Positions 1 to 64,000 of a stretch of DNA of 64,000 nt are shown one piece after another; positions within the stretch are counted from its first letter, which is position 1, and each line of letters begins with the position of its first letter. Both the position numbers and the translations under genes were made by a program. Under the pieces are notes generated by a model. That model ran no database searches. It saw only the letters and a program-made list of their open reading frames with translations, and had not been told where the DNA came from. The DNA comes from Bacilli bacterium. Its GTDB lineage: Bacteria > Bacillota_I > Bacilli_A > RFN20 > CAG-826. The DNA lies in the NCBI GenBank assembly GCA_045628045.1, contig JAZQOV010000003.1, positions 1 to 64,000 of the forward strand, written 5' to 3'.

Positions 1-141
1 CAAGTTTAGAAAACTACATTCAATTAGTAGAAGAGTGGATTCGCTTTTATAATACAGACAGAATAAAAAACAAGAAGTCTTTGACTTCTCGTTCTTTGTA
101 GCTCCTTTTTTATTTTTGTGCACTATTCGGGGTGCACTTCA
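1..141 (+). mobile_element. Right end of an IS3-family (IS150-like) insertion sequence: partial transposase C-terminus (stop at 99-101) plus right terminal inverted repeat ending in CA
   Basis: The frame from nt 3 reads SLENYIQLVEEWIRFYNTDRIKNKKSLTSRSL*, matching the IS3 integrase C-terminal pattern (EYIxFYNxxR). It is followed by TTGTGCACTATTCGGGGTGCACTTCA, typical of IS3/IS150 ends. Truncated by the window start. Confidence 0.7.
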
Positions 142-154
142 ATGTTCTCTTTTT

Positions 155-1213
155 TTATAATTTCATTATCTCTTTAGTAAATTCTTCAAATATTTTTTCT
201 TCTGGAACAGTTTTTATAATCTGTTCTTTTTTAAATATTACCCATTGGCCCTTACCACCTGCACATCCAATGTCTGCACGCTTAGCTTCTCCAGGACCGT
301 TAACTATACAACCCATGACAGCAACTGTTTTATTAATGTGGTGTTCTTCCAAAAATTGAAGAATTTGCTTTGCAAAAGGAACTAAATTTACTTGAGTTCT
401 TCCACATGTTGGACATGAAATTAATGTAGGATAATCATTTCTGATTCCTAAATCTTTTAACAATCTGCGACAAGCTCGAACTTCTTCTTGAGGTTCATCA
501 GAAAGTGAGATGCGAATCGTGTCTCCGATTCCTTCAAGAAGAATAGGAGAAAGACCAGCAGTGGATCTAATAAGTCCAATGTCTTTAGGTCCTGCTTCTG
601 TAATTCCGATATGAAGTGGATATTTAAATTTTTTGCTTGCTAAACGGTACGCTTCAAGAGTTTCTAGTACATGAGAGCCTTTTAAACTTATGACCATGTC
701 ATAAAATCCCATTTTTTCAAGCATTTTGACCATCTTGTCAGCAGACTTGACCAATTCCTTAGCTTTTACAATTTCAGTGCCGTTATTTACGTTTTTATCA
801 ATAGAACCTGAATTGACGCCAATCCTAATAGGAATGTGTTTTTCTTTGCAAAGGTCGACAACTTTCTTAACATTTTCTGCATCGCCAATGTTTCCAGGGT
901 TTAATCTAACAGCATTAACTCCTGAATTAATCGATTCTATTGCAAGTCTATAATCAAAATGAATGTCTGCAATTAAAGGAATTGAAATTTTGCTAACAAT
1001 TTCCTTAATTGCTTTTGCATCGTCCATGTCTAAAACAGAGACACGCATTAAATCTGCGCCTAACAAGGCGCACTCATTGATTTGTTTAACAACTTCATTA
1101 ACTTTTGAAGTCTTAATATTACACATGGATTGAATCAAAACCTTATTAGATCCACCCATTGTTATGTTGCCTATTTTTATTTGTTTAGTTTTGTTTCTAG
1201 GTAAAATTTTCAT
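155..1213 (-). CDS. ispG: (E)-4-hydroxy-3-methylbut-2-enyl-diphosphate synthase
   Basis: QSM, ADIHF, RLNPGNIG, IRIGVNSGS and HIGITEAG motifs; CPTCGR..GCIVNGPGE Fe-S motif. Confidence 0.97.
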   Translation of the reverse strand: MKILPRNKTKQIKIGNITMGGSNKVLIQSMCNIKTSKVNEVVKQINECALLGADLMRVSVLDMDDAKAIKEIVSKISIPLIADIHFDYRLAIESINSGVNAVRLNPGNIGDAENVKKVVDLCKEKHIPIRIGVNSGSIDKNVNNGTEIVKAKELVKSADKMVKMLEKMGFYDMVISLKGSHVLETLEAYRLASKKFKYPLHIGITEAGPKDIGLIRSTAGLSPILLEGIGDTIRISLSDEPQEEVRACRRLLKDLGIRNDYPTLISCPTCGRTQVNLVPFAKQILQFLEEHHINKTVAVMGCIVNGPGEAKRADIGCAGGKGQWVIFKKEQIIKTVPEEKIFEEFTKEIMKL

Positions 1214-1219
1214 ACTAAG

Positions 1220-1228
1220 ATTATAACA
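1220..1228 (-). promoter_or_regulatory. Extended -10 promoter (TGtTATAAT) 6 nt before the ispG ATG; probable leaderless mRNA
   Basis: Minus strand reads TGT-TATAAT-CTTAGT-ATG with no SD. Confidence 0.6.
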
Positions 1229-1302
1229 AAGATAAAATATCTTGTAGATATATTTTAACTAATGTGATATTATTTTTCTCGCAAAAGCAAAGGAGAAAAC
1301 CT

Positions 1303-1455
1303 ATGCCAAGAGAAAATATTACACTTAAGTGCACAGTTTGCGGTGAAGAAAATTACATCACCAACAAAAATAAAAAAGAACATCCGGACAGAATGGAAAC
1401 AAAGAAATACTGCTGGAAGTGCAAAAAACACACTATGCACAAGGAGAAAAAGTAA
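1303..1455 (+). CDS. rpmG: 50S ribosomal protein L33 (zinc-ribbon, C+ type)
   Basis: [36 protein letters not shown] places the start at ATG 1303, not the longer track ORF. Confidence 0.97.
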
Positions 1456-1475
1456 GGATTAATCCTTATTTTTTT
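1454..1475 (+). terminator. Short intrinsic terminator after rpmG
   Basis: AAGGA-TTAA-TCCTT followed by a T tract. Confidence 0.45.
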
Positions 1476-1481
1476 ATATAA

Positions 1482-2123
1482 ATGGTCGACATTTATTATT
1501 CGAGAGTTGGAAGTAATACTTACATTGTTTTCAATGAAAACGATGAAGGCTTTTTAGTAGATCCAGGCTATTCAAACAATAACGCTGTTGTCGACCATAT
1601 TAAAAAATTAAATAAGAAAATTAAAGGTATTTTGTTAACACATGGTCATTATGACCATATTTACGCTCTAGAAGAAGTTTGCAAGCTTTATCCAGATGCA
1701 AAAGTTTACATTTCATCAAAAGAAAAAGACTTTTTAACGGATAAAGACCTTAACTTATGTTTAGACGCAGAGATTGGTGGTGCTAAACTGCTTAATTTCG
1801 TCCCAAACAACTTAGTTGAAGTTACCGATAATGAAGAAATTGTGATTGGAAACTTCAAAATTAAAGTGCTTGAGACACCTTTTCACACACAAGGAAGCGT
1901 TTGTTATTTCATCAAAGATGAAAAACTATTATTTACAGGTGATACGTTGTTTTTTACAACCATTGGAAGAAGCGATTTGCCAACTGGTTCTACAAGAACA
2001 ATTTCGTCATCATTAAGAAAACTAGTTGAACTTCCAGATGATTTAAAGGTTTATCCAGGACATGGTCCAATTACAACTTTAGATCGTGAAAAGAAACATA
2101 ATGCTTATTTGAAAAATATCTAA
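1482..2123 (+). CDS. MBL-fold metallo-hydrolase (glyoxalase II/YcbL-like)
   Basis: THGHYDH, HTQGS, FTGDTLF and PGHG motifs. Confidence 0.9.
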   Translation: MVDIYYSRVGSNTYIVFNENDEGFLVDPGYSNNNAVVDHIKKLNKKIKGILLTHGHYDHIYALEEVCKLYPDAKVYISSKEKDFLTDKDLNLCLDAEIGGAKLLNFVPNNLVEVTDNEEIVIGNFKIKVLETPFHTQGSVCYFIKDEKLLFTGDTLFFTTIGRSDLPTGSTRTISSSLRKLVELPDDLKVYPGHGPITTLDREKKHNAYLKNI

Positions 2124-2161
2124 TATTTAGATATAATTTGTATGTTTTAGAGGAAAATTAA

Positions 2162-2716
2162 ATGAATGTTACTGAATTAAGACCAGGTTATTATTTCTTA
2201 GATGAAGGCAATCTTTATTTAGTTTTAGACATTCTTCTAAACAAAACAGCCATGAGAAAGATGGTTGCTAAAATTAAGGCAAAAAACATGCGTACAGGCG
2301 CGATTACTGAGCTCGCACGTAACTCTGGCTACGATGTAGAAAAAACATCAATTAGCAAGAAGAAAATGTCATATCTCTATGATGCTGGCGAAACATTAGT
2401 CTTTATGGACAATGATACATTCGATCAGATTGAGATTCAAAAAGCTAAATTAGAATGGGAACTAAACTTCTTAGTTGCCAATTCTGAGATAGATATCGTC
2501 TTCTTTGAAGACGAGATACTTGGTATCTCACTTCCACAAACAGTCGAACTCACAATTGCTGATTGTGAATTAAGTGTTCGTGGTGATACCATTAATAGAG
2601 CCCTTAAAGTGGCTACTTTAGAGACTGGATATAAGATCAAAGTGCCTGAATTTATTAATGCAGGTGACAAAGTTCTTATACGTACAGACACAGGCGATTA
2701 TAACGGTCGCGCATAG
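2162..2716 (+). CDS. efp: Elongation factor P with a non-canonical TAMR loop
   Basis: ELRPG, KNMRTG, YLY..FMDNDTFDQ and ATLETG..VP.FI..GD..RTDTG.Y.GRA motifs. Confidence 0.95.
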   Translation: MNVTELRPGYYFLDEGNLYLVLDILLNKTAMRKMVAKIKAKNMRTGAITELARNSGYDVEKTSISKKKMSYLYDAGETLVFMDNDTFDQIEIQKAKLEWELNFLVANSEIDIVFFEDEILGISLPQTVELTIADCELSVRGDTINRALKVATLETGYKIKVPEFINAGDKVLIRTDTGDYNGRA

Positions 2717-2725
2717 GAGAAAAAG

Positions 2726-2965
2726 ATGAATTTATTAATTTTTAGTGAAATTCAAACTGGTGCTTTGGTTGGTATCATTGTTGGCTGCTTAGTAGCAGGA
2801 CTTATTGTTGGTTTCTTTTTATCACGTTGGTTCTTTAAACGCGAACTTCAAAAGAATCCTCCAATCAACGAAAACATGATTCGCGCCATGTTTATGCAAA
2901 TGGGACGTAAGCCAAGTGAGGCTCAAATCCGCGCAGTCATGAATTCAATGAAACGCAATTCATAA
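2726..2965 (+). CDS. yneF: YneF family (UPF0154) membrane protein
   Basis: N-terminal TM segment, then NPPINENMIRAMFMQMGRKPSE. Confidence 0.92.
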   Translation: MNLLIFSEIQTGALVGIIVGCLVAGLIVGFFLSRWFFKRELQKNPPINENMIRAMFMQMGRKPSEAQIRAVMNSMKRNS

Positions 2966-2985
2966 GGCGAAACAAGAATTGATGG

Positions 2986-3010
2986 AGCGTTCCTCACGGG
3001 ACGCTTTTTT
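2986..3010 (+). terminator. Intrinsic terminator of efp-yneF
   Basis: AGCGTTCC-TCAC-GGGACGCT stem plus T tract. Confidence 0.8.
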
Positions 3011-3095
3011 CATGCCTTAATGAGCCTAATTTTATATAATATTTTTTCAACAATCGTAGTAGTGGTGGTGGAAGCTGATTTTCAAAAAATGTCAA
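2994..3095 (-). CDS. Putative 33-aa sORF with a PPP motif (MTFFENQLPPPLLRLLKKYYIKLGSLRHEKSVP)
   Basis: GGAGG SD (3103-3107) 7 nt before TTG; open to TGA at 2994-2996; not in the ORF track. Confidence 0.35.
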   Translation of the reverse strand: MTFFENQLPPPLLRLLKKYYIKLGSLRHEKSVP

Positions 3096-3167
3096 TTAAA
3101 AACCTCCATAGATTCTACACTTTTTTGTGTATCCACAATGAAGGCTTGTACTAATTCACAATTAATA

Positions 3168-3188
3168 AAACTACTAATTTTCTACTAA
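3168..3188 (+). repeat. 21-bp motif AAACTACTAA-WTWT-CTACTAA, copy 1
   Basis: AAACTACTAATTTTCTACTAA; near-identical copies at 11636 and 19285. Confidence 0.8.
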
Positions 3189-3202
3189 ATTCTTTACGAA
3201 TG

Positions 3203-3949
3203 CTATTTCATCCATTTGATTTTATTTTCGCATCCGTTTAATAACTTTTTTATGTTACTTCTGTGTCTAAAAATTAAGATCAAAGTCATAACTGTTGTGA
3301 CAATTGCATAATCGAGTCCGACATTTGACCAAAGCTCAACTATTCCAAATCCGATGAAGAATAAGTTGGTGTCAAAACCTGTAAATTTAGAAATAAAGAA
3401 TAAAGCCCAAGCACATAAAGTAGCAACAATTGAACCGATCATTGATGAAATAGATACAATTTTTGTCTTTTTAAGGGTGGCTCCAAATGATAAAAAACCG
3501 ACCACAAACGATAACCAACACGTGAAAAGTGCAAATCCTGAGTAGTTTGAAACAGCCTTTCCACCCCTAAAATCAAGATAAATTGGCCAACAATGCCCAA
3601 TAGTTGCTCCTAAAGGAGCAAAAAGAATAATTAAAGATCCGTTATTGTAAAAATCTTCGCCAAAATTTTTGACCATGATTTTACTTAATCCGGCGAATTT
3701 TAACAAAATCCATACTAAAAACATTGGCAAAATTGTCTTTAAAGCATCCAAAAGAATAGTGACTGCTCCAAGTTTCATGCCGAAAACTCTTCCTACATTT
3801 GTTCCGCCTGAATTTTTAGATCCTTTTTCACGTGGGTCTTCACCCCTAAAGAGTCTACAAAGTATGACTCCAACTGGAATTGAACCAAAAAAATAACCAA
3901 TAATTAATGATGCTAAACAAGCAATTATATTATATAAAATAATATCCAC
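3203..3949 (-). CDS. plsY: Glycerol-3-phosphate acyltransferase PlsY
   Basis: GSIP, GSKNSGGTNVGR, GHCWP..FRGGKAV and RHRSNI motifs; divergent from parE. Confidence 0.93.
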   Translation of the reverse strand: MDIILYNIIACLASLIIGYFFGSIPVGVILCRLFRGEDPREKGSKNSGGTNVGRVFGMKLGAVTILLDALKTILPMFLVWILLKFAGLSKIMVKNFGEDFYNNGSLIILFAPLGATIGHCWPIYLDFRGGKAVSNYSGFALFTCWLSFVVGFLSFGATLKKTKIVSISSMIGSIVATLCAWALFFISKFTGFDTNLFFIGFGIVELWSNVGLDYAIVTTVMTLILIFRHRSNIKKLLNGCENKIKWMK

Positions 3950-4046
3950 TTCAAATCTCCCAATTTACCTAATAATGATACAAAAAAAGTGCTTTAGATT
4001 ACAACAAATATTTTGTTATAATCAAGCATTGAAAGCGAGCAAAACC

Positions 4047-5990
4047 ATGGCAGAAAATATAGCAAAAGCTTCGTATACTGCTGCTGATATCGATATTTTA
4101 GAAGGCCTTGCTGGTGTCAGAAAAAGACCTGCAATGTACATCGGTTCAACCAACTTGACAGGTGTTCATCACCTTGTTTGGGAAATCGTTGATAACGCTG
4201 TCGATGAAGCCCTTAGTGGATACGGAGATACAATCAAAATTACCATTCACAAAGATGGATCTTTAAGCGTTGAAGACGAAGGAAGAGGAATTCCTGTCGA
4301 TATACATCGACAGACTGGAATGCCTGCTGTCCAATTAATATTTACAACACTTCACTCTGGAGGTAAGTTTTCAAACAAAGCTTATACATCTTCTGCTGGT
4401 TTACATGGTGTTGGTTCTGCTGTTACAAATGCTCTTTCAACTTATTGTGATGTTACCGTTTATAAAGCTGGAAAAATCTATCACATTCGTTTCGAAGATG
4501 GTGGAAAATTGTCAGTTCCATTAGAGGTTCTTGGTAATACCAAGAAAAGGGGAACTACTGTTCGCTTTAAACCGGATGACAGAATCTTCTCAACAACTGA
4601 TTTTAAGTTCGATATTATTTCAAACCACATACAAGAAAGTGCGTTCTTATTAAAAGGCGTAAAATTCATACTCTCTGACGAAAGAAGTGGAGAAAAAGTG
4701 GAGTTTTGTTATAAGGACGGTATAAAGGAATATATAAGCAACTTAGAGCAAGGCAAAAACACAATTGGAGACATTATTTCTTTCGAAGGAACCGAAGATT
4801 CTATATCTTTAGATATAGCAATGCAATATGCTACTCAAGATTATGGTGAGAACATTTACTCTTATGCTAATAACGTTAGAACAAGAGATGGCGGAACCCA
4901 CGAACAAGGATTTAGAGCAGGTTTAACTAAAGCAATTAACGATTACGCTGAAGAAAATGGACTTTTAAAAGGAAAAACTAAACTTGAAGGTAGCGATATT
5001 CGTGAAGGTTTAACTGCAATCATTTCTTTAAAAATTCCAGAAGAAAAACTTGAATATGAAGGACAAACCAAACAAAAACTTGGTACTCCTGAAGCTTTAC
5101 CAATCTTAACAAACTTTATATATAATAACTTAAGTTATTATCTTGATGCACATAAAGAGTTTGCAGTCTCAATTATTAAAAAATGCGTTGATGCACAAGC
5201 TACTAGAATTGCAGCACGTAAAGTTCGTGATGAAATGCGCAGCAGAAAAACTATTAAGCAAGACATCGTTCTTTCAGATAAATTAACTCCTGCAGCAAGC
5301 AAAGATTACGATCAAAATGAACTTTTCATTGTTGAAGGTGATTCTGCTGGAGGAACAGCCAAAAAGAGTCGTGATAGATTACATCAAGCAATCTTACCAC
5401 TACGTGGTAAACCACTTAATACTTTTGGCTTAACTATTGATAAAGTTCTTAAAAATGAAGAATGTGCAACGCTCATTAATACAATTGGCGCTGGTGTCAA
5501 AGAAACATTTAATGCTGACAATTCGCACTACGGAAAAGTCATCATCATGACCGATGCTGATACAGATGGTGCACATATTCAAACATTATTAATTACATTT
5601 TTCTACAACTTCATGAAACCACTCATTTTAAAGGGAAAGTTGTTTGTCGCAATGCCACCTCTTTATAGAATCTATAAAGAAGTCAACCACAAACAAGTCT
5701 ATGAATATGCATGGGATGATGAAGGTTTAGAAGAAGCTAAAAAGAGAATCGGATTTGGTTGTAAAGTCAATCGTTACAAGGGTCTTGGAGAAATGAATGA
5801 CGATCAATTAAGAGAGTCAACAATGGATCCAAAATCAAGACAACTTTTGAAGGTCACAATTGAAGATTCTTTACTTGCAGAACAAAGACTTATTACCCTT
5901 ATGGGTAATGATCCACAAACTAGACGTCAATGGATTGAAGAAAATATTAACTTCAACGAAGTTGATTCATTCATCGAGGAGGTAAAATAA
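4047..5990 (+). CDS. parE: DNA topoisomerase IV subunit B
   Basis: GHKL ATPase (EIVDNAVDE, GLHGVG) and TOPRIM (EGDSA, PLRGK, DADTDG). plsY-divergent and ter-proximal context indicates ParE. Probable start ATG 4047 after TGtTATAAT. Confidence 0.9.
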   Translation: MAENIAKASYTAADIDILEGLAGVRKRPAMYIGSTNLTGVHHLVWEIVDNAVDEALSGYGDTIKITIHKDGSLSVEDEGRGIPVDIHRQTGMPAVQLIFTTLHSGGKFSNKAYTSSAGLHGVGSAVTNALSTYCDVTVYKAGKIYHIRFEDGGKLSVPLEVLGNTKKRGTTVRFKPDDRIFSTTDFKFDIISNHIQESAFLLKGVKFILSDERSGEKVEFCYKDGIKEYISNLEQGKNTIGDIISFEGTEDSISLDIAMQYATQDYGENIYSYANNVRTRDGGTHEQGFRAGLTKAINDYAEENGLLKGKTKLEGSDIREGLTAIISLKIPEEKLEYEGQTKQKLGTPEALPILTNFIYNNLSYYLDAHKEFAVSIIKKCVDAQATRIAARKVRDEMRSRKTIKQDIVLSDKLTPAASKDYDQNELFIVEGDSAGGTAKKSRDRLHQAILPLRGKPLNTFGLTIDKVLKNEECATLINTIGAGVKETFNADNSHYGKVIIMTDADTDGAHIQTLLITFFYNFMKPLILKGKLFVAMPPLYRIYKEVNHKQVYEYAWDDEGLEEAKKRIGFGCKVNRYKGLGEMNDDQLRESTMDPKSRQLLKVTIEDSLLAEQRLITLMGNDPQTRRQWIEENINFNEVDSFIEEVK

Positions 5991-5991
5991 T

Positions 5992-8613
5992 ATGGCTAAA
6001 AAAGTTATTACTCCAGTCGAAGAAATAGTCGAAAATATTCACAGCGAAACTCTTGAAGAAATCATGGGTACTCGTTTTGCAACTTACGCAAAATATGTTA
6101 TCCAAGATCGTGCTATTCCAGATGCTCGTGATGGTTTAAAACCAGTTCAAAGACGTATCATCTATGCAATGTACAAAGATGGTAACATCTTTACTCGTCC
6201 AACAAGAAAATGTGCTCACACAGTTGGTGCTGTTATGGGCGAATACCATCCACACGGCGACTCCTCAATCTATGAAGCATTAGTTAGAATGTCACAAGAT
6301 TGGAAGTTAAATAATCCATTAATCGATTTCCAAGGTAATAATGGATCAATCGATGGTGATGGACCAGCAGCTTATCGTTATACAGAATCAAGACTTTCTC
6401 AAATCGCTGAAGAAATGGTTCGTGATATCGACAAAGAAACTGTTGATATGGCTTTAACATTTGATGACTCACAATTTGAGCCAGTTGTTTTGCCTTCAAG
6501 ATTCCCTAATTTACTTGTCAACGGAACCGAAGGTATTGCTGTCGGAATGGCTACTGATATTCCTACACATAACCTCAAAGAGGTTATTGATGCAATTATT
6601 TATCGTATAAATCACGTAAGAGTTGAACCTCTCGATTTAATGCAATTTATTAAGGGTCCAGACTTCCCAAGTGGTGGTGTTATTTACGCTTCAAAAGGCC
6701 TAGAAGAAATGTATACCGATGGCCATGGTCGTATCGAAGTTGCAGCAAAAGCAGAGATTGTTGATACACCAAAGCAAAAAGCAATTATTGTAACAGAAAT
6801 TCCTTACAGAGCTTTAAAGATTCAACTTGTTCATGAAATTGATATGTTAAAACATAGTAATGTTTTACCAGGTATTCAAGAAGTCCGTGATGAATCTGAT
6901 AGAAACGGTATTAGAATCGTTATAGAAATCAAAAAAGAAGCAAAAATTGATGTTATCTACAAATATTTGATGACCAAATCTGGATTAAAACTTTCATATT
7001 CAGCAAACATGGTCGCAATTGTTAATGGTTCACCAAAAACCATGAATTTACTTGATTTCGTAGACAGTTACATCAATCACCAAGTCGACGTTATTACAAG
7101 ACGTTCAACATATGATTTTGCTAAATCAAAAGGTCGTTTAGATATCGTAAATGGCTTAATTAAAGCAATCTCAATTCTTGACCAAGTTGTCGAAGTAATT
7201 CGTGCATCAAAAGACAAACAAGATGCTAAGAAAAACTTGCAAGAAAAGTTTGGTTTTAGTGAAGCTCAAAGTGAAGCAATTGTCATGTTACAACTTTATA
7301 AGTTGTCCAACACGGATATAACCATTTTAGAGAATGAAAAGAAAGCTCTTGAAGAGAACATTGAATTCTTAAATGGAATCCTTGAAGATCGTAATAAACT
7401 TAACCGTTTACTTATCAAAGATTTGAAGACTATTGCGGACAAATATGGCTACGATAGAAAAACTCAAATCATTGAAAAAGAAGAAACAAAACAAATTGAT
7501 GTTCGCGACTTAATCGCTAAAGAAGAAGTAATGGTTGCAGTTTCTAGAGATGGTTACTTCAAACAATCAAGCATCAAATCATTCAAGAGTAGCGGAGACG
7601 ATGCTCTTCCAGGATTAAAGGATGGCGATGCATGCGTATTCTCTGGAAATGTTATGACAACTGATTATTTAATCAGTTTCACTAACTTAGGAAACTTCCT
7701 TTATATTCCAGTTTATGAAATTCCAAGTGAAAAATGGAAAGATGAGGGAAAACACATCAACACAAAGATTTCTTTAAATCCTAATGAAAAAATTGTGCGT
7801 GTATACGCGGTAGAGAAGTTCAGAAATGATTTATTCTTTGTCCTTGTATCAAAACATGGTCAAATTAAACGTTTATCCTTAGATAACTTCTCAGTAATTC
7901 GTTATTCAAAAGCATTAATTTGTATGAAATTATTACAAAATGATGAACTTGCAGATGTTGTGTTCACAAATGGTAATAATGATGTCATGCTATTCACAAG
8001 CGACGGAAACGCGACATTCTATAATGAGAATGAATTACCAAATTCAGGTATGAGAAGTGGCGGTGTTAAAGCTATTTCTAAACTCGGACAAGCAACAATC
8101 GTTAATGCAATTGCTTATGAACACGAAAATGTTGATGGAAAAGTAATGCTAATTACCGACAAAGGCGCAATCAGAATTTATGATCCAGAAAAGACAACAT
8201 TAGTCACTCGTTTAGGCAAGCCATCACAAGTGTTCAAATCATTCAAATCTGAAGAACATAAATTAGTGTACGCTGCTAAGGTTGATACAAGTCTCGAATC
8301 TAATAAAATTAGATTCTTAACCAATCTTAAAGAGATTAAAGAAGTCACTGTAGATGATTATCATTTGACCCCAATGGATTATTATTGTCACGACTCAATT
8401 GATATCGGTAAAAAGAACAAACTTGAGATACCGTTTGTGATGGGAAATGATAGAATTCTCGCCTCGACAATTTCACACATCGTTGAAGTTCCAGAAGTTG
8501 TGAAAGTAGAGGAGCCTATCAGTGAAATTGCCTCTTCTAAAGAAGAAGATCCAATTCCAGAAAAAGGTTACACTCAAATCTCCATCTTTGATGACGACGA
8601 CGAAAATAATTAA
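5992..8613 (+). CDS. parC: DNA topoisomerase IV subunit A
   Basis: DGLKPVQRR, YHPHGD and AAYRYTE active site; C-terminal pinwheel with no evident GyrA-box. Confidence 0.9.
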   Translation: MAKKVITPVEEIVENIHSETLEEIMGTRFATYAKYVIQDRAIPDARDGLKPVQRRIIYAMYKDGNIFTRPTRKCAHTVGAVMGEYHPHGDSSIYEALVRMSQDWKLNNPLIDFQGNNGSIDGDGPAAYRYTESRLSQIAEEMVRDIDKETVDMALTFDDSQFEPVVLPSRFPNLLVNGTEGIAVGMATDIPTHNLKEVIDAIIYRINHVRVEPLDLMQFIKGPDFPSGGVIYASKGLEEMYTDGHGRIEVAAKAEIVDTPKQKAIIVTEIPYRALKIQLVHEIDMLKHSNVLPGIQEVRDESDRNGIRIVIEIKKEAKIDVIYKYLMTKSGLKLSYSANMVAIVNGSPKTMNLLDFVDSYINHQVDVITRRSTYDFAKSKGRLDIVNGLIKAISILDQVVEVIRASKDKQDAKKNLQEKFGFSEAQSEAIVMLQLYKLSNTDITILENEKKALEENIEFLNGILEDRNKLNRLLIKDLKTIADKYGYDRKTQIIEKEETKQIDVRDLIAKEEVMVAVSRDGYFKQSSIKSFKSSGDDALPGLKDGDACVFSGNVMTTDYLISFTNLGNFLYIPVYEIPSEKWKDEGKHINTKISLNPNEKIVRVYAVEKFRNDLFFVLVSKHGQIKRLSLDNFSVIRYSKALICMKLLQNDELADVVFTNGNNDVMLFTSDGNATFYNENELPNSGMRSGGVKAISKLGQATIVNAIAYEHENVDGKVMLITDKGAIRIYDPEKTTLVTRLGKPSQVFKSFKSEEHKLVYAAKVDTSLESNKIRFLTNLKEIKEVTVDDYHLTPMDYYCHDSIDIGKKNKLEIPFVMGNDRILASTISHIVEVPEVVKVEEPISEIASSKEEDPIPEKGYTQISIFDDDDENN

Positions 8614-8616
8614 TAA

Positions 8617-8643
8617 AAAGGCACCTCATTAAGGGGTGCTTTT
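8617..8643 (+). terminator. Intrinsic terminator after parC
   Basis: AAGGCACCTC..GGGGTGCTTT hairpin. Confidence 0.75.
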
Positions 8644-8711
8644 CATATACGCGTTTTATATTTCTCATTAGAAAACTTTTATTTTTCTAATTTTCAATTA
8701 TAATTAGTAAT

Positions 8712-9233
8712 ATGTTAAAAAGATTCATTCCTTTTGCTCATGCTAAATCAATTTATGAAATTGATGTTGGTTTCTACAAAAAACTCAATATTAAATACGT
8801 ATTTGCAGATTTAGATAACACCTTAGATTCATACAAGCAAAAGACTCCATTAGCTAAAGCTAAAGAACTCAAAAACTTGCTAAACAAAAATGGAATTGAA
8901 CTCTTAATAACATCAAATAACACTGGAAAACGTGTTACTGAATATTCTAAAGATTTGGGTGTTAGATATTTCCCATCATTAGGAAAACCGTTCTCAGTAA
9001 AATTAAGAAAATTACTTAAACAATTTAACATCAAAAATGAAGAAGCTATATTAGTAGGAGATCAAATTGTTACAGATGTAAGTTGTGCAAATGGCGCAGG
9101 AATTAAATCTGTATTAACAGAAAAACTAGTTAAAGAAGATCAGCCAACAACAAGGTTTAATAGATTATTCGATACACCTCTTAGGAAGAGGTTAAATAAA
9201 AAGAATTTACTAAAAGATTGGAGAGAATTCTAA
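8712..9233 (+). CDS. yqeG: YqeG family HAD IIIA phosphatase
   Basis: DLDNTL, SNN, KP and VGDQ..TD motifs; upstream of yqeH. Confidence 0.92.
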   Translation: MLKRFIPFAHAKSIYEIDVGFYKKLNIKYVFADLDNTLDSYKQKTPLAKAKELKNLLNKNGIELLITSNNTGKRVTEYSKDLGVRYFPSLGKPFSVKLRKLLKQFNIKNEEAILVGDQIVTDVSCANGAGIKSVLTEKLVKEDQPTTRFNRLFDTPLRKRLNKKNLLKDWREF

Positions 9234-10381
9234 TGGAACAAATTTCAAAAGTAAGAAAATGCTACAAATGTGGCGCAACACTTCAAAGTGAAGATCCTTC
9301 TAAAGAAGGTTACGTTCTTCCTGAAATTTTAGAAAACCCTACACAGAATTTTATATTCTGTCAGAAATGTTTTGAAGAAGAAAGATTCCGTTCTTTATCA
9401 AATGAACCTTATATTGATGAAGAATTCATTAAAATATTGCAAGAAGCAAAAGCAAATAATTGCCTTTTAGTTTACGTAGTAAATCTTTTCTCTTTCGAAA
9501 CTTCATTCTCCAAAGAAGTAATTGATATTATCAAAGATATGAAAATCTTAGTCGTTGGTACTAAGTTTGACCTTCTTCCAGAAAATGCAACTAAAGAACA
9601 CATACAAGACTATGTCGTGCAAAGATTCAGAGTTGCAGGTCTAAAAATCGCTGCAGAAGATGTATTTATTGTATCTTCTAAAGAAGACGATGATGATGCT
9701 GTTCAAGAAACATTAACAAAAATATTTGAACTTAAAAATGCTAAAGACGTTTACGTCATTGGCTCACAAGATGCAGGTAAAACTTCTCTTATTAACTCAT
9801 TCTTAAAAATTTATAAAAATTTATCAAATGGCAATATAGTTACTTGTAACTATAAAGATACTCATCTTAAAGTAATGCAAATTCCTTTAACCAATAAATC
9901 AGCAATGTATGAAACTCCAGGTATTTCCATTACAAACTCAATATTATTCGGGTTAGATGCCAAAACATTACGCGCCATCTACTTAACAAAACCCGTAAAA
10001 CCACACGAAATAACCCTTTCTGAGGGCCATTCACTCTTTATTGGGGGATTAGCTATAGTTGAACTAGTTAAGGGCGATAAAATGGATTTATTATGTTATT
10101 TCCACGATAAAGTCGAACTTAACAAGAATCACGTTAGAGATGTTGAGAGCAAATTTATTAGATTAAATAAATCTGGTGAACTTATTCCTTCATTATCAAA
10201 AATCAAAACAACTCAAGACATGGAAGTTTTCGAAATTTCCTTCAAAACTGATAAGAGCTCTTATAGAGACATCGGTTTCTCAGGTCTTGGTTGGATAAAT
10301 GCAAAGACAAAGAATCAGACTATTAGAGTTTACGTTCCTAAAGGCGTATCAATCTATACATCTAGACCAAAAGTAAAATAA
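9233..10381 (+). CDS. yqeH: YqeH-like circularly permuted GTPase (degenerate G motifs)
   Basis: N-terminal CxxC..CxxC Zn finger, TKFD (G4), GSQDAGKT (G1), ETPG (G3), C-terminal GLGWI..VPKGV. Start at the TAATG overlap with yqeG. Confidence 0.85.
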   Translation: MEQISKVRKCYKCGATLQSEDPSKEGYVLPEILENPTQNFIFCQKCFEEERFRSLSNEPYIDEEFIKILQEAKANNCLLVYVVNLFSFETSFSKEVIDIIKDMKILVVGTKFDLLPENATKEHIQDYVVQRFRVAGLKIAAEDVFIVSSKEDDDDAVQETLTKIFELKNAKDVYVIGSQDAGKTSLINSFLKIYKNLSNGNIVTCNYKDTHLKVMQIPLTNKSAMYETPGISITNSILFGLDAKTLRAIYLTKPVKPHEITLSEGHSLFIGGLAIVELVKGDKMDLLCYFHDKVELNKNHVRDVESKFIRLNKSGELIPSLSKIKTTQDMEVFEISFKTDKSSYRDIGFSGLGWINAKTKNQTIRVYVPKGVSIYTSRPKVK

Positions 10382-10382
10382 A

Positions 10383-11480
10383 ATGGCAAACATTGTTGTT
10401 TTTGGTGGAACATTTGACCCGATTCATAACGGTCATTTAAGAATTAGCGAAGCTGCAAGCAAAAAATTTAATGCTTCTGTAATTTTTGTTCCAGCAAAAT
10501 CACCAAGATGGAAAACTCCAGAAGAGACATCTAATCAAAGATTAGAAATGTTATCTTTAGCCTTAAAAGACGTTTCGTTTAAATATGAAATATGCGACTA
10601 CGAACTTAATTCTAAAGATGAAATAAACTATTCAATTGATACAGTAAAATACTTAAAAAAGATTCATCCTAATGATAATTTGTACTTTTTGATTGGTTTT
10701 GATCAAGTAAATAAATTTAATGATTGGAAAAGCGCTGATGAATTATCAAAAATCGCCAAAATTGTCTATGTAAATAGGCCAGGCTTTATTTTAAATAAAG
10801 AAATTGTTAAAAAATTTGAAATGGTGGACCTTGAATTTTCTGAAAGTGGCGATGTTTCATCTAGTGACATTCGCGAAATGAAATCTATAGATTTACCATT
10901 AAGTGTCATTAAATACATAGAAAAGAACAAACTCTATTTTCTTAAGAAAATAGCTGAAATAGTTCCGGAGAAAAGATTAAATCATTCCATTGAAGTTGCA
11001 AATTTGAGCTTAAAAGTGGCGGAAGTTAATAAATTAGAGCCTCTACATAAGTATTATTTCGCAGCTTTATTGCATGATTTAGGCAAATGTTACGCAAAAG
11101 ACGATGAAAATACTTTAAGTATTATGAAAAAGTACTATAAAGACTTTTTAGATTTACCTTCATTCTCATATCATCAGTTTGTTGGAGAATATTTAGCAAA
11201 AAACAAGTTTGGAGTCGAAGATCCAGAGATTTTAGATGCAATTAAGTATCATTGCACAGGAAAAGCTAATATGTCTAAGCTAGGAATGGTCGTTTATGCA
11301 TGTGACAAAATTGAGCCAACAAGAGATTTTGACTCAACTTGGTTAATTAATGCCTGTTTAAAAGATTGGAAAGAAGGTTTTTTGACAACACTTGAGGATA
11401 ACAGAAAATATTTAACCTCTCACAAGAAAGATATAACAAACAAATTAACAGATGAATGCTTCAATATGTACTTGAAGTAA
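10383..11480 (+). CDS. nadD: NadD nicotinate-nucleotide adenylyltransferase fused to a YqeK HD-domain Ap4A hydrolase
   Basis: FGGTFDPIHNGH and SSSDIR, then RLNHS..LLHD..H..YHCTG..DKIEPTR. Confidence 0.92.
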   Translation: MANIVVFGGTFDPIHNGHLRISEAASKKFNASVIFVPAKSPRWKTPEETSNQRLEMLSLALKDVSFKYEICDYELNSKDEINYSIDTVKYLKKIHPNDNLYFLIGFDQVNKFNDWKSADELSKIAKIVYVNRPGFILNKEIVKKFEMVDLEFSESGDVSSSDIREMKSIDLPLSVIKYIEKNKLYFLKKIAEIVPEKRLNHSIEVANLSLKVAEVNKLEPLHKYYFAALLHDLGKCYAKDDENTLSIMKKYYKDFLDLPSFSYHQFVGEYLAKNKFGVEDPEILDAIKYHCTGKANMSKLGMVVYACDKIEPTRDFDSTWLINACLKDWKEGFLTTLEDNRKYLTSHKKDITNKLTDECFNMYLK

Positions 11481-11508
11481 TTTTTACATTTTTTTATTTT
11501 ATTATTCA

Positions 11509-11536
11509 ACTTCGCATAATGTCTATTATGTTAACT
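11509..11536. other. dif: dif site (XerC/XerD chromosome dimer resolution site)
   Basis: ACTTCGCATAA-TGTCTA-TTATGTTAACT. 11-6-11 layout, close to E. coli (GGTGCGCATAA TGTATA TTATGTTAAAT) and B. subtilis dif. Gene orientation switches here and xerD is 3.7 kb away. Confidence 0.93.
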
Positions 11537-11635
11537 AAATATATAAAAAATACGATTAAATCTAATCTTTTGATAAATTAAAAACACCTAATTCATCTTT
11601 CAAACTAAGATTTATCTCAAATTTATTTTATATTA

Positions 11636-11656
11636 AAACTACTAAATATCTACTAA
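11636..11656 (+). repeat. 21-bp motif, copy 2
   Basis: AAACTACTAAATATCTACTAA, 100 bp from dif; overlaps the permease stop codon. Confidence 0.8.
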
Positions 11657-12444
11657 TTACTTACGCTAAATCCACTTCTATGTTTCTTAACTGGACGACT
11701 GTGTTTTCGTAATAAAGAAGCCAAAAATTCTACAACCAAAACCACAATTATTGCCATCAAACTGTAAGCAAACATGTCTGTTAACTCTGTTGGATTTATT
11801 AATTGTGAATTATGGATCATAGATCCAATGCCACCATTTGTGAATCCTGTTATGATTTCAGCCATAATTTCAATCTTAAAAGCCATTCCGAAAGTTGAAA
11901 TAAGACCAAGAGTTATAAAAGGAATACCTAAAGGTATTTTAATCAGAAATAATTGTTTAAATTTACTTGCACCATCAACTTTAGACGCCGCTATTACTTC
12001 TTGATCAGCGTTTCTAAGTGCGCTTACAATCGATTCATAAAGAATTGGCATTGTCACTGTAAAAACAACAAGTACCGGAGCATTTTTTGCATTCACGAGA
12101 ATTATAAAGACAAAAACAAAAGTTGCTGTTGGAGCGGATTTTAAAAACGTTATAAGAGGCTTGAAAAAGTTATAAAGTTTATCATTATTATGAACCAACA
12201 TTCCTAAAAGGAATGCGATTATAAAAGATAGACCAAAACCAATTAGCAAACGTAAAAAAGAGAACCCTAAATACTTATAGGTAACTTTTTCACCTAATAA
12301 TTCAATCATTCTTTTAGTCGTAACAAATGGATTAGGAAAAACCATTGAATTTCGATCCAAAAATAAAGAAATCAAAAACCATATTCCAACAAGGAATATA
12401 ATTCCAAATAAATAAAACATTTTTTTATTAAGCAATCTCTTCAA
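11653..12444 (-). CDS. NitT/TauT-family ABC transporter permease
   Basis: Multiple TM segments, FPNP, EAA-like motif AASKVDGASK, AE..GGIG. Confidence 0.88.
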   Translation of the reverse strand: MKRLLNKKMFYLFGIIFLVGIWFLISLFLDRNSMVFPNPFVTTKRMIELLGEKVTYKYLGFSFLRLLIGFGLSFIIAFLLGMLVHNNDKLYNFFKPLITFLKSAPTATFVFVFIILVNAKNAPVLVVFTVTMPILYESIVSALRNADQEVIAASKVDGASKFKQLFLIKIPLGIPFITLGLISTFGMAFKIEIMAEIITGFTNGGIGSMIHNSQLINPTELTDMFAYSLMAIIVVLVVEFLASLLRKHSRPVKKHRSGFSVSN

Positions 12445-13375
12445 TTTTTATTTCCTCTAAACCAAATATCGATAAAAATACATTAAGTCCTTCTCTTTCA
12501 CTACCTGAAGAAAAAGTCTCACATTTAATATTCATTCTGTTATTGTTTTGAAACATTTGCTTTGCAATTTCAGGTGTTACACCGAAAGTTACTTCAGGAT
12601 TCAAGCTATTATTCATAAGCGAAACAACATAGTCAGGATTATCATTCATCATAAATATTGATTGTCTTAGATTTCCCAAAATCTTTTCCATTACTGTATT
12701 TTGATCTAGCCCATTTTTCACGAATACTGAAGCTTGAAATATACTTTTACCATCACTTTTTACCTTGTAAAGTTCTTGCAAATCTGCGTATTCATAAGCG
12801 TTTGGAGTTGTAGATAAAACGGTAGATAAAGCAGGTTCTGCTAAAACAACGTAATCCACAGCCTTTCCCTCGTCAGCAAGGTTTTTACCCATCTTTAGAC
12901 ATTTCGCGGTTTCTTGAGCGCTTGAAACGTAATGTAAAGCATTGTTTAACGTGTTCCCATAGACGAAATGAAATAATTTATCTGGAACCGCTCCTTGTTG
13001 AAACGAAACAATATAGTCATTTTCATCCATTACACCATCTTCATCATGTCCAGTAGATGCAATATAGATATTTCCACTTGTGATTGAAGCTAAGAGTTTA
13101 TATGGTAGATTACCTTTTCTTATTGTCTGAATTCCAACATTTGTTGGAAGAACGACTAATTCTGGTTTTCCAGTTGTCATCATAGCAACAATGTTTGAAG
13201 GATCTGAATTTGTCTGAAAATTCTCATATCCACTAAAATACGACATCGCTATTGCAGGAGCTCCAGTAGGAGAAATGATTGTCCAATTTTGGTAATCTAT
13301 ATATTCGCCAAGTTTTTTAGGGGAGCATCCTGCCAATATAATTGGCAACATTACAAATTTAACTATTTTTTTCAT
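12428..13375 (-). CDS. NitT/TauT-type ABC substrate-binding lipoprotein
   Basis: Lipobox LAGC; PTGAPA, VLPTN, GAVPD and LAEP motifs. Confidence 0.8.
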   Translation of the reverse strand: MKKIVKFVMLPIILAGCSPKKLGEYIDYQNWTIISPTGAPAIAMSYFSGYENFQTNSDPSNIVAMMTTGKPELVVLPTNVGIQTIRKGNLPYKLLASITSGNIYIASTGHDEDGVMDENDYIVSFQQGAVPDKLFHFVYGNTLNNALHYVSSAQETAKCLKMGKNLADEGKAVDYVVLAEPALSTVLSTTPNAYEYADLQELYKVKSDGKSIFQASVFVKNGLDQNTVMEKILGNLRQSIFMMNDNPDYVVSLMNNSLNPEVTFGVTPEIAKQMFQNNNRMNIKCETFSSGSEREGLNVFLSIFGLEEIKIEEIA

Positions 13376-13415
13376 ATTTACTGGTTTTACTTTAATAAAA
13401 GTACAATAATAAATA

Positions 13416-13431
13416 TGTGATTTAAATCACG
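13416..13431. promoter_or_regulatory. CRP-type operator TGTGA-N6-TCACG
   Basis: TGTGATTTAAATCACG between the divergent ABC operon and the Crp/Fnr gene. Confidence 0.75.
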
Positions 13432-13438
13432 AATTTAT

Positions 13439-14029
13439 ATGGAAAATAATATTTTACAAAATTTAACAAAAACCGAAAAAGAATTTGTCGTTGTAAAAAC
13501 TGTAGCAAAAAATACAACTCTCTATAGAGAAGGCGAAAAATGTGAATCGATAGCTATAGTCATCTCAGGCGAAATAAAAATCTCATCATTTTCTTTTGAG
13601 GGTGAAGAATTAATTTATAACATTCTTAAAAAGAATGACATCTTTGGAAACAATTTAGTTTTTTCAGATTCACCTTTTTATAAAGGCGATGTTATTGTTA
13701 CAAAAGAAAGCATTATTGCAACCATAAACCGTGATAATTTGCTAAAAATATTACAAAGTAATAAATCATTTTTATTAACATATTTAAACGTGCATTCAAA
13801 CTTTAGTAAAAAGTTAAACTCCACTATTCAACTTTTATCTTTTTCATCTGCAGAAGAAAGATTAACTTTCTTTTTGCACGAAAATGGCAATATTATCGAA
13901 TATAAATCTATCGCAAATCTTGCGACTATTTTACATCTACAAAGAGAGACATTATCAAGACTTCTAACAAAGTTAGAAAAAGAGAACGTGATAAAACGTT
14001 CTCTTCATAAAATTGTTTTACTTAGTTAG
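13439..14029 (+). CDS. Crp/Fnr family transcriptional regulator
   Basis: cNMP-binding-like N-domain; HTH with the RETLSR recognition helix. Confidence 0.92.
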
Positions 14030-15222
14030 TCTTTTAATAATTCAGAAATAGCTGTTCCAATCATCTTTGGAGTTTTCTTTAGACCGAAGTTTTCAAGTAC
14101 TGTTGCACCAATGTCTGCAAAGCACTCTCTTTCTACTAAATATCTACCATTTTTAAATGATTTGCTATAAGCAAGGAATGGAACCTTTTCTCTTGTATGA
14201 TCTGTGCCAACATGTGTCGGATCGTTACCGTGATCTGCTGTAACAATTAACAAATCATCGTCATGAAGAACTTCAATCAATTCGCGTAAGCGAACATCAA
14301 ATTCCTCAAGTGCTTTTCCATAACCCAATGCATTACGTCTATGACCGTATTCAGAATCGAATTCAACTAAGTTGACAAAGCATAAACCTTTGAAATTATG
14401 GTTCTTTGCTTCATCAATTGTTTTATCCATTCCATCCATGTTAGAGACTGTCTTTTGTGTTTTTACAACACCAACTTGGTTAAAGATATCTCCAATTTTT
14501 CCAACACAAGAAACCATAAGGTTATTCTCTTTGAGAATATCCATGACAGTTGTACCGCTTGGTGAAACAGCTAAATCATGTCTATTTGGTGTTCTCTTGA
14601 AACTATCTTTGTCTTTTCCGACGTATGGACGAGCAATAACTCTACCAACGTAATATTCAGGACGTAAACAAATTTCACGAGCAATTTCACAGCATCTGTA
14701 CAATTCTTGCACACCTGTAACTTCTTCGTGTGCAGCAATTTGAAGAACTGAGTCTGCTGAAGTATAAACAATAAGAGAATTATCTCTCATTTGTTCTTCG
14801 CCTAATTCTTTCAGAATTTCAGTTCCGCTTGCAGCGTAATTTCCAATTAATTTATGACCTGTTTTTTCAGCAAGTTCGTCCATAAGTTCCTTTGGAAAAC
14901 CTGTATCTGTGAAAGTTACAAATGGTTTTGTTGTATAAATTCCCATCATTTCCCAGTGGCCAGTCATTGTGTCCTTGCCGTTTGAGGCTTCGCGAAGTCT
15001 TGCGCAATAAGAATGTGGGTGAGAAACTTTTGAAGTTCCCTTGATGTCTGCAAGGTCACCAAGACCAAGTGAATTCATTACTGGAATGTTTAATCCACCG
15101 CATTTTTCTGCAGTATGAACAAATGTATTTGTTCCAACATCTCCAAATTTTGCAGCATCTGGTTCTTCACCAATACCGACTGAGTCAGCAACTATTACGA
15201 ATATTCTCTTGAATTTTTCCAT
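14026..15222 (-). CDS. deoB: Phosphopentomutase
   Basis: [22 protein letters not shown] and [14 protein letters not shown] motifs; start ATG 15222 after GGAG SD. Confidence 0.96.
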
Positions 15223-15253
15223 GGTTTTCTCCAATTCCGGGGGTTATTTTACA

Positions 15254-16132
15254 TTATTTTCGCTTACTATACAAATCATATGCGCTTAAAATGCGCTTGC
15301 TCGATATATTTGTGTAAATTTGTGTAGTCGCAATATTTGTGTGTCCGAGCATTTCTTGCACTGCCCTAAGCTCAGCTCCTTGCTCTAACATATGTGTTGC
15401 AAAGCAATGCCTGAGCGTATGGGGCGAAATATCAACCATAATGTGAGCTTGGACTGCATATTTTTTTACCTGTTTGAAGAAATAAACTCTTGATAAAGGT
15501 TCTCCATAACGGTTAAGAAAAATGAATTCAGAACCTTTATTTTTGTTCTTCAATCTTCCATCATTTAAATAAGTATTTAAATAATCTATAGCATATTCAC
15601 CAATAGGAACAAGTCGTTGTTTATTTCCTTTTCCAACAATTTTGATCGTTCCGTGTTCAAAATCAATTTGTTTTAATGTCAAACTTAATAACTCACTAAT
15701 TCTTAATCCAGAAGAGTACATAATCTCAAGCATGGCTCTATCTCTTTGGCCATCAGGCTTACTAATATCAGGAGCATTAAGCAAAGCTTCCACTTCTTCT
15801 ATTGAGATACAAACAGGTAATTTTTTACTTCCTTTCGGTTTATCAAATGTTTCGCAATCAAAGGAAATATAATGTTCTTTCTCAAGGAATAAAAAGAAAT
15901 TCTTAACAGATGAAATTCTTCTTAAAATTGTTGGAATTGATAACATTTTTTGTGTTTGCAAACGTACAAACTCTTGAATATCAGTTTTTTCTAAATCTTC
16001 AACTTTATTTTTCATAAGAAAAATTGAAAATTGTTTAATATCGTATTCATAGTTCAAAATAGTTTCTCTTGAAACACCTTTTTCAACAAGGAGATACTGA
16101 AAATAAAGTTTACTCGCTTCTTCTAAACTCAT
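15254..16132 (-). CDS. xerD: Tyrosine recombinase XerD (RipX)
   Basis: GLRISE, GKGNKQR, HTLRHCFATH, LGH..TTQIY catalytic set; ripX-drm synteny. Confidence 0.9.
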   Translation of the reverse strand: MSLEEASKLYFQYLLVEKGVSRETILNYEYDIKQFSIFLMKNKVEDLEKTDIQEFVRLQTQKMLSIPTILRRISSVKNFFLFLEKEHYISFDCETFDKPKGSKKLPVCISIEEVEALLNAPDISKPDGQRDRAMLEIMYSSGLRISELLSLTLKQIDFEHGTIKIVGKGNKQRLVPIGEYAIDYLNTYLNDGRLKNKNKGSEFIFLNRYGEPLSRVYFFKQVKKYAVQAHIMVDISPHTLRHCFATHMLEQGAELRAVQEMLGHTNIATTQIYTNISSKRILSAYDLYSKRK

Positions 16133-17319
16133 CTTTTGTTCTCCCTTAAGTGATCACCAGCTGTTTTAAAAACTGATTTATGCATTTGTCTATTAAGCTC
16201 TCCTATAAGGAGTCTTGTTGAATTTTCTTCTTTTATTTGCTCATAATCATCAAAAATCGACATCTGTTTTAATGTTGATTTAGGATTCTTGAGCTGTTGT
16301 AAAGTAACACCAATTAATCTTGTTGGGCGGCCATCATAATTCTCTCTAAGTAAACTTAAAGCGCATTTGTAGATAACATCAAATTCATTAGTCGCTTCTT
16401 CCAAAACTTTTGATCTATTAATAACTTTAAATTCATTGTCCTTCAGGACAATTTGTACAGATTTACCAACTTTGTTTCTTCTTTTAGCGCCTTCTGAAAC
16501 TCTTTTTGAAAGTTGTTCCAAAGGTTTTTCTAGTTCCTCTAAAGAGATTGCATCACTAAATAATGTTGTGGAATGACCGATGGACTTTGGATCAAACGGT
16601 TCAGTGTTAATATTGTCATCACCATTTCCATTTACCCAGTCCTTAATTACAAAGTAAAATTTGCCTAATTGTTTCTTAGTAAGTGGGTCTTCTTTATCGA
16701 TTCTTTCGATTAAATCACCAATTGTTTTAATACCAAGTTCCTTAAGTCTCGGAGCTGTCTTTTTACCGATGCCAAAAAAATCATCAATTGGAAGTGGGCT
16801 TAATTTTTCTTTTGCATCTTTACGTCTAATAATAACTAAGCCATTAGGCTTTTTCATATCAGAACCCATTTTTGCTAAAAATTTTGTAGGTGCAACGCCA
16901 ATTGAACATTTTAAACCAGTTTCCTTGAAAAGTTTTCTTTGTAAATCCCTAAGAAATGTAACTGGATCTTTTTCGTTTTTTAATAATTCAGTGAAATCCG
17001 CATAGCATTCATCAACAGACGCAGGTTCCACTAATGTTGTGTAAGCTTTAATAAAATTAAAGAATTGTTTTGACTTCTCGTGGTAAAATTCAAAATCATC
17101 ATCCAATATAATTGCATCTTTACATTTAAGCAAAGCTTGATAAGTCGGCATTCCAGAACGAACACCTTTTTCGCGAGCAGCGTATGAGCAAGTTGAAACA
17201 ATACCACCCCTACCAGTTCTACCAATGATTACAGGTTTTCCCACTAATGAAGGGTCTTTTAATTCTTCGCATCTAACAAAGAAAGCATTTAAATCAATGT
17301 GAAGAATGATTTTACTCAT
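16129..17319 (-). CDS. dinB: DNA polymerase IV (Y family)
   Basis: HIDLNAFF, SYAAR, SVDE and AKMGSDMKKPNG motifs. Confidence 0.95.
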   Translation of the reverse strand: MSKIILHIDLNAFFVRCEELKDPSLVGKPVIIGRTGRGGIVSTCSYAAREKGVRSGMPTYQALLKCKDAIILDDDFEFYHEKSKQFFNFIKAYTTLVEPASVDECYADFTELLKNEKDPVTFLRDLQRKLFKETGLKCSIGVAPTKFLAKMGSDMKKPNGLVIIRRKDAKEKLSPLPIDDFFGIGKKTAPRLKELGIKTIGDLIERIDKEDPLTKKQLGKFYFVIKDWVNGNGDDNINTEPFDPKSIGHSTTLFSDAISLEELEKPLEQLSKRVSEGAKRRNKVGKSVQIVLKDNEFKVINRSKVLEEATNEFDVIYKCALSLLRENYDGRPTRLIGVTLQQLKNPKSTLKQMSIFDDYEQIKEENSTRLLIGELNRQMHKSVFKTAGDHLRENKR

Positions 17320-17325
17320 ACTTCT

Positions 17326-17354
17326 ATTATATAGAACATTGAATTACTGTTCAA
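17326..17354 (-). promoter_or_regulatory. Sigma-A promoter of dinB-xerD (TTGAAC-17-TATAAT), leaderless
   Basis: -35 at 17349-17354, -10 at 17326-17331, ATG 6 nt downstream. Confidence 0.7.
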
Positions 17355-17376
17355 TATTATGTTAACCAATGTTAAT

Positions 17377-17399
17377 AAAAGAAAAGAGGCCTAAGCCTC
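17377..17399 (-). terminator. Intrinsic terminator after dxs
   Basis: GAGGC-TTAG-GCCTC plus TTTTCTTTT. Confidence 0.75.
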
Positions 17400-17405
17400 A
17401 TTTCA

Positions 17406-19277
17406 TTACTTCTTTAAGTCTTTAATAACATCTTCGACTCTTATTTTATAACGTTCCATTTGTTGATCAATTGTGCCTTGTTTAACAAATTCGTTAGGAA
17501 CGTAATAGGCCGAAATAGAGCCATTAAATTTCTTCTCGAGTAAATATGCCATTGTCATATTAACTAGGCCTCCACGGGTCGAATAAGGGTCATAAATGAC
17601 TATTTTCTTGTAACTGAGGAGAGCATCAATTGCATTTTTGTCGATTGGATTCACATAAATAGCGTTTATAAGCGTACACTTGATATGATTTTGTTCGAGA
17701 TTCTTTTCAAGTTGTCTTAACGCTGGTCCAACTGAAATAATAGCAAGGTCTTTAGAATCATTCTTCAAGAAAATCCATTTACCAAATTCGTGTTTAACTT
17801 CGTTAAATGAAGATTGTTTTTCGACATATGATCTTGGAAGTCTAATAAAGAATGGTCCATGATTTTTGAATGATTCATCATATAAAGCTTTAGCTTCATC
17901 AATTGTAGAAGCCATTGTAACAACTGTTCCAGGAATACTTGCCAGATAAGCTTCATCATAGGTGCCTTGATGTGTTTCGCCATCTGCACCCACAAGTCCA
18001 GCGCGATCAACGAGGAATGTGGCGTTTAAATTATTGCGTGCTAAATCGTGACTGACTTCGTCATAAGCACGTTGTAGGAAGGTAGAATAAACAGAAATTA
18101 TTGGATGAATATCGCTTAAAGATAACGAACTTGCAAGCGTTGCTGCATGTTCTTCGGCTATGCCGACATCTATAACTCTACTAGAATATTTTTTATCGAG
18201 TTGGTCTAAACCAGCACCTTTAATTGTTGCTGGAGAAATTACCACCGCGTTTTTGTGTTTATCAAGTTCCATTCCTGTTATGTCCGCATAAACATGCGAC
18301 CAGGAAATAAAACCTTCATGTTTATTTTTTGGTTTTCCAGTTTTGATATCAAACGGAGAAACTCCATGCCAATAACCAGTTTCGTCTTCTTCAGCATATT
18401 TGTAGCCTTTACCTTTTAAGGTAGAAGCGTGAACAACAACTGATTTCTTTGTGTTTTTTGCTCTTCTAAGTGCTCTTTCGATGCTCTTAATATTGTGTCC
18501 ATCAATTGGTCCTATATAAGCAAAGCCAAGCGTTGTGAAAACGTTTCCATTAATAAGAATTCTCTTAATAAAGTTCTTTACGTTTGCAGTAATTCTAAGA
18601 ATTAATCGACCAATTTTACATTTGCCAAGCACTTTTTGATAACGGTGTTTGAATGTGTTGTATCTTCTAGATGTTGAGAAGTCTTCCAAAAATCTTGAAA
18701 GACCGCCAACAGGTTTTGAAATTGACATACCATTGTCATTAATGACAATTATTACTTTATGATCACTATGAGCAATGTTGTTTAAGCCTTCAATTGCAAG
18801 CCCTGAATTAAGTGCACCATCACCAATAAAAGCAACAACGTCGTAATTTTCTTTATTTAAATCACGAGCAATGGCAAAGCCATTTGCGGCTGATATTGAT
18901 GTCGAAGAATGCCCTGCTTCGTAACAATCATATTTGGATTCGCTCATTTTAAGGAACCCAGACACGCCATCTTGAAGACGTAACTTTGTTAAATCTCTAC
19001 CAGTTAGGATCTTGTGTGTATAACATTGATGTCCAACATCGAAAATAACTTTGTCTTTTGATAAATCAAAAACTCTATGTAAAGCTATTGTAAGTTCAAC
19101 AGATCCAAGGTTGCTTGAAAGATGGCCACCTAAGTTACTCGTAACTTGAATAATTTTCTCTCTTATATCAGAGGCCAATACATCAAGTTCGTTGTAATTT
19201 AAAGAGGCTAAAAACTTTGGATTCTTAATGGAATCTAAATCAATATGTTTAACTTTGTTAACCTTTTTTTCTGCCAT
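17406..19277 (-). CDS. dxs: 1-deoxy-D-xylulose-5-phosphate synthase
   Basis: GGHLSSNLG, DVGHQCY.HK, GHSSTS, GDGAL..ND, IAEEHA and DGETHQG motifs. Confidence 0.96.
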   Translation of the reverse strand: MAEKKVNKVKHIDLDSIKNPKFLASLNYNELDVLASDIREKIIQVTSNLGGHLSSNLGSVELTIALHRVFDLSKDKVIFDVGHQCYTHKILTGRDLTKLRLQDGVSGFLKMSESKYDCYEAGHSSTSISAANGFAIARDLNKENYDVVAFIGDGALNSGLAIEGLNNIAHSDHKVIIVINDNGMSISKPVGGLSRFLEDFSTSRRYNTFKHRYQKVLGKCKIGRLILRITANVKNFIKRILINGNVFTTLGFAYIGPIDGHNIKSIERALRRAKNTKKSVVVHASTLKGKGYKYAEEDETGYWHGVSPFDIKTGKPKNKHEGFISWSHVYADITGMELDKHKNAVVISPATIKGAGLDQLDKKYSSRVIDVGIAEEHAATLASSLSLSDIHPIISVYSTFLQRAYDEVSHDLARNNLNATFLVDRAGLVGADGETHQGTYDEAYLASIPGTVVTMASTIDEAKALYDESFKNHGPFFIRLPRSYVEKQSSFNEVKHEFGKWIFLKNDSKDLAIISVGPALRQLEKNLEQNHIKCTLINAIYVNPIDKNAIDALLSYKKIVIYDPYSTRGGLVNMTMAYLLEKKFNGSISAYYVPNEFVKQGTIDQQMERYKIRVEDVIKDLKK

Positions 19278-19284
19278 TGCTAAT

Positions 19285-19305
19285 AAACTACTAATTATCT
19301 ACTAA
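19285..19305 (+). repeat. 21-bp motif, copy 3
   Basis: AAACTACTAATTATCTACTAA in the xseB-dxs gap. Confidence 0.8.
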
Positions 19306-19328
19306 AATAATAAACTAACTATTTATAG

Positions 19329-19517
19329 TTACTTTTGTAGTTCCTCAACTTTTCTTTCAGCTTCTCTCAAGGTCTTTTCTAAAGAAACTATAAGTTTCTT
19401 CCCTTCTTCATAAAGCTTTAATGATTCATCAAGCGGAAGTGTTTCTCCTTCTACTTTAGAAACGATTTCTTCAAGTCTTTTTAAAGACTTTTCGAATTCA
19501 ACTTTTTCTTCTGCCAT
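19329..19517 (-). CDS. xseB: Exodeoxyribonuclease VII small subunit
   Basis: FEKSLKRLEEIV..LPLDESLKLYEEG. Confidence 0.95.
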   Translation of the reverse strand: MAEEKVEFEKSLKRLEEIVSKVEGETLPLDESLKLYEEGKKLIVSLEKTLREAERKVEELQK

Positions 19518-19518
19518 T

Positions 19519-20724
19519 TTATTTAGCCTCCTTGCTAATAACTTTTGTGGTTAATACACCACCTTTTATTCTTGTCTTAACCATTTGGTTAACTTTAACA
19601 TTATTAATGTCAGTAATGACTTTTCCTTTGTCATCTTCAATAAGAGCAAAACCTCTCTGAATTGTCTTATCAATAGATAAACTAGATAATTGTCTTTTAA
19701 TTGATGTAATTTTTTCTTTCTCTAATTCAATGATATGATTCATGAATGAATCAAGTCTCTTAGAAGTATTTGCAATTTCAATTAATGACTTTTCATACAT
19801 TACTTTTGGATTTTCAAAGAACGAATTTTTCTTAAGAAGTTCAACTTCATGTTTAGCATTACTAATTATATTAGCAATTACATCATCTAACTCTATTTCC
19901 TTGTTCGAGATGAATTCGTATATTTCGCGCTTGTCTATTGTCGCAAGCTCTGCCGCACCTGTAGGAGTAGAGGCTCTAGCGTCCGCTACATAATCAATGA
20001 GCGTAAAATCGACTTCATGACCAACTGCCGATATAATCGGAACTGGAAATTTTGCAGCTTCTCTTACGAGAGTTTCATCATTAAATGCTGATAAATCCTC
20101 GCTTGATCCTCCTCCTCGACCAATGATAAGTGTATCAATATCGCTTTCTTTGGCCTTTTTAAGCGCTTCTAGGAGGGCTTTTGGTGCTTCAGCACCTTGC
20201 ACTAATGAAGGAAATGTTTCGATCCTTATTAGTGGGTTTCTTCTAAGAAGATTTGTTTTCATATCAGCTAATGCTGCACTATTAGGAGCACTAATAATGC
20301 CAATAGCTTTAGGAAACTTTTTGATTTCTCTTTTTCTAGATTCATCAAACAAACCTTCAGATGCGAGTTTCTTCTTTAGAAGCTCCAATTCTAGGAGTTG
20401 AGCTCCTTCACCAAATAGTTCCATTGCTTGCGCGTAGAACTGGTACTCGCCTCGTGCTGGATAAACGCTCACGTATCCAGTTACGATTACCTCATCACCA
20501 TCCTTCAAGGATGCTTTGAGATATTTCGTATATTCATAAAACATCACAGCTTTAATGGAACTTTCTTCATCCTTAAGAGTGAAGTAGATGTGTCCACTAG
20601 GATATTTTTTGAAATTTGAGATTTCGCCTTTAAGTCTTAAGCCTTTTAATGTAAAGTCTTTATCAAACAATTGTTTGATATAATAGTTAAGTGAGCTTAC
20701 ACTAAAAAGATTTTTCTCCATCAT
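19519..20724 (-). CDS. xseA: Exodeoxyribonuclease VII large subunit
   Basis: GEISNF, SGHIYFTLKD, RGGGS.EDL, AVGHEVD and TPTGAAE motifs. Confidence 0.96.
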   Translation of the reverse strand: MMEKNLFSVSSLNYYIKQLFDKDFTLKGLRLKGEISNFKKYPSGHIYFTLKDEESSIKAVMFYEYTKYLKASLKDGDEVIVTGYVSVYPARGEYQFYAQAMELFGEGAQLLELELLKKKLASEGLFDESRKREIKKFPKAIGIISAPNSAALADMKTNLLRRNPLIRIETFPSLVQGAEAPKALLEALKKAKESDIDTLIIGRGGGSSEDLSAFNDETLVREAAKFPVPIISAVGHEVDFTLIDYVADARASTPTGAAELATIDKREIYEFISNKEIELDDVIANIISNAKHEVELLKKNSFFENPKVMYEKSLIEIANTSKRLDSFMNHIIELEKEKITSIKRQLSSLSIDKTIQRGFALIEDDKGKVITDINNVKVNQMVKTRIKGGVLTTKVISKEAK

Positions 20725-21131
20725 AAGACTTTGTCTAATATTGCGTTTACAAACTTGTAGTCATCCTTGTCTAAGAATTTCTTAGCAAGTTTGACTGCTA
20801 TATCAATAACAATGCCTTTTTCGCTATTTTCATAACGTCTATGAGTATAACTCATAAGTAAAATGGATTGCTCGACTAAATTTAAACGATCGAAACTCCA
20901 TTTTGGCATATTTTCTTGGAAAACTTTCTTGATCTCGTTTACATGCGAAAGTGATTTAATAACCATTTCTTTAACAAAGAAAGAAATTTCATCATAATTG
21001 ACTTCAAAAACAGAGCATAAAATTTCTTCAACTGAAAATTCTTCACCCATGTTTGAATAGGTAAGTGCATCATAGATGCAAGTCATGATTAATTCATGTT
21101 CTTGATTACGAGATAAGAATAAACTTTCCAT
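20721..21131 (-). CDS. nusB: Transcription antitermination factor NusB
   Basis: WSFDRL..ILL, VIDIAVKLAKKF..KFVNAILD; asp23-nusB-xseA synteny; likely start ATG 21131. Confidence 0.85.
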   Translation of the reverse strand: MESLFLSRNQEHELIMTCIYDALTYSNMGEEFSVEEILCSVFEVNYDEISFFVKEMVIKSLSHVNEIKKVFQENMPKWSFDRLNLVEQSILLMSYTHRRYENSEKGIVIDIAVKLAKKFLDKDDYKFVNAILDKVL

Positions 21132-21132
21132 A

Positions 21133-21447
21133 TTACTTAATTTCATCAACTGAAATTTGAATTTCAACTGGAACTGACTCGACATAAACTTCTAAATAAC
21201 GAGCTATTTCAAGTTGAACCATTTGAGAAACTTCGGCTGGTTTTTCACCTTTCTTTACAATCAAACGAACCTTGATTGAGACTTTACCATCTTTTTTAAA
21301 GATGACTTTGACTTCATCTTTAGCTTTGGCTTTTTTATTAACTTCAGGACTATTGAGAGCGTCGATTACGATTTTCTCAAAAACCTCACGAGAAATCGCA
21401 AGTTCTCCGCCTCTTTCATAATGGTTAATACGAATGTAGTCAGACAT
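21133..21447 (-). CDS. Asp23/Gls24 family protein (YqhY-like)
   Basis: GELAISREV..VQLEI..IQISVDEI; directly upstream of nusB. Confidence 0.75.
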   Translation of the reverse strand: MSDYIRINHYERGGELAISREVFEKIVIDALNSPEVNKKAKAKDEVKVIFKKDGKVSIKVRLIVKKGEKPAEVSQMVQLEIARYLEVYVESVPVEIQISVDEIK

Positions 21448-23420
21448 TATTCTTTGAGTCCTTCTTCAACAAATTTGACAACATCTTCCTTATGGAAGTG
21501 ATATGCAGCAATAACATCTTTTGCAGGAGCAGATGCGCCAAATGTATCAATGCCCATTACGTGTGCTGCATATTTATGCCAACCAAAGGTTGAAAGCATT
21601 TCGATTGCAAAACGTTTATATCTGCAAATGCCCATAACTTCGTCTTTATATTCTTGGTTTTGATTATCGAAATCAAACCATGAAGGCATAGAAACAACTC
21701 TTACGTCGATGCCTTTGGCAAGTAAATCTTTTTGTGCTTCTACAGCTAAAGAAACTTCTGAACCAGTAGCAATTAAAGTTGCATCAAGATGTTTGTGTTC
21801 TTTAGAAATTACGTAAGCACCTTTAGAAACTTCTTTGTATTTGCTTCCTAAAATAGGAAGATTTTGTCTTGATAAGATAAGTGCAGTTGGGGTTTCTTTG
21901 CTTTCGAGTGCACGTCTCCATGCTGCGTAAGTTTCACGTGAATCACATGGACGAATAACATTTACGTTTGGAATGCTTCTTAGCATAGCTAAGGTTTCAA
22001 TTGGTTGATGGGTTGGGCCATCTTCTCCGACAGCGATTGAATCGTGTGAGAAAAGATAGATTCCAGGAAGTTTGCTTAAAGCAGCCATTCTAACAGCGGC
22101 TTTCATGTAATCAGCAAAGACTAAGAAACAGCCAACATATGTTCTAACACCACCATGAAGCAACATTCCGTTTTGAGCTGAAGCCATTGCGAATTCTCTA
22201 ATACCCCAGTTAATATTTCTTCCTTTAGGAGTTCTTGGCTCAAAGTTAACGCCTCCTTCAATTTTTGTCATAACTGAACCTGCAACGTCAGCAGATCCAC
22301 CCATTAAAAATGGGATCTTGTTATAAAGTTCATTGAGGCATTTGCCAGAAGAATTTCTTGATGCTAATGCATCATCTGCAGCAAATTTTGGTTCACTCTT
22401 AAAGTAACTTGAGACATCACCAGAAACTGCTTTTTCGAATTTCTTCATTGCGCCAGCATGTGCGAGTTTATATTCAGATACAACTTTGTTGTATTCCTTT
22501 TCGGCTTCAGCACCACGTTTTGCAAAAGTTTCTTTGAAATGATCATAAACTTCTTTTGGAATTGTAAATTCTGGAAGTTTGTAACCATAAAATACTTTTG
22601 CGTTTGCACCATCTTCTTCACCAAGTGGACTGCCATGAACTTTATTAGTTCCTTGTTTTGCTGAACCATAACCAATTACTGTATGGACAATAATTAAAGT
22701 TGGTTTTGATTTTGATGTTTTTGCTTTGCAAATTGCTTCGTCAATTGCTTCAACATCATTTCCATCATTAACTTCTAAAACATTCCATTCAGAAGCTTTG
22801 AAGCGCATTTTAACGTTTTCACTGAAACTTAAATCCAATTTACCATCTAAGGTAATTGCGTTTGAGTCGTAAAATAAAATTAATTTACTTAATTTTTGGT
22901 GTCCTGCAAGAGAAATTGCTTCTTGAGAAATACCTTCTTGGAGGCAACCATCACCACACAATGCATAAGTATAATGATTACAAAGTAATTTTCCTTGTGG
23001 ATATTGAGCTTTTACTGCTCTTTCTGCCATTGCCATGCCGACTGCTTGAGCAATGCCTTGTCCTAAAGGACCACTTGTAGCATCAACACCTGCTGTGTGT
23101 TTAAACTCTGGATGTCCAGGAGTTAAAGAACCAAGTTGTCTAAATGATTTTAAATCATCAATTGAAATTTTGTATCCTGCAACATGAAGCATCGTGTAAA
23201 GAAGTGAGCTTGCATGTCCTGCAGAAAGTACAAAACGATCTCTATTAAACCACATTGGATCAGCTGGATTTGCAACTAAGTGTTTTGTAAAAAGAGTATA
23301 AAGTATTGGGGCGCTGCCAAGAGCCATTCCTGGGTGTCCGCTTTTTGCTTTATTGATTGTATCAATAACTGTTGCTCTAATTGCGTTAATTGAAAGTGTT
23401 TGTAATTCTTTTTCGTTCAT
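21447..23420 (-). CDS. tkt: Transketolase
   Basis: SGHPG, DRFVLSAGH, GPLGQG, GDGCLQEG and GEDGPTHQP motifs. Confidence 0.97.
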   Translation of the reverse strand: MNEKELQTLSINAIRATVIDTINKAKSGHPGMALGSAPILYTLFTKHLVANPADPMWFNRDRFVLSAGHASSLLYTMLHVAGYKISIDDLKSFRQLGSLTPGHPEFKHTAGVDATSGPLGQGIAQAVGMAMAERAVKAQYPQGKLLCNHYTYALCGDGCLQEGISQEAISLAGHQKLSKLILFYDSNAITLDGKLDLSFSENVKMRFKASEWNVLEVNDGNDVEAIDEAICKAKTSKSKPTLIIVHTVIGYGSAKQGTNKVHGSPLGEEDGANAKVFYGYKLPEFTIPKEVYDHFKETFAKRGAEAEKEYNKVVSEYKLAHAGAMKKFEKAVSGDVSSYFKSEPKFAADDALASRNSSGKCLNELYNKIPFLMGGSADVAGSVMTKIEGGVNFEPRTPKGRNINWGIREFAMASAQNGMLLHGGVRTYVGCFLVFADYMKAAVRMAALSKLPGIYLFSHDSIAVGEDGPTHQPIETLAMLRSIPNVNVIRPCDSRETYAAWRRALESKETPTALILSRQNLPILGSKYKEVSKGAYVISKEHKHLDATLIATGSEVSLAVEAQKDLLAKGIDVRVVSMPSWFDFDNQNQEYKDEVMGICRYKRFAIEMLSTFGWHKYAAHVMGIDTFGASAPAKDVIAAYHFHKEDVVKFVEEGLKE

Positions 23421-23434
23421 TTTAAATCTCCTAA

Positions 23435-25162
23435 TTATTCAGCTATTTTTATGCCAAGGTCATCTAATTGATCTGGGTCAACAGCACTTGGTGCGTTGCT
23501 CATTGGGCAACTTGCTTTTAAGTTCTTTGGGAATGCAATGACATCACGAATGTTATCTGTTCCACAAATTATCATAGATAATCTCTCAAGACCAAATGCG
23601 ATTCCACCATGTGGAGGAGTACCGTATTCGAATGCTTTGACAAAGTATCCAAATTTACGAGTAATGTCTTCATCTGAGAATCCTAAGATATTAAATATCT
23701 TCTTTTGCATATCTTGGTCATAAATACGAAGTGAGCCACCACCAGCTTCATAACCATTAATGACAATGTCATATGCTGCTGAGAGGACTTTACTTGGATC
23801 TGTGTCTAAGTATTTTTCTGTCTCAGGCGTTGGACGTGTGAATGGGTGATGAAGAGCTTTATAGCGGCCTTCAGTTTCACTGTATTCAAATAATGGGAAG
23901 TTAACAACCCATAATAAATCGTATGTATTTGGTTTGATATAACCAAGTTTTCTAGCGTACATGCTTCTAAACGCGCCCATTGCAAAACAAACCGCGTCAT
24001 GGTTATTACCTGCAAGTACGAGAATTAAATCACCTGGTTTTGAACTAGTTGTTTTAACAAGTTCTTTTACTTGTTCTTCATTCATAAACTTAAGGAGTGA
24101 AGATTCAACACCTGTTTCGTTTACTTTGTAAACGCCAATTCCACCAAAGCCAAATTTCTTAGCTTCAAGAGTTAATGAATCAATTACTTTTCTAGAAGTT
24201 TCTGCAGCCATTTGTGGAACAGAAATTGCTTTAATGCACTTAGCTTCTTTGTAGCCATTGAATTCTGTTTTATTTAAAACTTTTGTGACATCTATAAGAT
24301 GTAAAGCAAAACGTGTATCTGGTTTATCGCTTCCATAAACATCAACAGCTTCACTATAATCCATTCTACGAAGAGGTGTTTTAATATCAACACCAATTGT
24401 TTCTTTAAATGTTTTCTTTAAGAAACCTTCCATGATGGTGAGGATTTCGTCTTGATCTAAGAAAGACATTTCCATATCAATTTGAGTGAACTCAGGTTGT
24501 CTATCTTGACGTAAGTCTTCATCTCTGAAACAACGTGCGATTTGATAATATCTTTCCATTCCTCCAATCATTAATAGTTGTTTAAATAGTTGTGGTGATT
24601 GAGGAAGAGCATAAAATGCTCCATGTGTAATTCTAGATGGAACAATGTAGTCTCTTGCACCTTCTGGAGTTGATAAAGTTAAACATGGGGTTTCAACTTC
24701 AATAAAACCATTTTCGTCAAAATATTCATGAGCGCAGTGAACAATTTTTGCTCTCTTTTTGAGATTTTCTTGTAAACAAGGTCTACGTAAATCAAGATAA
24801 CGATATTTTAAACGTAAGTCTTCAAGAGCATCGGTTTCATCGGCGATAATCATTGGAGTTGTTTTAGCTTTGCTAAGAACTTTGATTTCACTTACAATAA
24901 CTTCAATTTCACCTGTTTTAAGATTTTTGTTTGGAACGTCTTTTTTGGAAACTTTTCCTTTTGTTTGAATAACATATTCATTGCGAATATCAGGAATTTG
25001 AACACCTTCATTAACAGTGAGCTGAATGATTCCTGTCCTGTCTCTTAAATCGATAAAAACTAAGCTACCAAGGTTTCTTTTCTTCGAAACCCAACCAACT
25101 AATGTAACTTCTTTACCAACATCTTTAAGGCCTAAGTCAGTATTATATGAACTTCTTAACAT
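23435..25162 (-). CDS. aspS: Aspartate-tRNA ligase
   Basis: FIDLRD, LPQSPQLFKQ, FRDEDLR.DRQPEF and PPHGGIAFGLER motifs. Confidence 0.97.
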   Translation of the reverse strand: MLRSSYNTDLGLKDVGKEVTLVGWVSKKRNLGSLVFIDLRDRTGIIQLTVNEGVQIPDIRNEYVIQTKGKVSKKDVPNKNLKTGEIEVIVSEIKVLSKAKTTPMIIADETDALEDLRLKYRYLDLRRPCLQENLKKRAKIVHCAHEYFDENGFIEVETPCLTLSTPEGARDYIVPSRITHGAFYALPQSPQLFKQLLMIGGMERYYQIARCFRDEDLRQDRQPEFTQIDMEMSFLDQDEILTIMEGFLKKTFKETIGVDIKTPLRRMDYSEAVDVYGSDKPDTRFALHLIDVTKVLNKTEFNGYKEAKCIKAISVPQMAAETSRKVIDSLTLEAKKFGFGGIGVYKVNETGVESSLLKFMNEEQVKELVKTTSSKPGDLILVLAGNNHDAVCFAMGAFRSMYARKLGYIKPNTYDLLWVVNFPLFEYSETEGRYKALHHPFTRPTPETEKYLDTDPSKVLSAAYDIVINGYEAGGGSLRIYDQDMQKKIFNILGFSDEDITRKFGYFVKAFEYGTPPHGGIAFGLERLSMIICGTDNIRDVIAFPKNLKASCPMSNAPSAVDPDQLDDLGIKIAE

Positions 25163-25164
25163 CT

Positions 25165-26478
25165 TTATTCCTCCTTGCCTTCAAGTTTTATTTCATCAGC
25201 ATAATATTGATTCATTAATGTATGTAATACATTTTCTAAATCTTCTAATTTAACAAATGTTTGATCTTGTGTTTTAAGATTTTTAACTGCAACTTCTTTC
25301 TTTGCTAATTCATCTTCACCAACAATGATTGCGAATTTAGCATTCTTTCTAAGTGCAGTTTTAATTAGTGAAGAAATTGATTTTACTTCGTAATTTGTTT
25401 CGATAATGAAACCTGAAACGCGGAGTAAATCTGCTAAAACAAAGTTTTGAGCAATAATATCTTCAGTCATTCCCATAATATAGAAATCACAACCGATATT
25501 TGTAGAAGGATTAACTACATTTTTAATAATATAGGCTAATCTTTCGATTCCCATAGCAAGACCGATGCCTTCGTATTTAGGACCGCCAACTTCTGCTAAT
25601 AAATTAGCATAGTGTCCGCCACCGCCTAATGCACCAACATTATCAATGCCATCAGTTTTAGCAAAATGGTATTCAAATACAACGCCTGTGTAATAATCAA
25701 GACCTCTAACTAAGTTAGTATCTATTTCTGTTTCGATTCCAACACCTTTAAGAATGGTAATTACTCTATCAAGGTATGCTTTAGAAGCATCTGATAAGTA
25801 ATCAGTCATTCTTGGAGCTTTTTTAACAATTTCAATATCTTCAGGAACTTTACAATCCAAAATCCTTAAAGGATTTGTTTCTAATCTACGTTTGCAATCT
25901 GGGCACATTTTATCAATATGTTTTGAGAAATATGCTTTGAGTGCTTCTTTGTAATTAGCTCTCGATTCTTCATCGCCGAGTGAGTTAATGAGAACTTTAA
26001 TGTTTGTAAGTCCAAGACCTGTTAATAAGTGATGCCCAATAGAAATAACTTCAGCATCTTGATAGCAAGATGGAGCACCAACGGCTTCAACACCAAATTG
26101 GTTAAATTGACGATATCTACCAGCTTGTGGTCTTTCATATCTAAAGCATGGACCGACATAACAATATTTAAGTGGAAGGTCAGCGTTTGCATAAAGTTTA
26201 TTTGAAACAATGCTACGCATTACTCCTGCTGTAAGTTCTGGACGAAGAGTAACGGATCTACCGCCCTTATCGTCAAAAGTGTACATTTCTTTATTAACGA
26301 TATCACTTGATTCACCAACGCTTCTTAAGAAGAGTGGAGTGTGTTCAATTACTGGAGTACGAATTTCTTTATAACCATGAAGTTGAGCAATGCCCATTGC
26401 AGTTTGTTCAATCATAGTATAGAGATTAGCTTCGTCTGCAACTATATCGTGTGTGCCTTTAACTGGATTAATTTCCAT
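25165..26478 (-). CDS. hisS: Histidine-tRNA ligase
   Basis: LRPELTA, FRYERPQAGRYRQF, LVRGLDYY and GIERL motifs. Confidence 0.97.
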   Translation of the reverse strand: MEINPVKGTHDIVADEANLYTMIEQTAMGIAQLHGYKEIRTPVIEHTPLFLRSVGESSDIVNKEMYTFDDKGGRSVTLRPELTAGVMRSIVSNKLYANADLPLKYCYVGPCFRYERPQAGRYRQFNQFGVEAVGAPSCYQDAEVISIGHHLLTGLGLTNIKVLINSLGDEESRANYKEALKAYFSKHIDKMCPDCKRRLETNPLRILDCKVPEDIEIVKKAPRMTDYLSDASKAYLDRVITILKGVGIETEIDTNLVRGLDYYTGVVFEYHFAKTDGIDNVGALGGGGHYANLLAEVGGPKYEGIGLAMGIERLAYIIKNVVNPSTNIGCDFYIMGMTEDIIAQNFVLADLLRVSGFIIETNYEVKSISSLIKTALRKNAKFAIIVGEDELAKKEVAVKNLKTQDQTFVKLEDLENVLHTLMNQYYADEIKLEGKEE

Positions 26479-26570
26479 AAAAAAATACTCCTATATTAAT
26501 CAGTAATATTATAGTTTTATATAACTATAAATACAAGAGATTATTTAGGAGTAATAAATTTATCTAATTT

Positions 26571-28775
26571 TTAGTGAGTTGCGCGATTAACTTCGTAAAC
26601 GGATTTTACGTTCAAAAGGTTATTAATAATATCTTGCAAAATAGTAGCATTTGGAACGTAAATCGTAACAGAAACTGTCGTGGTCATTGTGTTAGAATGA
26701 AGAACAGCATTTATGGCAGTAATATTAATCTTCTTTTGAGAGAAAACTGACATTATATCTACAAGCAATTCCGCACGATCATAACACTCAATTTTTAGGT
26801 CAACTGGATAAGATGATTCTTTAATGTCATCTTTCCAAAAAACTTCGATGATTCGTTTCTTTTCATTAGCAATATTAGGACAATCGCATCTATGAATTGT
26901 GACACCTTTTCCTTTGGTAATATAACCAACAATTTTATCTCCTGGAATAGGTGTGCAGCAGTTACCTAAAGTGATTGCAATATCGCCTGCGTTGCCGCGA
27001 ACATAGACAGGTGATTTATTGGTGTCTTTATCTCTAATTTTTGAAAGCTTTAGGGTCTCATCATTTTTCTTCAAATTTAAGAAGTCAATGATTGCTGCAG
27101 GAATAGGATTTTTGTTAGAAACGCCAATTAATAATTCATCTAAATTTTCAAAACCAAATTTTGCAAATACTTTCTCATTATCGACATATTTAATAGCATC
27201 GCTTTCGCCAATATCTAATTGTTTGAATGCTTCAATGATGGATAATTTTCCTTTGGAAATTTTCTCATCTTTTAAGAATTCGGCATTCTTTTTTGTCAAA
27301 AACTTTCTAATATGAGACTTCGCAAACGAAGTTGTTGCAATGTTTAACCAGCCCTCATTAGGTCCTTGTGATTTGTCGTTTGTTTTAATTTCGCAAATAT
27401 CACCTGTTTTTAAAACTGTATTAAGAGGTACCATTACATTGTTAACAATTGCTCCAACAGTCTTTTCTGCAAGGCCTGTATGAATCTTATAGATAAAATC
27501 TATAGGTGTTGCACCTGTTGGAAGCTCAATGACTTTTCCAGCTGGAGTAAAGACATAAACGTTTGCTTGGAAAATATCATGGGAAAGAGTTGAAACATAT
27601 TCTTTAGCATCGCTATTGTCTTCTGACATTGAAACCATATCGCGAAGCCAATGGAGTTTTTCTTCCATTTCCATTTGCTCTTTCTTAGGGTTATAGTTTG
27701 TGTTTTCTTTATATCTCCAGTGAGCTGCTACACCTTCTTCAGCGATTTCATCCATTTCTTTAGTTCTAATTTGAACTTCAAAAGTATTTCCATCACCTGA
27801 CAAAATACAAGTATGTAACGATTGATACATATTTGGTTTTGGCATAGCAATGTAGTCTTTAAATCTACCTGGAATAGGTTTATAAGTTGCGTGAATAATT
27901 CCTAAAATTTCATAACAGTTTAATTCTGTTTGAGTAATGATACGTAAAGCTAAAATGTCGAAAATTTCTTCGAATTTGCGGCCCTTAATGTAGATTTTTC
28001 TATAAATAGAATAAATTGATTTTACTCTTGATTCCATTTGGAAAGAAATCTTCTTCTCAAAAAGATCATCAGCAATTTTCTTTGCCATTTGATCAAGAGA
28101 TTTTTGACCATTTCTAATCTTTGAATCTACAAGATCAACGATTTCAGCATATTTTTCAGGTTCAAGATATTTAAGCGAAAGGTCTTCTAATTCGGATTTA
28201 ACTTGGTTCATACCTAAGCGGTGAGCAATAGGTGCGAAAACCTCAAGAGTTTCTCTTGCAAGAACTTTTTGACGCTCTTTTGAAAGGGAATCTAAAGTTC
28301 TCATGTTGTGCAATCTATCAGCGAGTTTGATAAGAATGACACGAACATCTTTTGCCATTCCTAAGAATATTTTTCTATGATCTTCGAAAACAAATTCTTC
28401 TTCACTTCTATGTGATAATTTTAAACGTTGAATCTTGGTTAAAGAATCAACAATGTTCATGACATCTTCACCAAATTTTTCTTTGATTACTTCTAAAGAA
28501 GTATTTGTGTCTTCAACAGTATCATGTAATAAACCTGCAATTAATGTAGAAGGTCCACATTGAATATCAGCTAGGATGTAACAAACTTCAATTAAATGGT
28601 GAATATAAGGCTCACCAGATTTGCGCATTTGTCCTTTGTGGGCATCGTTAGCGAAATTATAAGCTTCTTCTATTTTTTGTCTTGCTTCCTTATTTGAAAT
28701 GTAGACGAAAAATCTTTCCTTTACTTCTTCGAAAGTGTGAAGTTTATTTTTCTCAAAATTTGCAACTTTTTCCAT
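26571..28775 (-). CDS. rel: Bifunctional (p)ppGpp synthetase/hydrolase Rel
   Basis: RKSGEPY.H, LLHDTVED, KLADRLHN, YQSLH, EVQIRT, TGS, CC zinc finger and ACT domains. Confidence 0.96.
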   Translation of the reverse strand: MEKVANFEKNKLHTFEEVKERFFVYISNKEARQKIEEAYNFANDAHKGQMRKSGEPYIHHLIEVCYILADIQCGPSTLIAGLLHDTVEDTNTSLEVIKEKFGEDVMNIVDSLTKIQRLKLSHRSEEEFVFEDHRKIFLGMAKDVRVILIKLADRLHNMRTLDSLSKERQKVLARETLEVFAPIAHRLGMNQVKSELEDLSLKYLEPEKYAEIVDLVDSKIRNGQKSLDQMAKKIADDLFEKKISFQMESRVKSIYSIYRKIYIKGRKFEEIFDILALRIITQTELNCYEILGIIHATYKPIPGRFKDYIAMPKPNMYQSLHTCILSGDGNTFEVQIRTKEMDEIAEEGVAAHWRYKENTNYNPKKEQMEMEEKLHWLRDMVSMSEDNSDAKEYVSTLSHDIFQANVYVFTPAGKVIELPTGATPIDFIYKIHTGLAEKTVGAIVNNVMVPLNTVLKTGDICEIKTNDKSQGPNEGWLNIATTSFAKSHIRKFLTKKNAEFLKDEKISKGKLSIIEAFKQLDIGESDAIKYVDNEKVFAKFGFENLDELLIGVSNKNPIPAAIIDFLNLKKNDETLKLSKIRDKDTNKSPVYVRGNAGDIAITLGNCCTPIPGDKIVGYITKGKGVTIHRCDCPNIANEKKRIIEVFWKDDIKESSYPVDLKIECYDRAELLVDIMSVFSQKKINITAINAVLHSNTMTTTVSVTIYVPNATILQDIINNLLNVKSVYEVNRATH

Positions 28776-28815
28776 ACCTATGTGTTAATTATACACTCTT
28801 TTACTTTCTTTGAAA

Positions 28816-28844
28816 GAAAAAAGGATAGCAATTAAGCTACCCTT
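28816..28844 (-). terminator. Terminator after lipoprotein gene 28861-29592
   Basis: AAGGGTAGC-TTAATT-GCTATCCTT plus T tract. Confidence 0.7.
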
Positions 28845-28860
28845 ATGTTTTTTGTATGAT

Positions 28861-29592
28861 TTATTTCTTTTCGTATAAATGAGCTAAATCATATGCATCA
28901 CGTTGAAGTGCGACTTCGTATGATTTGCAATCAATTGAAATGTAATCGCCTTCTGTGTCAGCATCTGCGTTGTGTCCAGAACCAAGGAACTTTGGAACTT
29001 CTTCTTCATCAACGCTTGGATATTGGAACATGACGCCTGGAGCATATTGTTTTGCACCATCATATTCTTCAAAGAATTTAAATCTTCCTTTTGGAGAATA
29101 TGATTTTCCGCCTTGTGAATAAGAAGTTTGATCTGGATCATCGAGTAAAGCAATTGACATAACACTGTTATTAAATGATGATGTTGCTGCGTAAACACCA
29201 ATGTATTTTTGATCCCAATCTTTGCCTGGTGCACTTACTTGCATGGAGAATTCTCCATGGCCTAGCATTTTTACAGTGATTTCTGCGGCACCACTTGTTG
29301 TTCCGCCAACAGTTCCCATATAGTATGGATATTCACCGTTTTCGTCTGTGTGATAATTACCACTTGCGAATCTCATCAAATCTTCATTAACCCTATAAAC
29401 CCCAAGAAGATATTTGCCACCGTCTTTAACACTCTTTGCAAGTTTATATCCTTGGAACTCCTCAAGAATACTTGCGTCAGTAGTGCCACCTGTATTTGAT
29501 CCGCCACCGATGTGCAATCCAAAAATCTCAATTTCGCATGAGCATAAAGCCATTCCTGCGATTAATGGTAGAAATAATAGTCTCTTTTTCAT
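28861..29592 (-). CDS. Hypothetical lipoprotein
   Basis: MKKRLLFLPLIAGMALCSC lipobox; no family recognised. Confidence 0.75.
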   Translation of the reverse strand: MKKRLLFLPLIAGMALCSCEIEIFGLHIGGGSNTGGTTDASILEEFQGYKLAKSVKDGGKYLLGVYRVNEDLMRFASGNYHTDENGEYPYYMGTVGGTTSGAAEITVKMLGHGEFSMQVSAPGKDWDQKYIGVYAATSSFNNSVMSIALLDDPDQTSYSQGGKSYSPKGRFKFFEEYDGAKQYAPGVMFQYPSVDEEEVPKFLGSGHNADADTEGDYISIDCKSYEVALQRDAYDLAHLYEKK

Positions 29593-29645
29593 TTTTTACC
29601 CCTTTGATTATTTAAATTATACAATAGTTAATTAAATAATTAAAG

Positions 29646-29674
29646 AAAAAAGTGTGGACCGAAGCCCACACTTT
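29646..29674 (-). terminator. Terminator after lipoprotein gene 29696-30286
   Basis: AAAGTGTGG..CCACACTTT plus T tract. Confidence 0.8.
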
Positions 29675-29695
29675 AGTAAATAGGAATAAGTTATC

Positions 29696-30286
29696 TTATG
29701 CGTAGAATGCTACTGAAGCGATTCTTGTTTGATGCCAACATTCAACTGTGAATGATGTTGATGCTGAATCTAATGTAACAAGAGCTTGGCATGAGCTGTT
29801 ATCGAATTCATTTGTAGCACCTTCTAATTCTTCGTAGTCGAAGTAGTAAGTTTTTCCATTACTAACATAGTTAGAATACTTAATTAAAAGCTTTGAGAAT
29901 GCTGAGCTGCCACTAAATGTAAGATTCATATGAGCATAAACTCTGAATTCATATGTTTGGCTTGCTGTAACTGCTTCTGCAACTGTTTGTGCACAAGTGT
30001 TTTGTTCAACAGTAACGGTATAACCGTTCTTTGAGAAGACACCTTCTGAAGTCATGTCTTGGCATTTGCTCATTGTGATTGTTGCAACTGGAGTTCCGCT
30101 GACGTTGATTCCGCCACCGCCGCCACCGGTAGTGTCTCCTCCTCCGCCGCCGTTTCCGCCGTTGCCATTTCCAGAACCATTTCCGGATTGATTTGTGTTA
30201 TCCTTTTTGGCCCATGGAGCTGTAAATTCACAAGCTGCAAGTGATAAGCCTGCTAATAATGGTAATAAGATTAAACTTTTTTTCAT
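29696..30286 (-). CDS. Hypothetical lipoprotein with a Gly/Asn-rich linker
   Basis: AAGGAG SD before ATG 30286; MKKSLILLPLLAGLSLAAC lipobox; GNGSGNGNGGNGGGGG linker. Confidence 0.78.
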   Translation of the reverse strand: MKKSLILLPLLAGLSLAACEFTAPWAKKDNTNQSGNGSGNGNGGNGGGGGDTTGGGGGGINVSGTPVATITMSKCQDMTSEGVFSKNGYTVTVEQNTCAQTVAEAVTASQTYEFRVYAHMNLTFSGSSAFSKLLIKYSNYVSNGKTYYFDYEELEGATNEFDNSSCQALVTLDSASTSFTVECWHQTRIASVAFYA

Positions 30287-30393
30287 TATTTTCTCCTTTC
30301 CTATTACTTTAGTAACAGAAATGGAATCGTACGTTTTCCATTTCATTACGATAATATTATACCACCTTTTCTATTTCTATAAAATTAAGAAAT

Positions 30394-30422
30394 AAAAAAG
30401 TTCGGTTTTTGCCCGAACTTTT
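30394..30422 (-). terminator. Terminator after the 931-aa lipoprotein gene
   Basis: AAAAGTTCGG..CCGAACTTTT plus T tract. Confidence 0.8.
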
Positions 30423-30429
30423 CTAATAT

Positions 30430-33225
30430 TTAATTTAATTTATAAATTACTATGTTTGCTTTATCAGTTGTATAAAGCTTAATTAAATCACTTGTTCCAC
30501 CAAGGTAATAAGTAAATACTCCTTTTGATACATCATTACTATCAAATCCTTCAGCTGTAATCTTAACTGTAGCTATACCACTACTGTTAATATCAATGGT
30601 AAATTCCTTGTTAGGAATATTTGCAGAACATGATGGACTTCCGCCTTTAGTTAGTCCTAAATAACCACGTTTAGCAGGATCTTCATAATTTGTTCTAATT
30701 GTGAAAGTTCCATTTCCAGTAGGAGCGATTTCAAAATAGTCATTCTCAAATAAAATATTTAAGTTTAATGTATTTCCGAAAGTTGTAATTTCTTGGCCGC
30801 AACCTGTTCCACTTAAAAGATCAGCATTTTTCGTGCTTCCTTTGAGAACCAAATAACTTTCTGGACAAGTGATGTAATATTTGCCCTCTGCAGTAATTTG
30901 TGAAATATTTGTCACTTTTGTTAATTCAATATGTTTTTCTTGAACACTTGTAATATTGATTTGAATAGTTTTTTCGTGGAACACACCTATTATATAGGTC
31001 GATGCAGGAAGAAGAGTCTTTTGAGGTTCTTTTAAATATGTCGAACCATCAAACCATTCGATGAATTTTGTAATTTCATATGATTCACTACTAGCTGAGT
31101 CAATAAGATTAATTGTTAAACCTGTTGGATCAAATGTTTCACCCTCAGTATAAGTAAGTTTACTTGGAACTGTTGAGCCTGCTGAAATTGTATATTCTTT
31201 ATGCGAAACTTCAGCATACCTAACAAGGATTGAAACAATACCAGTTCTACCATTAATTGGTGTTCCTGTTCCGGATAATCCTGGTTCAAAATGTGCACAG
31301 TTTGTATATTGTGGGAAATCATTATAAATGATTTTATGTGATTCTGCTTGAGCTAATTCGGTTTCACTTGTAAGAATATCTCCACCGTAAACAGAAGCAA
31401 ATAAGCGGTAATTATTTTCTCTTTTTGAAACATTAGCAAATTCGACATTAAGTTTTTCAATTGTGTAATTTTTGTTAGTAACAACAACATCGAAATTTGA
31501 TAATGTTGAAGGAAGTTCGAGGTTATCAGCTAATCTATTTCCTTTTTGAACTCTATCAAAATCAATTCTACATTTGCTTTCTTGAGTTGGTTTAAATGAA
31601 ATTTGTTGATATTCGCTAGTAATACCAGAATCTTTTCTAACACTTTCCTTTCTAAAGTCAATTCTATCAAAGATAGCATCTTTAACTGAAAGTGTATTTG
31701 CAGGAACTGTGAATGTGGTTCCAACAGTAACGCTTCTTACGCCATCTGCATCTGGAACAAAGTGGCCAATAATGGTCATTGTATAACCTGCTACCATTTG
31801 AGTTTCAGCAACTAATGGGTCACCATCGCCTGCATAAACAAATGTAAAGGTATCGCAAAGTTCAAATGGCATTGTCAAAATGTCTTCTGGTTCTGTTGAA
31901 TAAATAACATTTATTTTTAATCCAGAATAATCAACTTCATCGCCAGCGGTTAAATTTTGTTTTGCGACTGTTCCAACAACTTTAATTGCTTCTGGTGTCC
32001 AGGCATCATCACGAATATGAATTTTATAAGAACATTTAAATGGTTCTTCATAACCTTTCACTTTAAGTGAAATTACTACGTCTTTAGCTTCATGACTTGC
32101 AAGATCTAATGAAGGATAATTGAATGTTAAATTTTGATTTTTTTGTTCTTCTTCAATGTTAACTGGGAAGGTTGTTCCTCTAGTTGTAACTTTTTGAAGT
32201 TTGATTCCTTCTTCTGAGAAAATTGAGCCTTTTGTATAATCAACAATGTGTTTTGAATCTGGCGCAATTTCAATTCTTTCTATCTTTTCAACTTGATATA
32301 AAATCATTATTGATTTTAAGTAGACTGCACCTGGTTTTTTATAACTTGGATCATCTTCGCGGCTAGAATCGTATTCTGGTGTTTCAAAATCAATAGAAAT
32401 TTTGCCAGCTGCAGAACAAGATGGTGATTCAAGTGTTCCAATGACATCATAATCATCTTTTTCAACAGTAACGTTATTAAATACAGTAAGATCACCAACT
32501 TTTACAGTCATTTTTGCAAGTGAATTCGCAGATGCTGCTTCAATAATAATTTTACTAACTAAACGGTCATTTTCTGTTTCTAAATGAACGTGTGTTTCTG
32601 GAGCAGATCCTTTACCAAATCCAATTGCACCCATGCTTGTTTGTAAGGAAGAAGCTATGCTTCTTGAATAAGACCAATCCTTGCCGTTCAATTTGGCGAC
32701 ACCATCAGTAGTGCCTTCTTTTGGGCCTTGAGAGTTGTAGCCGAATTGGGCTCTGTCAGAAGATGCATATTGCCAAAGATAAGCATTTTCTTCATCAAAA
32801 TCGATAACTTTAATAGTAAATGTTTTCTCTAAATCGTAATTGAAAACATTAGTTGCTGTAACTTTAACGTTTCCTTCCTTAACACCAAGAATTGTTGCTT
32901 TTCTTGAATCTTTTGAATCAACTGTTAATGTTGCATATGACTCGCCTTCTACCTTCCAAGAAAATTCTTTTTCACTATCAATTGTTGGGCTTGGTGATAA
33001 AGTCATTTTTAATTCTTTGGTTTCACCAACCTTTAGATAGAATGGGGCGTTTGGCTCAGCACTTGTTGATGTAGCATGTTGAGTAATTGGATCTGGATTA
33101 ACATCATCAATTATAGTTTGATGGTCAACATGAACTTGTTCTTTCTTGTTGAAAAAAGATATTTCACAAGAACAAAGCATAAATATTGTAGGAATAAAGG
33201 TTAGGAATTTCTTCTTCATACGCAA
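30430..33225 (-). CDS. Large surface lipoprotein with bacterial Ig-like repeats
   Basis: Lipobox MLCSC; Big_2-like LKVGET..FSW..ILGVKEGNVKVTA; Big_3-like KLTYTEGETFDPTGL, DYTKGSIFSEEGI and NLTAGDEVDYSGL. Confidence 0.75.
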   Translation of the reverse strand: MRMKKKFLTFIPTIFMLCSCEISFFNKKEQVHVDHQTIIDDVNPDPITQHATSTSAEPNAPFYLKVGETKELKMTLSPSPTIDSEKEFSWKVEGESYATLTVDSKDSRKATILGVKEGNVKVTATNVFNYDLEKTFTIKVIDFDEENAYLWQYASSDRAQFGYNSQGPKEGTTDGVAKLNGKDWSYSRSIASSLQTSMGAIGFGKGSAPETHVHLETENDRLVSKIIIEAASANSLAKMTVKVGDLTVFNNVTVEKDDYDVIGTLESPSCSAAGKISIDFETPEYDSSREDDPSYKKPGAVYLKSIMILYQVEKIERIEIAPDSKHIVDYTKGSIFSEEGIKLQKVTTRGTTFPVNIEEEQKNQNLTFNYPSLDLASHEAKDVVISLKVKGYEEPFKCSYKIHIRDDAWTPEAIKVVGTVAKQNLTAGDEVDYSGLKINVIYSTEPEDILTMPFELCDTFTFVYAGDGDPLVAETQMVAGYTMTIIGHFVPDADGVRSVTVGTTFTVPANTLSVKDAIFDRIDFRKESVRKDSGITSEYQQISFKPTQESKCRIDFDRVQKGNRLADNLELPSTLSNFDVVVTNKNYTIEKLNVEFANVSKRENNYRLFASVYGGDILTSETELAQAESHKIIYNDFPQYTNCAHFEPGLSGTGTPINGRTGIVSILVRYAEVSHKEYTISAGSTVPSKLTYTEGETFDPTGLTINLIDSASSESYEITKFIEWFDGSTYLKEPQKTLLPASTYIIGVFHEKTIQINITSVQEKHIELTKVTNISQITAEGKYYITCPESYLVLKGSTKNADLLSGTGCGQEITTFGNTLNLNILFENDYFEIAPTGNGTFTIRTNYEDPAKRGYLGLTKGGSPSCSANIPNKEFTIDINSSGIATVKITAEGFDSNDVSKGVFTYYLGGTSDLIKLYTTDKANIVIYKLN

Positions 33226-33255
33226 CTCCTTATAAATTATTTATATTATAGCAAT

Positions 33256-33297
33256 AAAAACGCGCGCATTGTAGCGCATTTAGCGTTTGTGCGTGCA
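33256..33297 (-). terminator. Probable terminator after recJ
   Basis: GC-rich hairpin (GCACGCA..TGCGCGC) followed by GTTTTT on the minus strand. Confidence 0.55.
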
Positions 33298-33311
33298 AAT
33301 ATAAGAATTAA

Positions 33312-34871
33312 TTAATCTTTAGTGATATAATCACTAATTCTAAATTCAATTGAGGTAACGTCTCTAAAGACAGATGTGGTTAAATTGCCAAAAATATCTA
33401 ACTTCAAATGCGATTTGATTTCAGAATCTTTCATGTTAAAACCAAGTATTTTTGAATTAATAGAAATTGGGGTAGAAAGATGTTTTCCTTGGCTAATAAA
33501 TTGAAGTGATTTTGTTGGTAAATCTTTAATTGAAAATAATGGTTCAGGGAAACCCATTCCAAATGGAGAAAATTTGCGTAAAATTTCGTAATTTCTGAAA
33601 TTAATTTCTTGTAAATCTAGCTCAATAGATGGGAGCTCTTCATTAATAAATTTATGATCTTTACATAGAGCTATAAAATCAGTTTTAAAATTCTCAAAAT
33701 CACATGCTTTTATTGTAAGACCGCCGGCCAAAGCGTGTCCTCCACCAGCGACCAAATATTTTTCTAAAGATTCAAAAGCTTTTTGAACATTAAATCCTTC
33801 TTTTGATCTAATGCTTCCTTTTAGGAAGTTTTTGTCATTTGAGTCTTCTGTGAAAATAATTGCTGGAACATTATATTCGTTTAAAAGCCTATTCGCGATA
33901 AGTCCAATAAGTCCTTCTTTGATGTCTAATTTTAAGACTATTCCATCTTCAAAAAGTTGGTCTTTCGGAAGAGCTTCAACAGCCTCTTTTGTAAGGGTTT
34001 TTCTGAGTTCATTTGTATTCTTTATCCATGAAGAAATCTTGAAAATTTCATCAGGATTCTCGCTAACCATAAATTTAACTAACAAATTGATATTTTTATC
34101 TTCGACTAATCTTCCGATTGCATTAATTTTAGGCGCAATTTCAAGACCAAAAGTTTTTTCAGTAATAATCGGTGAATCAACAAGTGACATAAGGGCAGAA
34201 TATTTATTATTCTTTAAGTTTTCTAAAGCAAGTTTAACGACAACACGATTAAATTTCTGAAGTTCCATCATGTCAGAAATAGTGCTTAGTCCTGCAAGAG
34301 TAACTAAATAAGGATCATAACCATCAAGTAATGCAGCAGAAACAAGTAAAGACATAAATCCACCACAGCCATATATATCTGAAAATTCAGATATAATTGG
34401 ATGAATAATTCCCTTTGCGTTGACTTGAACTTCTGGGGCTTCATGATGGTCGATTACAAGAACATCTATGCCAAGTTCATTAGCTTTATCAATGGCCTCA
34501 TTTTGGCAAATGCCATTATCAACAGTGATTATTAATTTAAATCCTGCCTTGCTAATCTTTTCTACATTTGCGACATTTAATCCATAGCCATCTGTATAGC
34601 GAATAGGCAAATAATAACTAACAGGATAATTTAATTTTTCAAATGTTTTGACCATGATTGATGTCGAACAAACTCCATCACAATCATAATCACCATAAAC
34701 AATTATTTTTTCATTATTTTTGATAGCCTCAAAAATTCTATTTTTAACATTATCCATTCCTTTTATGTGAGAAAAATCAGGAAGATCTTTTTCACTAACT
34801 TCTTCAGTAAGTTTCAAATAATCTTCGCTTGTTAAATTATAATAATTAAGAAGCTTATCAATGAATTCCAT
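33312..34871 (-). CDS. recJ: Single-stranded DNA exonuclease RecJ (DHH family)
   Basis: GDYDCDG, TVDNG, DHH, PKINAIGR, GSIRS and GGHALAGG motifs. Confidence 0.93.
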   Translation of the reverse strand: MEFIDKLLNYYNLTSEDYLKLTEEVSEKDLPDFSHIKGMDNVKNRIFEAIKNNEKIIVYGDYDCDGVCSTSIMVKTFEKLNYPVSYYLPIRYTDGYGLNVANVEKISKAGFKLIITVDNGICQNEAIDKANELGIDVLVIDHHEAPEVQVNAKGIIHPIISEFSDIYGCGGFMSLLVSAALLDGYDPYLVTLAGLSTISDMMELQKFNRVVVKLALENLKNNKYSALMSLVDSPIITEKTFGLEIAPKINAIGRLVEDKNINLLVKFMVSENPDEIFKISSWIKNTNELRKTLTKEAVEALPKDQLFEDGIVLKLDIKEGLIGLIANRLLNEYNVPAIIFTEDSNDKNFLKGSIRSKEGFNVQKAFESLEKYLVAGGGHALAGGLTIKACDFENFKTDFIALCKDHKFINEELPSIELDLQEINFRNYEILRKFSPFGMGFPEPLFSIKDLPTKSLQFISQGKHLSTPISINSKILGFNMKDSEIKSHLKLDIFGNLTTSVFRDVTSIEFRISDYITKD

Positions 34872-34872
34872 A

Positions 34873-34899
34873 AAAAGAAAAAGGGCTAAAAGCCCTTTT
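34873..34899 (-). terminator. Terminator after secDF
   Basis: AAAAGGGC-TTTTA-GCCCTTTT plus T tract. Confidence 0.75.
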
Positions 34900-34900
34900 A

Positions 34901-37594
34901 TTAATCGTTAATACCAATGAAGATCGTTTCTTCAGGTTCGCTTGTTTTCTTAACAACTTTTTCTGCTCTTCTCTTTTCAAAGAATTTAATCTTTGGAAGG
35001 TGGATCTTGCCAAATGCTTTGCCGAATGCATTTGATAAAGGACCAAGAATGCAAAGAACTGCAGCAACTGAGATAACTTCGCCAATAAGTGCAGAAGCAA
35101 ATAATAACACTGAGTTCTCAATACCGAATCCAAAGTAGTTAATGACAACATAAATGCTTGCTAACATAAACACAAACATTGGAGCTGCTGATCTTGAAAG
35201 AGCCTTAACCATAATTTCCTTACGGGAATTATCATCAAGATTTTGATGAGCTTCGCTAAGCATTGCTTTTTCAGTAGAAAGATAGAATAACGAAGCGAGC
35301 ATTGAGGTAATTGCAACAAGTGGCATTGCAACAGAAGTTAATGCTGTTGTACCAATGAAATGTAATCCAACCATTGCGCCATATGCAATCATTGTTGAAC
35401 CAGCGCTTGTAATAAGGAATGCAATTGCTCTTGATGGTCTAAATCTAAATGCAATATAGAGTGCAGCACCAGCAATTGCAATGCCTGTTGCTAATGCAAC
35501 AAATCCTTGGTTTGGAGTGTAAATCATTTCTTTTGAACTTCTAATAGAAACTGAGTTATTTTCGTTATAGCCAAGATTATCAGTAATGTTTTGCAACATT
35601 GTTGCTTCTAAGTCTTCGGCTGAGAAGTTTTCTGGAATTTCAAAATTTTGAATTGAAATGAAATAAGATGTAATTGTCTTTGATTCAGTTTCATCATATT
35701 GGAAGACAGAAACTTCTTTAAGTTCGAAATCTTCTCCGATGGTTGTTTTTTCTTCAAGACCTGTATCTTTTAAGGCATATTTAATAAATGTGCCTTCATC
35801 ATTAATTAAACGATCATTTGAATCAACTGTTGAAACATCAAGATTTACATAACAAACATTTGTTTCTCTTACGGCATCTTCAACATTTAATGGGGATTTG
35901 CTTGGGCTTGTTACTCCAAAGTAAATAATGCATACAAGTGCGCCAATGCCTAAGATTCCAAAGATAGAACCGAAAAGTTTTCTTCTCTTTGTGAAATCAA
36001 CTTTATCATAAGGTCCTTCGTAAGTTACCTTTTCATCAGTAGACATTAAGTTTGAAACTTTAGCCTTATCAACATTAAATGCACCGTATTTATCTTGTAA
36101 ATTCGTTGAATTTGTAAGTAAATACATAAGGAACTTGAACACCAAGAGATTCATTAATAATGCGAATACTGCACCAAAGAATAAGACAACACCCATTGGT
36201 TTAAGTGCTGTATCGCCTAATGCATAAAGCATTAAACCAGAGAATGCCATAATTACGCTAGCATCAACTGTAAGTAAGTTTGCTTTCTTACTTGCTTCTT
36301 GATTTGATTTCTTAACAGAACGTCCTTTGTAAATTTCTTCTTTTAAACGATTTGTGTAAATAATCTGTCCAAATAATGATCCACCTGCTAGAGCAATTAA
36401 ACCAATAAGAGCTGGAATATTAAATAAGACTTGGATCTGATTTAAAACAAGGAATGTAATAAATAATGTTCCTAAAGTTGTTGAGACCATTGCGAGTGCG
36501 CTTAATCTATAGAAAACAACTAATAATAATGCAACAATGGCAATAGCAATCATTGATGCAATAAATGTTTTTGATTTATAATCAATAATCTTGTTTGTGC
36601 TTAAACCAACTAACTTTTCTGCTGATGGTGTTAAGACTCTAGCATTTTCGAAATAATCAATGGAACTTTGACCTGATGTGCCTGCTGAAACAGTTGCAGT
36701 TGGGCATGTAACTTCAAATGAATATTTCTTTGCCTTGAGCATGTTAACTAAATAGTTAGCTCTATCATTTTGGTCTCTAAGACCGCTTGTATCTAATTCA
36801 TTTGGATTGTCTGGTTTAACAGAAGCACACATGTAAATTAATTCTGTTTCTTTTTCTTTAGAATCAGGATTCCAAAGTGAATCGCCATCGCCGCTGAATG
36901 CTAATAAAATCTTTTCACGAGCAACTGGATCACTTTCAAGAGTTTTAATGCTCTCTCCACGGGTTTCATCAAGGTTTGCCCAAAGATAAATATAATTGCT
37001 TGGTGTCGAGGCTTCTTCTTCGCCTTCTGCTTTAGCAGCAGGCATTTTTGACTTAGTTGTTCCGCTTGATGAACCGGAACTGAATTCAGATAAAAGTGCC
37101 TTTACGTCAGCAATACCATCTTTTGTTAATGGAATATAAATGGTTGGAATCTTAGCTTGTCCTTTAGCTTCAACTCTAACATCATTTGGTTCAAATAATT
37201 TATGTTCATTTTTAATAGAGGAATTAGATTCAGAAGATGAGACTAAAGCAAAGCTTTCGCCTGAAAATGTTAAATATTTAGCAACGTAATTAAATTCTGA
37301 TTGTTTTAAGTTCATTGAAACAGCGACTTTGTCGTTGCCTTGAACTTTGATTGAGTAATCATCAACCTTATATTGTTTTAAACGATAAGTCATTTCATCA
37401 GCAATGATTTGAGCTCTATTTTCGTTATCGGCATTTGAATCGCCTTCACCAACATTAAAAACAATCTCACGATAATTTCTACCATAAGTAAATTCACGAC
37501 CTGTATTTAAGTTGGTCAATACTGGGGTTGCAGAAACTACAATAGCAAGAAGCATTGTAATTGATGCAATAATGTAACCTATTAATCTGCGCAT
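34901..37594 (-). CDS. secDF: Fused protein translocase subunit SecDF (highly divergent)
   Basis: 12-TM layout with two large extracytoplasmic loops; YRL..A, RLKEE..G.S, DAS, VDFTKRRK and YIAFRF landmarks; secDF-recJ-rel synteny. Confidence 0.78.
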   Translation of the reverse strand: MRRLIGYIIASITMLLAIVVSATPVLTNLNTGREFTYGRNYREIVFNVGEGDSNADNENRAQIIADEMTYRLKQYKVDDYSIKVQGNDKVAVSMNLKQSEFNYVAKYLTFSGESFALVSSSESNSSIKNEHKLFEPNDVRVEAKGQAKIPTIYIPLTKDGIADVKALLSEFSSGSSSGTTKSKMPAAKAEGEEEASTPSNYIYLWANLDETRGESIKTLESDPVAREKILLAFSGDGDSLWNPDSKEKETELIYMCASVKPDNPNELDTSGLRDQNDRANYLVNMLKAKKYSFEVTCPTATVSAGTSGQSSIDYFENARVLTPSAEKLVGLSTNKIIDYKSKTFIASMIAIAIVALLLVVFYRLSALAMVSTTLGTLFITFLVLNQIQVLFNIPALIGLIALAGGSLFGQIIYTNRLKEEIYKGRSVKKSNQEASKKANLLTVDASVIMAFSGLMLYALGDTALKPMGVVLFFGAVFALLMNLLVFKFLMYLLTNSTNLQDKYGAFNVDKAKVSNLMSTDEKVTYEGPYDKVDFTKRRKLFGSIFGILGIGALVCIIYFGVTSPSKSPLNVEDAVRETNVCYVNLDVSTVDSNDRLINDEGTFIKYALKDTGLEEKTTIGEDFELKEVSVFQYDETESKTITSYFISIQNFEIPENFSAEDLEATMLQNITDNLGYNENNSVSIRSSKEMIYTPNQGFVALATGIAIAGAALYIAFRFRPSRAIAFLITSAGSTMIAYGAMVGLHFIGTTALTSVAMPLVAITSMLASLFYLSTEKAMLSEAHQNLDDNSRKEIMVKALSRSAAPMFVFMLASIYVVINYFGFGIENSVLLFASALIGEVISVAAVLCILGPLSNAFGKAFGKIHLPKIKFFEKRRAEKVVKKTSEPEETIFIGIND

Positions 37595-37752
37595 AATCTT
37601 AATTCCTTTATGTAATAATATAGTTTTTCTAACGCGTAGATTTTACTACTTATTACTTTATAAGTAAAGAAATGAATTTCTATACATGTATTTTTTATTT
37701 GAAAAAATATAGAAAAAGTGTAGTTTCTATCGATATATTTTCTAAAAATTAA

Positions 37753-38745
37753 TCAAAGATTAAGAGAAGATAAATGTTCAATTCCTTTTGTGGTTAGCAC
37801 TCTGCCTTTAGCTGTTTTATCAATAAAACCTAGCATAAGAAGGAAGGGTTCGCACACCTCCTCTAAATTAGTAGAAACTTCTCCGATAGCATAAGCAATT
37901 GTATTCAATCCGACTGGTCCACCACTAAATCTATCTCTTAATGTTTTTAAATACATTATATCAACATCATCTAAACCCATATTATCAATGCCAAGAGCAT
38001 TTAATGCTCTTTTAGTATCAGAATAAGAAATAATGTTGGAATCTCTGAAGTTAGCAAAATCTCTAACGCGCTTAAAAATTCTATTCGCAATTCTTGGCGT
38101 TCCTCTTGATCTTATAGCGATTTCTTTTACTGATTTATTATCAATTGTCGTATTAAAGAAATTAGCGGTTCTTTTTACAACTTCAACAAGTTCTTCTACT
38201 TTGTAATAGTCAATTTTTAAAGAAATACCAAATCTCGCTCTTAAAGGAGATGATAAATCGCCCGACCTAGTAGTAGCACCAACTAAAGTAAAAGGTGGTA
38301 AATTAACGCTTAAAGAAGATGAACTTGTTTCTTTTGAAACAACAATATTAAGTTTATAATCTTCCATTGCACTATAAAGAACCTCTTCAACTATTCTTGG
38401 CATTCGATGAATTTCATCTATAAAAAGAATATCGCCTGGTTCTAAAGATGAAAGAATCGAAGCTAAATCACCAGGTCTTTCCAAAGATGGACCGCTAACA
38501 AGCTTAATATTTCCTTTCATCTCATTAGCAATAATATAAGCTAAGGTTGTTTTCCCAAGACCAGGAGGACCAAATAATAAAACATGATCCAAAACTTCTT
38601 CTCTAGAACGTGCTGCACCAATAAAAACTCTAAGATTCGACTTTAATATTTCTTGTCCTACATATTCATCCAACAGAGTTGGTCGTAAAGATTTTTCAAA
38701 GTTAATTTCGTTTTCAGAAATATTACAATCAGATATTTTTGACAT
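37753..38745 (-). CDS. ruvB: Holliday junction branch migration helicase RuvB
   Basis: LRP, GPPGLGKTT, FIDEIHR, GATTR and RGTPRIANR motifs. Confidence 0.97.
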   Translation of the reverse strand: MSKISDCNISENEINFEKSLRPTLLDEYVGQEILKSNLRVFIGAARSREEVLDHVLLFGPPGLGKTTLAYIIANEMKGNIKLVSGPSLERPGDLASILSSLEPGDILFIDEIHRMPRIVEEVLYSAMEDYKLNIVVSKETSSSSLSVNLPPFTLVGATTRSGDLSSPLRARFGISLKIDYYKVEELVEVVKRTANFFNTTIDNKSVKEIAIRSRGTPRIANRIFKRVRDFANFRDSNIISYSDTKRALNALGIDNMGLDDVDIMYLKTLRDRFSGGPVGLNTIAYAIGEVSTNLEEVCEPFLLMLGFIDKTAKGRVLTTKGIEHLSSLNL

Positions 38746-39295
38746 TTTGAAGTCTCCTTAAAGCTTCTCTTAAAATATCTTCTTTTGACATGGTTTCAGA
38801 ATAAATAAGAGGAAGGATTTTATCTATTTCCTTAACTTTAAACTTAAGTCTTTTCAAAGCATCGCGAACTTCACTATATAAATCACTATGCTCACGAATT
38901 TGTTTTCGTAAATAATCTTTTAAGTCAATTACTATTTGCATAGCAATTCTTGGAGAAATTCCAGAAGTAGTTTCGATTAAATGGGCATTATTTTCTGAAA
39001 TTGCGTTAAGAAGTTGGCCATAAGTCATCTTCGACAAAATTGTAATTGCGCCTTTTGGACCTAACCCATTTACGCGAATCAAATATTTAAAAGCTTCTTT
39101 TTCGTTTTTGTCATTAAATCCAACCAAAAACTCATTATCTTCTCTTTTATGATGATATAAATCTAAACTAACTTCTTCATTTAAAGAATAAGATTTGGGC
39201 TTAGACACAAAAACTTCGAAACCTAAACCACAAGTTTCAACGACGATTGAATTCTTTTCGATTCGTGTAATTTTGCCTTTAATTGTACATAGCAT
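38729..39295 (-). CDS. ruvA: Holliday junction branch migration protein RuvA
   Basis: RED..LVGF, VNGLGPKGA HhH motif; upstream of ruvB. Confidence 0.92.
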   Translation of the reverse strand: MLCTIKGKITRIEKNSIVVETCGLGFEVFVSKPKSYSLNEEVSLDLYHHKREDNEFLVGFNDKNEKEAFKYLIRVNGLGPKGAITILSKMTYGQLLNAISENNAHLIETTSGISPRIAMQIVIDLKDYLRKQIREHSDLYSEVRDALKRLKFKVKEIDKILPLIYSETMSKEDILREALRRLQNVKNI

Positions 39296-39363
39296 AAAAG
39301 CACCTTTCCCGACAAAAGTCGAAGGTGTTTTTACTATTGTTTTTTATCTAAAATTATTATACA

Positions 39364-39391
39364 AAAAAACTTCCATAAATGGAAGTCTTTT
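39364..39391 (-). terminator. Terminator after nadE
   Basis: ACTTCCAT..ATGGAAGT plus T tract. Confidence 0.7.
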
Positions 39392-39392
39392 C

Positions 39393-40121
39393 TTATCTTT
39401 TATATTCTTTTGGAGCAGGAATTGGATTTCTCTTATGCTCACTAACCTTATGAAGATGTTCAATTCTTTCTTTAATCTCTTTAGGAACTTTCTTTCCAAT
39501 TAAGAAATTATCTAAATCCTCATACTTAATTCCCATCTCTTTTTCGTCGGTTTGTCCTTCAAATAAACCAGCAGAAGGAACACGATTTGCTAAAACTGAT
39601 GATAAACCATAAATTTCAGCAGCTTCTCTAACTTCTTTTTTAGTTAAATAAACAATCGGAAGAACATCAACTGCACCATCGCCATATTTAGTGAAATAAC
39701 CAACATATCTTTCATCCATATTATCGGTTCCAAGCACTAAACCATTATGCTCTTGAGCATAAGCAAATAATGCAACCATACGCATTCTAACCTTAAGGTT
39801 AGATTTTGTTAACCTAATAAAATCTTTTCCTTTAAGATTTTTTAAATAAGATTTATATGTTTTTGTTAAATTTATAACCTCGAGATTTACATCTAATTGT
39901 CTAGCAACTTCTTTTGCATCAACAATATCTTGTTTATTTGATTCAATATCAATCGCATAACAAAATAATTTATCTTTTCCTACTGCTTTTTTTGCAATTG
40001 CTGCAACCAAAGAAGAATCGACTCCACCAGAAAGACCTAAAACATAGCTTTTCGCATGAGCTTCATTTAAATAATCTTTTAAAAACTTTTCAACTTCTTT
40101 TAAATATTTTGTAAGTTCCAT
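39393..40121 (-). CDS. nadE: NH3-dependent NAD+ synthetase
   Basis: GLSGGVDS, NLKVRMRM, GYFTKYGDG and PSAGLFEGQTDE motifs. Confidence 0.96.
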   Translation of the reverse strand: MELTKYLKEVEKFLKDYLNEAHAKSYVLGLSGGVDSSLVAAIAKKAVGKDKLFCYAIDIESNKQDIVDAKEVARQLDVNLEVINLTKTYKSYLKNLKGKDFIRLTKSNLKVRMRMVALFAYAQEHNGLVLGTDNMDERYVGYFTKYGDGAVDVLPIVYLTKKEVREAAEIYGLSSVLANRVPSAGLFEGQTDEKEMGIKYEDLDNFLIGKKVPKEIKERIEHLHKVSEHKRNPIPAPKEYKR

Positions 40122-40123
40122 AA

Positions 40124-41392
40124 TTATTCTAAGTATTCGAATTCAAAGTCACATAAAATGACAGTGTCTCCGTCCACCGCGCCTTTCTCTTTAAGAGCCT
40201 TTTCAACTTCAATCTTTTGAAGATATGAAATTAATTTCATTAAACCTTCATCAGTTGAAATGTTAATAAGTCCATAAGTTCTTTCAATTGATTCACCAAC
40301 GATTCTAAATACGTGATCTTTTTCATGAACAATTTCAAAGATTGGTTTACTTGAATCATAGGCATTATAAACTTTCGTGCCGGAAGGATTTTCTTCAGTT
40401 TCAAGTGGGAATCTATTTGTTGTAGAAAGCAATTCGTGGCATTTGTTTAAAATCTCTTCAACACCTAAATTTGTTAAGCTTGATAAAGAATAAACTTTGC
40501 CTTTAAAATGTTTCTTAAATTCTTTGAATTTATCACTAGCTTCATCAGAATCCATTTTACTTGCGACAACAATAAGTGGTCTTTTATCAAGTCCCATTCC
40601 ATATTGTTTTAATTCATTTTGAATAATTTTGTAATTTTCGTATGGATTTTCTTCTTCCATAGAAACAAGGTGAACAATAACACGACAACGTTCAAGATGT
40701 CTTAAAAATGCAAGACCAAGTCCTTTGCCATTTGAGGCTCCTTCGATTAGGCCTGGAAGATCTGCCATAACAAATGATCCAAGTTTTGAATTTACAACTC
40801 CAAGATTTGGTTCAATTGTCGTAAAAGGATAATCAGCAATTTCTGGATTTGCGTTACTAACAACACTTAAAAGTGTTGATTTTCCAGCATTTGGAAGTCC
40901 AACAAGTCCAACATCCGCTAAAAGTTTAAGCTCAAGAATTAATCTTTTGTTTTCACCTGGCAAACCATTCTCGGCAATACGAGGGCATTTATTTCTGTCG
41001 GATTTAAATGCAGCATTTCCACGACCGCCACGCCCGCCTTTTGCGATAGTAACCATTTGACCGTCTTCAGATAAATCACAAATAAATTTATGATCTTTTT
41101 CTTCGTAAACTACTGTTCCACAAGGAACGTCAACGATTACATCTTGTGCGCTATGGCCATATTTATTTTTTGGACCGCCTTTTTCGCCTTCTGGTCCGAT
41201 AAAAACTTTTGAATGTCTAAAATTAAATAAAGTGTTAATCGATTTGTTCGCTCTAAAAATAATGGAAGCTCCTCTTCCACCATTTCCTCCGGAAGGTCCA
41301 CCTTTTTCAACGCACTTCTCGCGAAGAAAAGCAATCATGCCATCTCCGCCTTTTCCGGATCTAACTTCAATAACAACTTTGTCTATGAACAT
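40124..41392 (-). CDS. obg: GTPase Obg (CgtA)
   Basis: MFIDKV start at 41392; Gly-rich Obg fold; GLPNAGKST, YPFTT, DLPG; C-terminal DUF1967. Confidence 0.96.
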   Translation of the reverse strand: MFIDKVVIEVRSGKGGDGMIAFLREKCVEKGGPSGGNGGRGASIIFRANKSINTLFNFRHSKVFIGPEGEKGGPKNKYGHSAQDVIVDVPCGTVVYEEKDHKFICDLSEDGQMVTIAKGGRGGRGNAAFKSDRNKCPRIAENGLPGENKRLILELKLLADVGLVGLPNAGKSTLLSVVSNANPEIADYPFTTIEPNLGVVNSKLGSFVMADLPGLIEGASNGKGLGLAFLRHLERCRVIVHLVSMEEENPYENYKIIQNELKQYGMGLDKRPLIVVASKMDSDEASDKFKEFKKHFKGKVYSLSSLTNLGVEEILNKCHELLSTTNRFPLETEENPSGTKVYNAYDSSKPIFEIVHEKDHVFRIVGESIERTYGLINISTDEGLMKLISYLQKIEVEKALKEKGAVDGDTVILCDFEFEYLE

Positions 41393-41417
41393 ACTTACAT
41401 TATACACGTAAGTGTAC

Positions 41418-41445
41418 AAAAAAGACCACAATTTTATGTGGTCTT
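41418..41445 (-). terminator. Terminator after rpmA
   Basis: AAGACCACA..TGTGGTCTT plus T tract. Confidence 0.8.
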
Positions 41446-41465
41446 ATTGATTTTTGTTTTTCTAA

Positions 41466-41747
41466 CTACTTTGCGTAGACAGAAGCACGTGTTTTGTTTT
41501 TACCGACTCTTTCGTATTTAACAATACCGTCGATTGTAGCAAAGATTGTGTCATCTCCGCCACGTTTTGCATTAACACCTGGAAGGATTTTGGTACCTCT
41601 TTGACGATAGATAATGCTGCCTGCATGACAGAATTCGCCATCTGATAATTTAGCACCTAATCTTTTTGATTCTGAATCGCGGCCGTTCTTTGTAGAACCG
41701 ACACCCTTTTTAGAAGCAAAGAGTTGAAGATCTAATATAAATAACAT
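41466..41747 (-). CDS. rpmA: 50S ribosomal protein L27 with a Prp-cleaved N-terminal extension
   Basis: LDLQLF|[15 protein letters not shown]. Confidence 0.97.
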
Positions 41748-41749
41748 AA

Positions 41750-42061
41750 CTAATTTCCTTTCTCGATTATTTGAAGGAACTTTTTACTCGTTTGTTCAAC
41801 AGTTTTGAATTGAACAACCATTGTTTCAAGCACTTCATAATCGTGTTCATTAGCATGACTAATTTCTTTAATTGATGCATCACCAGAATCTAATTTAATT
41901 GCAAAGCAATTAGGTTTAGATAAGGCGTTACAACCTCCCACAAGGATTGAACTTACTGCTGCGCAGACAAGGTCTTCTCCTTTTGGAGCAGAATTAGCAT
42001 GCCCTTTAACGGTTAGATTAATAATCTTTCCGTCTTTACGAGTTGCCTCAATTTTAATCAT
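41750..42061 (-). CDS. prp: Ribosomal-processing cysteine protease Prp (YsxB)
   Basis: [13 protein letters not shown]; lies between rplU and rpmA. Confidence 0.93.
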
Positions 42062-42064
42062 AAA

Positions 42065-42373
42065 TTAGGCAATTGATTCAACAAGTAAGCAAGTATATGG
42101 TTGTCTATGACCAATCATTCTACGTGCTGAATTGTGTTTAGCTTTGTATTTGTAGATGCGAATCTTTTTGCCAAGGCCGTTTTTAACAACTTTAGCGACA
42201 ACTTTTGCACCTTCAACGTATGGTGTACCAACTTTAACTTCTTTGTCAGCGACTAAGAGAACTTTGTCAAATGTGTACTTTTCGTTTTCCTTAACTTCAA
42301 GTTTTTCAACAAAAATCTTTTGTCCAACTTCAACGCGGACTTGTTTTCCACCAGTTTCAATTATAGCGTACAT
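42065..42373 (-). CDS. rplU: 50S ribosomal protein L21
   Basis: [18 protein letters not shown]. Confidence 0.97.
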
Positions 42374-42384
42374 TTAAATACCTC

Positions 42385-42480
42385 TACTTTCTCACTAAGG
42401 ACTCGCTATTAAGGTGTAATGACAAAGTCATTAACTTGATAAACCTTCTCTATGCGGTTGTAGCTCGTGAGGCGACAACG
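42385..42480 (-). ncRNA. L21 leader (ribosomal protein autoregulatory RNA)
   Basis: CAACCGCAUAG..AGG..CACCU..UAGCGAGUC elements directly upstream of rplU. Confidence 0.75.
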
Positions 42481-42581
42481 TTTATAATATTAATATTATC
42501 TTCATATTTTGTAAAGAATTTTATTTGTAATAAATCCTTTTTGGTTATTTGTATTATTGAAATGCAAAACTTAGGATTGCG

Positions 42582-42714
42582 TGGTTGACTGCTTACGTGA
42601 CATTGTAGCCGACTTTTTAATTTATAAAGTAAATTCTTGAATTATTCTACAGATAATCTTATAATAATTTTGGTCGGTTGATTATACCTTAAATGCGTTC
42701 TATACCGACTTTTT
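42582..42714. repeat. Two related hairpin units (GGTYGRYTG..TA.[A]CCGACTTTTT) about 96 bp apart
   Basis: GGTTGACTGC..GTAGCCGACTTTTT at 42583-42618 and GGTCGGTTG..TATACCGACTTTTT at 42672-42714. Confidence 0.5.
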
Positions 42715-43038
42715 CTTTTGCTTTTTTATTCGTTTTACTTTTCGTTTATCATTAATATTAAACGACCATTCTTTTAAATTTTTATCTTCAAATGAAGATA
42801 ATTCATCAATATAAATCTTTGGAATTAGATAATATTTATCTAAGATTTTGTCCTTATTTGGATTCGGATGTTTATATAGAGGCACATTAACAAGTATTAC
42901 TTTAGTGTTATTTTTCTTATGCTTTAAGATATTTGGTTTAGTGGTGATGAGAATATTTTTTCTTTTCTTTCCTAATTCTTTAAACAAATAGGCATAATGT
43001 TTTCTCTTCTTATTGAATCTAAATTCACTTAAAGACAT
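42700..43038 (-). CDS. Hypothetical small, highly basic protein (112 aa)
   Basis: GGAG SD inside the radC 3' end; very AT-rich; Lys-rich; EFRFN..HYAY and LYKHPNP motifs. Confidence 0.7.
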   Translation of the reverse strand: MSLSEFRFNKKRKHYAYLFKELGKKRKNILITTKPNILKHKKNNTKVILVNVPLYKHPNPNKDKILDKYYLIPKIYIDELSSFEDKNLKEWSFNINDKRKVKRIKKQKKKSV

Positions 43039-43040
43039 AT

Positions 43041-43709
43041 TTATTTCTCCTGGTTAAATGAATAATACCCGTCTTTAAAAATAATAATGTGATCCACTAA
43101 TTTAATACCTAAGTTTTTCGCAGATTTTTCAATTGCCTTTGTAGCTAAAATATCATCATCACTTGCAGAAGTTTCACCATCAGGATGATTGTGAATTAAA
43201 ATGAAACCTTTAGCTTTAGCTAATATTATCTGTTGAAGTATCTCTCTAACGTCAATTGAAAAGGTATCAAAAGTGCCTTTATAAAGTAACTTTTCTTGCT
43301 TAATTCTATTCTTTGAATCAAGCATAATTATAAGAAGAACTTCTTGATCATAATTTTCAAGATATTGATAACGCAAATAAACTTCCTCAGAAGATTTAAT
43401 TTGCTCGTCTTTTTGATATTTTGAAGAATTAAGTCTATGGTGAAATTCAAAAGTCGCCATGAGTCTTAAGGCATAGCCTTCTTTTAAACCTTTGTGTTCC
43501 ATTAACGCTGAAATAGAAGCATTTGATAAAGAATACATCGAATTAAAATATGAAGACAAAAGATCATTAGCAATTTCTAAAGCTGAATTATTTGGTCCAC
43601 CAGAACCAATAAGAAGTGCTAATAATTCTTGATCGCTTAATTCTTCAATTCCATAACGTAAAGCCTTTTCGCGCGGGCGTAAATTAATAGGAATATCAGC
43701 TATTTTCAT
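43041..43709 (-). CDS. radC: RadC family JAB-domain protein
   Basis: PREKA..G...LSD.ELLA; intact HNHPDG..S..D JAB motif; LVDHII. Confidence 0.93.
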   Translation of the reverse strand: MKIADIPINLRPREKALRYGIEELSDQELLALLIGSGGPNNSALEIANDLLSSYFNSMYSLSNASISALMEHKGLKEGYALRLMATFEFHHRLNSSKYQKDEQIKSSEEVYLRYQYLENYDQEVLLIIMLDSKNRIKQEKLLYKGTFDTFSIDVREILQQIILAKAKGFILIHNHPDGETSASDDDILATKAIEKSAKNLGIKLVDHIIIFKDGYYSFNQEK

Positions 43710-43885
43710 TACTTCCAGCTAAATTTCCATCCGCCTGGTACAGTTGAACTTCCTTCTTCTGACATAAACATCTTATACATAATGACCGCAACAAGCGCAA
43801 TCGCGCACACGGCCATGACTGTCGCTAAGGCAACTTCACCAGTCACAATTGTTTGCATATCTTTCTTTGATAATTTGTATTTCAT
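43709..43885 (-). CDS. 58-aa peptide with a double-glycine-type leader and hydrophobic core (MKYKLSKKDMQTIVTG/EVALATVMAVCAIALVAVIMYKMFMSEEGSSTVPGGWKFSWK)
   Basis: AGGAGG SD 7 nt before ATG; TAATG stop/start overlap with radC; below the ORF-track length cutoff. Confidence 0.8.
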   Translation of the reverse strand: MKYKLSKKDMQTIVTGEVALATVMAVCAIALVAVIMYKMFMSEEGSSTVPGGWKFSWK

Positions 43886-43939
43886 AACACATCCTCCTAC
43901 ATACTAATTAGAGATTTTTTGGAGAAAATGTTAATAAAT

Positions 43940-43964
43940 AAAAAAAGGAACCTATAGGTTCCTT
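43940..43964 (-). terminator. Terminator after greA
   Basis: AAGGAACC-TATA-GGTTCCTT plus T tract. Confidence 0.85.
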
Positions 43965-43983
43965 AATTTTTAGAGTTTTTTTC

Positions 43984-44454
43984 TTACTTAGTTTCAATCT
44001 TAAGAATTTCGACTTTGTATTCTTTCATTGCGTGAACAGAAACAATGTCACCAACATTCTTATCAACAAGAGCTTTTCCAAGTGGTGAAACATTTGAAAT
44101 TAATCCTTTTAATGGATTTGCTTCAACTGTTCCAACAATTGTATAGCTTGCAGTTGAATTATCAGTTAAATCTTTGATTGTAACTGTAGATCCAAGGAAA
44201 ACACCTTTTGCCTTGGATTTTTCGGAAATGATTTTAACATTTGCGAGAATATTTTCGATTTCTTTAATACGGCCTTCGATTTCAGCTTGTTTTGTTCTTG
44301 CTGCATCGTAATCAGCGTTTTCGCTTAAGTCGCCTTGTGCACGAGCTGCTTGAAGAGCTTCAATACAAGCTGGGCGATCAATATCAATTAAGTGGCGTAA
44401 TTCTTTTTCTAACTTTTCAGCGCCTTCTTTAGTAAGTTCAATTTTGTTAACCAT
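43984..44454 (-). CDS. greA: Transcription elongation factor GreA
   Basis: ARAQGDLSENADY and ISNVSPLGKAL motifs. Confidence 0.97.
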   Translation of the reverse strand: MVNKIELTKEGAEKLEKELRHLIDIDRPACIEALQAARAQGDLSENADYDAARTKQAEIEGRIKEIENILANVKIISEKSKAKGVFLGSTVTIKDLTDNSTASYTIVGTVEANPLKGLISNVSPLGKALVDKNVGDIVSVHAMKEYKVEILKIETK

Positions 44455-44514
44455 GAGTCTAATCTCCTAAATTGCATTAAAGAGTTTATCAATACTCTTT
44501 CTTTTTGTAAATTA

Positions 44515-44781
44515 TTATTTTTTAATCTCTTGAATCTTTTCGTCATTCATATATGCATTAAAGACTTCTTCTGCTTCTGCATATTCTTCATCATCTTCAA
44601 TTTCTTCAAGAGCTCCATCCTTTTCATTAACAGAGAAAACAAGAATGTTATCTTCATCATCTTTCTCATAGAGAAAAACATATTGTTTTTTGCGTTGTTC
44701 TGATTCGTAAGTGAACAAAATTTTCATGACTTTTTCTTCACCAGAATCAGTCGTAATAATCATTTCATCATCAAGTATCAT
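44515..44781 (-). CDS. DUF1292 family protein (YrzB-like)
   Basis: Acidic protein with ILFTY..K.YV and LEEIEDDEEY..EEVFN; downstream of ruvX. Confidence 0.85.
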   Translation of the reverse strand: MILDDEMIITTDSGEEKVMKILFTYESEQRKKQYVFLYEKDDEDNILVFSVNEKDGALEEIEDDEEYAEAEEVFNAYMNDEKIQEIKK

Positions 44782-45209
44782 TTCTTTTCTCCAAATTTTT
44801 CTAAATATCTTTCTAAAATGACAACTGCTGCCATTTCATCGATAATTTCTTTTCGTTTCTCGTAGCTTAATCCAGTTACTTTTAACTTTTCGTCAGCCTC
44901 GATTGTTGAATAACTTTCATCAATCATTTCGATGTGAAGTTCTGGATTAGATTTTATTAAATCATCTCTAAAACGAAGACAACTTTGAGCATGTGGGGAA
45001 ACGTCTCCTGAAGAATATAAAGGCATTCCTAACGCAATAGTTTTAATGCCTTCTTTTTTACAAAGTTCAAGAACATGTTCTCTTGCCTTTTTAAAGTTGC
45101 CAGGCTCAAATCTAAAAGTCTCAACGCCATGTGCTGCGATTCTTAAAGAATCGGTTTCAGCAATTCCGATAGTTGTAGTACCTAAATCTAAACCGAGAAT
45201 TTTATCCAT
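44778..45209 (-). CDS. ruvX: YqgF/RuvX pre-16S rRNA nuclease
   Basis: ILGLDLG..IGIA, GMP, DESYST and ID..AA..IL motifs. Confidence 0.93.
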   Translation of the reverse strand: MDKILGLDLGTTTIGIAETDSLRIAAHGVETFRFEPGNFKKAREHVLELCKKEGIKTIALGMPLYSSGDVSPHAQSCLRFRDDLIKSNPELHIEMIDESYSTIEADEKLKVTGLSYEKRKEIIDEMAAVVILERYLEKFGEKK

Positions 45210-47809
45210 TATTTAATAAGTCCTTTAAACGTTTCAAAGGCTTCTGGAAGTTTTGAAAGTAAACGTCCACGACCATTTGCCATATTTGGACGCCCTCCGC
45301 CACCGCCACCTAAAACTTTAGCAACTTCTCTTACTAAATCTCCGGCCTTATTATTTTCAAGTGCTTTTCCGCCTGCAAAAATAGCAATTGGAAGTTCACC
45401 ATCTTGTCCACCAACAAGAAGAATGACGTAGTCATTAAATTTAACTTTTAATTCATCGCCAATGGAATTAATGTTGTCCATTGAGTTGCCTTCAAAGTGT
45501 TTGCAAAGAACTTTATAACCTTTAATTTCTTCAAATTCTGCTTCAACATTTGCAGCATTTTGATGTGAAATTTTGTCCATCATTGAATCAAGTTTTTTAT
45601 TAGCTTCATTTAACTTATTTAATAAGTCATGTGCACGCGCTAAAGCTTCTTTAGCATTTGTGCATCCAATTGACTTACATACAGCCATTAAAGCATCTTC
45701 CTTCTCTTTGAGAAGCTTGTAGCCACCAATTGATGATCTTCCTTGAATTCTACGGACTCCTGCAGCAACAGAAGATTCAGATTCGATTACAAATACGCCA
45801 ATGTCTGAAGTATTTTTAACATGGCAGCCACCGCAGAATTCAATAGATTCATTACCGAATTTAACAACACGGACTGAATCACCATATTTTTCTGAGAAGA
45901 ATGCTTTAGCTCCAAGTTTGCTTGCTTCTTCCTTATTCATAACTTTGATATCAGATGGAATTGCTTGAGCAATTAATTTATTAACTTCTGCTTCAATAGC
46001 ATGAAGTTGCTCATCTGAAATCTTCTCATAATGGTTAAAGTCAAATCTCATGTATTCATCACATACAAAAGAACCCATTTGTTTAATTTGATTGCCTAAA
46101 ACTTTATCAAGCGCAGTTTGAAGTAAGTGAGTTGCAGAGTGATTTCTTTCAATAAGTTTACGTTTTTCAACATCAAGTGAAACATGTAATTTATCACGAA
46201 CTTTAACGCTTCCTTTAATAACTTTTACTGAATGTAAATGTTGTTTATTAGGAGCTTTTTGAGTTGAAATAACTTCTAGTTCAACATCTTTAGATGTTAA
46301 TTTACCTGTATCGGCGATTTCACCACCCATTTCAGCATAGAAATTTGTTTTATCAAGAATGACTTCGCCTTCATCAGAAATGGCGTCCACTTTAACACCG
46401 TCTTTAAATAAACCGATGACTTTTGCGTCGAGTTCATCGTGCTCATAAACAAACTCTGAAGGTTCCTTAAAATCAAGAAGATCTTTAGATTGTTTGTGCA
46501 TGGATTGTTCACCAGAACGAGCATTTCTTGCTCTTTCTTTTTGAGCTTCCATTTCTTTTTCAAAGCCTTTTTCGTCAACTTCAACACCCATTTCTTTACA
46601 AATATCTTTTGTTAAATCAAGTGGGAATCCGAAAGTGTCATAAAGCATAAAAGCATCTTTCCCATCAAGGACTTTTTTGCTTTCAAGCTTTTCACGAAGC
46701 AAAGCTTCGCCACTCTCTAATGTGACAATGAACTTTTCTTCTTCAGCCTTTAACATTTTTGAAATATGTTCAATTTTATCCATGTATTCTGGATAGAATT
46801 CTTTGTATTTCTCTGCGACGACTGGAACAAGAGTGTACATAAATGGTTTATGAATTCCGATTTGTTTTGCAAATCTCATAGCTCTACGGACAAGTCTACG
46901 TAAAACGTAGCCACGTCCTTCATTTGAGAACATTTCTCCATCGCCAATTGCAAATGTAACAGCACGAATATGGTCTGCAATAACTCTGTAAGGAGTCAAA
47001 TTTGGTGCTTTATAAGGGACACTTGCAATCTTTTCAACAGCTTTAATAATTGGTTCAAATAAATCTGTTTCAAAGTTTGTGTCAGTTTCTTGCAAGACTG
47101 ATGCAATTCTCTCTAAACCTGCACCAGTATCAATGTTTTTAGATGGTAATTCTTTGTATTCACTACGTGGAATTCCAGGTTGAGCATTAAATTGTGAGAA
47201 AACAATTCCCCAAATTTCAATGTATCTATCGTTTTCAATTTCTTCACGTAAGAGTTTTTCTCCTAAGTGATTTGGATCGTATTTTTCACCACGATCAAAG
47301 AAGACTTCAGTGTTTGGGCCTGCTGGACCTTCACCAATTTCCCAATAGTTTCCTTCAAGTGGAATAAGATGTGATTCTTCAACACCTTGTGCAAGCCAAA
47401 GTTTATGAGTTTCTTCATCAATTGGGTTATAAGTAAAATAAAGTTTATCTTTTGGCATTTCGAATTCTTTAGTTAAAATTTCAAAAGCCCAAGCAACAAC
47501 TTCTTTCTTAAAATAATCTCCAATTGAGAAGTTTCCAAGCATTTCAAAAAGAGTTTGATGTCTAGCTGTAAAACCAACGTTTTCAATATCGTTTGTACGA
47601 ATTGATTTTTGAACGTTTGTGATTCTACGAGTTGGAGGAACTTCACTTCCATCCATATACTTCTTTAATGCAGCAACACCCGAGTTAATCCAAAGTAAAG
47701 ATGGATCATTATAAGGAATAAGGTTTGCTCCTTTTTCAATATGGTGTCCTTTTGATTCAAAGAATTTTAACCATGTTTCTCTGATTTGTTGACCTGTTAA
47801 TTTCTTCAT
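45209..47809 (-). CDS. alaS: Alanine-tRNA ligase
   Basis: QKSIRTNDIENVG, FEMLGNFS, IDTGAGLER, NHSATHLL..CGGCH editing site, GGGGG C-Ala. Confidence 0.98.
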   Translation of the reverse strand: MKKLTGQQIRETWLKFFESKGHHIEKGANLIPYNDPSLLWINSGVAALKKYMDGSEVPPTRRITNVQKSIRTNDIENVGFTARHQTLFEMLGNFSIGDYFKKEVVAWAFEILTKEFEMPKDKLYFTYNPIDEETHKLWLAQGVEESHLIPLEGNYWEIGEGPAGPNTEVFFDRGEKYDPNHLGEKLLREEIENDRYIEIWGIVFSQFNAQPGIPRSEYKELPSKNIDTGAGLERIASVLQETDTNFETDLFEPIIKAVEKIASVPYKAPNLTPYRVIADHIRAVTFAIGDGEMFSNEGRGYVLRRLVRRAMRFAKQIGIHKPFMYTLVPVVAEKYKEFYPEYMDKIEHISKMLKAEEEKFIVTLESGEALLREKLESKKVLDGKDAFMLYDTFGFPLDLTKDICKEMGVEVDEKGFEKEMEAQKERARNARSGEQSMHKQSKDLLDFKEPSEFVYEHDELDAKVIGLFKDGVKVDAISDEGEVILDKTNFYAEMGGEIADTGKLTSKDVELEVISTQKAPNKQHLHSVKVIKGSVKVRDKLHVSLDVEKRKLIERNHSATHLLQTALDKVLGNQIKQMGSFVCDEYMRFDFNHYEKISDEQLHAIEAEVNKLIAQAIPSDIKVMNKEEASKLGAKAFFSEKYGDSVRVVKFGNESIEFCGGCHVKNTSDIGVFVIESESSVAAGVRRIQGRSSIGGYKLLKEKEDALMAVCKSIGCTNAKEALARAHDLLNKLNEANKKLDSMMDKISHQNAANVEAEFEEIKGYKVLCKHFEGNSMDNINSIGDELKVKFNDYVILLVGGQDGELPIAIFAGGKALENNKAGDLVREVAKVLGGGGGGRPNMANGRGRLLSKLPEAFETFKGLIK

Positions 47810-47816
47810 TTTTTGG

Positions 47817-47977
47817 CCTCCTAAACAAAATAAAAAAGTATCAATTAGGAACGAGTTAATCGCGGTACCATCCTAATTCAATACTTTGTATTGCACTTCA
47901 TTAATTTGTCCTTAACGCAGAACTACGTCAACTTTCATTGACTCCAAAGGAGTAGCATTACGTTCCTTTATGGGAGT
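47817..47977 (-). ncRNA. T-box riboswitch (Ala, GCU specifier) with ultra-short Stem I; probably translational
   Basis: T-box AAUUAGGA-UGGUACC-GCG..CGU-UCCUAAUU; Stem II GUCAA/UUGAC; Stem IIA/B GUUCU-GCGUUA-AGGAC; Stem III CAAUAC/GUAUUG; TATAAT at 47984-47989. Confidence 0.88.
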
Positions 47978-48072
47978 TCTATAATTATACACTGAATTCA
48001 AATTCAGTAAACAAATTTTAATAGCAATTTATTTTAAATAAGATAAAATAATAAGCAAGGTAGGAAGCAAAA

Positions 48073-48144
48073 ATGATTACTAATTGCATTTCAAAAAATA
48101 GTAAAGTCAATGCTTTTTACTTTGGTTATTTTTACTATAGGTAA
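48073..48144 (+). CDS. Phe/Tyr-rich leader peptide MITNCISKNSKVNAFYFGYFYYR (23 aa)
   Basis: AGGTAGGAAG upstream of the ATG; 7 of 8 consecutive codons are Phe/Tyr; precedes an attenuator and an aromatic-amino-acid-type ABC importer. Confidence 0.75.
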   Translation: MITNCISKNSKVNAFYFGYFYYR

Positions 48145-48146
48145 TT

Positions 48147-48233
48147 GTTTCCTGCTGTAAAAATAATTGGTGGGAGACTTAAGTTGAACACCAAGCAAAG
48201 ATAGCCCGGTGTTCACTCCCGGGATTTATTTTT
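48147..48233 (+). promoter_or_regulatory. Transcription attenuator (mutually exclusive antiterminator and terminator)
   Basis: GTTTCCTGC/GTGGGAGAC; GGGAG+TGAACACC/GGTGTTCA+CTCCC; CCCGG/CCGGG plus TTTATTTTT. Confidence 0.65.
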
Positions 48234-48251
48234 GTAAAGGAGTTATTAATT

Positions 48252-49244
48252 ATGAAGAAAACAAAATTGATCTCACTACTTGCTTTAGCAACTGCTGCGG
48301 CAGGACTTGCTTCATGCGGTAACAAAGCCAAATGGCAAATTGGTATTCTTTTACCAGTCGAACACAATGCGCTTCAATCTTGTGCAGATGGATTCGTTGA
48401 AGGATTAAAAGAAGCTGGACTCAAAGAAGGTACAGATTTCTCCGTCGAATTTAGAAATGCTGCAGGCAAAGATGCTGATTTACAAAACTTTGCAAAGCAA
48501 CTTGTCGCTTCCAAAGATATGACCTTTGGTTTAGGAACAGGTGCATCTCAAGCATTAAAATCTGCATCAATTGACAAAGGATCACTTAATCCGGTTTTAT
48601 TCTCTGCAGTTACTGACCCAGTTGATGCTGGATTAGTTGAAAGCTTAGAAAATGGCAAAGGTTTTGTTACAGGTTCAAGTGATGCTCAACCAATTGCTGA
48701 ACAAATCGCTTTAATTAAAGAATGCCTTCCTGAAGCTGACAAAATTGGAATTATTTACACACAAAGTGAAACAAATTCCATTGTTCAAGCTGACCAAGCT
48801 GAAGCTGCCGCAAAAGCTGCAGGCTTAGAAGTTGTTAGACAAACAGTTACAGGCCCAGGAGACATTAATACTGTCGCTCTAGCTTTAGCTAGTGTTGATG
48901 GAATGGACGCAATTTATGTTCCAACCGACAACAATATTGCAGCAAATATGAATGCTGTTAAGGAAGCAGCAAACTCTAAACATGTTCTTGTTGTTGCAGG
49001 TGAAGAAGGTATGCTTTCTACCGGTGGTCACATCACTCTTTCTATCGATTATAAAGAATTAGGAAAACGTACAGGCGAAGTCGCTGCTCAAATTTTAAGA
49101 GGCGAAAAGAAAGTCTATGAAGTTCCTGTTATTACAATGACAAAAGAAGACTGCAAATTAGTCTATAGTAGCGTAAATCTTGCCGCTTCTGGAATTGTTC
49201 TTCCACAAAGCGTTTTAGATAAATGTGAGGATATGTCTAAATAA
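48252..49244 (+). CDS. ABC substrate-binding lipoprotein, putative Trp/Tyr/Phe importer (ABC_sub_bind, TrpX-like)
   Basis: Lipobox LASC; EHNAL..GF, PVLFSAVTDPV.AGLV, TGSSD, E.NS, YVPTDN and IDY..LG motifs. Confidence 0.88.
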   Translation: MKKTKLISLLALATAAAGLASCGNKAKWQIGILLPVEHNALQSCADGFVEGLKEAGLKEGTDFSVEFRNAAGKDADLQNFAKQLVASKDMTFGLGTGASQALKSASIDKGSLNPVLFSAVTDPVDAGLVESLENGKGFVTGSSDAQPIAEQIALIKECLPEADKIGIIYTQSETNSIVQADQAEAAAKAAGLEVVRQTVTGPGDINTVALALASVDGMDAIYVPTDNNIAANMNAVKEAANSKHVLVVAGEEGMLSTGGHITLSIDYKELGKRTGEVAAQILRGEKKVYEVPVITMTKEDCKLVYSSVNLAASGIVLPQSVLDKCEDMSK

Positions 49245-49246
49245 AT

Positions 49247-50236
49247 ATGCTAGATGTTATTATTAATATTTTAACTTCTGGTCTTCCTTGCGTATTACTT
49301 GCGCTTGGCATTTTCTTAACCTTTAGAATACTTGATTTTGCAGATTTAACTGCCGAAGGCAGTTTCTTAATTGGTGCTGCCGTTTCAGGATTACTTATTG
49401 TTAACGGAGTTAATCCTTGGATTGCAACATTTTGTTCATTCTTAGCAGGCGGAGCTTGCGGAGTTATTACAGGTGTTTTAAATCGTTATCTTAAAATACC
49501 AAAACTATTAAGTGGAATTATTACAATGACCGCCTGCGCTTCAATTGCAATGTTAATTATGGGTGCCCAAAAAGGAAACTCCACTCTATTTGCATCACAA
49601 ATTACATTTACAAACATTCAAAAAGGCGGAACAAGTCAAACAATTTACACATTATTTGCGCCTTGGAAATTTGTTGAAGGTTATAACCAATGGATTATTG
49701 CTTCACCTTTAGGTGAAATCATTAAAATCCTTGTAATGTTATTTGTTGTCTTAGTAATTATGTTCGGTATTTATTTCTTCTTTGGAACTGAATACGGAAT
49801 GGCAATTAGAGCAACAGGTTTAAATGAAAACATGTCTAATTCTCAAGGCATCAACGCAAATATAACAACTATTGTTTGTATCGCAATTTCAAATGCTTTG
49901 ATTGCTCTTGGTGGCTCACTTTATGTTCAAGATGCAAAAACTGTATCCACCGTTTCTGCGGCTGGTTACTTAGTAATTGGTCTTGCTTCAATCCTTATTG
50001 GAGAAGCCATATTCGGAAAAAGAACATTTAAGAACTGGATTATTTCCGTTGCTTTAGGCGCAATTGTTTACTTTGTAATTATTACAATTGCTACTAGACT
50101 TGGTCTTCCAACTGAACTTAAGAGCTTGCTTTATGCAGTGCTTATTACAATTGCACTTTGCTTGCCTCTTATAAAATCTGGCTTTAAAAAGCTATTTCAT
50201 ATTAAACAAGACATCGCTTCGGAGGTAAGAAAATGA
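49247..50236 (+). CDS. ABC permease (TrpY-like)
   Basis: FRILDFADLTAEGSF, LLSGI, GMAIRATG.N and GLASILIGE motifs. Confidence 0.9.
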   Translation: MLDVIINILTSGLPCVLLALGIFLTFRILDFADLTAEGSFLIGAAVSGLLIVNGVNPWIATFCSFLAGGACGVITGVLNRYLKIPKLLSGIITMTACASIAMLIMGAQKGNSTLFASQITFTNIQKGGTSQTIYTLFAPWKFVEGYNQWIIASPLGEIIKILVMLFVVLVIMFGIYFFFGTEYGMAIRATGLNENMSNSQGINANITTIVCIAISNALIALGGSLYVQDAKTVSTVSAAGYLVIGLASILIGEAIFGKRTFKNWIISVALGAIVYFVIITIATRLGLPTELKSLLYAVLITIALCLPLIKSGFKKLFHIKQDIASEVRK

Positions 50237-51294
50237 TTGAATTAACAAATTTAACAAAGATCTTTAACCTCTCTGGAGATGAAAGAGACAAACGTGTTGC
50301 TTTAAATCACGTTAATCTAAAGATTAACGATGGCGAATTTGTCACTATTATTGGTTCAAATGGGTCTGGTAAAACCACCACTATGAACTTAATCGCTGGC
50401 ACTTACACACCAACTGAAGGTGAAATTTCACTTTCTGGTATGCCTATTTCCGAAATGAAGGAATTTAAACGTGCTAAATACTTTGGCCGTGTATTCCAAG
50501 ATCCAAGAATGGGCACAACAGGCGAAATGTCTGTTCTCGAAAACCTTGAAATTGCTTATAGACGTGGAAAACACCACTCGCCAGTTAAATGGGGTTTCTC
50601 AAATGAAACTGTTAGGGATTACTTTATTTCTCAAGTCAAACAATTTGATTTAGGACTTGAAGATAGAATGAATCAAAAAGTTGGCCGTATGTCAGGAGGA
50701 CAACGTCAAGCATTAACTTTGTTAATGGCTGCAAATGATTCACGCATCGATACAAGAAAAGAATTTATTCAAATGAACTTTGATGTGGCTTCTGGCCCAC
50801 TTAATATTGAATTAAGAAACACTAACGATAAAACTAAACAAAACGAAATCAAAAATAAGTTGAAACAACTTAAAAAAGATTGCATAAGTAAAGCTGGGAA
50901 ATTCTATGATGAAGCAAAAGCTGAATATCTTAAAAAGATTACAAAAAATGCAACAAAAGAAGAAAAACTCAATGCTTTAGTTGATTTATCAAATAAACTC
51001 CATGATTACAACGGAGACAGAAAGATTTTGCTTCTTGATGAGCATACTGCTGCGCTTGATCCTAAAACAGCTAAAAAAGTTTTGGAACTTACAAATAAAA
51101 TTGTAAGAGCAAAAAAATTAACTACTCTTATGATTACCCACAACATGAAAGATGCTATTACTTATGGTGATAGATTAATCATGTTCCATCATGGACAAAT
51201 CATTCATGATTTCAAAGGTAAAGAAAAATCCAAACTTACTGTTGATGACTTATTAACACTGTTTGAAAAGGCAGATAAGGCAGACGAAAAGTAA
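50233..51294 (+). CDS. ABC ATPase (TrpZ-like) with an ~95-aa insertion
   Basis: GSNGSGKT, RVFQDP, MSGGQRQ, LLLDEHTAALDP and ITHN motifs. Confidence 0.9.
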   Translation: MIELTNLTKIFNLSGDERDKRVALNHVNLKINDGEFVTIIGSNGSGKTTTMNLIAGTYTPTEGEISLSGMPISEMKEFKRAKYFGRVFQDPRMGTTGEMSVLENLEIAYRRGKHHSPVKWGFSNETVRDYFISQVKQFDLGLEDRMNQKVGRMSGGQRQALTLLMAANDSRIDTRKEFIQMNFDVASGPLNIELRNTNDKTKQNEIKNKLKQLKKDCISKAGKFYDEAKAEYLKKITKNATKEEKLNALVDLSNKLHDYNGDRKILLLDEHTAALDPKTAKKVLELTNKIVRAKKLTTLMITHNMKDAITYGDRLIMFHHGQIIHDFKGKEKSKLTVDDLLTLFEKADKADEK

Positions 51295-51295
51295 T

Positions 51296-51324
51296 AAAAA
51301 GGTTCCGTTAAATCGGAACTTTTT
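51296..51324. terminator. Bidirectional terminator between the ABC ATPase and mnmA
   Basis: AAAAAGGTTCCG..CGGAACTTTTTT. Confidence 0.8.
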
Positions 51325-52460
51325 TATTTATCAATTCTTACATTGTCTCGATAAACTTCATCAATTGTACCAGAGGCAATTAGTAATCCATCTTTATTAT
51401 AGAAGACAGCTTCTTGACCTGTTGTGACTGCTTTGTAGTAATCATATTCGCAGATAATTTTGCCATCTTCCAGTCTAATTACAGCTGGATGATCAGGCTG
51501 TCTATATCTAAATTTTGCACCAACTTCTTGTGGAAATTTTTCATCCTTGTTAATGATGTTAAGTTTAGTTACAACGCACTTATTGGACATCAAGTATTTT
51601 TGAGTGTCCCCACGTGTCACATAAAGAATGTTTTTCTTTGCATCTTTTTTCACTATAAACCAACCAGAAGCGGTTTCACCGCTTATGCCACCAATTCCAA
51701 GTCCTTTATGTTGACCAATTGTGTAATAGAAAACACCTTTGTGTTCTCCAATTACTTTTCCTGTATCAATGTCAATTATTTGTCCTTTTTGAGCCGGAAT
51801 ATAGTTCTTTAAAAATTCTCTAAAGTTTCTTTCACCAATAAAACAAACGCCTGTAGAATCTTTTTTGTCCATAACTGATTCTAAATCGAGTTCATGAGCA
51901 ATTCTTCTAACTTCAGTTTTATCAATATCTCCAAGCGGGAATAAACATGATTTAATTTGTTCTTCATTAATTTGAGAAAGGAAATAAGTTTGGTCTTTGT
52001 TTTGGTCATAACATTTTTCCAAATAAAAATGACCATCTTTTTCAACTCTTTTTGCATAATGACCCATTGCAATTAAATCGAAACCATTCTTCTTTGCAAA
52101 CTCTAAAAATGCATCAAATTTGATGTATTTATTGCACAAAATATCTGGGTTTGGAGTTCTTCCAGATTCATATTCGCTAATAAAGAAACTAAAAACGTTA
52201 TCCCAATACTCTTTTATGAAATCAACTCTTAAGAGTTTTATTCCAAGTTTTTCTGCTACTTTTTGAGCATCTTGATAATCTTTTTCTTGAGGACAACGAT
52301 CATCATTAATTGTAGGGTTTCCTAAATAATCGCCATTTGCCATAGCGTCCCAGTTACGCATAAAGCATGCAGTAACATCATAACCATCTTTCTTTAAAAG
52401 ATAAGCTGCGATTGCTGAGTCAACACCACCACTTAATCCAACAAGAACTTTTTTACTCAT
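51324..52460 (-). CDS. mnmA: tRNA 2-thiouridine(34) synthase MnmA
   Basis: SGGVDS, TPNPDILCN, GHYA, KDQTYFL and KKDSTGVCFIG motifs. Confidence 0.97.
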   Translation of the reverse strand: MSKKVLVGLSGGVDSAIAAYLLKKDGYDVTACFMRNWDAMANGDYLGNPTINDDRCPQEKDYQDAQKVAEKLGIKLLRVDFIKEYWDNVFSFFISEYESGRTPNPDILCNKYIKFDAFLEFAKKNGFDLIAMGHYAKRVEKDGHFYLEKCYDQNKDQTYFLSQINEEQIKSCLFPLGDIDKTEVRRIAHELDLESVMDKKDSTGVCFIGERNFREFLKNYIPAQKGQIIDIDTGKVIGEHKGVFYYTIGQHKGLGIGGISGETASGWFIVKKDAKKNILYVTRGDTQKYLMSNKCVVTKLNIINKDEKFPQEVGAKFRYRQPDHPAVIRLEDGKIICEYDYYKAVTTGQEAVFYNKDGLLIASGTIDEVYRDNVRIDK

Positions 52461-52909
52461 AAACCAAGTTCCTCCGAATCTAAAATTGTGGTAAACGGAC
52501 CATTATTTTCTAAATCAATCTTCATATCTGCACCAAAAACACCAGTTTCAACTTTAAAACCCGCATTTCTAAGGCAGACATTGAAATAATCATAAAGTTT
52601 TGTAGCTTCTTCAGGACGCATTGCATTTACAAAACTTGGGCGTCTTCCATCTTTTACAGAAGCATAAAGTGTGAATTGAGAAATAGAAAGAATTGAACCA
52701 TCAATATCTTTTAATGAAAGGTTTGTTTTTCCGTTTTCGTCATCAAATAGTCTCAAAGAGACTAACTTATTAACCATTCTTTCAACTCTTTCTTTTGAAT
52801 CATCATGTGTAAATCCGACAAAAAGACAAAAACCGCGGGAGATTTCTCCCACGATTTTTTTATCTATTGTGCAACTTGCACGGTTTACATTTTGAATGAT
52901 TACTCTCAT
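52457..52909 (-). CDS. dtd: D-aminoacyl-tRNA deacylase
   Basis: SQFTL, GRRPSF, FGADM and N.GPFT motifs. Confidence 0.96.
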   Translation of the reverse strand: MRVIIQNVNRASCTIDKKIVGEISRGFCLFVGFTHDDSKERVERMVNKLVSLRLFDDENGKTNLSLKDIDGSILSISQFTLYASVKDGRRPSFVNAMRPEEATKLYDYFNVCLRNAGFKVETGVFGADMKIDLENNGPFTTILDSEELGL

Positions 52910-54213
52910 TATCCTTTAATGTAGTCGTGAACAGTTGGAGGATATTCTACGAATCCATCAACGATAGTGAATGCATTTTCAATATCTTTGAGAATTTGTG
53001 CATACTCTTCCTTGTTTGTATAAACAGTACATAAGACATCGCCTTTAGCAACTTTGTCTCCGACTTTCTTGCTTAAGACAATACCTGCTGACATATCGAT
53101 AACATCATCAAATGTTTCTCTACCAGCACCTAAGCGCATAGCGCTTTCGCCAATTTCAAGAGCAACAATTTGTTTAATATAACCTGGTTTTGAAGCTTTA
53201 ATTTCAATAACATTCTTTGAAACTGGGAATTTTTCTGGGTGATCAATATAGCTTACATCACCACCTTGAGCAATAACCATTTGTCTGAATTTTTCAAAGG
53301 CTGAACCATCTTCAACAACTTTGTGGAGCATAGCAAGACCTTCTTTTTCGTCTTTGACGATTCCTGCTTGTTCAAGCATAATTGCGCCTGATTGATAACA
53401 AAGATCTTGGAAATCTTTTGGACCATGTCCATGAAGTGTGTCAATTGCTTCCTTGACTTCAAGGGAATTACCAACTGCATGTCCAAGTGGTTGTTCCATG
53501 CTTGTTAAAACTGCACGTGTATCACGATTGAGCGAATTACCAATTGCGCACATAATTTTTGCAAGTTTCTTTGCATCTTCTCTAGTTTTCATAAATGCAC
53601 CATTACCAAACTTAACGTCAAGTAAAATACAATCAGAACCAGAAGCAAGCTTCTTGGACATAACAGATGAAGCAATTAATGGAATTGATTCAACTGTTCC
53701 TGTAACGTCACGAAGTGCGTAAAGTTTCTTGTCTGCTGGAACTAAAGTTCCAGTTTGGCCAGCAATAGCAACGCCATTGCTCTTTAAAATTTCCATGAAC
53801 TTCTCTTGTTCCATGAAAACATTTAAACCTGGGATTGACTCTAATTTATCAAGAGTTCCACCTGTGTGGCCTAAGCCACGACCTGACATTTTTGCGACAA
53901 CAGCGCCACAAGCAGCAACCATTGGACCAAGGGCTAATGAAGTCTTGTCTCCAACACCACCTGTTGAGTGTTTGTCAACTTTTTTGCCAGGAATTGAGCT
54001 TAAATCCATGACATCACCGCTATGTTCCATACGGTCTGTTAAATGAACGATTTCGTCATTGTTCATACCTTTAAAAACAATAGCCATCAATAATGATGAA
54101 ACTTGGTAATCAGGGATTTTTCCTTCGACATATCCATCAATGAAAAAATCGATTTCTTCATTGGTTAATACGCCGCCATCTCTTTTCTTTGTAATAATAT
54201 CTACCATTCTCAT
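52909..54213 (-). CDS. pdp: Pyrimidine-nucleoside phosphorylase
   Basis: DKHSTGGVGDK, KMSGRGLGHTGGTLDKLES and SKKLA motifs. Confidence 0.96.
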   Translation of the reverse strand: MRMVDIITKKRDGGVLTNEEIDFFIDGYVEGKIPDYQVSSLLMAIVFKGMNNDEIVHLTDRMEHSGDVMDLSSIPGKKVDKHSTGGVGDKTSLALGPMVAACGAVVAKMSGRGLGHTGGTLDKLESIPGLNVFMEQEKFMEILKSNGVAIAGQTGTLVPADKKLYALRDVTGTVESIPLIASSVMSKKLASGSDCILLDVKFGNGAFMKTREDAKKLAKIMCAIGNSLNRDTRAVLTSMEQPLGHAVGNSLEVKEAIDTLHGHGPKDFQDLCYQSGAIMLEQAGIVKDEKEGLAMLHKVVEDGSAFEKFRQMVIAQGGDVSYIDHPEKFPVSKNVIEIKASKPGYIKQIVALEIGESAMRLGAGRETFDDVIDMSAGIVLSKKVGDKVAKGDVLCTVYTNKEEYAQILKDIENAFTIVDGFVEYPPTVHDYIKG

Positions 54214-54340
54214 AAAAATAAAACCTCATAGTAAGTATAGCACAAAGAAAATTTTTGATAAATCAAAAACTAAAAAAGATTAATGAAATTAATAATTTTA
54301 TGATTTACAATATAAATCATGCTAAGGCTTAGTAAATAAA

Positions 54341-55618
54341 ATGGACTTTGCTACTCACCTAAATAAATATTTATCAGAACAAGAAATTAACGATCTAATT
54401 TCATCTTTTTCTTTAAAAGAAAAGAAGGCTGTTTATCTTAATACTAACAAAATTTCTAGAAAAAACTTTTTATCATTGTTTCCAGATGTTAAGCCTCATC
54501 CAATTGTGGAAAATGGTTTTCTTTTTGAAAAGGATAAATATGATTTAGGAAAGAAAATTTACCACGAGCAAGGGGCTTATTATATTCAAGAACCTTCTGC
54601 AATGCTTGTCGCAAATTTTTTAAATGCAAAACCAGGAGATGTCGTCTTAGATTTGTGTGCTGCTCCAGGTGGCAAAACTGTTCAAACTGCATTAAAAATG
54701 CAGAATGAAGGACTAATTATCGCGAATGATTTGTCAAAACAAAGAGCAAATATTCTTCTTAGTAATGTTGAAAGAATGGGGTTATCTAATGTTGTTGTGA
54801 CCTCACTTGATTTTGAAAATCACAAAAATAAATTTATTAATTTTTTCGACAAAATAATTCTTGATGCACCATGTTCAGGATCTGGAATGTTTAGAAAATC
54901 TAGTGAAATGAAAGATGACTGGACCTATGAAAAAGTAATTAAGAATTCATTAGTTCAGAAAGATTTAATTTTAATGTGTTATGAAATGCTTAAGGAAGGC
55001 GGCACTTTAGTGTACTCCACTTGTTCATACTCTTATGAAGAAGATGAAGAAATCATTAAATATCTTTTAGAAAAAACGAATGCTGAATTAATAAGAATTC
55101 AAAATTTTGAAGGCGAATATAGATCAAAAGAATATCCTGAAACCGTTCATTTATTTCCAAACTTATTTGAAGGCGAAGGGCATTACATCGCCTTAGTTAA
55201 AAAGCCTGGATTACTACATGGTAGTAAACTTACGCCAATTAAAGTAGAAAGAAATGTTATAGGTAAAGGAAATTCAAAAGAAATTCAAACTTTTATTTGT
55301 CCTTCAAAACTCCCAAATAATTTTGAAGATTTAGCACTTCGTCCTGGATTATTTAAAGAGAGCAAATTAGCAGACAAAATCATTCCTTCGCACCACTACT
55401 CACACGTATCAGATGCTTCTAATTCAATTGAACTTAATAAAGAGGAAGTTATTAAATATTTAAGAGGCGAAACACTAAATAAAAAACACCCGGATGGTTT
55501 TTACTTTGTTTCATTTAACAAAGTTAATCTAGGTGTTTGTTATTCTCTTAATAATGTTTTGAAAAATTATTATCCAAAAGGATTAAGAATTAACGCGAAT
55601 ATTGACTCTAGTTTCTAA
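54341..55618 (+). CDS. rsmF: RsmF/RsmB-family 16S rRNA m5C methyltransferase
   Basis: YYIQEPSA, DLCAAPGGKT, LDAPCSG, YSTCS and KNYYPKGLR motifs. Confidence 0.88.
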   Translation: MDFATHLNKYLSEQEINDLISSFSLKEKKAVYLNTNKISRKNFLSLFPDVKPHPIVENGFLFEKDKYDLGKKIYHEQGAYYIQEPSAMLVANFLNAKPGDVVLDLCAAPGGKTVQTALKMQNEGLIIANDLSKQRANILLSNVERMGLSNVVVTSLDFENHKNKFINFFDKIILDAPCSGSGMFRKSSEMKDDWTYEKVIKNSLVQKDLILMCYEMLKEGGTLVYSTCSYSYEEDEEIIKYLLEKTNAELIRIQNFEGEYRSKEYPETVHLFPNLFEGEGHYIALVKKPGLLHGSKLTPIKVERNVIGKGNSKEIQTFICPSKLPNNFEDLALRPGLFKESKLADKIIPSHHYSHVSDASNSIELNKEEVIKYLRGETLNKKHPDGFYFVSFNKVNLGVCYSLNNVLKNYYPKGLRINANIDSSF

Positions 55619-56413
55619 TTCTTTAACTTTACTAGATATCTTTGAGTTTAATATAAACTCATTATCAAGTTTACGTAATTTGTCGACATTATTGTCGACT
55701 TTTTCTTTTAAAGCTATAGCAAGATCAGTTGTCTTTGCACCTTTAACTTCACTAACGTCAAGTTTTTCAAATAAATTAAAGAAGCAAGGATAACTCTTTA
55801 AATATGAATGAATACTTAGAGGTCTAAAACCACCATAAGTTGCAGCAACACAAAGTGGAACTCCAGCCATTTGAGCAATCTTTAAAGTGCCTGGGTGGAA
55901 ATCCAAACATGTATTTTCTGGATGTCTATTTCTAGTTCCCTCAATGTAAATAACTATGTTAGGTTTACTTGGATCTTTAAGATAATCTACGATTTTTCTA
56001 ATCTCGCTTAACTGGGCCATGATGTTCTCACGATCAAGTGCGAAAACCTCTAATGCTTTAGCAATTTTTCCTGCAAAAGGCATTTTATAAGTTTCTTTCT
56101 TAACAACAAATGAAACTGGTTTTTCGCTATTCACAACGATAAAAAGCGGATCAAAGAAAGACAAATGGTTCGATATAAGCAAAGCTTTTGTTGGCGAATT
56201 TGTAAATTTATCGAGCCCCTTAACGTCATAGACTAAATGAAATTTTGACAAAACAAAAGTTATTTCTTTACGAATGATTTTATATCTATATTCAAAAGAA
56301 TATTTTTCTGTATGTTTCGCAAATTTTATCATGTACCTAAAATGGTAATAGATAATAACTGGTCCACAGACAAGAACAATTCTAATATATTGAAATAACT
56401 TTTTAATATTCAT
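55583..56413 (-). CDS. plsC: 1-acyl-sn-glycerol-3-phosphate acyltransferase
   Basis: NHLSFFD (HX4D), KKE and EGTR motifs. Confidence 0.85.
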   Translation of the reverse strand: MNIKKLFQYIRIVLVCGPVIIYYHFRYMIKFAKHTEKYSFEYRYKIIRKEITFVLSKFHLVYDVKGLDKFTNSPTKALLISNHLSFFDPLFIVVNSEKPVSFVVKKETYKMPFAGKIAKALEVFALDRENIMAQLSEIRKIVDYLKDPSKPNIVIYIEGTRNRHPENTCLDFHPGTLKIAQMAGVPLCVAATYGGFRPLSIHSYLKSYPCFFNLFEKLDVSEVKGAKTTDLAIALKEKVDNNVDKLRKLDNEFILNSKISSKVKELETRVNIRVNS

Positions 56414-56670
56414 TATTTAAGACCTTGAAATTGTTCAACGACAAGTATTGTACCAAATTTTTCGTGGCTGTCCAAGTGCGCTTCGACTGCAATTTTAGAG
56501 CCGCTAGGCATAACTAAAAGACGTGATTTTGGTTGACCTGTCCAATTTTTCACAACGATAATTGGATTCTTTTTCATTGGATCATCGCCAAAAGGCAATT
56601 CGTATTCAAAATATCTATAATTATCGTCAATATTTTCTCTCAAAATACCAATTAAACTAACTTGATTCAT
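56413..56670 (-). CDS. Small SSB-like OB-fold protein (85 aa)
   Basis: MNQVSLIG start resembles SSB MNxVxLIG; W..GSKIAVEAHL resembles KGxxVxVEGRL; GGAGG SD. Confidence 0.55.
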   Translation of the reverse strand: MNQVSLIGILRENIDDNYRYFEYELPFGDDPMKKNPIIVVKNWTGQPKSRLLVMPSGSKIAVEAHLDSHEKFGTILVVEQFQGLK

Positions 56671-56731
56671 AACTACCCTCCGTTAATATTTTACCACATC
56701 TAAATGAACTTGATTCCCGTTTTTCATAATC

Positions 56732-56754
56732 AAAAAACCTTGCTTAGCAAGGTT
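56732..56754 (-). terminator. Terminator after ftsK
   Basis: AACCTTGC-TAA-GCAAGGTT plus T tract. Confidence 0.8.
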
Positions 56755-59350
56755 AATTGTCAAATTCATCATTTTCGTCTGGAACAAGAGTTGATTGCTC
56801 AATGCTACCTTGTGGTTGTGCACCAGGGACGTAGCCAATAACTTTAGATCCTCTTGCGTCACCAGTTGGCTCAACAACGCCTTCTTCAACAAGTCTATGG
56901 AACATTTTTCCAGCTCTAGAGAAGCCCATTCCATAGGTTCTTGTAATGTAAGAAATTGAGAAGAATTCTCTATAACGAGTATCGTCTTTAATACGTTGAT
57001 AAACTTCTTCTTCAGTTTTGGATTTGTCTATAGGATCAACCTTAGGTTCATCATAATGTTTTTCTTCAACAACTGGTTCCAAATTTACAAACATTGGGTC
57101 AAATTGAGGTTGATAATGTTCTCTTAAGAAATCGCAAACTCTCATAATTTCAACTTCTGAAACATAACAACCTTGTGCACGTGGCTTCATAGTTCTAGAA
57201 ATAAGAGGGCAATCGATAAGCATATCGCCATGTCCAAGAAGCTTTTCAGCACCGCCAGTTCCAATAACTGTTTGTGAGTCAATTGCAGATGCACAGCTAA
57301 GCGCTACACGAGTAGAAACGTTTGCTTTAATTGTACCGTCAACTACGTTGACACTTGGACGTTGGGTTGCAAAGATGATATGAATACCAGCAGCACGAGC
57401 TTTTTGAGCAAGTCTAACAACTGGCTCTTTAATTTCTTTTACGTTTTCAACTAAATCTGCGTATTCATCAATAACTACCACGATGTAAGGAAGAGGTTGA
57501 AGACCAGCAGTTTTAGCAAATTTATTAAAACCAACAATATCTCTAACTTTGTTATCCTTAAATAGGTTATAACGTCTTTCCATTTCTGAAACGAGTTTGT
57601 TAAAGGCAACAAGCACCTTTTTCATATCAGAAATGACTGGACATAAAAGATGTGGAATATCATCATAATAATTCATTTCAACCTTCTTTGGGTCAACCAT
57701 GATGAACTTAAGTTCATCTGGTCTATTTCTCATAAGAAGAGTAATGATGACTGAGTGAACAAATATTGATTTACCTGAACCAGTAGTACCAGCGATAAGC
57801 ATGTGTGGGAAATCAACTAACTTAGCATGCTGTAAATCGCCCGAAATGTCTTTGCCAAAAGGAATTTCAAGTCTATTTTCTTCACCTTTTGGAAGTTCTT
57901 CCACAACTTCACGAAGGTAAACATTAGTTCTTATTTCGTTTGTAACTTCAAGACCAGAGGTAGATTTACCTGTAACAATAGGAACAAAACGTACTGCAGC
58001 ACCATTTAATCTTAATGATATATCAGTGATATATTTTTGAATTACAGTAACTGTCGAGTTAGCATTTGTTTCAACATCAAATCTTGTAACAGAAGGTCCA
58101 ACAACGTAAGAAACAACTTCGGCACCAATGCCTAAATTTCTAAATGTTGTGTTTATTGTTTCAACTCTTTGCTTACAAGATTCATCGATTGATGCTTGAT
58201 CAACATTTGATTCATTAAGGTCTAATAAATCAATACTTGGATAAATATAGTTCTTAAGAATATTAGCTTTTGGTTGAGGTCTATTCTCGTAAGGAATGCT
58301 TTCAAGCGGATCTTTTTCAATAACAGGAGGTTCATCTTCTTTTATTGGTTCTGAAATTTCTGGTTGTACTTCTACCCTTTCCATTTCTGGTTCATGATAG
58401 ACTTCTTCAGAAGTATTTTCTTCACTTATAATACTTTCAGTATTATTAATAGGTTCTTTTTCCTCAATAATTTCTTCTTCAAAATCAGGTTTTGTAAACG
58501 AATTTTCATTTGTCTCTTCAGAAGTATTTTCTTCTCCTTTTAAAACAAAGTGAGCCTTCTTTAAATCGTATTCATTATTAATTGGCGCGCTGGTGTGGAA
58601 GGACTCGAAAATAGGACGATTATCATACACAGGAGTTTCTTCTTTTTCTTCAACTACAGGAGCAGGAGTTTCCTCAACTGCAGCTTGAGGCTGAGCTTCC
58701 ATGGTTTCAATTTTTACTTCTTTGAAAACATCGTCATCACCATCTCGTTTTTTCTTGAAAAGTTTCCCAATATGGAAAACTTGAGCATTAAACACCATAA
58801 CCATCCCACCAAGAAAGAACAACCAACACACAATGTTGAGTCCAACAGGTGAAATCGCACTATTAAGTGCGCCAGCAAAAAGAAAGCCAACTTTACCACC
58901 ACCAAGTTTAATGCTTGGACCAAAGCTTGCATTTGTTTCTTTAGCAACAATATCAAACACTTCCATTGAGTTGGAGAATGTTAAATATTTAGCAGTCCCT
59001 TCTTCTGTTGTGCCTTTTCCAACAATTTCCAAACCATTAATGGTTGTTCCTATTGAGGACCAATGCGAACATAAGATAAGTAAACACAAAATTATTATGA
59101 CAAGTCCCCACATGGTAACGCCCATTTTTAATTTAATTAAGCGTTTTCGGAAAATTAAGTAAAAACCTATAATTACAAAGTAAGGCATTATTACCCAGAA
59201 TCCAACAAAACCAAATGAGTGTGTTATTGCAGTCATAAGGAAACTAAATGGAGTTCCATTTGAGAATAAAACAACAAGCGGGAAAAGGATGGAACAAATT
59301 CCACCAATGAATGATATTGAATTTTTCGTAATTCTGTATTTCTCGTTCAT
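56753..59350 (-). CDS. ftsK: DNA translocase FtsK/SpoIIIE
   Basis: N-terminal TMs, acidic linker, GTTGSGKS, DPKKVE, IDEYAD, ATQRPS, GAEKLLG.GDML and gamma domain. Confidence 0.95.
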   Translation of the reverse strand: MNEKYRITKNSISFIGGICSILFPLVVLFSNGTPFSFLMTAITHSFGFVGFWVIMPYFVIIGFYLIFRKRLIKLKMGVTMWGLVIIILCLLILCSHWSSIGTTINGLEIVGKGTTEEGTAKYLTFSNSMEVFDIVAKETNASFGPSIKLGGGKVGFLFAGALNSAISPVGLNIVCWLFFLGGMVMVFNAQVFHIGKLFKKKRDGDDDVFKEVKIETMEAQPQAAVEETPAPVVEEKEETPVYDNRPIFESFHTSAPINNEYDLKKAHFVLKGEENTSEETNENSFTKPDFEEEIIEEKEPINNTESIISEENTSEEVYHEPEMERVEVQPEISEPIKEDEPPVIEKDPLESIPYENRPQPKANILKNYIYPSIDLLDLNESNVDQASIDESCKQRVETINTTFRNLGIGAEVVSYVVGPSVTRFDVETNANSTVTVIQKYITDISLRLNGAAVRFVPIVTGKSTSGLEVTNEIRTNVYLREVVEELPKGEENRLEIPFGKDISGDLQHAKLVDFPHMLIAGTTGSGKSIFVHSVIITLLMRNRPDELKFIMVDPKKVEMNYYDDIPHLLCPVISDMKKVLVAFNKLVSEMERRYNLFKDNKVRDIVGFNKFAKTAGLQPLPYIVVVIDEYADLVENVKEIKEPVVRLAQKARAAGIHIIFATQRPSVNVVDGTIKANVSTRVALSCASAIDSQTVIGTGGAEKLLGHGDMLIDCPLISRTMKPRAQGCYVSEVEIMRVCDFLREHYQPQFDPMFVNLEPVVEEKHYDEPKVDPIDKSKTEEEVYQRIKDDTRYREFFSISYITRTYGMGFSRAGKMFHRLVEEGVVEPTGDARGSKVIGYVPGAQPQGSIEQSTLVPDENDEFDN

Positions 59351-59391
59351 ATTTTTGTTATTTTATCATAATAAATAAATTAATACAAGTG

Positions 59392-61062
59392 TTAATTTAT
59401 TTCTACAATTATTGGAATAATTACTGGAGACTTATTAATAGCTCTTTTAATTGCCTTGAAACAAATGTCTTTTGTGGTTTGTTCCATATAAGCAATTGAG
59501 TAATTCTCTTTAGCGAGTTCGTTGTTTATAGATGTGACAAATAAACGTGTGATTTCACGAATAAGTCCTTCGTTATCCTTAAGGAAAACAAGGCCTCGTG
59601 CTTGAACATCTGGTCCAGCAACGATTTCGTGCTTGCTTTTCGAAATGGTCAAACCTAAAACAACAACGCCTTCGTCAGATAGTTTATTTCTTTCTTCCAA
59701 AACTTCGGACCTAACATCACCAATACCTTTGCCATCAACAAAAACATCTCCGGCAACAACTTTATTAGGTAAAAGTTTTCCAAATCCTGCTTCAAATTCG
59801 ATAATATTACCATTATCAACAATGAATACATTGTTGTGATTAAGGCCAATATTCATATTAAGTGCAACCATAGCACAAGCCAAGAGCTTAACAAATTGAG
59901 CTGTAACCGGAACTAAATATTTAGGCTTAAACATTGCGATTAAATATTTAATATCTTCTTCGCAAGCATGCATTCTGGAATATTGTTTTCCTGGCTTAAT
60001 AATGTTACATCCGGTTTTATATAATTCGTTGATTGTGTCTGTAGCAATAGTCTCAATTTCTTGAGTTATATGGCTTCCATAAATAAATGTGTCAGAGTCT
60101 TTAATAAAGACAATCTTTTCATCATTTTTTCTACTTGCTAAAAGTGAAATCTTTAGATTTAACTTTTTAGCGAATCCTGTCATAAAAATCAAAACTTCTC
60201 TTGGTCTTAAACGATTTACATCTTCGATTGTTGCTAAAGAGTCATTTTTAATATTTAAAAATCCTTCAGAGTTTAATGTATTTACAAGTTCAGATGAATT
60301 TTCATCATAACAAATAATTTTTCTCCCATTTTCAACTGCAGTATTTAAACATTGGATAACGTTAAATAAATTTAATTGGTCTACTGCAAGGAAAATGCGG
60401 CCTTCTTTTTCAAAGACATCAGGATTTAGAATTTTAAGTAATGAATAGTTTGGAGAACAATATCCAGTCTTATCAGCATTTAATGCATCAAGTAATAAGA
60501 CTAGAGTCTTCTTTTCACAAACTTTTGCGATTTTTTGCTTATCGAAAACGAATCCTTTTTCAAAGTCGTTATGCGCAACAGCGTTTGAAATATAAACAAT
60601 ATTTCCTTGATCAGTATCAATTGAAATTCCAACTGACTCAGCGAAATTAGAAGTAACTCCAAAGAAAGAAATTTTTCTATTTGCTAAAAGCAAATCTTCA
60701 TCAGTTTTAACAATTGTAATTGGTAATTTTTCATAATTAAGTTTGTTATGAACACAAAATCCTTTTAAAAAGTCATTCGTTACTCTTGTGCAATAAATTG
60801 GAGCCGGAACCTTTTCATAAATGAAAGGAAGTGCACCAAAGACTGAATCAAAACCATGAGTGAGAAAATAACCTTTAACTTTTTCCTTGTTTGCTAAAAG
60901 ATAATCATAACGAGGAATGATAAAATCAATTCCTGGATTTGTTTTATCAGGAGTTTTAAAACCAGCACCGATAACAAAAATATCGTTGTTGATTTCAATG
61001 GCGCACATATTTTTGTAAAGTTCATCTTGTCCGCCTAGAAAAATAAGTTTAATTTTATCCAT
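59392..61062 (-). CDS. rnj: Ribonuclease J paralog (RNase J2-like, degenerate active site)
   Basis: LGG..E..KN, PGIDFIIP, KPKY.VP and C-terminal VDG.G.GD..ER..LS.EG..GPD..RG; HxHxDH replaced by HGFDSV. Confidence 0.85.
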   Translation of the reverse strand: MDKIKLIFLGGQDELYKNMCAIEINNDIFVIGAGFKTPDKTNPGIDFIIPRYDYLLANKEKVKGYFLTHGFDSVFGALPFIYEKVPAPIYCTRVTNDFLKGFCVHNKLNYEKLPITIVKTDEDLLLANRKISFFGVTSNFAESVGISIDTDQGNIVYISNAVAHNDFEKGFVFDKQKIAKVCEKKTLVLLLDALNADKTGYCSPNYSLLKILNPDVFEKEGRIFLAVDQLNLFNVIQCLNTAVENGRKIICYDENSSELVNTLNSEGFLNIKNDSLATIEDVNRLRPREVLIFMTGFAKKLNLKISLLASRKNDEKIVFIKDSDTFIYGSHITQEIETIATDTINELYKTGCNIIKPGKQYSRMHACEEDIKYLIAMFKPKYLVPVTAQFVKLLACAMVALNMNIGLNHNNVFIVDNGNIIEFEAGFGKLLPNKVVAGDVFVDGKGIGDVRSEVLEERNKLSDEGVVVLGLTISKSKHEIVAGPDVQARGLVFLKDNEGLIREITRLFVTSINNELAKENYSIAYMEQTTKDICFKAIKRAINKSPVIIPIIVEIN

Positions 61063-61067
61063 ATTTT

Positions 61068-61415
61068 CTACCTATCTACATTCTTTGTTGAAATAATGTT
61101 TACATTAGTTCCTAGAATGTTCTTAATTATAATATCACCAATCTTGATTGGTGAACTAACTTCTATTTTCTTAATTTCTTCCATTGCTTTAGAAATTAAT
61201 TCCTTTGGAATAGGACCACTAGTTTTAACAGGAAGTCTAGTTTCAACTTTTGATTTAATTCTGACAGTCGAGGTGAGCATTCTTACAGGGTGTGTTACTT
61301 CTGCTTTTGCATACATTTCGCCTCTAGGACACGTATTTCCTGTAACGACTAAATTCTCATCAATTACCAAATGACATCCACGTGGACAAGTTATACAAAT
61401 GAGTTCTTTTTTCAT
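61068..61415 (-). CDS. DUF1667 domain protein (CxxC)
   Basis: CITCPRGC..GNTCPRG..P.R.LTSTV; typical third gene of GlpA-like clusters. Confidence 0.88.
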   Translation of the reverse strand: MKKELICITCPRGCHLVIDENLVVTGNTCPRGEMYAKAEVTHPVRMLTSTVRIKSKVETRLPVKTSGPIPKELISKAMEEIKKIEVSSPIKIGDIIIKNILGTNVNIISTKNVDR

Positions 61416-62668
61416 TTTCTTTCCTCCACGTAAACTTTAATTTCGTTACCATTTTTTATAAAAAGATCTTTTGAAACGTTAACAATTTCCATCTCACTAG
61501 GAACGATTGCTGGTTTAAAGATTTTCTTAATAATATTATTGCTTTTAGCAATAATTATATTAATATCTTTCATTGGTTTAGCGACTCTAAACTTGAAAGA
61601 ACAACTGTCTTTAACATCATCAATAAATAATTTTTGAGGAACAACATAGTTAATTCCTAATCCGGGATTAACATCATAAACGTGACCTGTGTGCTTGAGT
61701 TCGCCTTTGAGGTAACTAATCGCACCAACAGCCGCTTCTCTAGCTTCTTCTACTACGTAGTCGACTAAATCATGCACATGCAAAACGTTTCCGGCAGAGA
61801 AAATACCAGGAATATCTGTTTCCATTGCTTGATTAACTTTTGCTCCTCTAGTTTTTGAAAAACTAAGTGGTAATTTGTTAAATAAATCAACATTCGGAAG
61901 TAAACCAACTGACAAAAGTAAAGCATCACATTCAAATTCTATTTCGGTTCCTGGAATAAAATTCATTTTGTCATCTACTTTTGCGATAACAACCTTTTCA
62001 AGGTGAGAGTCTCCAATAACCTTCTTAACAGTGTGACTTAAATATAAAGGAATATTGAAGTCTTGAAGACATTGGACGATGTTTCTATTTAATCCTGCTG
62101 AATAAGGCATTAGCTCAGCTACACCAAGAACTTTTGCACCTTCAAGTGTCATTCTTCGTGCCATAATTAAGCCAATATCGCCTGATCCAAGTATGAATAC
62201 TTTTTTACCTACTAGATAACCATAACAATTGGCATAAAGTTGAGCTTGCCCAGCTGTATAAATACCAGATGGTCTATCACCTGGAATTTGAATAGCTCCA
62301 GCGTTTCTTTCATAACATCCAGTGGTAAGAATAATAGCGTCTGCTTTAACTTCCACTAAACCTTCTTCTCTATTAGAATAAGTAACGACTTTGTCGTCAC
62401 TTATTGATAAGACATTTGATTCAAGTTTGTATTCAATTTTTAACTCTTTTACTTTGTCCGAAAACCTGGTCATAAACTCAGGTCCTGTGAGTTCTTCTTT
62501 GAATTCATGTAGGCCAAAACCATTATGAATACATTGATTTAAGATTCCACCAAGGTAAGCGTTTTTCTCAATAATTAAAATATCTCGTTCACCGAGTTCA
62601 TAAGCCTTTATGGCTGCTGCCATTCCTGCGGAGCCACCACCGATAATAACTAAACGTTTATTTATCAT
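61412..62668 (-). CDS. NAD(P)/FAD-dependent oxidoreductase (GlpB-like partner of G3P dehydrogenase)
   Basis: GGGSAG, GGILNQCIHNGFG, GSGDIGLIMARR and GNVLHVHDLVD motifs. Confidence 0.9.
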   Translation of the reverse strand: MINKRLVIIGGGSAGMAAAIKAYELGERDILIIEKNAYLGGILNQCIHNGFGLHEFKEELTGPEFMTRFSDKVKELKIEYKLESNVLSISDDKVVTYSNREEGLVEVKADAIILTTGCYERNAGAIQIPGDRPSGIYTAGQAQLYANCYGYLVGKKVFILGSGDIGLIMARRMTLEGAKVLGVAELMPYSAGLNRNIVQCLQDFNIPLYLSHTVKKVIGDSHLEKVVIAKVDDKMNFIPGTEIEFECDALLLSVGLLPNVDLFNKLPLSFSKTRGAKVNQAMETDIPGIFSAGNVLHVHDLVDYVVEEAREAAVGAISYLKGELKHTGHVYDVNPGLGINYVVPQKLFIDDVKDSCSFKFRVAKPMKDINIIIAKSNNIIKKIFKPAIVPSEMEIVNVSKDLFIKNGNEIKVYVEERK

Positions 62669-64000
62669 CGTGTTCTCCTTTTATTTCATAAGGCATAACG
62701 AATGAACCAGTTTTTTGAAACATAACTTTGTTAAGTGGAATATTAAATTTCTCTGAAATTATTTTTGCAACAAGAGGTTGGCAGAATCCACCTTGGCATT
62801 TGCCAAATCCTGCTCTTGTACGTTTTTTAATAGCTTTAATTGTCTTTGGAGGAACACTAGTGTTCATCTCAAAAAGAATTTCACCTAAAGAAATCTTTTC
62901 ACAATTGCAAATTATTTGGCCATAATCAGGATTTGCTTTAATAAAAGCATTTCTTTTCTTTAAACTCATTTCGTGAATATTTGGACGTTTTTTAACGTAT
63001 GGATTGAAGTATGGATTTTCTTTTAAATCTATAACTTTTGATACAAATTCATCAACAACGTATTCTGCTATAGCAGGAGAGGAAACTAAACCTGGAGATT
63101 CAATTCCAGAAAGGTTAATGAAATGGTTATCGCTTTTAGCGAATCCAATAATAAAATCATGAGTACTTGGAGTTGGTCTAGTTCCAGCGAAAGTACGAAT
63201 AACTTGATTAAATGGTATCTGTGGTACCATTTCTAATGCTTGTCTCTTGATTGTATCAAGAGTAGGTTTATCTGTTGAAACATCATCTTTAGATGGCATG
63301 GCTTCAGCAGATGGACCCACAAGATAAGTTCCTCCAATGCTTGGAGAAACCAAAATTCCTTTCCCTTTTTCACTTGGAAGAGGGAATATTGTGTGTTTCA
63401 CAAGATCATCTGTGTAATGATCCAAAATGAAATATTCGCCTTTTCTAGGCGATAAAGAATAATCAATAGGCTCCACCATTTTGTGGATTTCATCTGAATA
63501 AATACCTGCTGCATTAATAATAATTTTTGTTTCGTAAGTATTTCCAGACTCACAAATAATGTTATAGAAACCGTTGTTTTTCTTAATAAAAACAACCTTC
63601 TCTTCTAAGAAGAGCTTAACTCCATTATCAACAGCGTTTTCTATAGCATGAACCGATAAAGTGAAGGGATTCACAATTCCTGCACTAGGTGCGAAAAGTG
63701 ATCCCTTCACATTAGGATTTAAATGTGGTTCAGTTTTTAAAGTTTCTGCGGCATTAAGTATTTTTACTTCAACACCGTTTTTAGCACTTCTTTCTGCTAA
63801 TTCCTTTAGTAAAGGAAGTTGTTCATCATAAAGTGCTACAGTCAAAGAACCAATACGTTTCATTTCAACATCAAGTTCTTCACAAAGCTTGTCCATCATT
63901 TTATTTCCTAAAACATTAAATTTTGCTTTAAGCGTTCCAGGAACAGGATCATAACCTGAGTGAATAATGGCAGAATTTGCCATAGTAGTGACGTTTCCAA
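62658..64000 (-). CDS. FAD-dependent glycerol-3-phosphate dehydrogenase-like oxidoreductase with a BFD [2Fe-2S] domain; 5' end lies beyond the window
   Basis: ANSAIIHSGYD, RKGEY, GIESPGL and C.CE..RAGFGKCQGGFC; frame open to the window edge. Confidence 0.88.
   Translation of the reverse strand, partial: GNVTTMANSAIIHSGYDPVPGTLKAKFNVLGNKMMDKLCEELDVEMKRIGSLTVALYDEQLPLLKELAERSAKNGVEVKILNAAETLKTEPHLNPNVKGSLFAPSAGIVNPFTLSVHAIENAVDNGVKLFLEEKVVFIKKNNGFYNIICESGNTYETKIIINAAGIYSDEIHKMVEPIDYSLSPRKGEYFILDHYTDDLVKHTIFPLPSEKGKGILVSPSIGGTYLVGPSAEAMPSKDDVSTDKPTLDTIKRQALEMVPQIPFNQVIRTFAGTRPTPSTHDFIIGFAKSDNHFINLSGIESPGLVSSPAIAEYVVDEFVSKVIDLKENPYFNPYVKKRPNIHEMSLKKRNAFIKANPDYGQIICNCEKISLGEILFEMNTSVPPKTIKAIKKRTRAGFGKCQGGFCQPLVAKIISEKFNIPLNKVMFQKTGSFVMPYEIKGEHDDK

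Follow-up and report, generated by a model that had tools for sequence, protein, structure and literature searches.

The direct repeat CTACTAA-N4-CTACTAA, clustered around dif in a 1.07-Mb Bacilli genome and in its relatives, is probably where a catalytically dead Fic protein docks with its winged-helix tail; once in place, this protein would order the DNA around dif so that chromosome separation can be completed. The genomic evidence is best read as a system, undescribed so far, that organises the terminus or assists dif, in a bacterial order that yielded no ScpB; a search of open-access papers did not find the element described. An earlier note on the window, the 64-kb stretch of DNA analysed here, had proposed a terminus-organising site or a fork trap, bound head to tail with an 11-bp period, or else arm-type recombinase sites. 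The repeat is indeed conserved and confined to the terminus, belongs to no single promoter set and has the layout of a putative head-to-tail protein-binding site; organisation is the part of that proposal retained here, the polar fork trap and the recombinase sites being set aside below.

Three exact copies, with cores at 3171–3188, 11639–11656 and 19288–19305 and each with an AAA flank, lie on the + strand at the positions first reported for them (Table 1). All are less than 9 kb from dif, which itself coincides with a switch in GC skew and in gene direction, and they are the sole matches with 0 or 1 mismatch across the 14 contigs of the source genome. At up to 2 mismatches there are 5 matches versus 0.52 expected, and 0 of 100 shuffles gave 5. 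On a weight matrix trained on relatives, with the source genome read backwards as background, the three copies score 30–33, and an extra site (C14:26046), located approximately 39 kb left of dif, scores 17.8; because this is under the backwards-genome maximum of 18.3, its standing as a probable fourth, weaker site relies on synteny with relatives and not on its score. This site is inverted relative to the three window copies, so the assertion that all copies are on the + strand holds within the window and fails genome-wide. The partial copy reported inside deoB does exist, but is a chance match, since it scores 13.2 and is retained at ≤2 mismatches in 0 of 69 relatives.

Table 1 Features of the window around dif and its repeat copies.
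Feature	Position	Strand	Remark
Two DnaA-box-like 9-mers upstream of copy 1	3129..3160	+	1 and 2 mismatches
Copy 1, two CTACTAA units, 11-bp period	3168..3188	+	8.4 kb left of dif
parE-parC, topoisomerase IV	3975..8613	+	Between copy 1 and dif
dif, XerC and XerD halves, 6-bp spacer	11509..11536	+	GC-skew switch
CGAT-N3-ATC(G) palindrome, weakly conserved	11553..11563		18–29 bp right of dif
Copy 2, dif-linked array	11636..11656	+	First unit 104 bp from dif core
Partial copy within deoB	14133..14147	+	Chance match, outside the system
XerD-type recombinase, 292 aa	15254..16132	-	Without arm-binding domain
Copy 3 with degenerate third unit	19277..19305	+	7.8 kb right of dif
FtsK/SpoIIIE	56753..59350	-	Alpha, ATPase and weak gamma domain

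Copies 1 and 2 sit at convergent gene ends, those of yneF and plsY in the case of copy 1, and copy 3, whose degenerate third unit occupies 19277–19283, lies between xseB and the start of dxs. The DnaA-box-like 9-mers near copy 1 (3129–3137, 1 mismatch; 3152–3160, 2 mismatches) have similar boxes at the same site in relatives. Lone heptamers are scarce, with no more than a mild skew (77 versus 47), and a KOPS-like role was rejected; the idea that the repeat invariably follows a gene stop in one sense was given up owing to exceptions among relatives.

The scan of the genome and its relatives for CTACTAAN4CTACTAA that the earlier note had called for showed clustering at the terminus and no uniform genome-wide spread, with the repeat found in 36 of 36 same-genus genomes. 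On long contigs of relatives the repeats lie near dif (17 of 21 matches in G171 and 6 of 8 in G071), the exception being G028, in which 7 of 12 exact matches are distant from dif or on another contig. The copy-1 site is also present in 25 of 80 related loci, with a DnaA box (≤1 mismatch, ≤45 bp) in 5 of the 25 plus 5 reverse boxes. A same-orientation site 3–10 kb right of dif was counted 30 times in the 80 loci; this right-hand satellite shifts between gene gaps from locus to locus, and its neighbours vary. An ABC ATPase gene and ispA had been thought missing at copies 2 and 3, and neither scar is borne out: the gene maps of the 80 loci contain no ABC ATPase cluster beside the permease, and the xseB–dxs gap is 3–55 bp in all 29 relatives in which both genes were measured.

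The distance between dif and its linked repeat is helically phased. In 74 of the 80 loci, which were chosen for a dif-linked pair at a gap of 100–130 bp so that other spacings could not appear, the repeat starts 105–108, 114–118 or 125–129 bp from dif, defining three bands 11 bp apart. A DnaA box lies ≤60 bp upstream of the dif-linked repeat in 65 of the 80 loci, compared with 117 of 16,000 random 45-bp control windows, and 47 box starts fall at +86 to +90 from dif; the box has been lost at copy 2 of the source genome and is kept there by most relatives. In independent assemblies, dif and the repeat stay conserved islands across an unlike spacer (73 versus 72 bp). The module accordingly presents putative accessory-type protein sites at fixed spacing beside the XerC/XerD core. 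The intervening CGAT-N3-ATC(G) palindrome has low information content and in some genomes is part of a terminator-like hairpin. In genus g199, all four genomes carry 3–9 relaxed pairs less than 300 bp from dif; the pairs point both ways, and the rest of the 3-kb loci has no others.

The candidate binder is a 459-aa Fic protein encoded outside the window, between lepA and hemW (G000 C14:24609-25988); across most families of the order its gene is core and present once per genome. Its predicted architecture is a Fic body, a flexible linker and a winged-helix tail of about residues 375–459: the structure model (pLDDT 84) aligns with SoFic over 289 residues (Z 23.9, rmsd 4.0), and the tail with the winged helix of TrmBL2 over 76 residues (Z 9.1, rmsd 2.3). 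The Fic catalytic motif is lost, the catalytic His being present in 0 of 40 sequences and the candidate itself being without the His, both Gly and both Arg of HPFxxGNGRxxR. Recognition-helix residues Y426, E427, T428, R430, T431 and M433 are conserved in all 40 sequences, and identity is 63% for the tail versus 30% for the Fic body. A Fic fold with a C-terminal winged helix is the layout of class II Fic-HTH proteins such as CccR, CbFic2 and SoFic, which likewise join a Fic body to a DNA-binding tail but keep HPFxxGNGRxxR and AMPylate targets, whereas the candidate lacks the motif. CbFic2 dimerises on DNA (PMC10628234), and CccR binds and represses its own promoter (PMC9755527), a precedent for what is proposed here. 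The CccR site is an inverted repeat, whereas the candidate's putative sites are direct repeats at the terminus. A complex prediction for the Fic body with the N-terminal part of ParE scored 0.01, which speaks neither for nor against contact between them.

The gene for the candidate carries a repeat pair in its own promoter. The pair was seen initially in 38 of 46 homologues and, once three start codons had been rechecked and two truncated genes excluded, in 41 of 44, with a further 18 of 24 in other genera; the control frequency was 3 of 798 host genes. This array ends 7–10 bp upstream of the -35 box; of all the sites it is retained most widely, also in families f4 and f5. A location upstream of co-regulated genes had been named as a point against a terminus site; it applies to this one copy, in the promoter of the candidate binder's own gene, and the others are not tied to one set of promoters. 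The putative link between protein and site is a genomic one.

The exact dif module is found in 65 of 125 genomes with the Fic protein versus 1 of 26 without it, a co-occurrence that tracks families, so that the independent events are few and the Fisher value overstates the association. In the single module-positive genome without the protein the module is not at its dif, and 60 of the 125 genomes with the protein are without the exact module. Two genomes without the protein (G037 and G044) have only 1-mismatch matches, away from dif. In family f5 the dif module occurs in 0 of 7 genomes, and because three of its genomes (G047, G052 and G057) keep the gene and promoter site with no dif-adjacent array, a terminus role would not be universal.

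Other potential binders were rejected. One of them, a winged-helix protein of the standalone RQC type (G000 C2:105987), occurs in 32 of 36 genus genomes and, also by profile, in 0 of 24 outside, and was discarded because arrays are found in other families as well. Another, a Rex-like winged helix (C8:3638), occurs in the array-poor families f5 and f6 and was not found in f3 and f7 with that query. A MazF-like gene adjoins the dif array in 28 of the 80 loci and is absent from the source genome. Tus, MatP, the MerR family and ArgR had no match among 436 small soluble proteins, a screen that left out 377 proteins longer than 340 aa and membrane proteins, and with them the 459-aa candidate.

XDS are XerD sites that unload SMC. 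None of 61 genomes reached the cut-off for ScpB, whereas the control was positive in 9 of 14, which leaves SMC–ScpAB unsupported as a substrate for unloading here. In family f8, ScpB, ParB and the arrays are all absent, so the arrays are not a required substitute. The source genome also encodes an FtsK with a gamma domain, and dif may therefore not require any accessory system.

Terminus-confined sites served by one dedicated protein, in no strict orientation, are known from MatP/matS of E. coli and ZapT of Caulobacter, and the present system resembles them in its few copies of one such site and in its single dedicated protein, here the candidate. matS sites are palindromic and scattered across hundreds of kb, whereas the element described here is a direct-repeat array within approximately 40 kb, with one copy phased to dif and an unrelated protein. 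The plasmid sites cer (PepA with ArgR) and psi (PepA with ArcA) match the arrangement proposed here (PMC2655662) in having protein sites within about 180 bp on one side of the XerC/XerD core, a moonlighting enzyme that acts as an architectural protein and also binds its own promoter, and a global regulator as partner. They differ in that the core here is chromosomal dif with FtsK present, that the putative proteins are the dead Fic–winged-helix protein and DnaA, and that there are core-less satellites at distances of up to 40 kb. BldC, too, is described as stacking winged-helix units along direct repeats that vary in number (PMC5859096), but it is a 68-aa MerR-like transcription factor, and neither such a protein nor an Xis-like one was seen by eye among the short ORFs.

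If the repeats bind the dead Fic protein, one winged helix would occupy each heptamer, giving a head-to-tail stack on one face of the DNA, and dimers of the Fic body would bridge arrays. DnaA may serve as a bending partner, with the dif-linked array acting like the accessory DNA of plasmid Xer sites; the satellite arrays would hold the terminus together in a matS-like manner, and the promoter array would set the protein's own level.

The same protein could instead be a transcription regulator only, with arrays that control its own operon and neighbouring genes (dxs, dnaG and yqeG) and terminus copies that titrate its free level in a way tied to replication. Such a role would suit the position and wide retention of the promoter array, the autorepression reported for CccR (PMC9755527), and the placement of copy 3 beside the dxs start and of a -20 kb site beside dnaG. 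It is unlikely, however, given the convergent gene ends at copies 1 and 2 and the movement of satellites between genes, and gene control needs neither a fixed helical distance from dif nor dense clusters there. An OmpR/PhoB regulon, previously named as an alternative, falls away with 0 matches to the OmpR-type domain (PF00486) in the source genome, which is 96% complete.

A DnaA-control locus at the terminus, either datA- or DARS-like or a low-affinity DnaA array, would make DnaA the main player and the repeats weak DnaA sites or those of a helper. The boxes in most dif modules and their preferred position agree with this, the 11-bp unit can be read as a DnaA box with 2 mismatches, and E. coli has datA and DARS outside oriC (PMC13220808). 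Yet no box lies within 45 bp of any of 30 right-hand or 10 parC satellites, nor at dif of the source genome; the invariant letters of the repeat are those that deviate from the DnaA consensus; and the true oriC of the source genome carries its own box-plus-trio element and none of this repeat. The basal unwinding rule, which asks for three or more in-register trios no farther than 16 bp from a DnaA box (PMC8287927), holds in only 8 of the 65 box-bearing loci, and the proposal as a whole is improbable.

A third, independently evolved polar fork trap, with the dead Fic protein as terminator, would share with RTP/Ter of B. subtilis and Tus/Ter of E. coli the terminus sites, the overall orientation bias and a site at the protein's own gene, the last being the tus pattern (PMC10331603). 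Most far-left sites are inverted relative to the right-hand sites, and in family f7 inverted arrays flank dif. This too is very improbable, as orientations are mixed and the sites are phased to dif: in 7 of the 80 loci the sites at -9 kb and -3 kb are turned toward each other such that both forks would stop approximately 5 kb apart, orientations alternate in G171, both occur on both sides of dif in g199, wrongly oriented sites lie 230–330 kb out on one arm in G028, and among the 18 positives from further genera, 5 have an inverted promoter array. RTP (PF02334) had 0 matches at E≤1 in the source genome, with a positive B. subtilis control.

The other earlier proposal, that the repeats are arm-type sites for a heterobivalent tyrosine recombinase of the Tn916 or lambda kind with dif as core, drew on a suggested likeness to Tn916 DR2 and is in keeping with the fixed helical spacing from a recombination core. 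It is largely refuted, as the source genome encodes only three tyrosine recombinases (open frames of 299–316 aa) whose Pfam core-binding domains begin at residues 7–13 with no arm-binding domain, the satellites have no core site nearby, and no deletion scars were found.

Organisation of the terminus by the dead Fic protein is the reading preferred here. Few lineages are known to have sequence-specific terminus systems, and the site and candidate protein named here may bear on how condensin-less, small-genome Bacilli finish chromosome segregation; a pseudo-Fic protein would thereby be given a housekeeping role on DNA. That the DnaA box keeps a fixed helical position next to dif hints at a connection between initiation and termination that has gone unrecognised. 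Tentatively, a condensin-less, mostly ParB-less lineage may have domesticated a Fic enzyme as a terminus hub that coats phased arrays beside dif and, with DnaA bound at a distance of 87 bp from dif, licenses decatenation or the resolution of chromosome dimers. If true, it would be the first case of accessory DNA at a chromosomal dif and of the initiator being directly and physically linked to termination.

All three copies of the repeat, CTACTAA-N4-CTACTAA, that an earlier note had placed around dif were recovered at their positions in the window (table), which contains five matches at up to two mismatches compared with 0.52 expected. Across the 1,071,641 bp of this genome (G000), these copies are the only matches with fewer than two mismatches, and the partial copy that the note had reported inside deoB proved to be a chance match, not a member of the set. 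GC skew and gene direction both switch at dif. The real origin, on contig C1 beside dnaA and with a box-plus-trio element of its own, lacks the repeat. A fourth, weaker site on contig C14 scores 17.8, no better than the 18.3 of a reversed-genome control, and is syntenic with strong repeat sites of relatives. Gene order in relatives places C14 beside the left end of the window, with an apparent insertion sequence between them, so that this site lies approximately 39 kb to the left of dif, inverted. The ends of an apparent IS3-family element (family assigned by eye), between nfo and ispG, occupy the two contig ends and account for the assembly break.

Features of the repeat system and its surroundings (G000 unless another locus is named; distances are from dif)
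Feature	Location	Details
Repeat copy 1	window 3168–3188 (+)	
Repeat copy 2	window 11636–11656 (+)	
Repeat copy 3	window 19277–19305 (+)	
dif	window 11509–11536	
Weaker fourth site	C14:26046	inverted
Candidate binder, dead Fic protein	C14:24609–25988	459 aa, between lepA and hemW
First array unit, start	105–108 bp	30 of 80 listed loci
First array unit, start	114–118 bp	32 of 80 listed loci
First array unit, start	125–129 bp	12 of 80 listed loci
Satellite arrays	about −39, −20, −9, −3 and +5 to +9 kb	
Sequence to the right of dif	window 11553–11566	14 bp, with weak CGAT-N3-ATC palindrome
Second occurrence of this sequence	C1:85099	upstream of dnaA
Ends of apparent IS3-family element	window 1–100; C14 start	
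ABC permease and substrate-binding genes	window 11653–13375	
Elongation factor P paralogues	window 2162–2716; L218:2727–3284	
Standalone RQC winged-helix protein	L195:5987–6400 (C2)	adjoins nifU
Rex DNA-binding-domain-like protein	L220:3638–4075 (C8)	145 aa
rnc adjoining ftsY	L216:5066–6729 (C7)	smc not between
PemK/MazF-like gene	L132:10143–10685	about 180 aa
Distant dead Fic orthologues	L401:9585–10433; L402:10303–11166	about 285 aa

The repeat is real and conserved: it occurs with at most one mismatch in all 36 same-genus genomes, mostly clustered on a single contig. The exception to clustering is genome G028, where 7 of 12 exact matches lie on another contig or far from dif. Its remote arrays (C1:542–593 kb; L060, L061 and L261) come after GC-rich palindromes resembling either the Noc-binding site or a terminator hairpin, although G028 yielded no ParB/Noc domain. 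Scanning the collection for a dif site with the pair after it gave at least 119 stretches; the 80 loci listed come mostly from Bacilli metagenome bins, with one record titled Candidatus Enteromonas, presumably of order RFN20. The exact dif-linked pattern was present in 66 genomes of an even draw of 151 from the order (by family, 33 of 47 in f1, 20 of 25 in f7, 11 of 48 in f3, 1 of 10 in f2, 0 of 7 in f5 and 0 of 11 in f8). The element was not found described in the open-access literature searched, and is probably new.

The site at −39 kb lies in the promoter of the gene for a catalytically dead Fic protein, directly upstream of a −35/−10 pair; in G000 a repeat pair precedes only 3 of 798 genes, the others being dxs and one more. 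Among 46 homologues, those with full upstream DNA, 38 have the repeat pair upstream and three further ones have it once start codons are corrected; the rest comprise two genes extending past contig ends and three with weaker promoter arrays. A further 24 homologues yielded 18 with the pair, five of these inverted, and two with mis-called starts. When lepA is relocated, as in genome G048, the promoter site stays with the dead Fic gene. The protein is present in 125 of the 151 genomes, and the exact dif module (the repeat at a fixed short distance from dif) co-occurs with it in 65 of these, compared with 1 of the 26 lacking it, counts that track families and are not independent; that single match lies away from its genome's dif. 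Among 300 genomes drawn from the class, only those of this order gave full-length matches. Another family has two distant orthologues with an eroded Fic body at the same lepA–hemW position, neither with a clear promoter array. Two small winged-helix candidates were ruled out as binder by their distribution. The standalone RQC winged-helix protein occurs in 32 of the 36 genus genomes; the Rex-like protein, judged by eye to be without the NADH-binding part, is kept in families f1, f5 and f6.

The predicted model (pLDDT 84) comprises a Fic body, a linker of 35–166 residues with low model confidence, and a C-terminal winged helix. Its best structural matches are CbFic2, which dimerises on DNA (PMC10628234, in part), and SoFic, and the tail aligns with the winged helices of TrmBL2 and CadC (Z about 9). 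Loss of catalysis is evident from the catalytic His, missing in 40 of 40 sequences, and from an acidic loop in place of the GNGR loop, whereas the relative CccR keeps the Fic motif intact, binds its own promoter through its tail and AMPylates FtsZ (PMC9755527, in part). The recognition helix is nearly invariant, as is the DNA motif. A helix variant, YETARKTM, accompanies a relaxed array end, CTACTAG or CTACTAT (L386 of G267, L382 of G288, and L404–L416), a possible protein–site covariation seen in two related genomes only. The dead Fic protein is very probably the binder of the repeat sites; that it serves as a transcription regulator and nothing else is unlikely.

The arrays are built of 2–4 tandem 11-mers, W-T-A-W followed by CTACTAA, and the dif-linked one is phased with dif: although the scan accepted every gap of 100 to 130 bp, the first unit falls into three bands in 74 of the 80 listed loci, and loci picked by motif alone gave the same bands. 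Between independent assemblies, dif and the repeat stand as conserved islands around a spacer of unlike sequence and nearly equal length. In 65 of the 80 listed loci the array is preceded, at no more than 60 bp, by a DnaA box (background, 117 of 16,000 windows), 47 of the boxes starting at +86 to +90 from dif. G000 has lost the box at dif but kept the repeat, as have the closely related G021 and G028, and none of 30 right-hand satellites (arrays without the dif core) has one; we consider a DnaA-control locus at the terminus quite improbable. The definitions of such a locus and of a fork trap follow PMC13220808, PMC10331603 and PMC8287927 (each in part). The 10-bp core of the 14-bp sequence beside dif occurs eight times in total.

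Satellites are biased in orientation, those far to the left pointing mostly one way and those on the right the opposite way, as a polar fork trap would have them. The bias is not strict: sites at −9 and −3 kb face each other in 7 of the 80 listed loci, which under a strict trap would leave parE–parC unreplicated. In G171 orientation alternates among the matches up to 42 kb from dif (17 of its 21), and four genomes of genus g199 carry three to nine relaxed pairs in both orientations within 300 bp of dif, with none elsewhere in their 3-kb dif loci. A polar fork trap is very unlikely. The right-hand satellite shifts between gaps where gene order differs. No RTP, OmpR domain or arm-binding integrase was found in G000, and the last of these absences leaves next to no likelihood that the arrays are arm sites of a recombinase.

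XerC and XerD are present, together with FtsK with a weak gamma domain. ScpB did not exceed the cut-off in any of 61 genomes from the order, with which the adjoining rnc and ftsY are consistent. ParB was not found in G000 or in 31 of the 36 genomes of the genus. The families in which it is strong, f2 and f5, mostly have no dif arrays, and f8 lacks ParB and arrays alike. In 28 of the 80 listed loci a lone PemK/MazF-like gene ends right at the dif-linked array, no antitoxin being apparent next to it; the gene is absent from G000. The ABC block is inverted or missing in some related loci, and related loci have no adjoining ATPase. A subset of loci (L076, L079, L108, L123 and L142) has sporulation genes, namely spo0A, spoIVB and one for a sigma factor, no more than 10 kb from dif. 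The 1.07-Mb genome has two elongation factor P paralogues.

In the mechanism proposed for the repeat and the dead Fic protein, each winged helix would bind one heptamer, head to tail, as BldC binds direct repeats (PMC5859096, in part), and dimers of the Fic body on their long linkers would bridge arrays. The dif-linked array with DnaA may act as accessory DNA, as at the plasmid Xer sites cer and psi, where the Xer synapse is organised by the moonlighting enzyme PepA, which also binds its own promoter (PMC2655662, in part), and the satellites may hold the terminus together. The working would resemble that of terminus organisers such as MatP and ZapT or of Xer accessory systems, but the element does not pass the membership tests of any known family. 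A terminus role is likely, and protein–site link and terminus role together are somewhat favoured. The step served may be Xer recombination, topoisomerase IV or the divisome; some Fic toxins modify topoisomerases. In families f4 and f5 the gene persists with its promoter site but without the dif module, a distribution which suggests that autoregulation is the older function and that the terminus role was gained or lost.

Follow-up and report, generated by a model that had tools for sequence, protein, structure and literature searches.

In the textbook T-box switch, the terminator takes its 5' arm from the 3' strands of helices A1 and A2. In the ZTP and purine riboswitches, it is the nascent 3' strand that invades a ligand-stabilised helix of the aptamer and in this way completes the terminator.

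T-boxes are divided into four classes in the accessible part of PMC10482949. Transcriptional T-boxes generally need a long Stem I, a short Stem I being the mark of the translational ones (PMC7583486); as far as the accessible text of that paper goes, the platform of the long Stem I captures the tRNA before the polymerase reaches the terminator. According to PMC7583486 and PMC10482949, transcriptional T-boxes can hardly do without the elbow platform, whereas for short T-boxes the S-turn and the K-turn are essential; the translational ones depend on Stem II and the K-turn (PMC7583486). Glycine T-boxes dispense with Stem II, which the accessible part of PMC7583486 ascribes to their strong G-C codon, and the met leader of Staphylococcus aureus has a short Stem II without the S-turn, yet a full Stem I (PMC7913692, accessible part). 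The translational model of TBDB was built, according to the accessible portion of its preprint, solely from actinobacterial ileS.

The leader analysed here lies on the minus strand, 5' of alaS, in a stretch of 64 kb (hereafter the window) from a genome of 1.07 Mb that is 96% complete. The same leader was found in uncultured Bacilli MAGs, some of them labelled as coming from gut or faeces. With the Class III leaders—ileS of Nocardia farcinica and Mycobacterium, as described in the accessible part of PMC10482949—it shares a short Stem I without the IDTM, an apical specifier, the Stem IIA/B pseudoknot, Stem III and an antiterminator-like discriminator. Class III, however, stands for isoleucine, Actinobacteria and a loop of 5-6 nt, whereas the window leader stands for alanine and Bacilli, the loops in its genus having 9-13 nt. 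As far as the available descriptions go, Class III also needs a Stem II with the S-turn and a 5-purine string, where the window has a 5-bp hairpin without an S-turn, and has a K-turn at the base of Stem I, the consensus pairs of which are not evident in the window.

The alaS leader of Bacillus subtilis, which is Class I-like, shares with the window, according to the accessible part of PMC4695836, the alaS target, GCU, UGGU, a Stem II without the S-turn, a non-canonical GA motif and transcriptional control, the last being predicted here. By the same account it has a long Stem I with an AG bulge, and a canonical terminator to which A1/A2 contribute their 3' strand, whereas in the window the upper Stem I is missing and A1/A2 are retained in the predicted terminator, which consumes Stem III. 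Class I as such has the IDTM and an A1/A2-strand terminator, the window neither (0.0 kcal/mol for the latter). Judged by its sequence, the leader is thus neither Class I nor Class III. Compared with the ZTP and purine riboswitches, the ligand is a tRNA and the helix predicted to be invaded is the Stem III of a T-box. No short-Stem-I alaS T-box and no Stem III-invading terminator were found in the literature searched, which did not cover the key surveys and so does not establish absence from print.

The alaS leader and its aptamer

An Infernal match to the T-box model RF00230 was obtained in a local Rfam scan at 47983-47844 (56.6 bits, E 8.9e-12); the score stays below the gathering score of 93 because the upper Stem I is absent, 68 positions of the model being replaced by 8 nt in the leader. 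Beyond RF00230, the local scan with E up to 10 returned one chance match only. A scan of the whole window at the gathering thresholds missed the alaS T-box, its sole match being the leader of ribosomal protein L21 (RF00559, 42388-42469, minus strand, 41.2 bits, above the cut-off). Standard annotation thus misses these alaS leaders, since they fall below the Rfam cut-off. In folding, the leader surpasses every one of 200 shuffles (z -3.0); it carries a 7-nt UGGN bulge, a cognate specifier followed by a purine, and a Stem III placed between RRRxG—the purine-string motif as defined in the accessible part of PMC7583486—and AA. By all features testable here, save the Rfam score, the sequence is that of a T-box. 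The features are collected in Table 1.

Table 1 Features of the alaS locus, in positions of the window unless a locus is named
Feature	Position	Strand	Basis and remarks
-35-like hexamer TTTACT, predicted	48006..48011	-	consensus match, 16-nt spacer
-10 hexamer TATAAT	47984..47989	-	sequence; predicted start site about 47980-47977
Ultrashort Stem I, 37 nt	47941..47977	-	ACUCC-CAU-AAAGGA, 12-nt apical loop ACGUAAUGCUAC, UCCUUU-GGAGU; parts: helix CUCC/GGAG, 3-nt bulge CAU, helix AAAGGA/UCCUUU
Ala specifier GCU, then conserved purine A	47954..47956	-	apical loop of Stem I
Stem II, 5-bp hairpin, GAAA loop, no S-turn	47928..47941	-	sequence and alignment
Stem IIA/B pseudoknot (CGU/GCG; GUUCU/AGGAC)	47908..47927	-	alignment
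Purine string 5' of Stem III (RRRxG motif, GAAGUG)	47894..47899	-	sequence
Stem III CAAUAC-AAA-GUAUUG	47879..47893	-	3' arm doubles as 5' arm of the predicted terminator
Antiterminator: A1 AAUUAGGA/UCCUAAUU, bulge UGGUACC, A2 GCGA/UCGU	47843..47878	-	alignment
Predicted non-canonical terminator hairpin, 16 bp, AU-rich	47835..47887	-	-15.4 kcal/mol, prediction
Tail GAUAC, imitating the 5' arm of Stem III, which it is predicted to displace	47838..47842	-	folding
U-tract UUUUUUAUUUU (U6AU4), predicted termination site	47827..47837	-	sequence
Shine-Dalgarno AGGAGG of alaS	47817..47822	-	sequence
alaS, alanine-tRNA ligase, 866 aa	45209..47809	-	TIGR00344, 924.9 bits against a cut-off of 457
ruvX and small conserved hypothetical gene	44515-45209	-	3' of alaS; stop and start codons overlap
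Inserted gene of about 390 aa, hydrophobic ends	L007:295-1476; L008:about 310-1476		in two close relatives

To assemble the leaders of the genus, an AlaS protein search that took no account of the leader gave 30 loci including the window, one of them without upstream sequence. The truncated leader is present in all the other 29, two of which carry it one gene further upstream. Pattern matches from genomes and metagenomes added 31 and 9 loci, respectively, so that the set comprises 70 leaders, 41 of them unique, with 22 leaders ending in the tail listed in Table 1 (tail-type) and 19 not of that type, 18 of the latter being complete. The truncated Stem I is found in 41/41. For the tRNA-bound (ON) fold, 98.1% of the cells are paired in the 22 tail-type leaders, with 8 two-sided pairs, and 0/500 shuffles reach either value; in a broader set of 29 leaders 99.4% are paired, with 9 two-sided pairs, and again 0/500 shuffles reach the pairing values. 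It should be noted that the leaders in these shuffle tests are kin and not independent, the 22 tail-type ones being close relatives. A covariance model (R1), unable by its scope to detect unrelated short T-boxes, gave more than 140 bits to members of the genus alone and 87 or less to the others among the matches listed. By its sequence, the aptamer is real and conserved in the genus.

The original prediction of an alaS T-box with an ultra-short, 37-nt Stem I having no room for the AG-bulge/T-loop platform has been borne out: neither an AG bulge nor a distal T-loop (IDTM) occurs in the 37 nt, the gap in the RF00230 alignment corresponds to the upper Stem I, and TIGR00344 confirms the gene as alaS. 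In the genus alignments the Stem I helices are 98.9-100% paired, with compensatory changes. The alanine codon GCU reported in the apical loop is found at 47956-47954, and the same position holds an alanine codon in 41/41 leaders, although the searches did not demand it, the patterns fixing the stems of Stem I and leaving the specifier open; it is GCC in 40/41, GCU occurring in the window alone. The apical loop has 9-13 nt in 34/41 leaders; in the other 7/41 it has 22-28 nt and includes a small capped hairpin. The latter, with their intermediate Stem I, resemble Class IV (ileS of Actinomyces odontolyticus, in the accessible part of PMC10482949) but differ from it in that all seven carry classical intrinsic terminators.

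Concerning the base of Stem I, the consensus G-A pairs of a K-turn are not evident in the window. The first base of the bulge is G, C, A or U across the 41 leaders, and a bulge beginning with GA (28/41) allows a K-turn register (UCC bulge, then GA), the window, with CA, not being among these. The invariant CUCC/GGAG pairing favours a plain 3-nt bulge over that register.

A full-length Stem I arising from a start site further upstream, which the prediction had named as evidence against itself, was rejected: the CUCC/GGAG helix closes Stem I and leaves no room upstream of it, the upstream DNA is not conserved, and the best -10-like hexamer ends 7 nt 5' of the CUC of Stem I in 39/41 genus leaders, the start site itself being a predicted one. 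An extended TG accompanies this hexamer in 32 leaders of the set of 41. The -35-like TTTACT is weak taken singly, four such sites having been found against 4.1 expected.

The helices 3' of Stem I, together with the antiterminator-like fold and the match of UGGU to A73, were likewise confirmed. The S-turn is absent from Stem II in 41/41 leaders, which have instead a 5-bp hairpin with a purine-rich loop of 4-7 nt (GAAA in 26, GAAGA in 8, GAUGA in 4, GAAAUAA in 2 and GAGA in 1), three of the five pairs showing compensatory change; U47941 can pair either in Stem II or at the base of Stem I. The helix of the Stem IIA/B pseudoknot is 90% paired in the majority register, with compensatory change at two pairs. 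All six core pairs of A1 are 100% paired, two of them with compensatory change. The UGGU of the bulge (47870-47867) matches the tRNA ACCA: the three tRNA-Ala genes of the genome (GGC, UGC and CGC) all end in ACCA, and the discriminator is therefore A73.

The alaS leader is one of five T-box matches in the genome. The other four, which we take from the sequences of the downstream ORFs to belong to thrS, pheS, ileS and valS, are about 200 nt long and above the RF00230 cut-off, the alaS one being 140 nt, and a genome-wide shortening of T-boxes was thus rejected. Among the matches listed for 37 genomes of the genus, the short ones are those of alaS, save one at a contig start. One full-length T-box, located before a pheS-like gene (locus L003, G000:C6:84460-84659, minus strand), is without a classical terminator and has a CAUCCUUUU/AAGGGGAUG hairpin covering the Shine-Dalgarno (SD) sequence, for which the SD-opening calculation did not give the expected switch.

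Since their stop and start codons overlap, ruvX and the small gene behind it are probably co-regulated with alaS. On the other side of the leader, divergent from the alaS promoter and upstream of an ABC importer at 48252, stands a short ORF, MITNCISKNSKVNAFYFGYFYYR (48073-48144, plus strand), that contains a Tyr/Phe cluster; behind it come a hairpin and a U-rich tract, and then a TrpX-like substrate-binding protein (NF041285, 248 bits, below the cut-off of 390). To judge from its sequence, this region looks like a leader-peptide attenuator.

Termination or SD sequestration as the output of the leader

The original prediction saw no GC hairpin with a U-tract downstream and proposed instead that the strand UCCUAA pairs with UUAGGA at the SD of alaS. 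With regard to a classical terminator the former statement stands, as the window contains no GC hairpin followed by a U-tract (0 terminator-like sites; 0.0 kcal/mol for the classical terminator segment). It does not extend to the AU-rich hairpin of 16 bp that is predicted at the U-tract: this consists of the 3' arm of Stem III and A1, with the antiterminator at its apex, and ends directly at the U-rich tract. Termination within 47827-47837, which had been regarded as contrary to the prediction, is taken here as the more likely output. That this alanine T-box, with its ultrashort Stem I and no S-turn, controls alaS by premature termination via the non-canonical terminator is the reading we consider probable, though far from certain.

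In such a switch, the anticodon of tRNA-Ala would pair with GCU or GCC in the apical loop of Stem I, the G-C-rich alanine codon, perhaps aided by the GNRA-like loop of Stem II, replacing the elbow contact. With uncharged tRNA-Ala, ACCA would pair with UGGU, Stem III and the purine string would be locked onto the antiterminator, the GAUAC tail would be left without a partner, and the polymerase would pass the U-tract and transcribe alaS, the readthrough probably extending to ruvX and the small gene. With charged tRNA or none, the tail would take the place of the 5' arm in Stem III, a weak helix, and pair with AAAGUAUU, extending A1 into the 16-bp hairpin that ends at U6AU4, and termination would take place near 47830. 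Because the tail competes for Stem III, the hairpin would be gated by tRNA charging.

The 22 tail-type leaders have lost the classical terminator (0.0 to -3.7 kcal/mol) and kept the U-tract, their tails ending in UAC. The Stem III arms CAAUAC/GUAUUG occur together with the tail in 22/22 of them and in 0/19 of the others, the pairs of Stem III being invariant in the former and of different sequence in the latter. A classical hairpin (-4.0 to -9.4 kcal/mol), formed from the CGUUC strand, precedes the U-tract in 18/18 complete non-tail leaders. The U-tract itself, with a median of 8 U in 9 nt, is alike in both kinds. It should be pointed out that 12 of the 19 non-tail leaders (12/41 of the genus set) have an ultrashort Stem I; the combination of an ultrashort Stem I with a terminator therefore exists in the genus independently of the window's own output.

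When the leaders are folded to the third U, the long hairpin lies 2.0-4.0 kcal/mol below the ON fold in 22/22 tail-type leaders (-2.6 in the window), a gain that, among the rows listed, needs the A:U pairs with the first three U's and otherwise shrinks to between 0 and -0.5. The window hairpin is stabler than about 93% of the 169 putative terminator hairpins of its genome, and one of its five basal pairs is G-C, as in 31/169 of these. The tail helix is 98.9% paired; one-sided changes keep the pairing at 4/8 pairs, no two-sided compensatory change was found among the 22 leaders, and the helix is broken at one pair in 2/22. Swapped in silico among the 20/22 tail-type leaders that could be parsed (the window and L093 being left out), the tails pair with the tail-type Stem III in all 380 swaps, with a median of -3.6; placed on other leaders they reach a median of 0.0 and 4-11% pairing, and shuffled tails are equally good in 46/2000 cases.

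Two other partners for the tail were tried and are disfavoured: the T-box bulge, as the tail has its partner upstream of A1 in each of the 20 parsed tail leaders, and the AAGUG linker, which reads AAGCG in L093 with the Stem III pairing kept. A search for Rho gave no match above the cut-off in the genome. An RNA run, covering contigs only, contained 5% of the words and left the leader uncovered.

In the subclade of the window, the aptamer could also have been kept while its expression platform decayed or passed to another route, such as pausing or RNase access, the hairpin being then incidental and alaS weakly or not regulated. The loss of the classical terminator, the AU-rich base and small energy margin of the new hairpin, and an invariance of Stem III that could stem from recent common descent are all compatible with this view. 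It is nevertheless held to be quite unlikely, given that the neighbouring loops and linkers of the tail-type leaders vary while Stem III, tail and U-tract stay fixed, that the pairing of tail and Stem III recurs on another branch (L021/L028), and that analogous tails occur in the families f3 and f7.

As for SD sequestration, the proposed translational switch would keep initiation blocked as long as uncharged tRNA-Ala is missing, through pairing of UUCCUAA, the 3' strand of A1, to UUAGGAG in the SD region; the tRNA would hold the antisequestrator. The complementarity of UCCUAA to UUAGGA is real, a classical terminator is lacking, a short Stem I is described as characteristic of translational T-boxes (PMC7583486, PMC10482949), and the stretch from the U-tract to the SD is well conserved in the tail-type leaders. 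The SD helix also beats the antiterminator in 4/22 leaders (L008, L009, L024 and L092), with good helices in L008 (-9.9), L024 (-7.9) and L009 (-7.4). The SD helix of the 22 leaders, examined in a fixed register, shows on the other hand 0 compensatory changes and 80.1% pairing, a value equalled or exceeded by 498/500 shuffles, in contrast to A1 with 100% and 27 two-sided cells in the same leaders; where A1 has changed to AGAGGA/UCCUCU, the SD did not follow. Even when no register is imposed, the SD helix falls short of the antiterminator in stability in 18/22 (-6.0 against -9.0 kcal/mol in the window), and the forced sequestered fold of the window (-14.6) lies above the fold retaining A1 (-16.7). 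Similar SD helices can be forced in 14/18 relatives having a classical terminator (median -4.65 against -5.2), and the CGUUCCU strand of these antiterminators is complementary to an AGGAG-type SD by its consensus. In Class III the sequestrator is more stable than the antisequestrator; in the window the computation gives the opposite, and the output is likely transcriptional.

The arrangement of two close relatives bears on the same point. Between an intact alanine T-box and alaS, which has its own SD, both L007 and L008 carry an inserted gene of about 390 aa; no NCBIfam match was found for the inserted protein (that of L007 was searched). A translational switch would there control an unrelated gene, whereas transcriptional output alone would still reach alaS. 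Of the sequestration proposal, the complementarity thus remains, and the translational reading of the alaS leader, on the modelling presented here, is poorly supported and regarded as unlikely.

Termination at the U-tract could also be joined by some occlusion of the SD in the read-through transcripts. The OFF hairpin does reach the SD region in some leaders (L016, L093), and in 2/22 the energy needed to open the SD is higher by at least 2 kcal/mol in the free state than in the ON state, but the median difference is 0.6 kcal/mol (1.2 against 0.8 in the window), in a calculation with Stem III forced and no validated positive control. Another SD-opening calculation gave no difference in any group, the supposed positive controls (four f8 leaders and pheS) being likewise flat. 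Such a dual output is considered very improbable, and premature termination via the Stem III-invading hairpin remains the preferred reading.

Shortened alaS leaders in related lineages

In the AlaS tree, the combination of tail and Stem III occupies a clade of 17 rows (supports 99/99, one row without upstream sequence) and recurs in L021/L028, which are located among leaders with classical terminators, this second occurrence being due to convergence or transfer. The non-tail leaders include the basal branches of the genus, which suggests a transcriptional ancestry of its leaders. Among sister genera, 29 loci were fetched and 25 parsed. Inspected by eye, most have a full-length Stem I with AG bulge and T-loop, many of the full-length ones having a classical terminator, and five are shortened (L189, L202, L204, L208 and L212). 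Two of these, L202 and L204 of the sister genus g34, have an ultrashort Stem I of their own, built on a 4-bp GGGA/UCCC stem, with a loop nearly identical to the 9-nt loop of the window's genus, L204 with a strong classical terminator.

The family f3 (L116-L127) has a short or ultrashort Stem I in 12/12 leaders, with GCC as the specifier and Stem II, by eye, seemingly absent; in 10/10 parsed leaders its tail, standing before U6, has the purine string and the Stem III 5' arm as pairing partners (median -5.7). The family f7 (L128-L154) comprises full-length leaders, 25 of them unique and 24 with the AG-bulge motif. In most of them a GGUAC tail stands before the U-tract at variable spacing and can pair with GUACC of the T-box bulge in 18/25; the pairing is weak (median -1.3, with 521/2500 shuffles as good), and the tail is, by modelling, a candidate for a third terminator design. 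Four full-length alaS T-boxes of the family f8 (L045, L047, L049 and L052) have 3' ends that look by eye like SD-sequestering hairpins, a look that the ensemble test did not back.

Shortened leaders fall in three supported groups on the AlaS tree, with full-length ones between them. One is the window's genus plus L189 (95); another is a second f1 group (100), which also contains two full-type leaders; the third is f3 (99). The tree comprises 56 chosen rows, was obtained by a quick search with SH-aLRT only and leader labels given by eye, and assumes that the leader travels with alaS. Read in this way, it indicates that at least three lineages of the order arrived at a shortened Stem I. The original prediction of an independently minimised alanine T-box in a Bacilli lineage therefore holds, since the three groups are separate, and such minimisation appears recurrent for alanine.

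What the case may add to the known T-boxes is an instance from Bacilli with full-length relatives, a graded series of reduction and a predicted Stem III-invading terminator. By analogy with the glycine T-boxes, the strong-codon explanation for the loss of Stem II may be extended to GCC/GCU. The published essentials—elbow platform, S-turn and K-turn—run against sufficiently fast tRNA binding by this leader. We give about even chances to the whole view, namely that the leader works without an elbow platform, without an S-turn and probably without a canonical K-turn, its support being the G-C-rich alanine codon and the small, GNRA-capped Stem II, that its new terminator keeps the antiterminator and invades Stem III, and that the order keeps a reduction series reached at least three times, together with several rewired terminators. 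The leaders of the genus join an ultrashort Stem I and a Stem II without the S-turn to ordinary (12/41) or predicted Stem III-invading (22/41) terminators, and thus offer a natural series of about 140 nt in which to ask if a strong codon can stand in for the elbow contact and if Stem III can serve as a switching helix. If this is true, a single order would preserve full-length, capped short and ultrashort forms of Stem I, with or without Stem II.

Follow-up and report, generated by a model that had tools for sequence, protein, structure and literature searches.

How is the uptake of aromatic amino acids controlled in a bacterium that probably depends on it? This question is raised by a locus in the window, that is, the 64,000-nucleotide stretch of the Bacilli bacterium contig JAZQOV010000003.1 that was analysed here. 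A leader region is flanked divergently by alaS, encoding alanyl-tRNA synthetase (45209-47809, - strand), and by a three-gene ABC importer operon (Table 1). The importer's binding protein is the only PF04392 match in the source genome, which has a size of 1.07 Mb and a G+C content of 33%. In this genome, which is 96% complete, searches for EPSP synthase, chorismate synthase, prephenate dehydratase and prephenate dehydrogenase returned no match; searches for the same four families were positive in 14 of 14 control genomes. The absence of these families suggests that uptake is likely the sole source of aromatic amino acids, and, judged by its gene content, the organism is likely an aromatic amino-acid auxotroph. 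The importer ATPase carries an insertion of about 100 residues (about 165-263) that separates its two matched stretches.

T-box control of the importer was considered and rejected, because the only T-box (RF00230) match between 47780 and 48300 lies on the - strand in front of alaS. An earlier reading of the same DNA made from the letters alone (the sequence-only reading) had likewise seen no T-box consensus in the leader. The alaS T-box lacks most of stem I, scores 56.6 bits against a gathering score of 93, and is located outside the attenuator described below, though within the same intergenic region. Four full T-boxes are present elsewhere in the genome, and an ordinary ribosomal protein L21 leader (Rfam RF00559, above cut-off) is found at 42388-42469 on the - strand. 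The window's leader itself had no match in Rfam at the cut-offs, and nothing meaningful appeared at E values up to 10.

In the leader, a short ORF rich in Phe/Tyr codons is combined with six RNA segments that overlap one another. We propose, with a probability of roughly 0.85, that it acts as a ribosome-coupled transcription attenuator, which would switch on the importer only when charged tRNA-Tyr, and probably also tRNA-Phe, is scarce. The ORF had been claimed by the sequence-only reading as a 23-codon frame with an aromatic end (48073-48144). We found it as described, with Phe or Tyr at seven of the last nine sense codons. To assess its rarity, we scanned short ATG ORFs in the 230 upstream regions of the same genome (those of genes preceded by 150 or more non-coding bases). 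At least seven Phe/Tyr per nine codons occurred in one region, that of the window's leader, and in 4 of 11,500 base-shuffled regions. The scan for codon runs of other amino acids gave no convincing second attenuator in this genome. The ORF follows a purine-rich ribosome-binding site and is probably translated. The possible -10 hexamer in front of it is not listed by a promoter scan; by eye, several relatives show a clear -10-like hexamer at similar spacing before the leader ribosome site.

Table 1 Features of the leader and its neighbours; positions are those of the window.
Feature	Position	Strand	Remark
Shortened T-box leader of alaS	47844-47983	-	Rfam RF00230, 56.6 bits, E 9e-12
Possible -10 hexamer	48044-48049	+	5/6 to consensus; putative, read from sequence
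Ribosome-binding site of leader ORF, purine-rich	48062-48065	+	Read from sequence
Leader-peptide ORF	48073-48144	+	23 sense codons + TAA, ATG start
Control codons 15-22	48115-48138	+	3 Phe + 4 Tyr
Segment A	48124-48141	+	Strand of the control codons; if uncovered, partner of 48151-54 and 48157-68
Segment B	48147-48168	+	48147-56 pairs with C (read-through), otherwise 48151-68 with A
Segment C	48167-48178	+	Pairs with B (read-through) or D (termination)
Segment D	48185-48194	+	5' strand of the antiterminator; either paired with E or held by C
Terminator hairpin	48205-48223	+	48205-09 with 48219-23
Segment E	48208-48215	+	Overlaps terminator 5' arm and loop
U-rich tract	48225-48233	+	8/9 T; predicted 3' end of attenuated RNA; read from sequence
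PF04392 substrate-binding lipoprotein	48252-49244	+	330 aa; Glu251 and Tyr267, tyrosine-type pocket by sequence
ABC permease	49247-50236	+	329 aa; weak matches to ABC permease models
ABC ATPase	50233-51294	+	353 aa

Three pairings had been claimed downstream of the control codons: an 'A:B' stem of 48147-55 with 48170-78, an antiterminator and a terminator. All three exist in the window. Two helices had been missed, 48124-41 with 48151-68 and 48167-72 with 48189-94. In the segment naming of Table 1, the B:C helix joins 48147-56 to 48169-78, the C:D helix 48167-72 to 48189-94, and the D:E helix 48185-92 to 48208-15, the last being extendable by 48172-76 with 48216-20. The terminator is modest, with five G-C pairs and a nine-base loop; a single A separates it from the eight T in nine bases at 48225-33. 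A simple terminator scanner (loop limit 8) does not list the 48205-23 hairpin. Five overlapping pieces of the leader gave folding z-scores of -2.5 to -3.4.

For covariation, we aligned 13 leaders of the genus. From this alignment, RNAalifold returned unprompted the three elements of the terminated state: A:B (its inner helix), C:D and the terminator. In this state, 93.7% of cells were paired and 7 of 17 pairs had changed on both sides; the read-through state (B:C plus D:E) gave 95.4% and 4 of 17. Controls with slid partners paired in 20-56% of cells. As the 13 rows are kin from one genus, shuffle counts are not to be read as probabilities, and as the structures were moreover taken from one row, the covariation counts support the helices and do not prove them. 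Among the individual helices, the outer A:B core (seven pairs) was 94% paired with one pair changed on both sides, and the inner A:B helix (four pairs) was also 94% paired. The B:C core of eight pairs was paired in 99% of cells, with five pairs invariant and one changed on both sides. For C:D (five pairs) and D:E (seven pairs), pairing amounted to 97% (likewise 97% for the three inner C:D pairs) and 96%, with two and three pairs changed on both sides, respectively. The five terminator pairs were 88% paired, three of them changed on both sides. The outer antiterminator extension (48172-76/48216-20) paired in 74% of cells, with no compensatory change.

We then folded the window's leader with the ribosome footprint masked, using a transcript ending at 48196 and nine bases protected past the A-site codon. 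This check had been suggested together with the original claim, and the nascent transcript indeed flipped between B:C and C:D. With the ribosome on codons 19-21, B:C formed with a probability of 0.96-0.98 (0.86-0.98 for codons 18-21), and C:D formed with a probability of 0.94 once the ribosome had reached codon 23 or the stop codon. Codons 17 and 22 gave mixtures of folds, and stalling on codons 15, 16 or 22 produced no clear switch. In a partial length series with a 12-base footprint, the range of read-through codons lay one codon upstream, starting from codon 17. This range is only three to four codons wide and moves with the footprint assumed. Without a ribosome, A:B and C:D formed at length 48196 (C:D probability 0.88); at the shorter length of 48180, B:C formed first (0.99).

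These foldings fit the following relay. When amino acids suffice, the ribosome would reach the stop codon and cover the 5' part of segment B; C would then pair with D, D could not capture E, and the terminator would form, with termination predicted near 48230. A ribosome stalled on the late control codons would cover segment A only, and B would capture C. D, left free, would pair with newly made E and block the terminator. Full-length equilibrium folding favoured D:E in every ribosome state (probability 0.67-0.99, terminator at most 0.32). Once E exists, equilibrium thus lies with D:E, and termination would require C:D to stay kinetically trapped up to the completion of the terminator. That C:D persists for the ~35 bases concerned during co-transcriptional folding appears plausible. 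In a crude automatic survey of 35 leaders, no terminator was called in 8 and a wrong hairpin in several; among the 27 leaders with a terminator, the expected direction was obtained in 16 and the reverse in 3; given its crudeness, this survey carries little weight. Most distant leaders with a call in this survey had a hairpin followed by a U run.

Next, we asked how widely the leader occurs. The binding protein was found in 36 of the 61 genomes searched. From the best 30 of 39 matches, one of which had no upstream DNA, we obtained 29 relative loci including the window. At least six Phe/Tyr in nine codons preceded the importer in 24 of these 29 loci (at least seven in 23), and five had no leader; the leader-bearing loci include other families of the order. 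Aligning the upstream regions of orthologues, as had been proposed, thus recovered the Phe/Tyr-rich ORF in 24 of 29 loci and, in the 13 aligned leaders, helices with compensatory changes. The earlier claim that a leader-peptide attenuator, and not a T-box, stands before the importer is supported. A distant set consisted of 79 loci among the matches listed, of 591 confirmed, and comprised 74 after removal of three duplicates and two loci with short upstream regions. Among these listed matches, 16 of 74 carried at least six Phe/Tyr in nine codons. The organisms named for them include Acholeplasmatales, Erysipelotrichaceae, Absicoccus, Ruminococcus, Clostridium aminobutyricum, Streptococcus henryi, Alkalibacterium and Leptolinea (Chloroflexota).

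The resulting 40 leaders (24 relative and 16 distant, the latter among the matches listed) are 16 to 36 codons long, and an SD-like 4-mer precedes the ORF in 31 of them. Their control codons are TAT (120), TAC (60), TTT (96) and TTC (22), and two leaders have a control run without any Phe. Since both synonymous codons of Tyr and of Phe are used, it is the amino acids that are conserved, not a plain U run. Counts for the three frames (298/69/66) carry a bias, since the maximum was what decided the choice of frame. A T-box-like motif was present in 13 of the 79 distant loci among the matches listed, none of which (0 of 13) had a Phe/Tyr leader. These motifs were called by a sequence pattern, and Rfam confirmed one T-box among 20 loci scanned. 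When 37 genomes of the genus were searched with a model built from the 13 leaders, 16 had a single match, always before this importer family, and there was no second copy in the window's own genome; no wider regulon was therefore found there.

Some loci combine near-identical leaders with very different importers. The L030 leader is 93% identical to that of the window and the binding proteins are 32% identical; for L023 and L011 the values are 92% and 32%, and the same pattern sets L030, L023 and L024 against L007, L011 and the window. The second binding-protein clade, to which L030, L023 and L024 belong, has no leader in L025-L028. This suggests that the leader stayed in place when the importer genes behind it were exchanged, or that the leader moved. 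At L113 (G178:C1:1237281-1237379), the gene behind a Tyr-rich leader is a different one, permease-like and by eye resembling BrnQ, so that the device also occurs outside the ABC importer. At L125 (G026:C26), the leader stands before a binding-protein gene that matches the query in two order-swapped pieces, possibly a rearranged or duplicated form.

Which amino acid is transported, and does the leader match it? The solved structures closest to the window's binding protein are CD0873 (Tyr), SP1069 (Trp) and VC_1101 (Phe). Two selectivity positions have been described in this family, one with Glu for Tyr as opposed to Ala, the other with Tyr as opposed to Gln for Trp (PMC6816091). Glu251 and Tyr267 of the window's protein align with Glu 263 and Tyr 279 of CD0873, as expected for a tyrosine-type pocket. 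Tyr267 occupies the position of Gln284 in SP1069, and against the TrpX equivalog NF041285 the protein scores 248 bits, below the required 390. The transported substrates are thus predicted from alignment, and the earlier expectation of Phe/Tyr over Trp agrees with this pocket. Among the binding proteins behind the 40 Phe/Tyr leaders (the distant ones among the matches listed), position 267 is Tyr in all 40, and position 251 is Glu in 35, Ala in 2, Ser in 2 and Asp in 1. In two Leptolinea records, an Ala-pocket paralogue follows a Phe-only leader, and the tandem paralogue next to it, which has Glu in L040 and is incomplete in L045, follows a Tyr-rich one. Each tandem paralogue there has its own leader (L040, 82-168 and 1343-1429; L045, 1253-1339 and 2496-2600). 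An exception is L021, in which an Ala pocket follows a mixed leader. From these comparisons, Tyr is the best-supported signal and substrate of the window's importer. Phe is likely the second signal, because Phe codons fall within the switching window. The idea of a dual Phe and Tyr sensor is likely to hold, but Tyr leads, given the tyrosine-type pocket, the 180 Tyr versus 118 Phe control codons in the 40 leaders (distant ones among the matches listed) and the two leaders whose control run lacks Phe.

A tryptophan branch of the family emerged from a published RNA motif. That motif, trpB (SRC-39-1, Rfam RF04312), has been reported as a strong riboswitch candidate (Narunsky et al. 2024, PMC11109978). 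According to the same report, the genes found most frequently behind it are those of an amino-acid ABC transporter; it contains a terminator and an antiterminator, and its authors left open a classic attenuator (PMC11109978). We read 14 matches to this motif, 4 of them over the cut-off; a fifteenth, L134, is the Phe/Tyr leader of L070 (all matches are loci L130-L144). In 12 of the 14, an ORF that starts with ATG behind an SD-like site, and in which two Trp codons lie three apart, ends just before the motif; this two-Trp leader is present in all four above-cut-off matches, and the remaining two have a single Trp in one case and none in the other. The Rfam model omits the ORF and is filed as a riboswitch candidate. 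All 11 binding proteins downstream of trpB-motif matches have Gln at position 267; as the matches come mostly from one genus, they are not independent. The same two-Trp leader stands before a Gln-pocket protein in Marinilactibacillus (L095). RF04312 (cut-off 59 bits) gave no match in the window's genome or leader, and in a phylum-wide draw of which 150 genomes were scored, no match exceeded the cut-off.

A second catalogued RNA may fall in the same family. sRNA_2410 (Rfam RF02863) is a confirmed, expressed short RNA of Enterococcus (Sinel et al. 2017, PMC5593968). It is described there as an sRNA, and neither 'leader' nor 'attenuat' occurs in the main text (PMC5593968). RF02863 matched Lactobacillales Phe/Tyr leaders before this importer at 6 of 16 loci scanned, one of them above the cut-off of 61 bits; it did not match the leaders of the window or of L001. 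Across the family, codons track the pocket residues as aligned: Phe-only leaders go with Ala, Tyr-rich ones with Glu, and those with two Trp, at the trpB motif, with Gln.

Other explanations of the locus have to be weighed against the relay proposed above. One of them keeps the leader as a sensor of Tyr/Phe and lets it act on translation initiation of the importer or on mRNA stability, or lets leaky termination tune the level. The modest terminator, which loses to D:E at equilibrium, and the importer ribosome site (48237-42) directly after the U tract would suit this explanation. However, a hairpin with compensatory changes and a U-rich tract are kept across the aligned leaders, and the folds contained no helix covering the importer ribosome site, so that we regard it as very unlikely. 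Slightly less likely still is the wiring of the sequence-only reading, by which a stalled ribosome covers 48147-55 and frees 48170-78 to start the antiterminator. Here the extension 48172-76/48216-20 counts in its favour, since it forms in the window, dominates full-length equilibrium folding with the ribosome at the stop codon, and keeps its three outer pairs in 11 of 13 leaders. But the extension is without compensatory change, whereas the missed C:D helix has such changes. Moreover, since 48147-55 is located past the stop codon, a ribosome at the stop covers it and one stalled on codons 19-21 does not; in masked folding, coverage began at codons 22-23 and not at the main control codons. Such a wiring would maximise read-through when the amino acid is plentiful. 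The claimed logic thus appears to be inverted, as B:C itself would favour read-through.

The least probable explanation in our view is an RNA switch answering a protein or small molecule, with the Phe/Tyr frame as a by-product of the U-rich strand needed for A:B. Pairing of the control-codon strand with an A-rich strand would be in line with this, as would the proposal of the related trpB motif as a riboswitch candidate (PMC11109978). However, coding is indicated by an in-frame ATG at varying distance, by the SD-like sites in 31 of 40 leaders (distant ones among the matches listed), by T/C variation at third positions and by a codon type that follows the pocket residue. In addition, the two-Trp leaders are not U-rich, and no conserved fold of aptamer size was present.

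Beyond the window, we consider it fairly likely that a widespread, undescribed class of attenuators replaces T-boxes on PF04392 aromatic importers from Bacillota into Chloroflexota. This class would include a Tyr-sensing attenuator; its codons would follow the pocket (Tyr/Glu, Phe/Ala, Trp/Gln) and serve as a read-out of the substrate, and the trpB candidate and sRNA_2410 would be catalogued fragments of it. If correct, classical attenuation reaches tyrosine, uptake genes and many uncultured Bacilli in which T-boxes were expected, and leader codons would predict substrates directly for a large, poorly annotated importer family. The published trpB riboswitch candidate would then be a tryptophan attenuator, and the Enterococcus sRNA family would be reassigned.

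Several known systems can be compared. CD0873 is a tyrosine-binding PF04392 protein (PDB 6HNI, PMC6816091); it shares both pocket residues with the window's protein, and its regulation is not described in the accessible text of that report. The trpXYZ operon of Streptococcus suis, of the same PF04392 family, is controlled by a T-box (PMC9382623), in whose place the window has a leader that is probably translated. For Firmicutes, His leader attenuators have been reported (PMC2965389, PMC9413887), and leader-peptide attenuation, including that in Erysipelotrichales, extends to His, Leu and Ile (PMC2965389, PMC9413887, PMC5794164, PMC5864092). These leaders concern other amino acids and mostly biosynthetic or synthetase genes. 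A near likeness by description is the uORFC-13-1 motif of Acholeplasma, a related low-GC group, where a Phe-codon uORF and a terminator are predicted before aroF (Brewer et al. 2021, PMC8632094). As described, it differs in preceding a DAHP synthase gene, in having at least one Phe codon with no Tyr run, and in being predicted only. With His, Leu/Ile and one Phe leader candidate published, the notion that such attenuators are mainly known from Proteobacteria and Actinobacteria understates the precedent in Firmicutes.

The literature searched, which was mostly open-access, did not yield any account of leader-peptide attenuation by Tyr/Phe at a PF04392 importer; comparative attenuation surveys have been published in subscription journals by Vitreschak, Lyubetsky and colleagues. 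The Rfam Phe_leader model (RF01859, cut-off 55 bits) gave no match in the window's leader at E values up to 10, and the Leptolinea leaders score weakly against it (32-34 bits). Like the enterobacterial leaders pheL-pheA (RF01859), hisL and trpL, the window's leader combines a short ORF of cognate codons, competing helices and an intrinsic terminator, and its six-segment relay resembles that of the his attenuator. Unlike them, it would sense Tyr together with Phe, and it would control an importer, not biosynthesis, in Bacilli. The classical attenuation mechanism is known; its tyrosine-led version on an importer in Bacilli is new among the literature searched.
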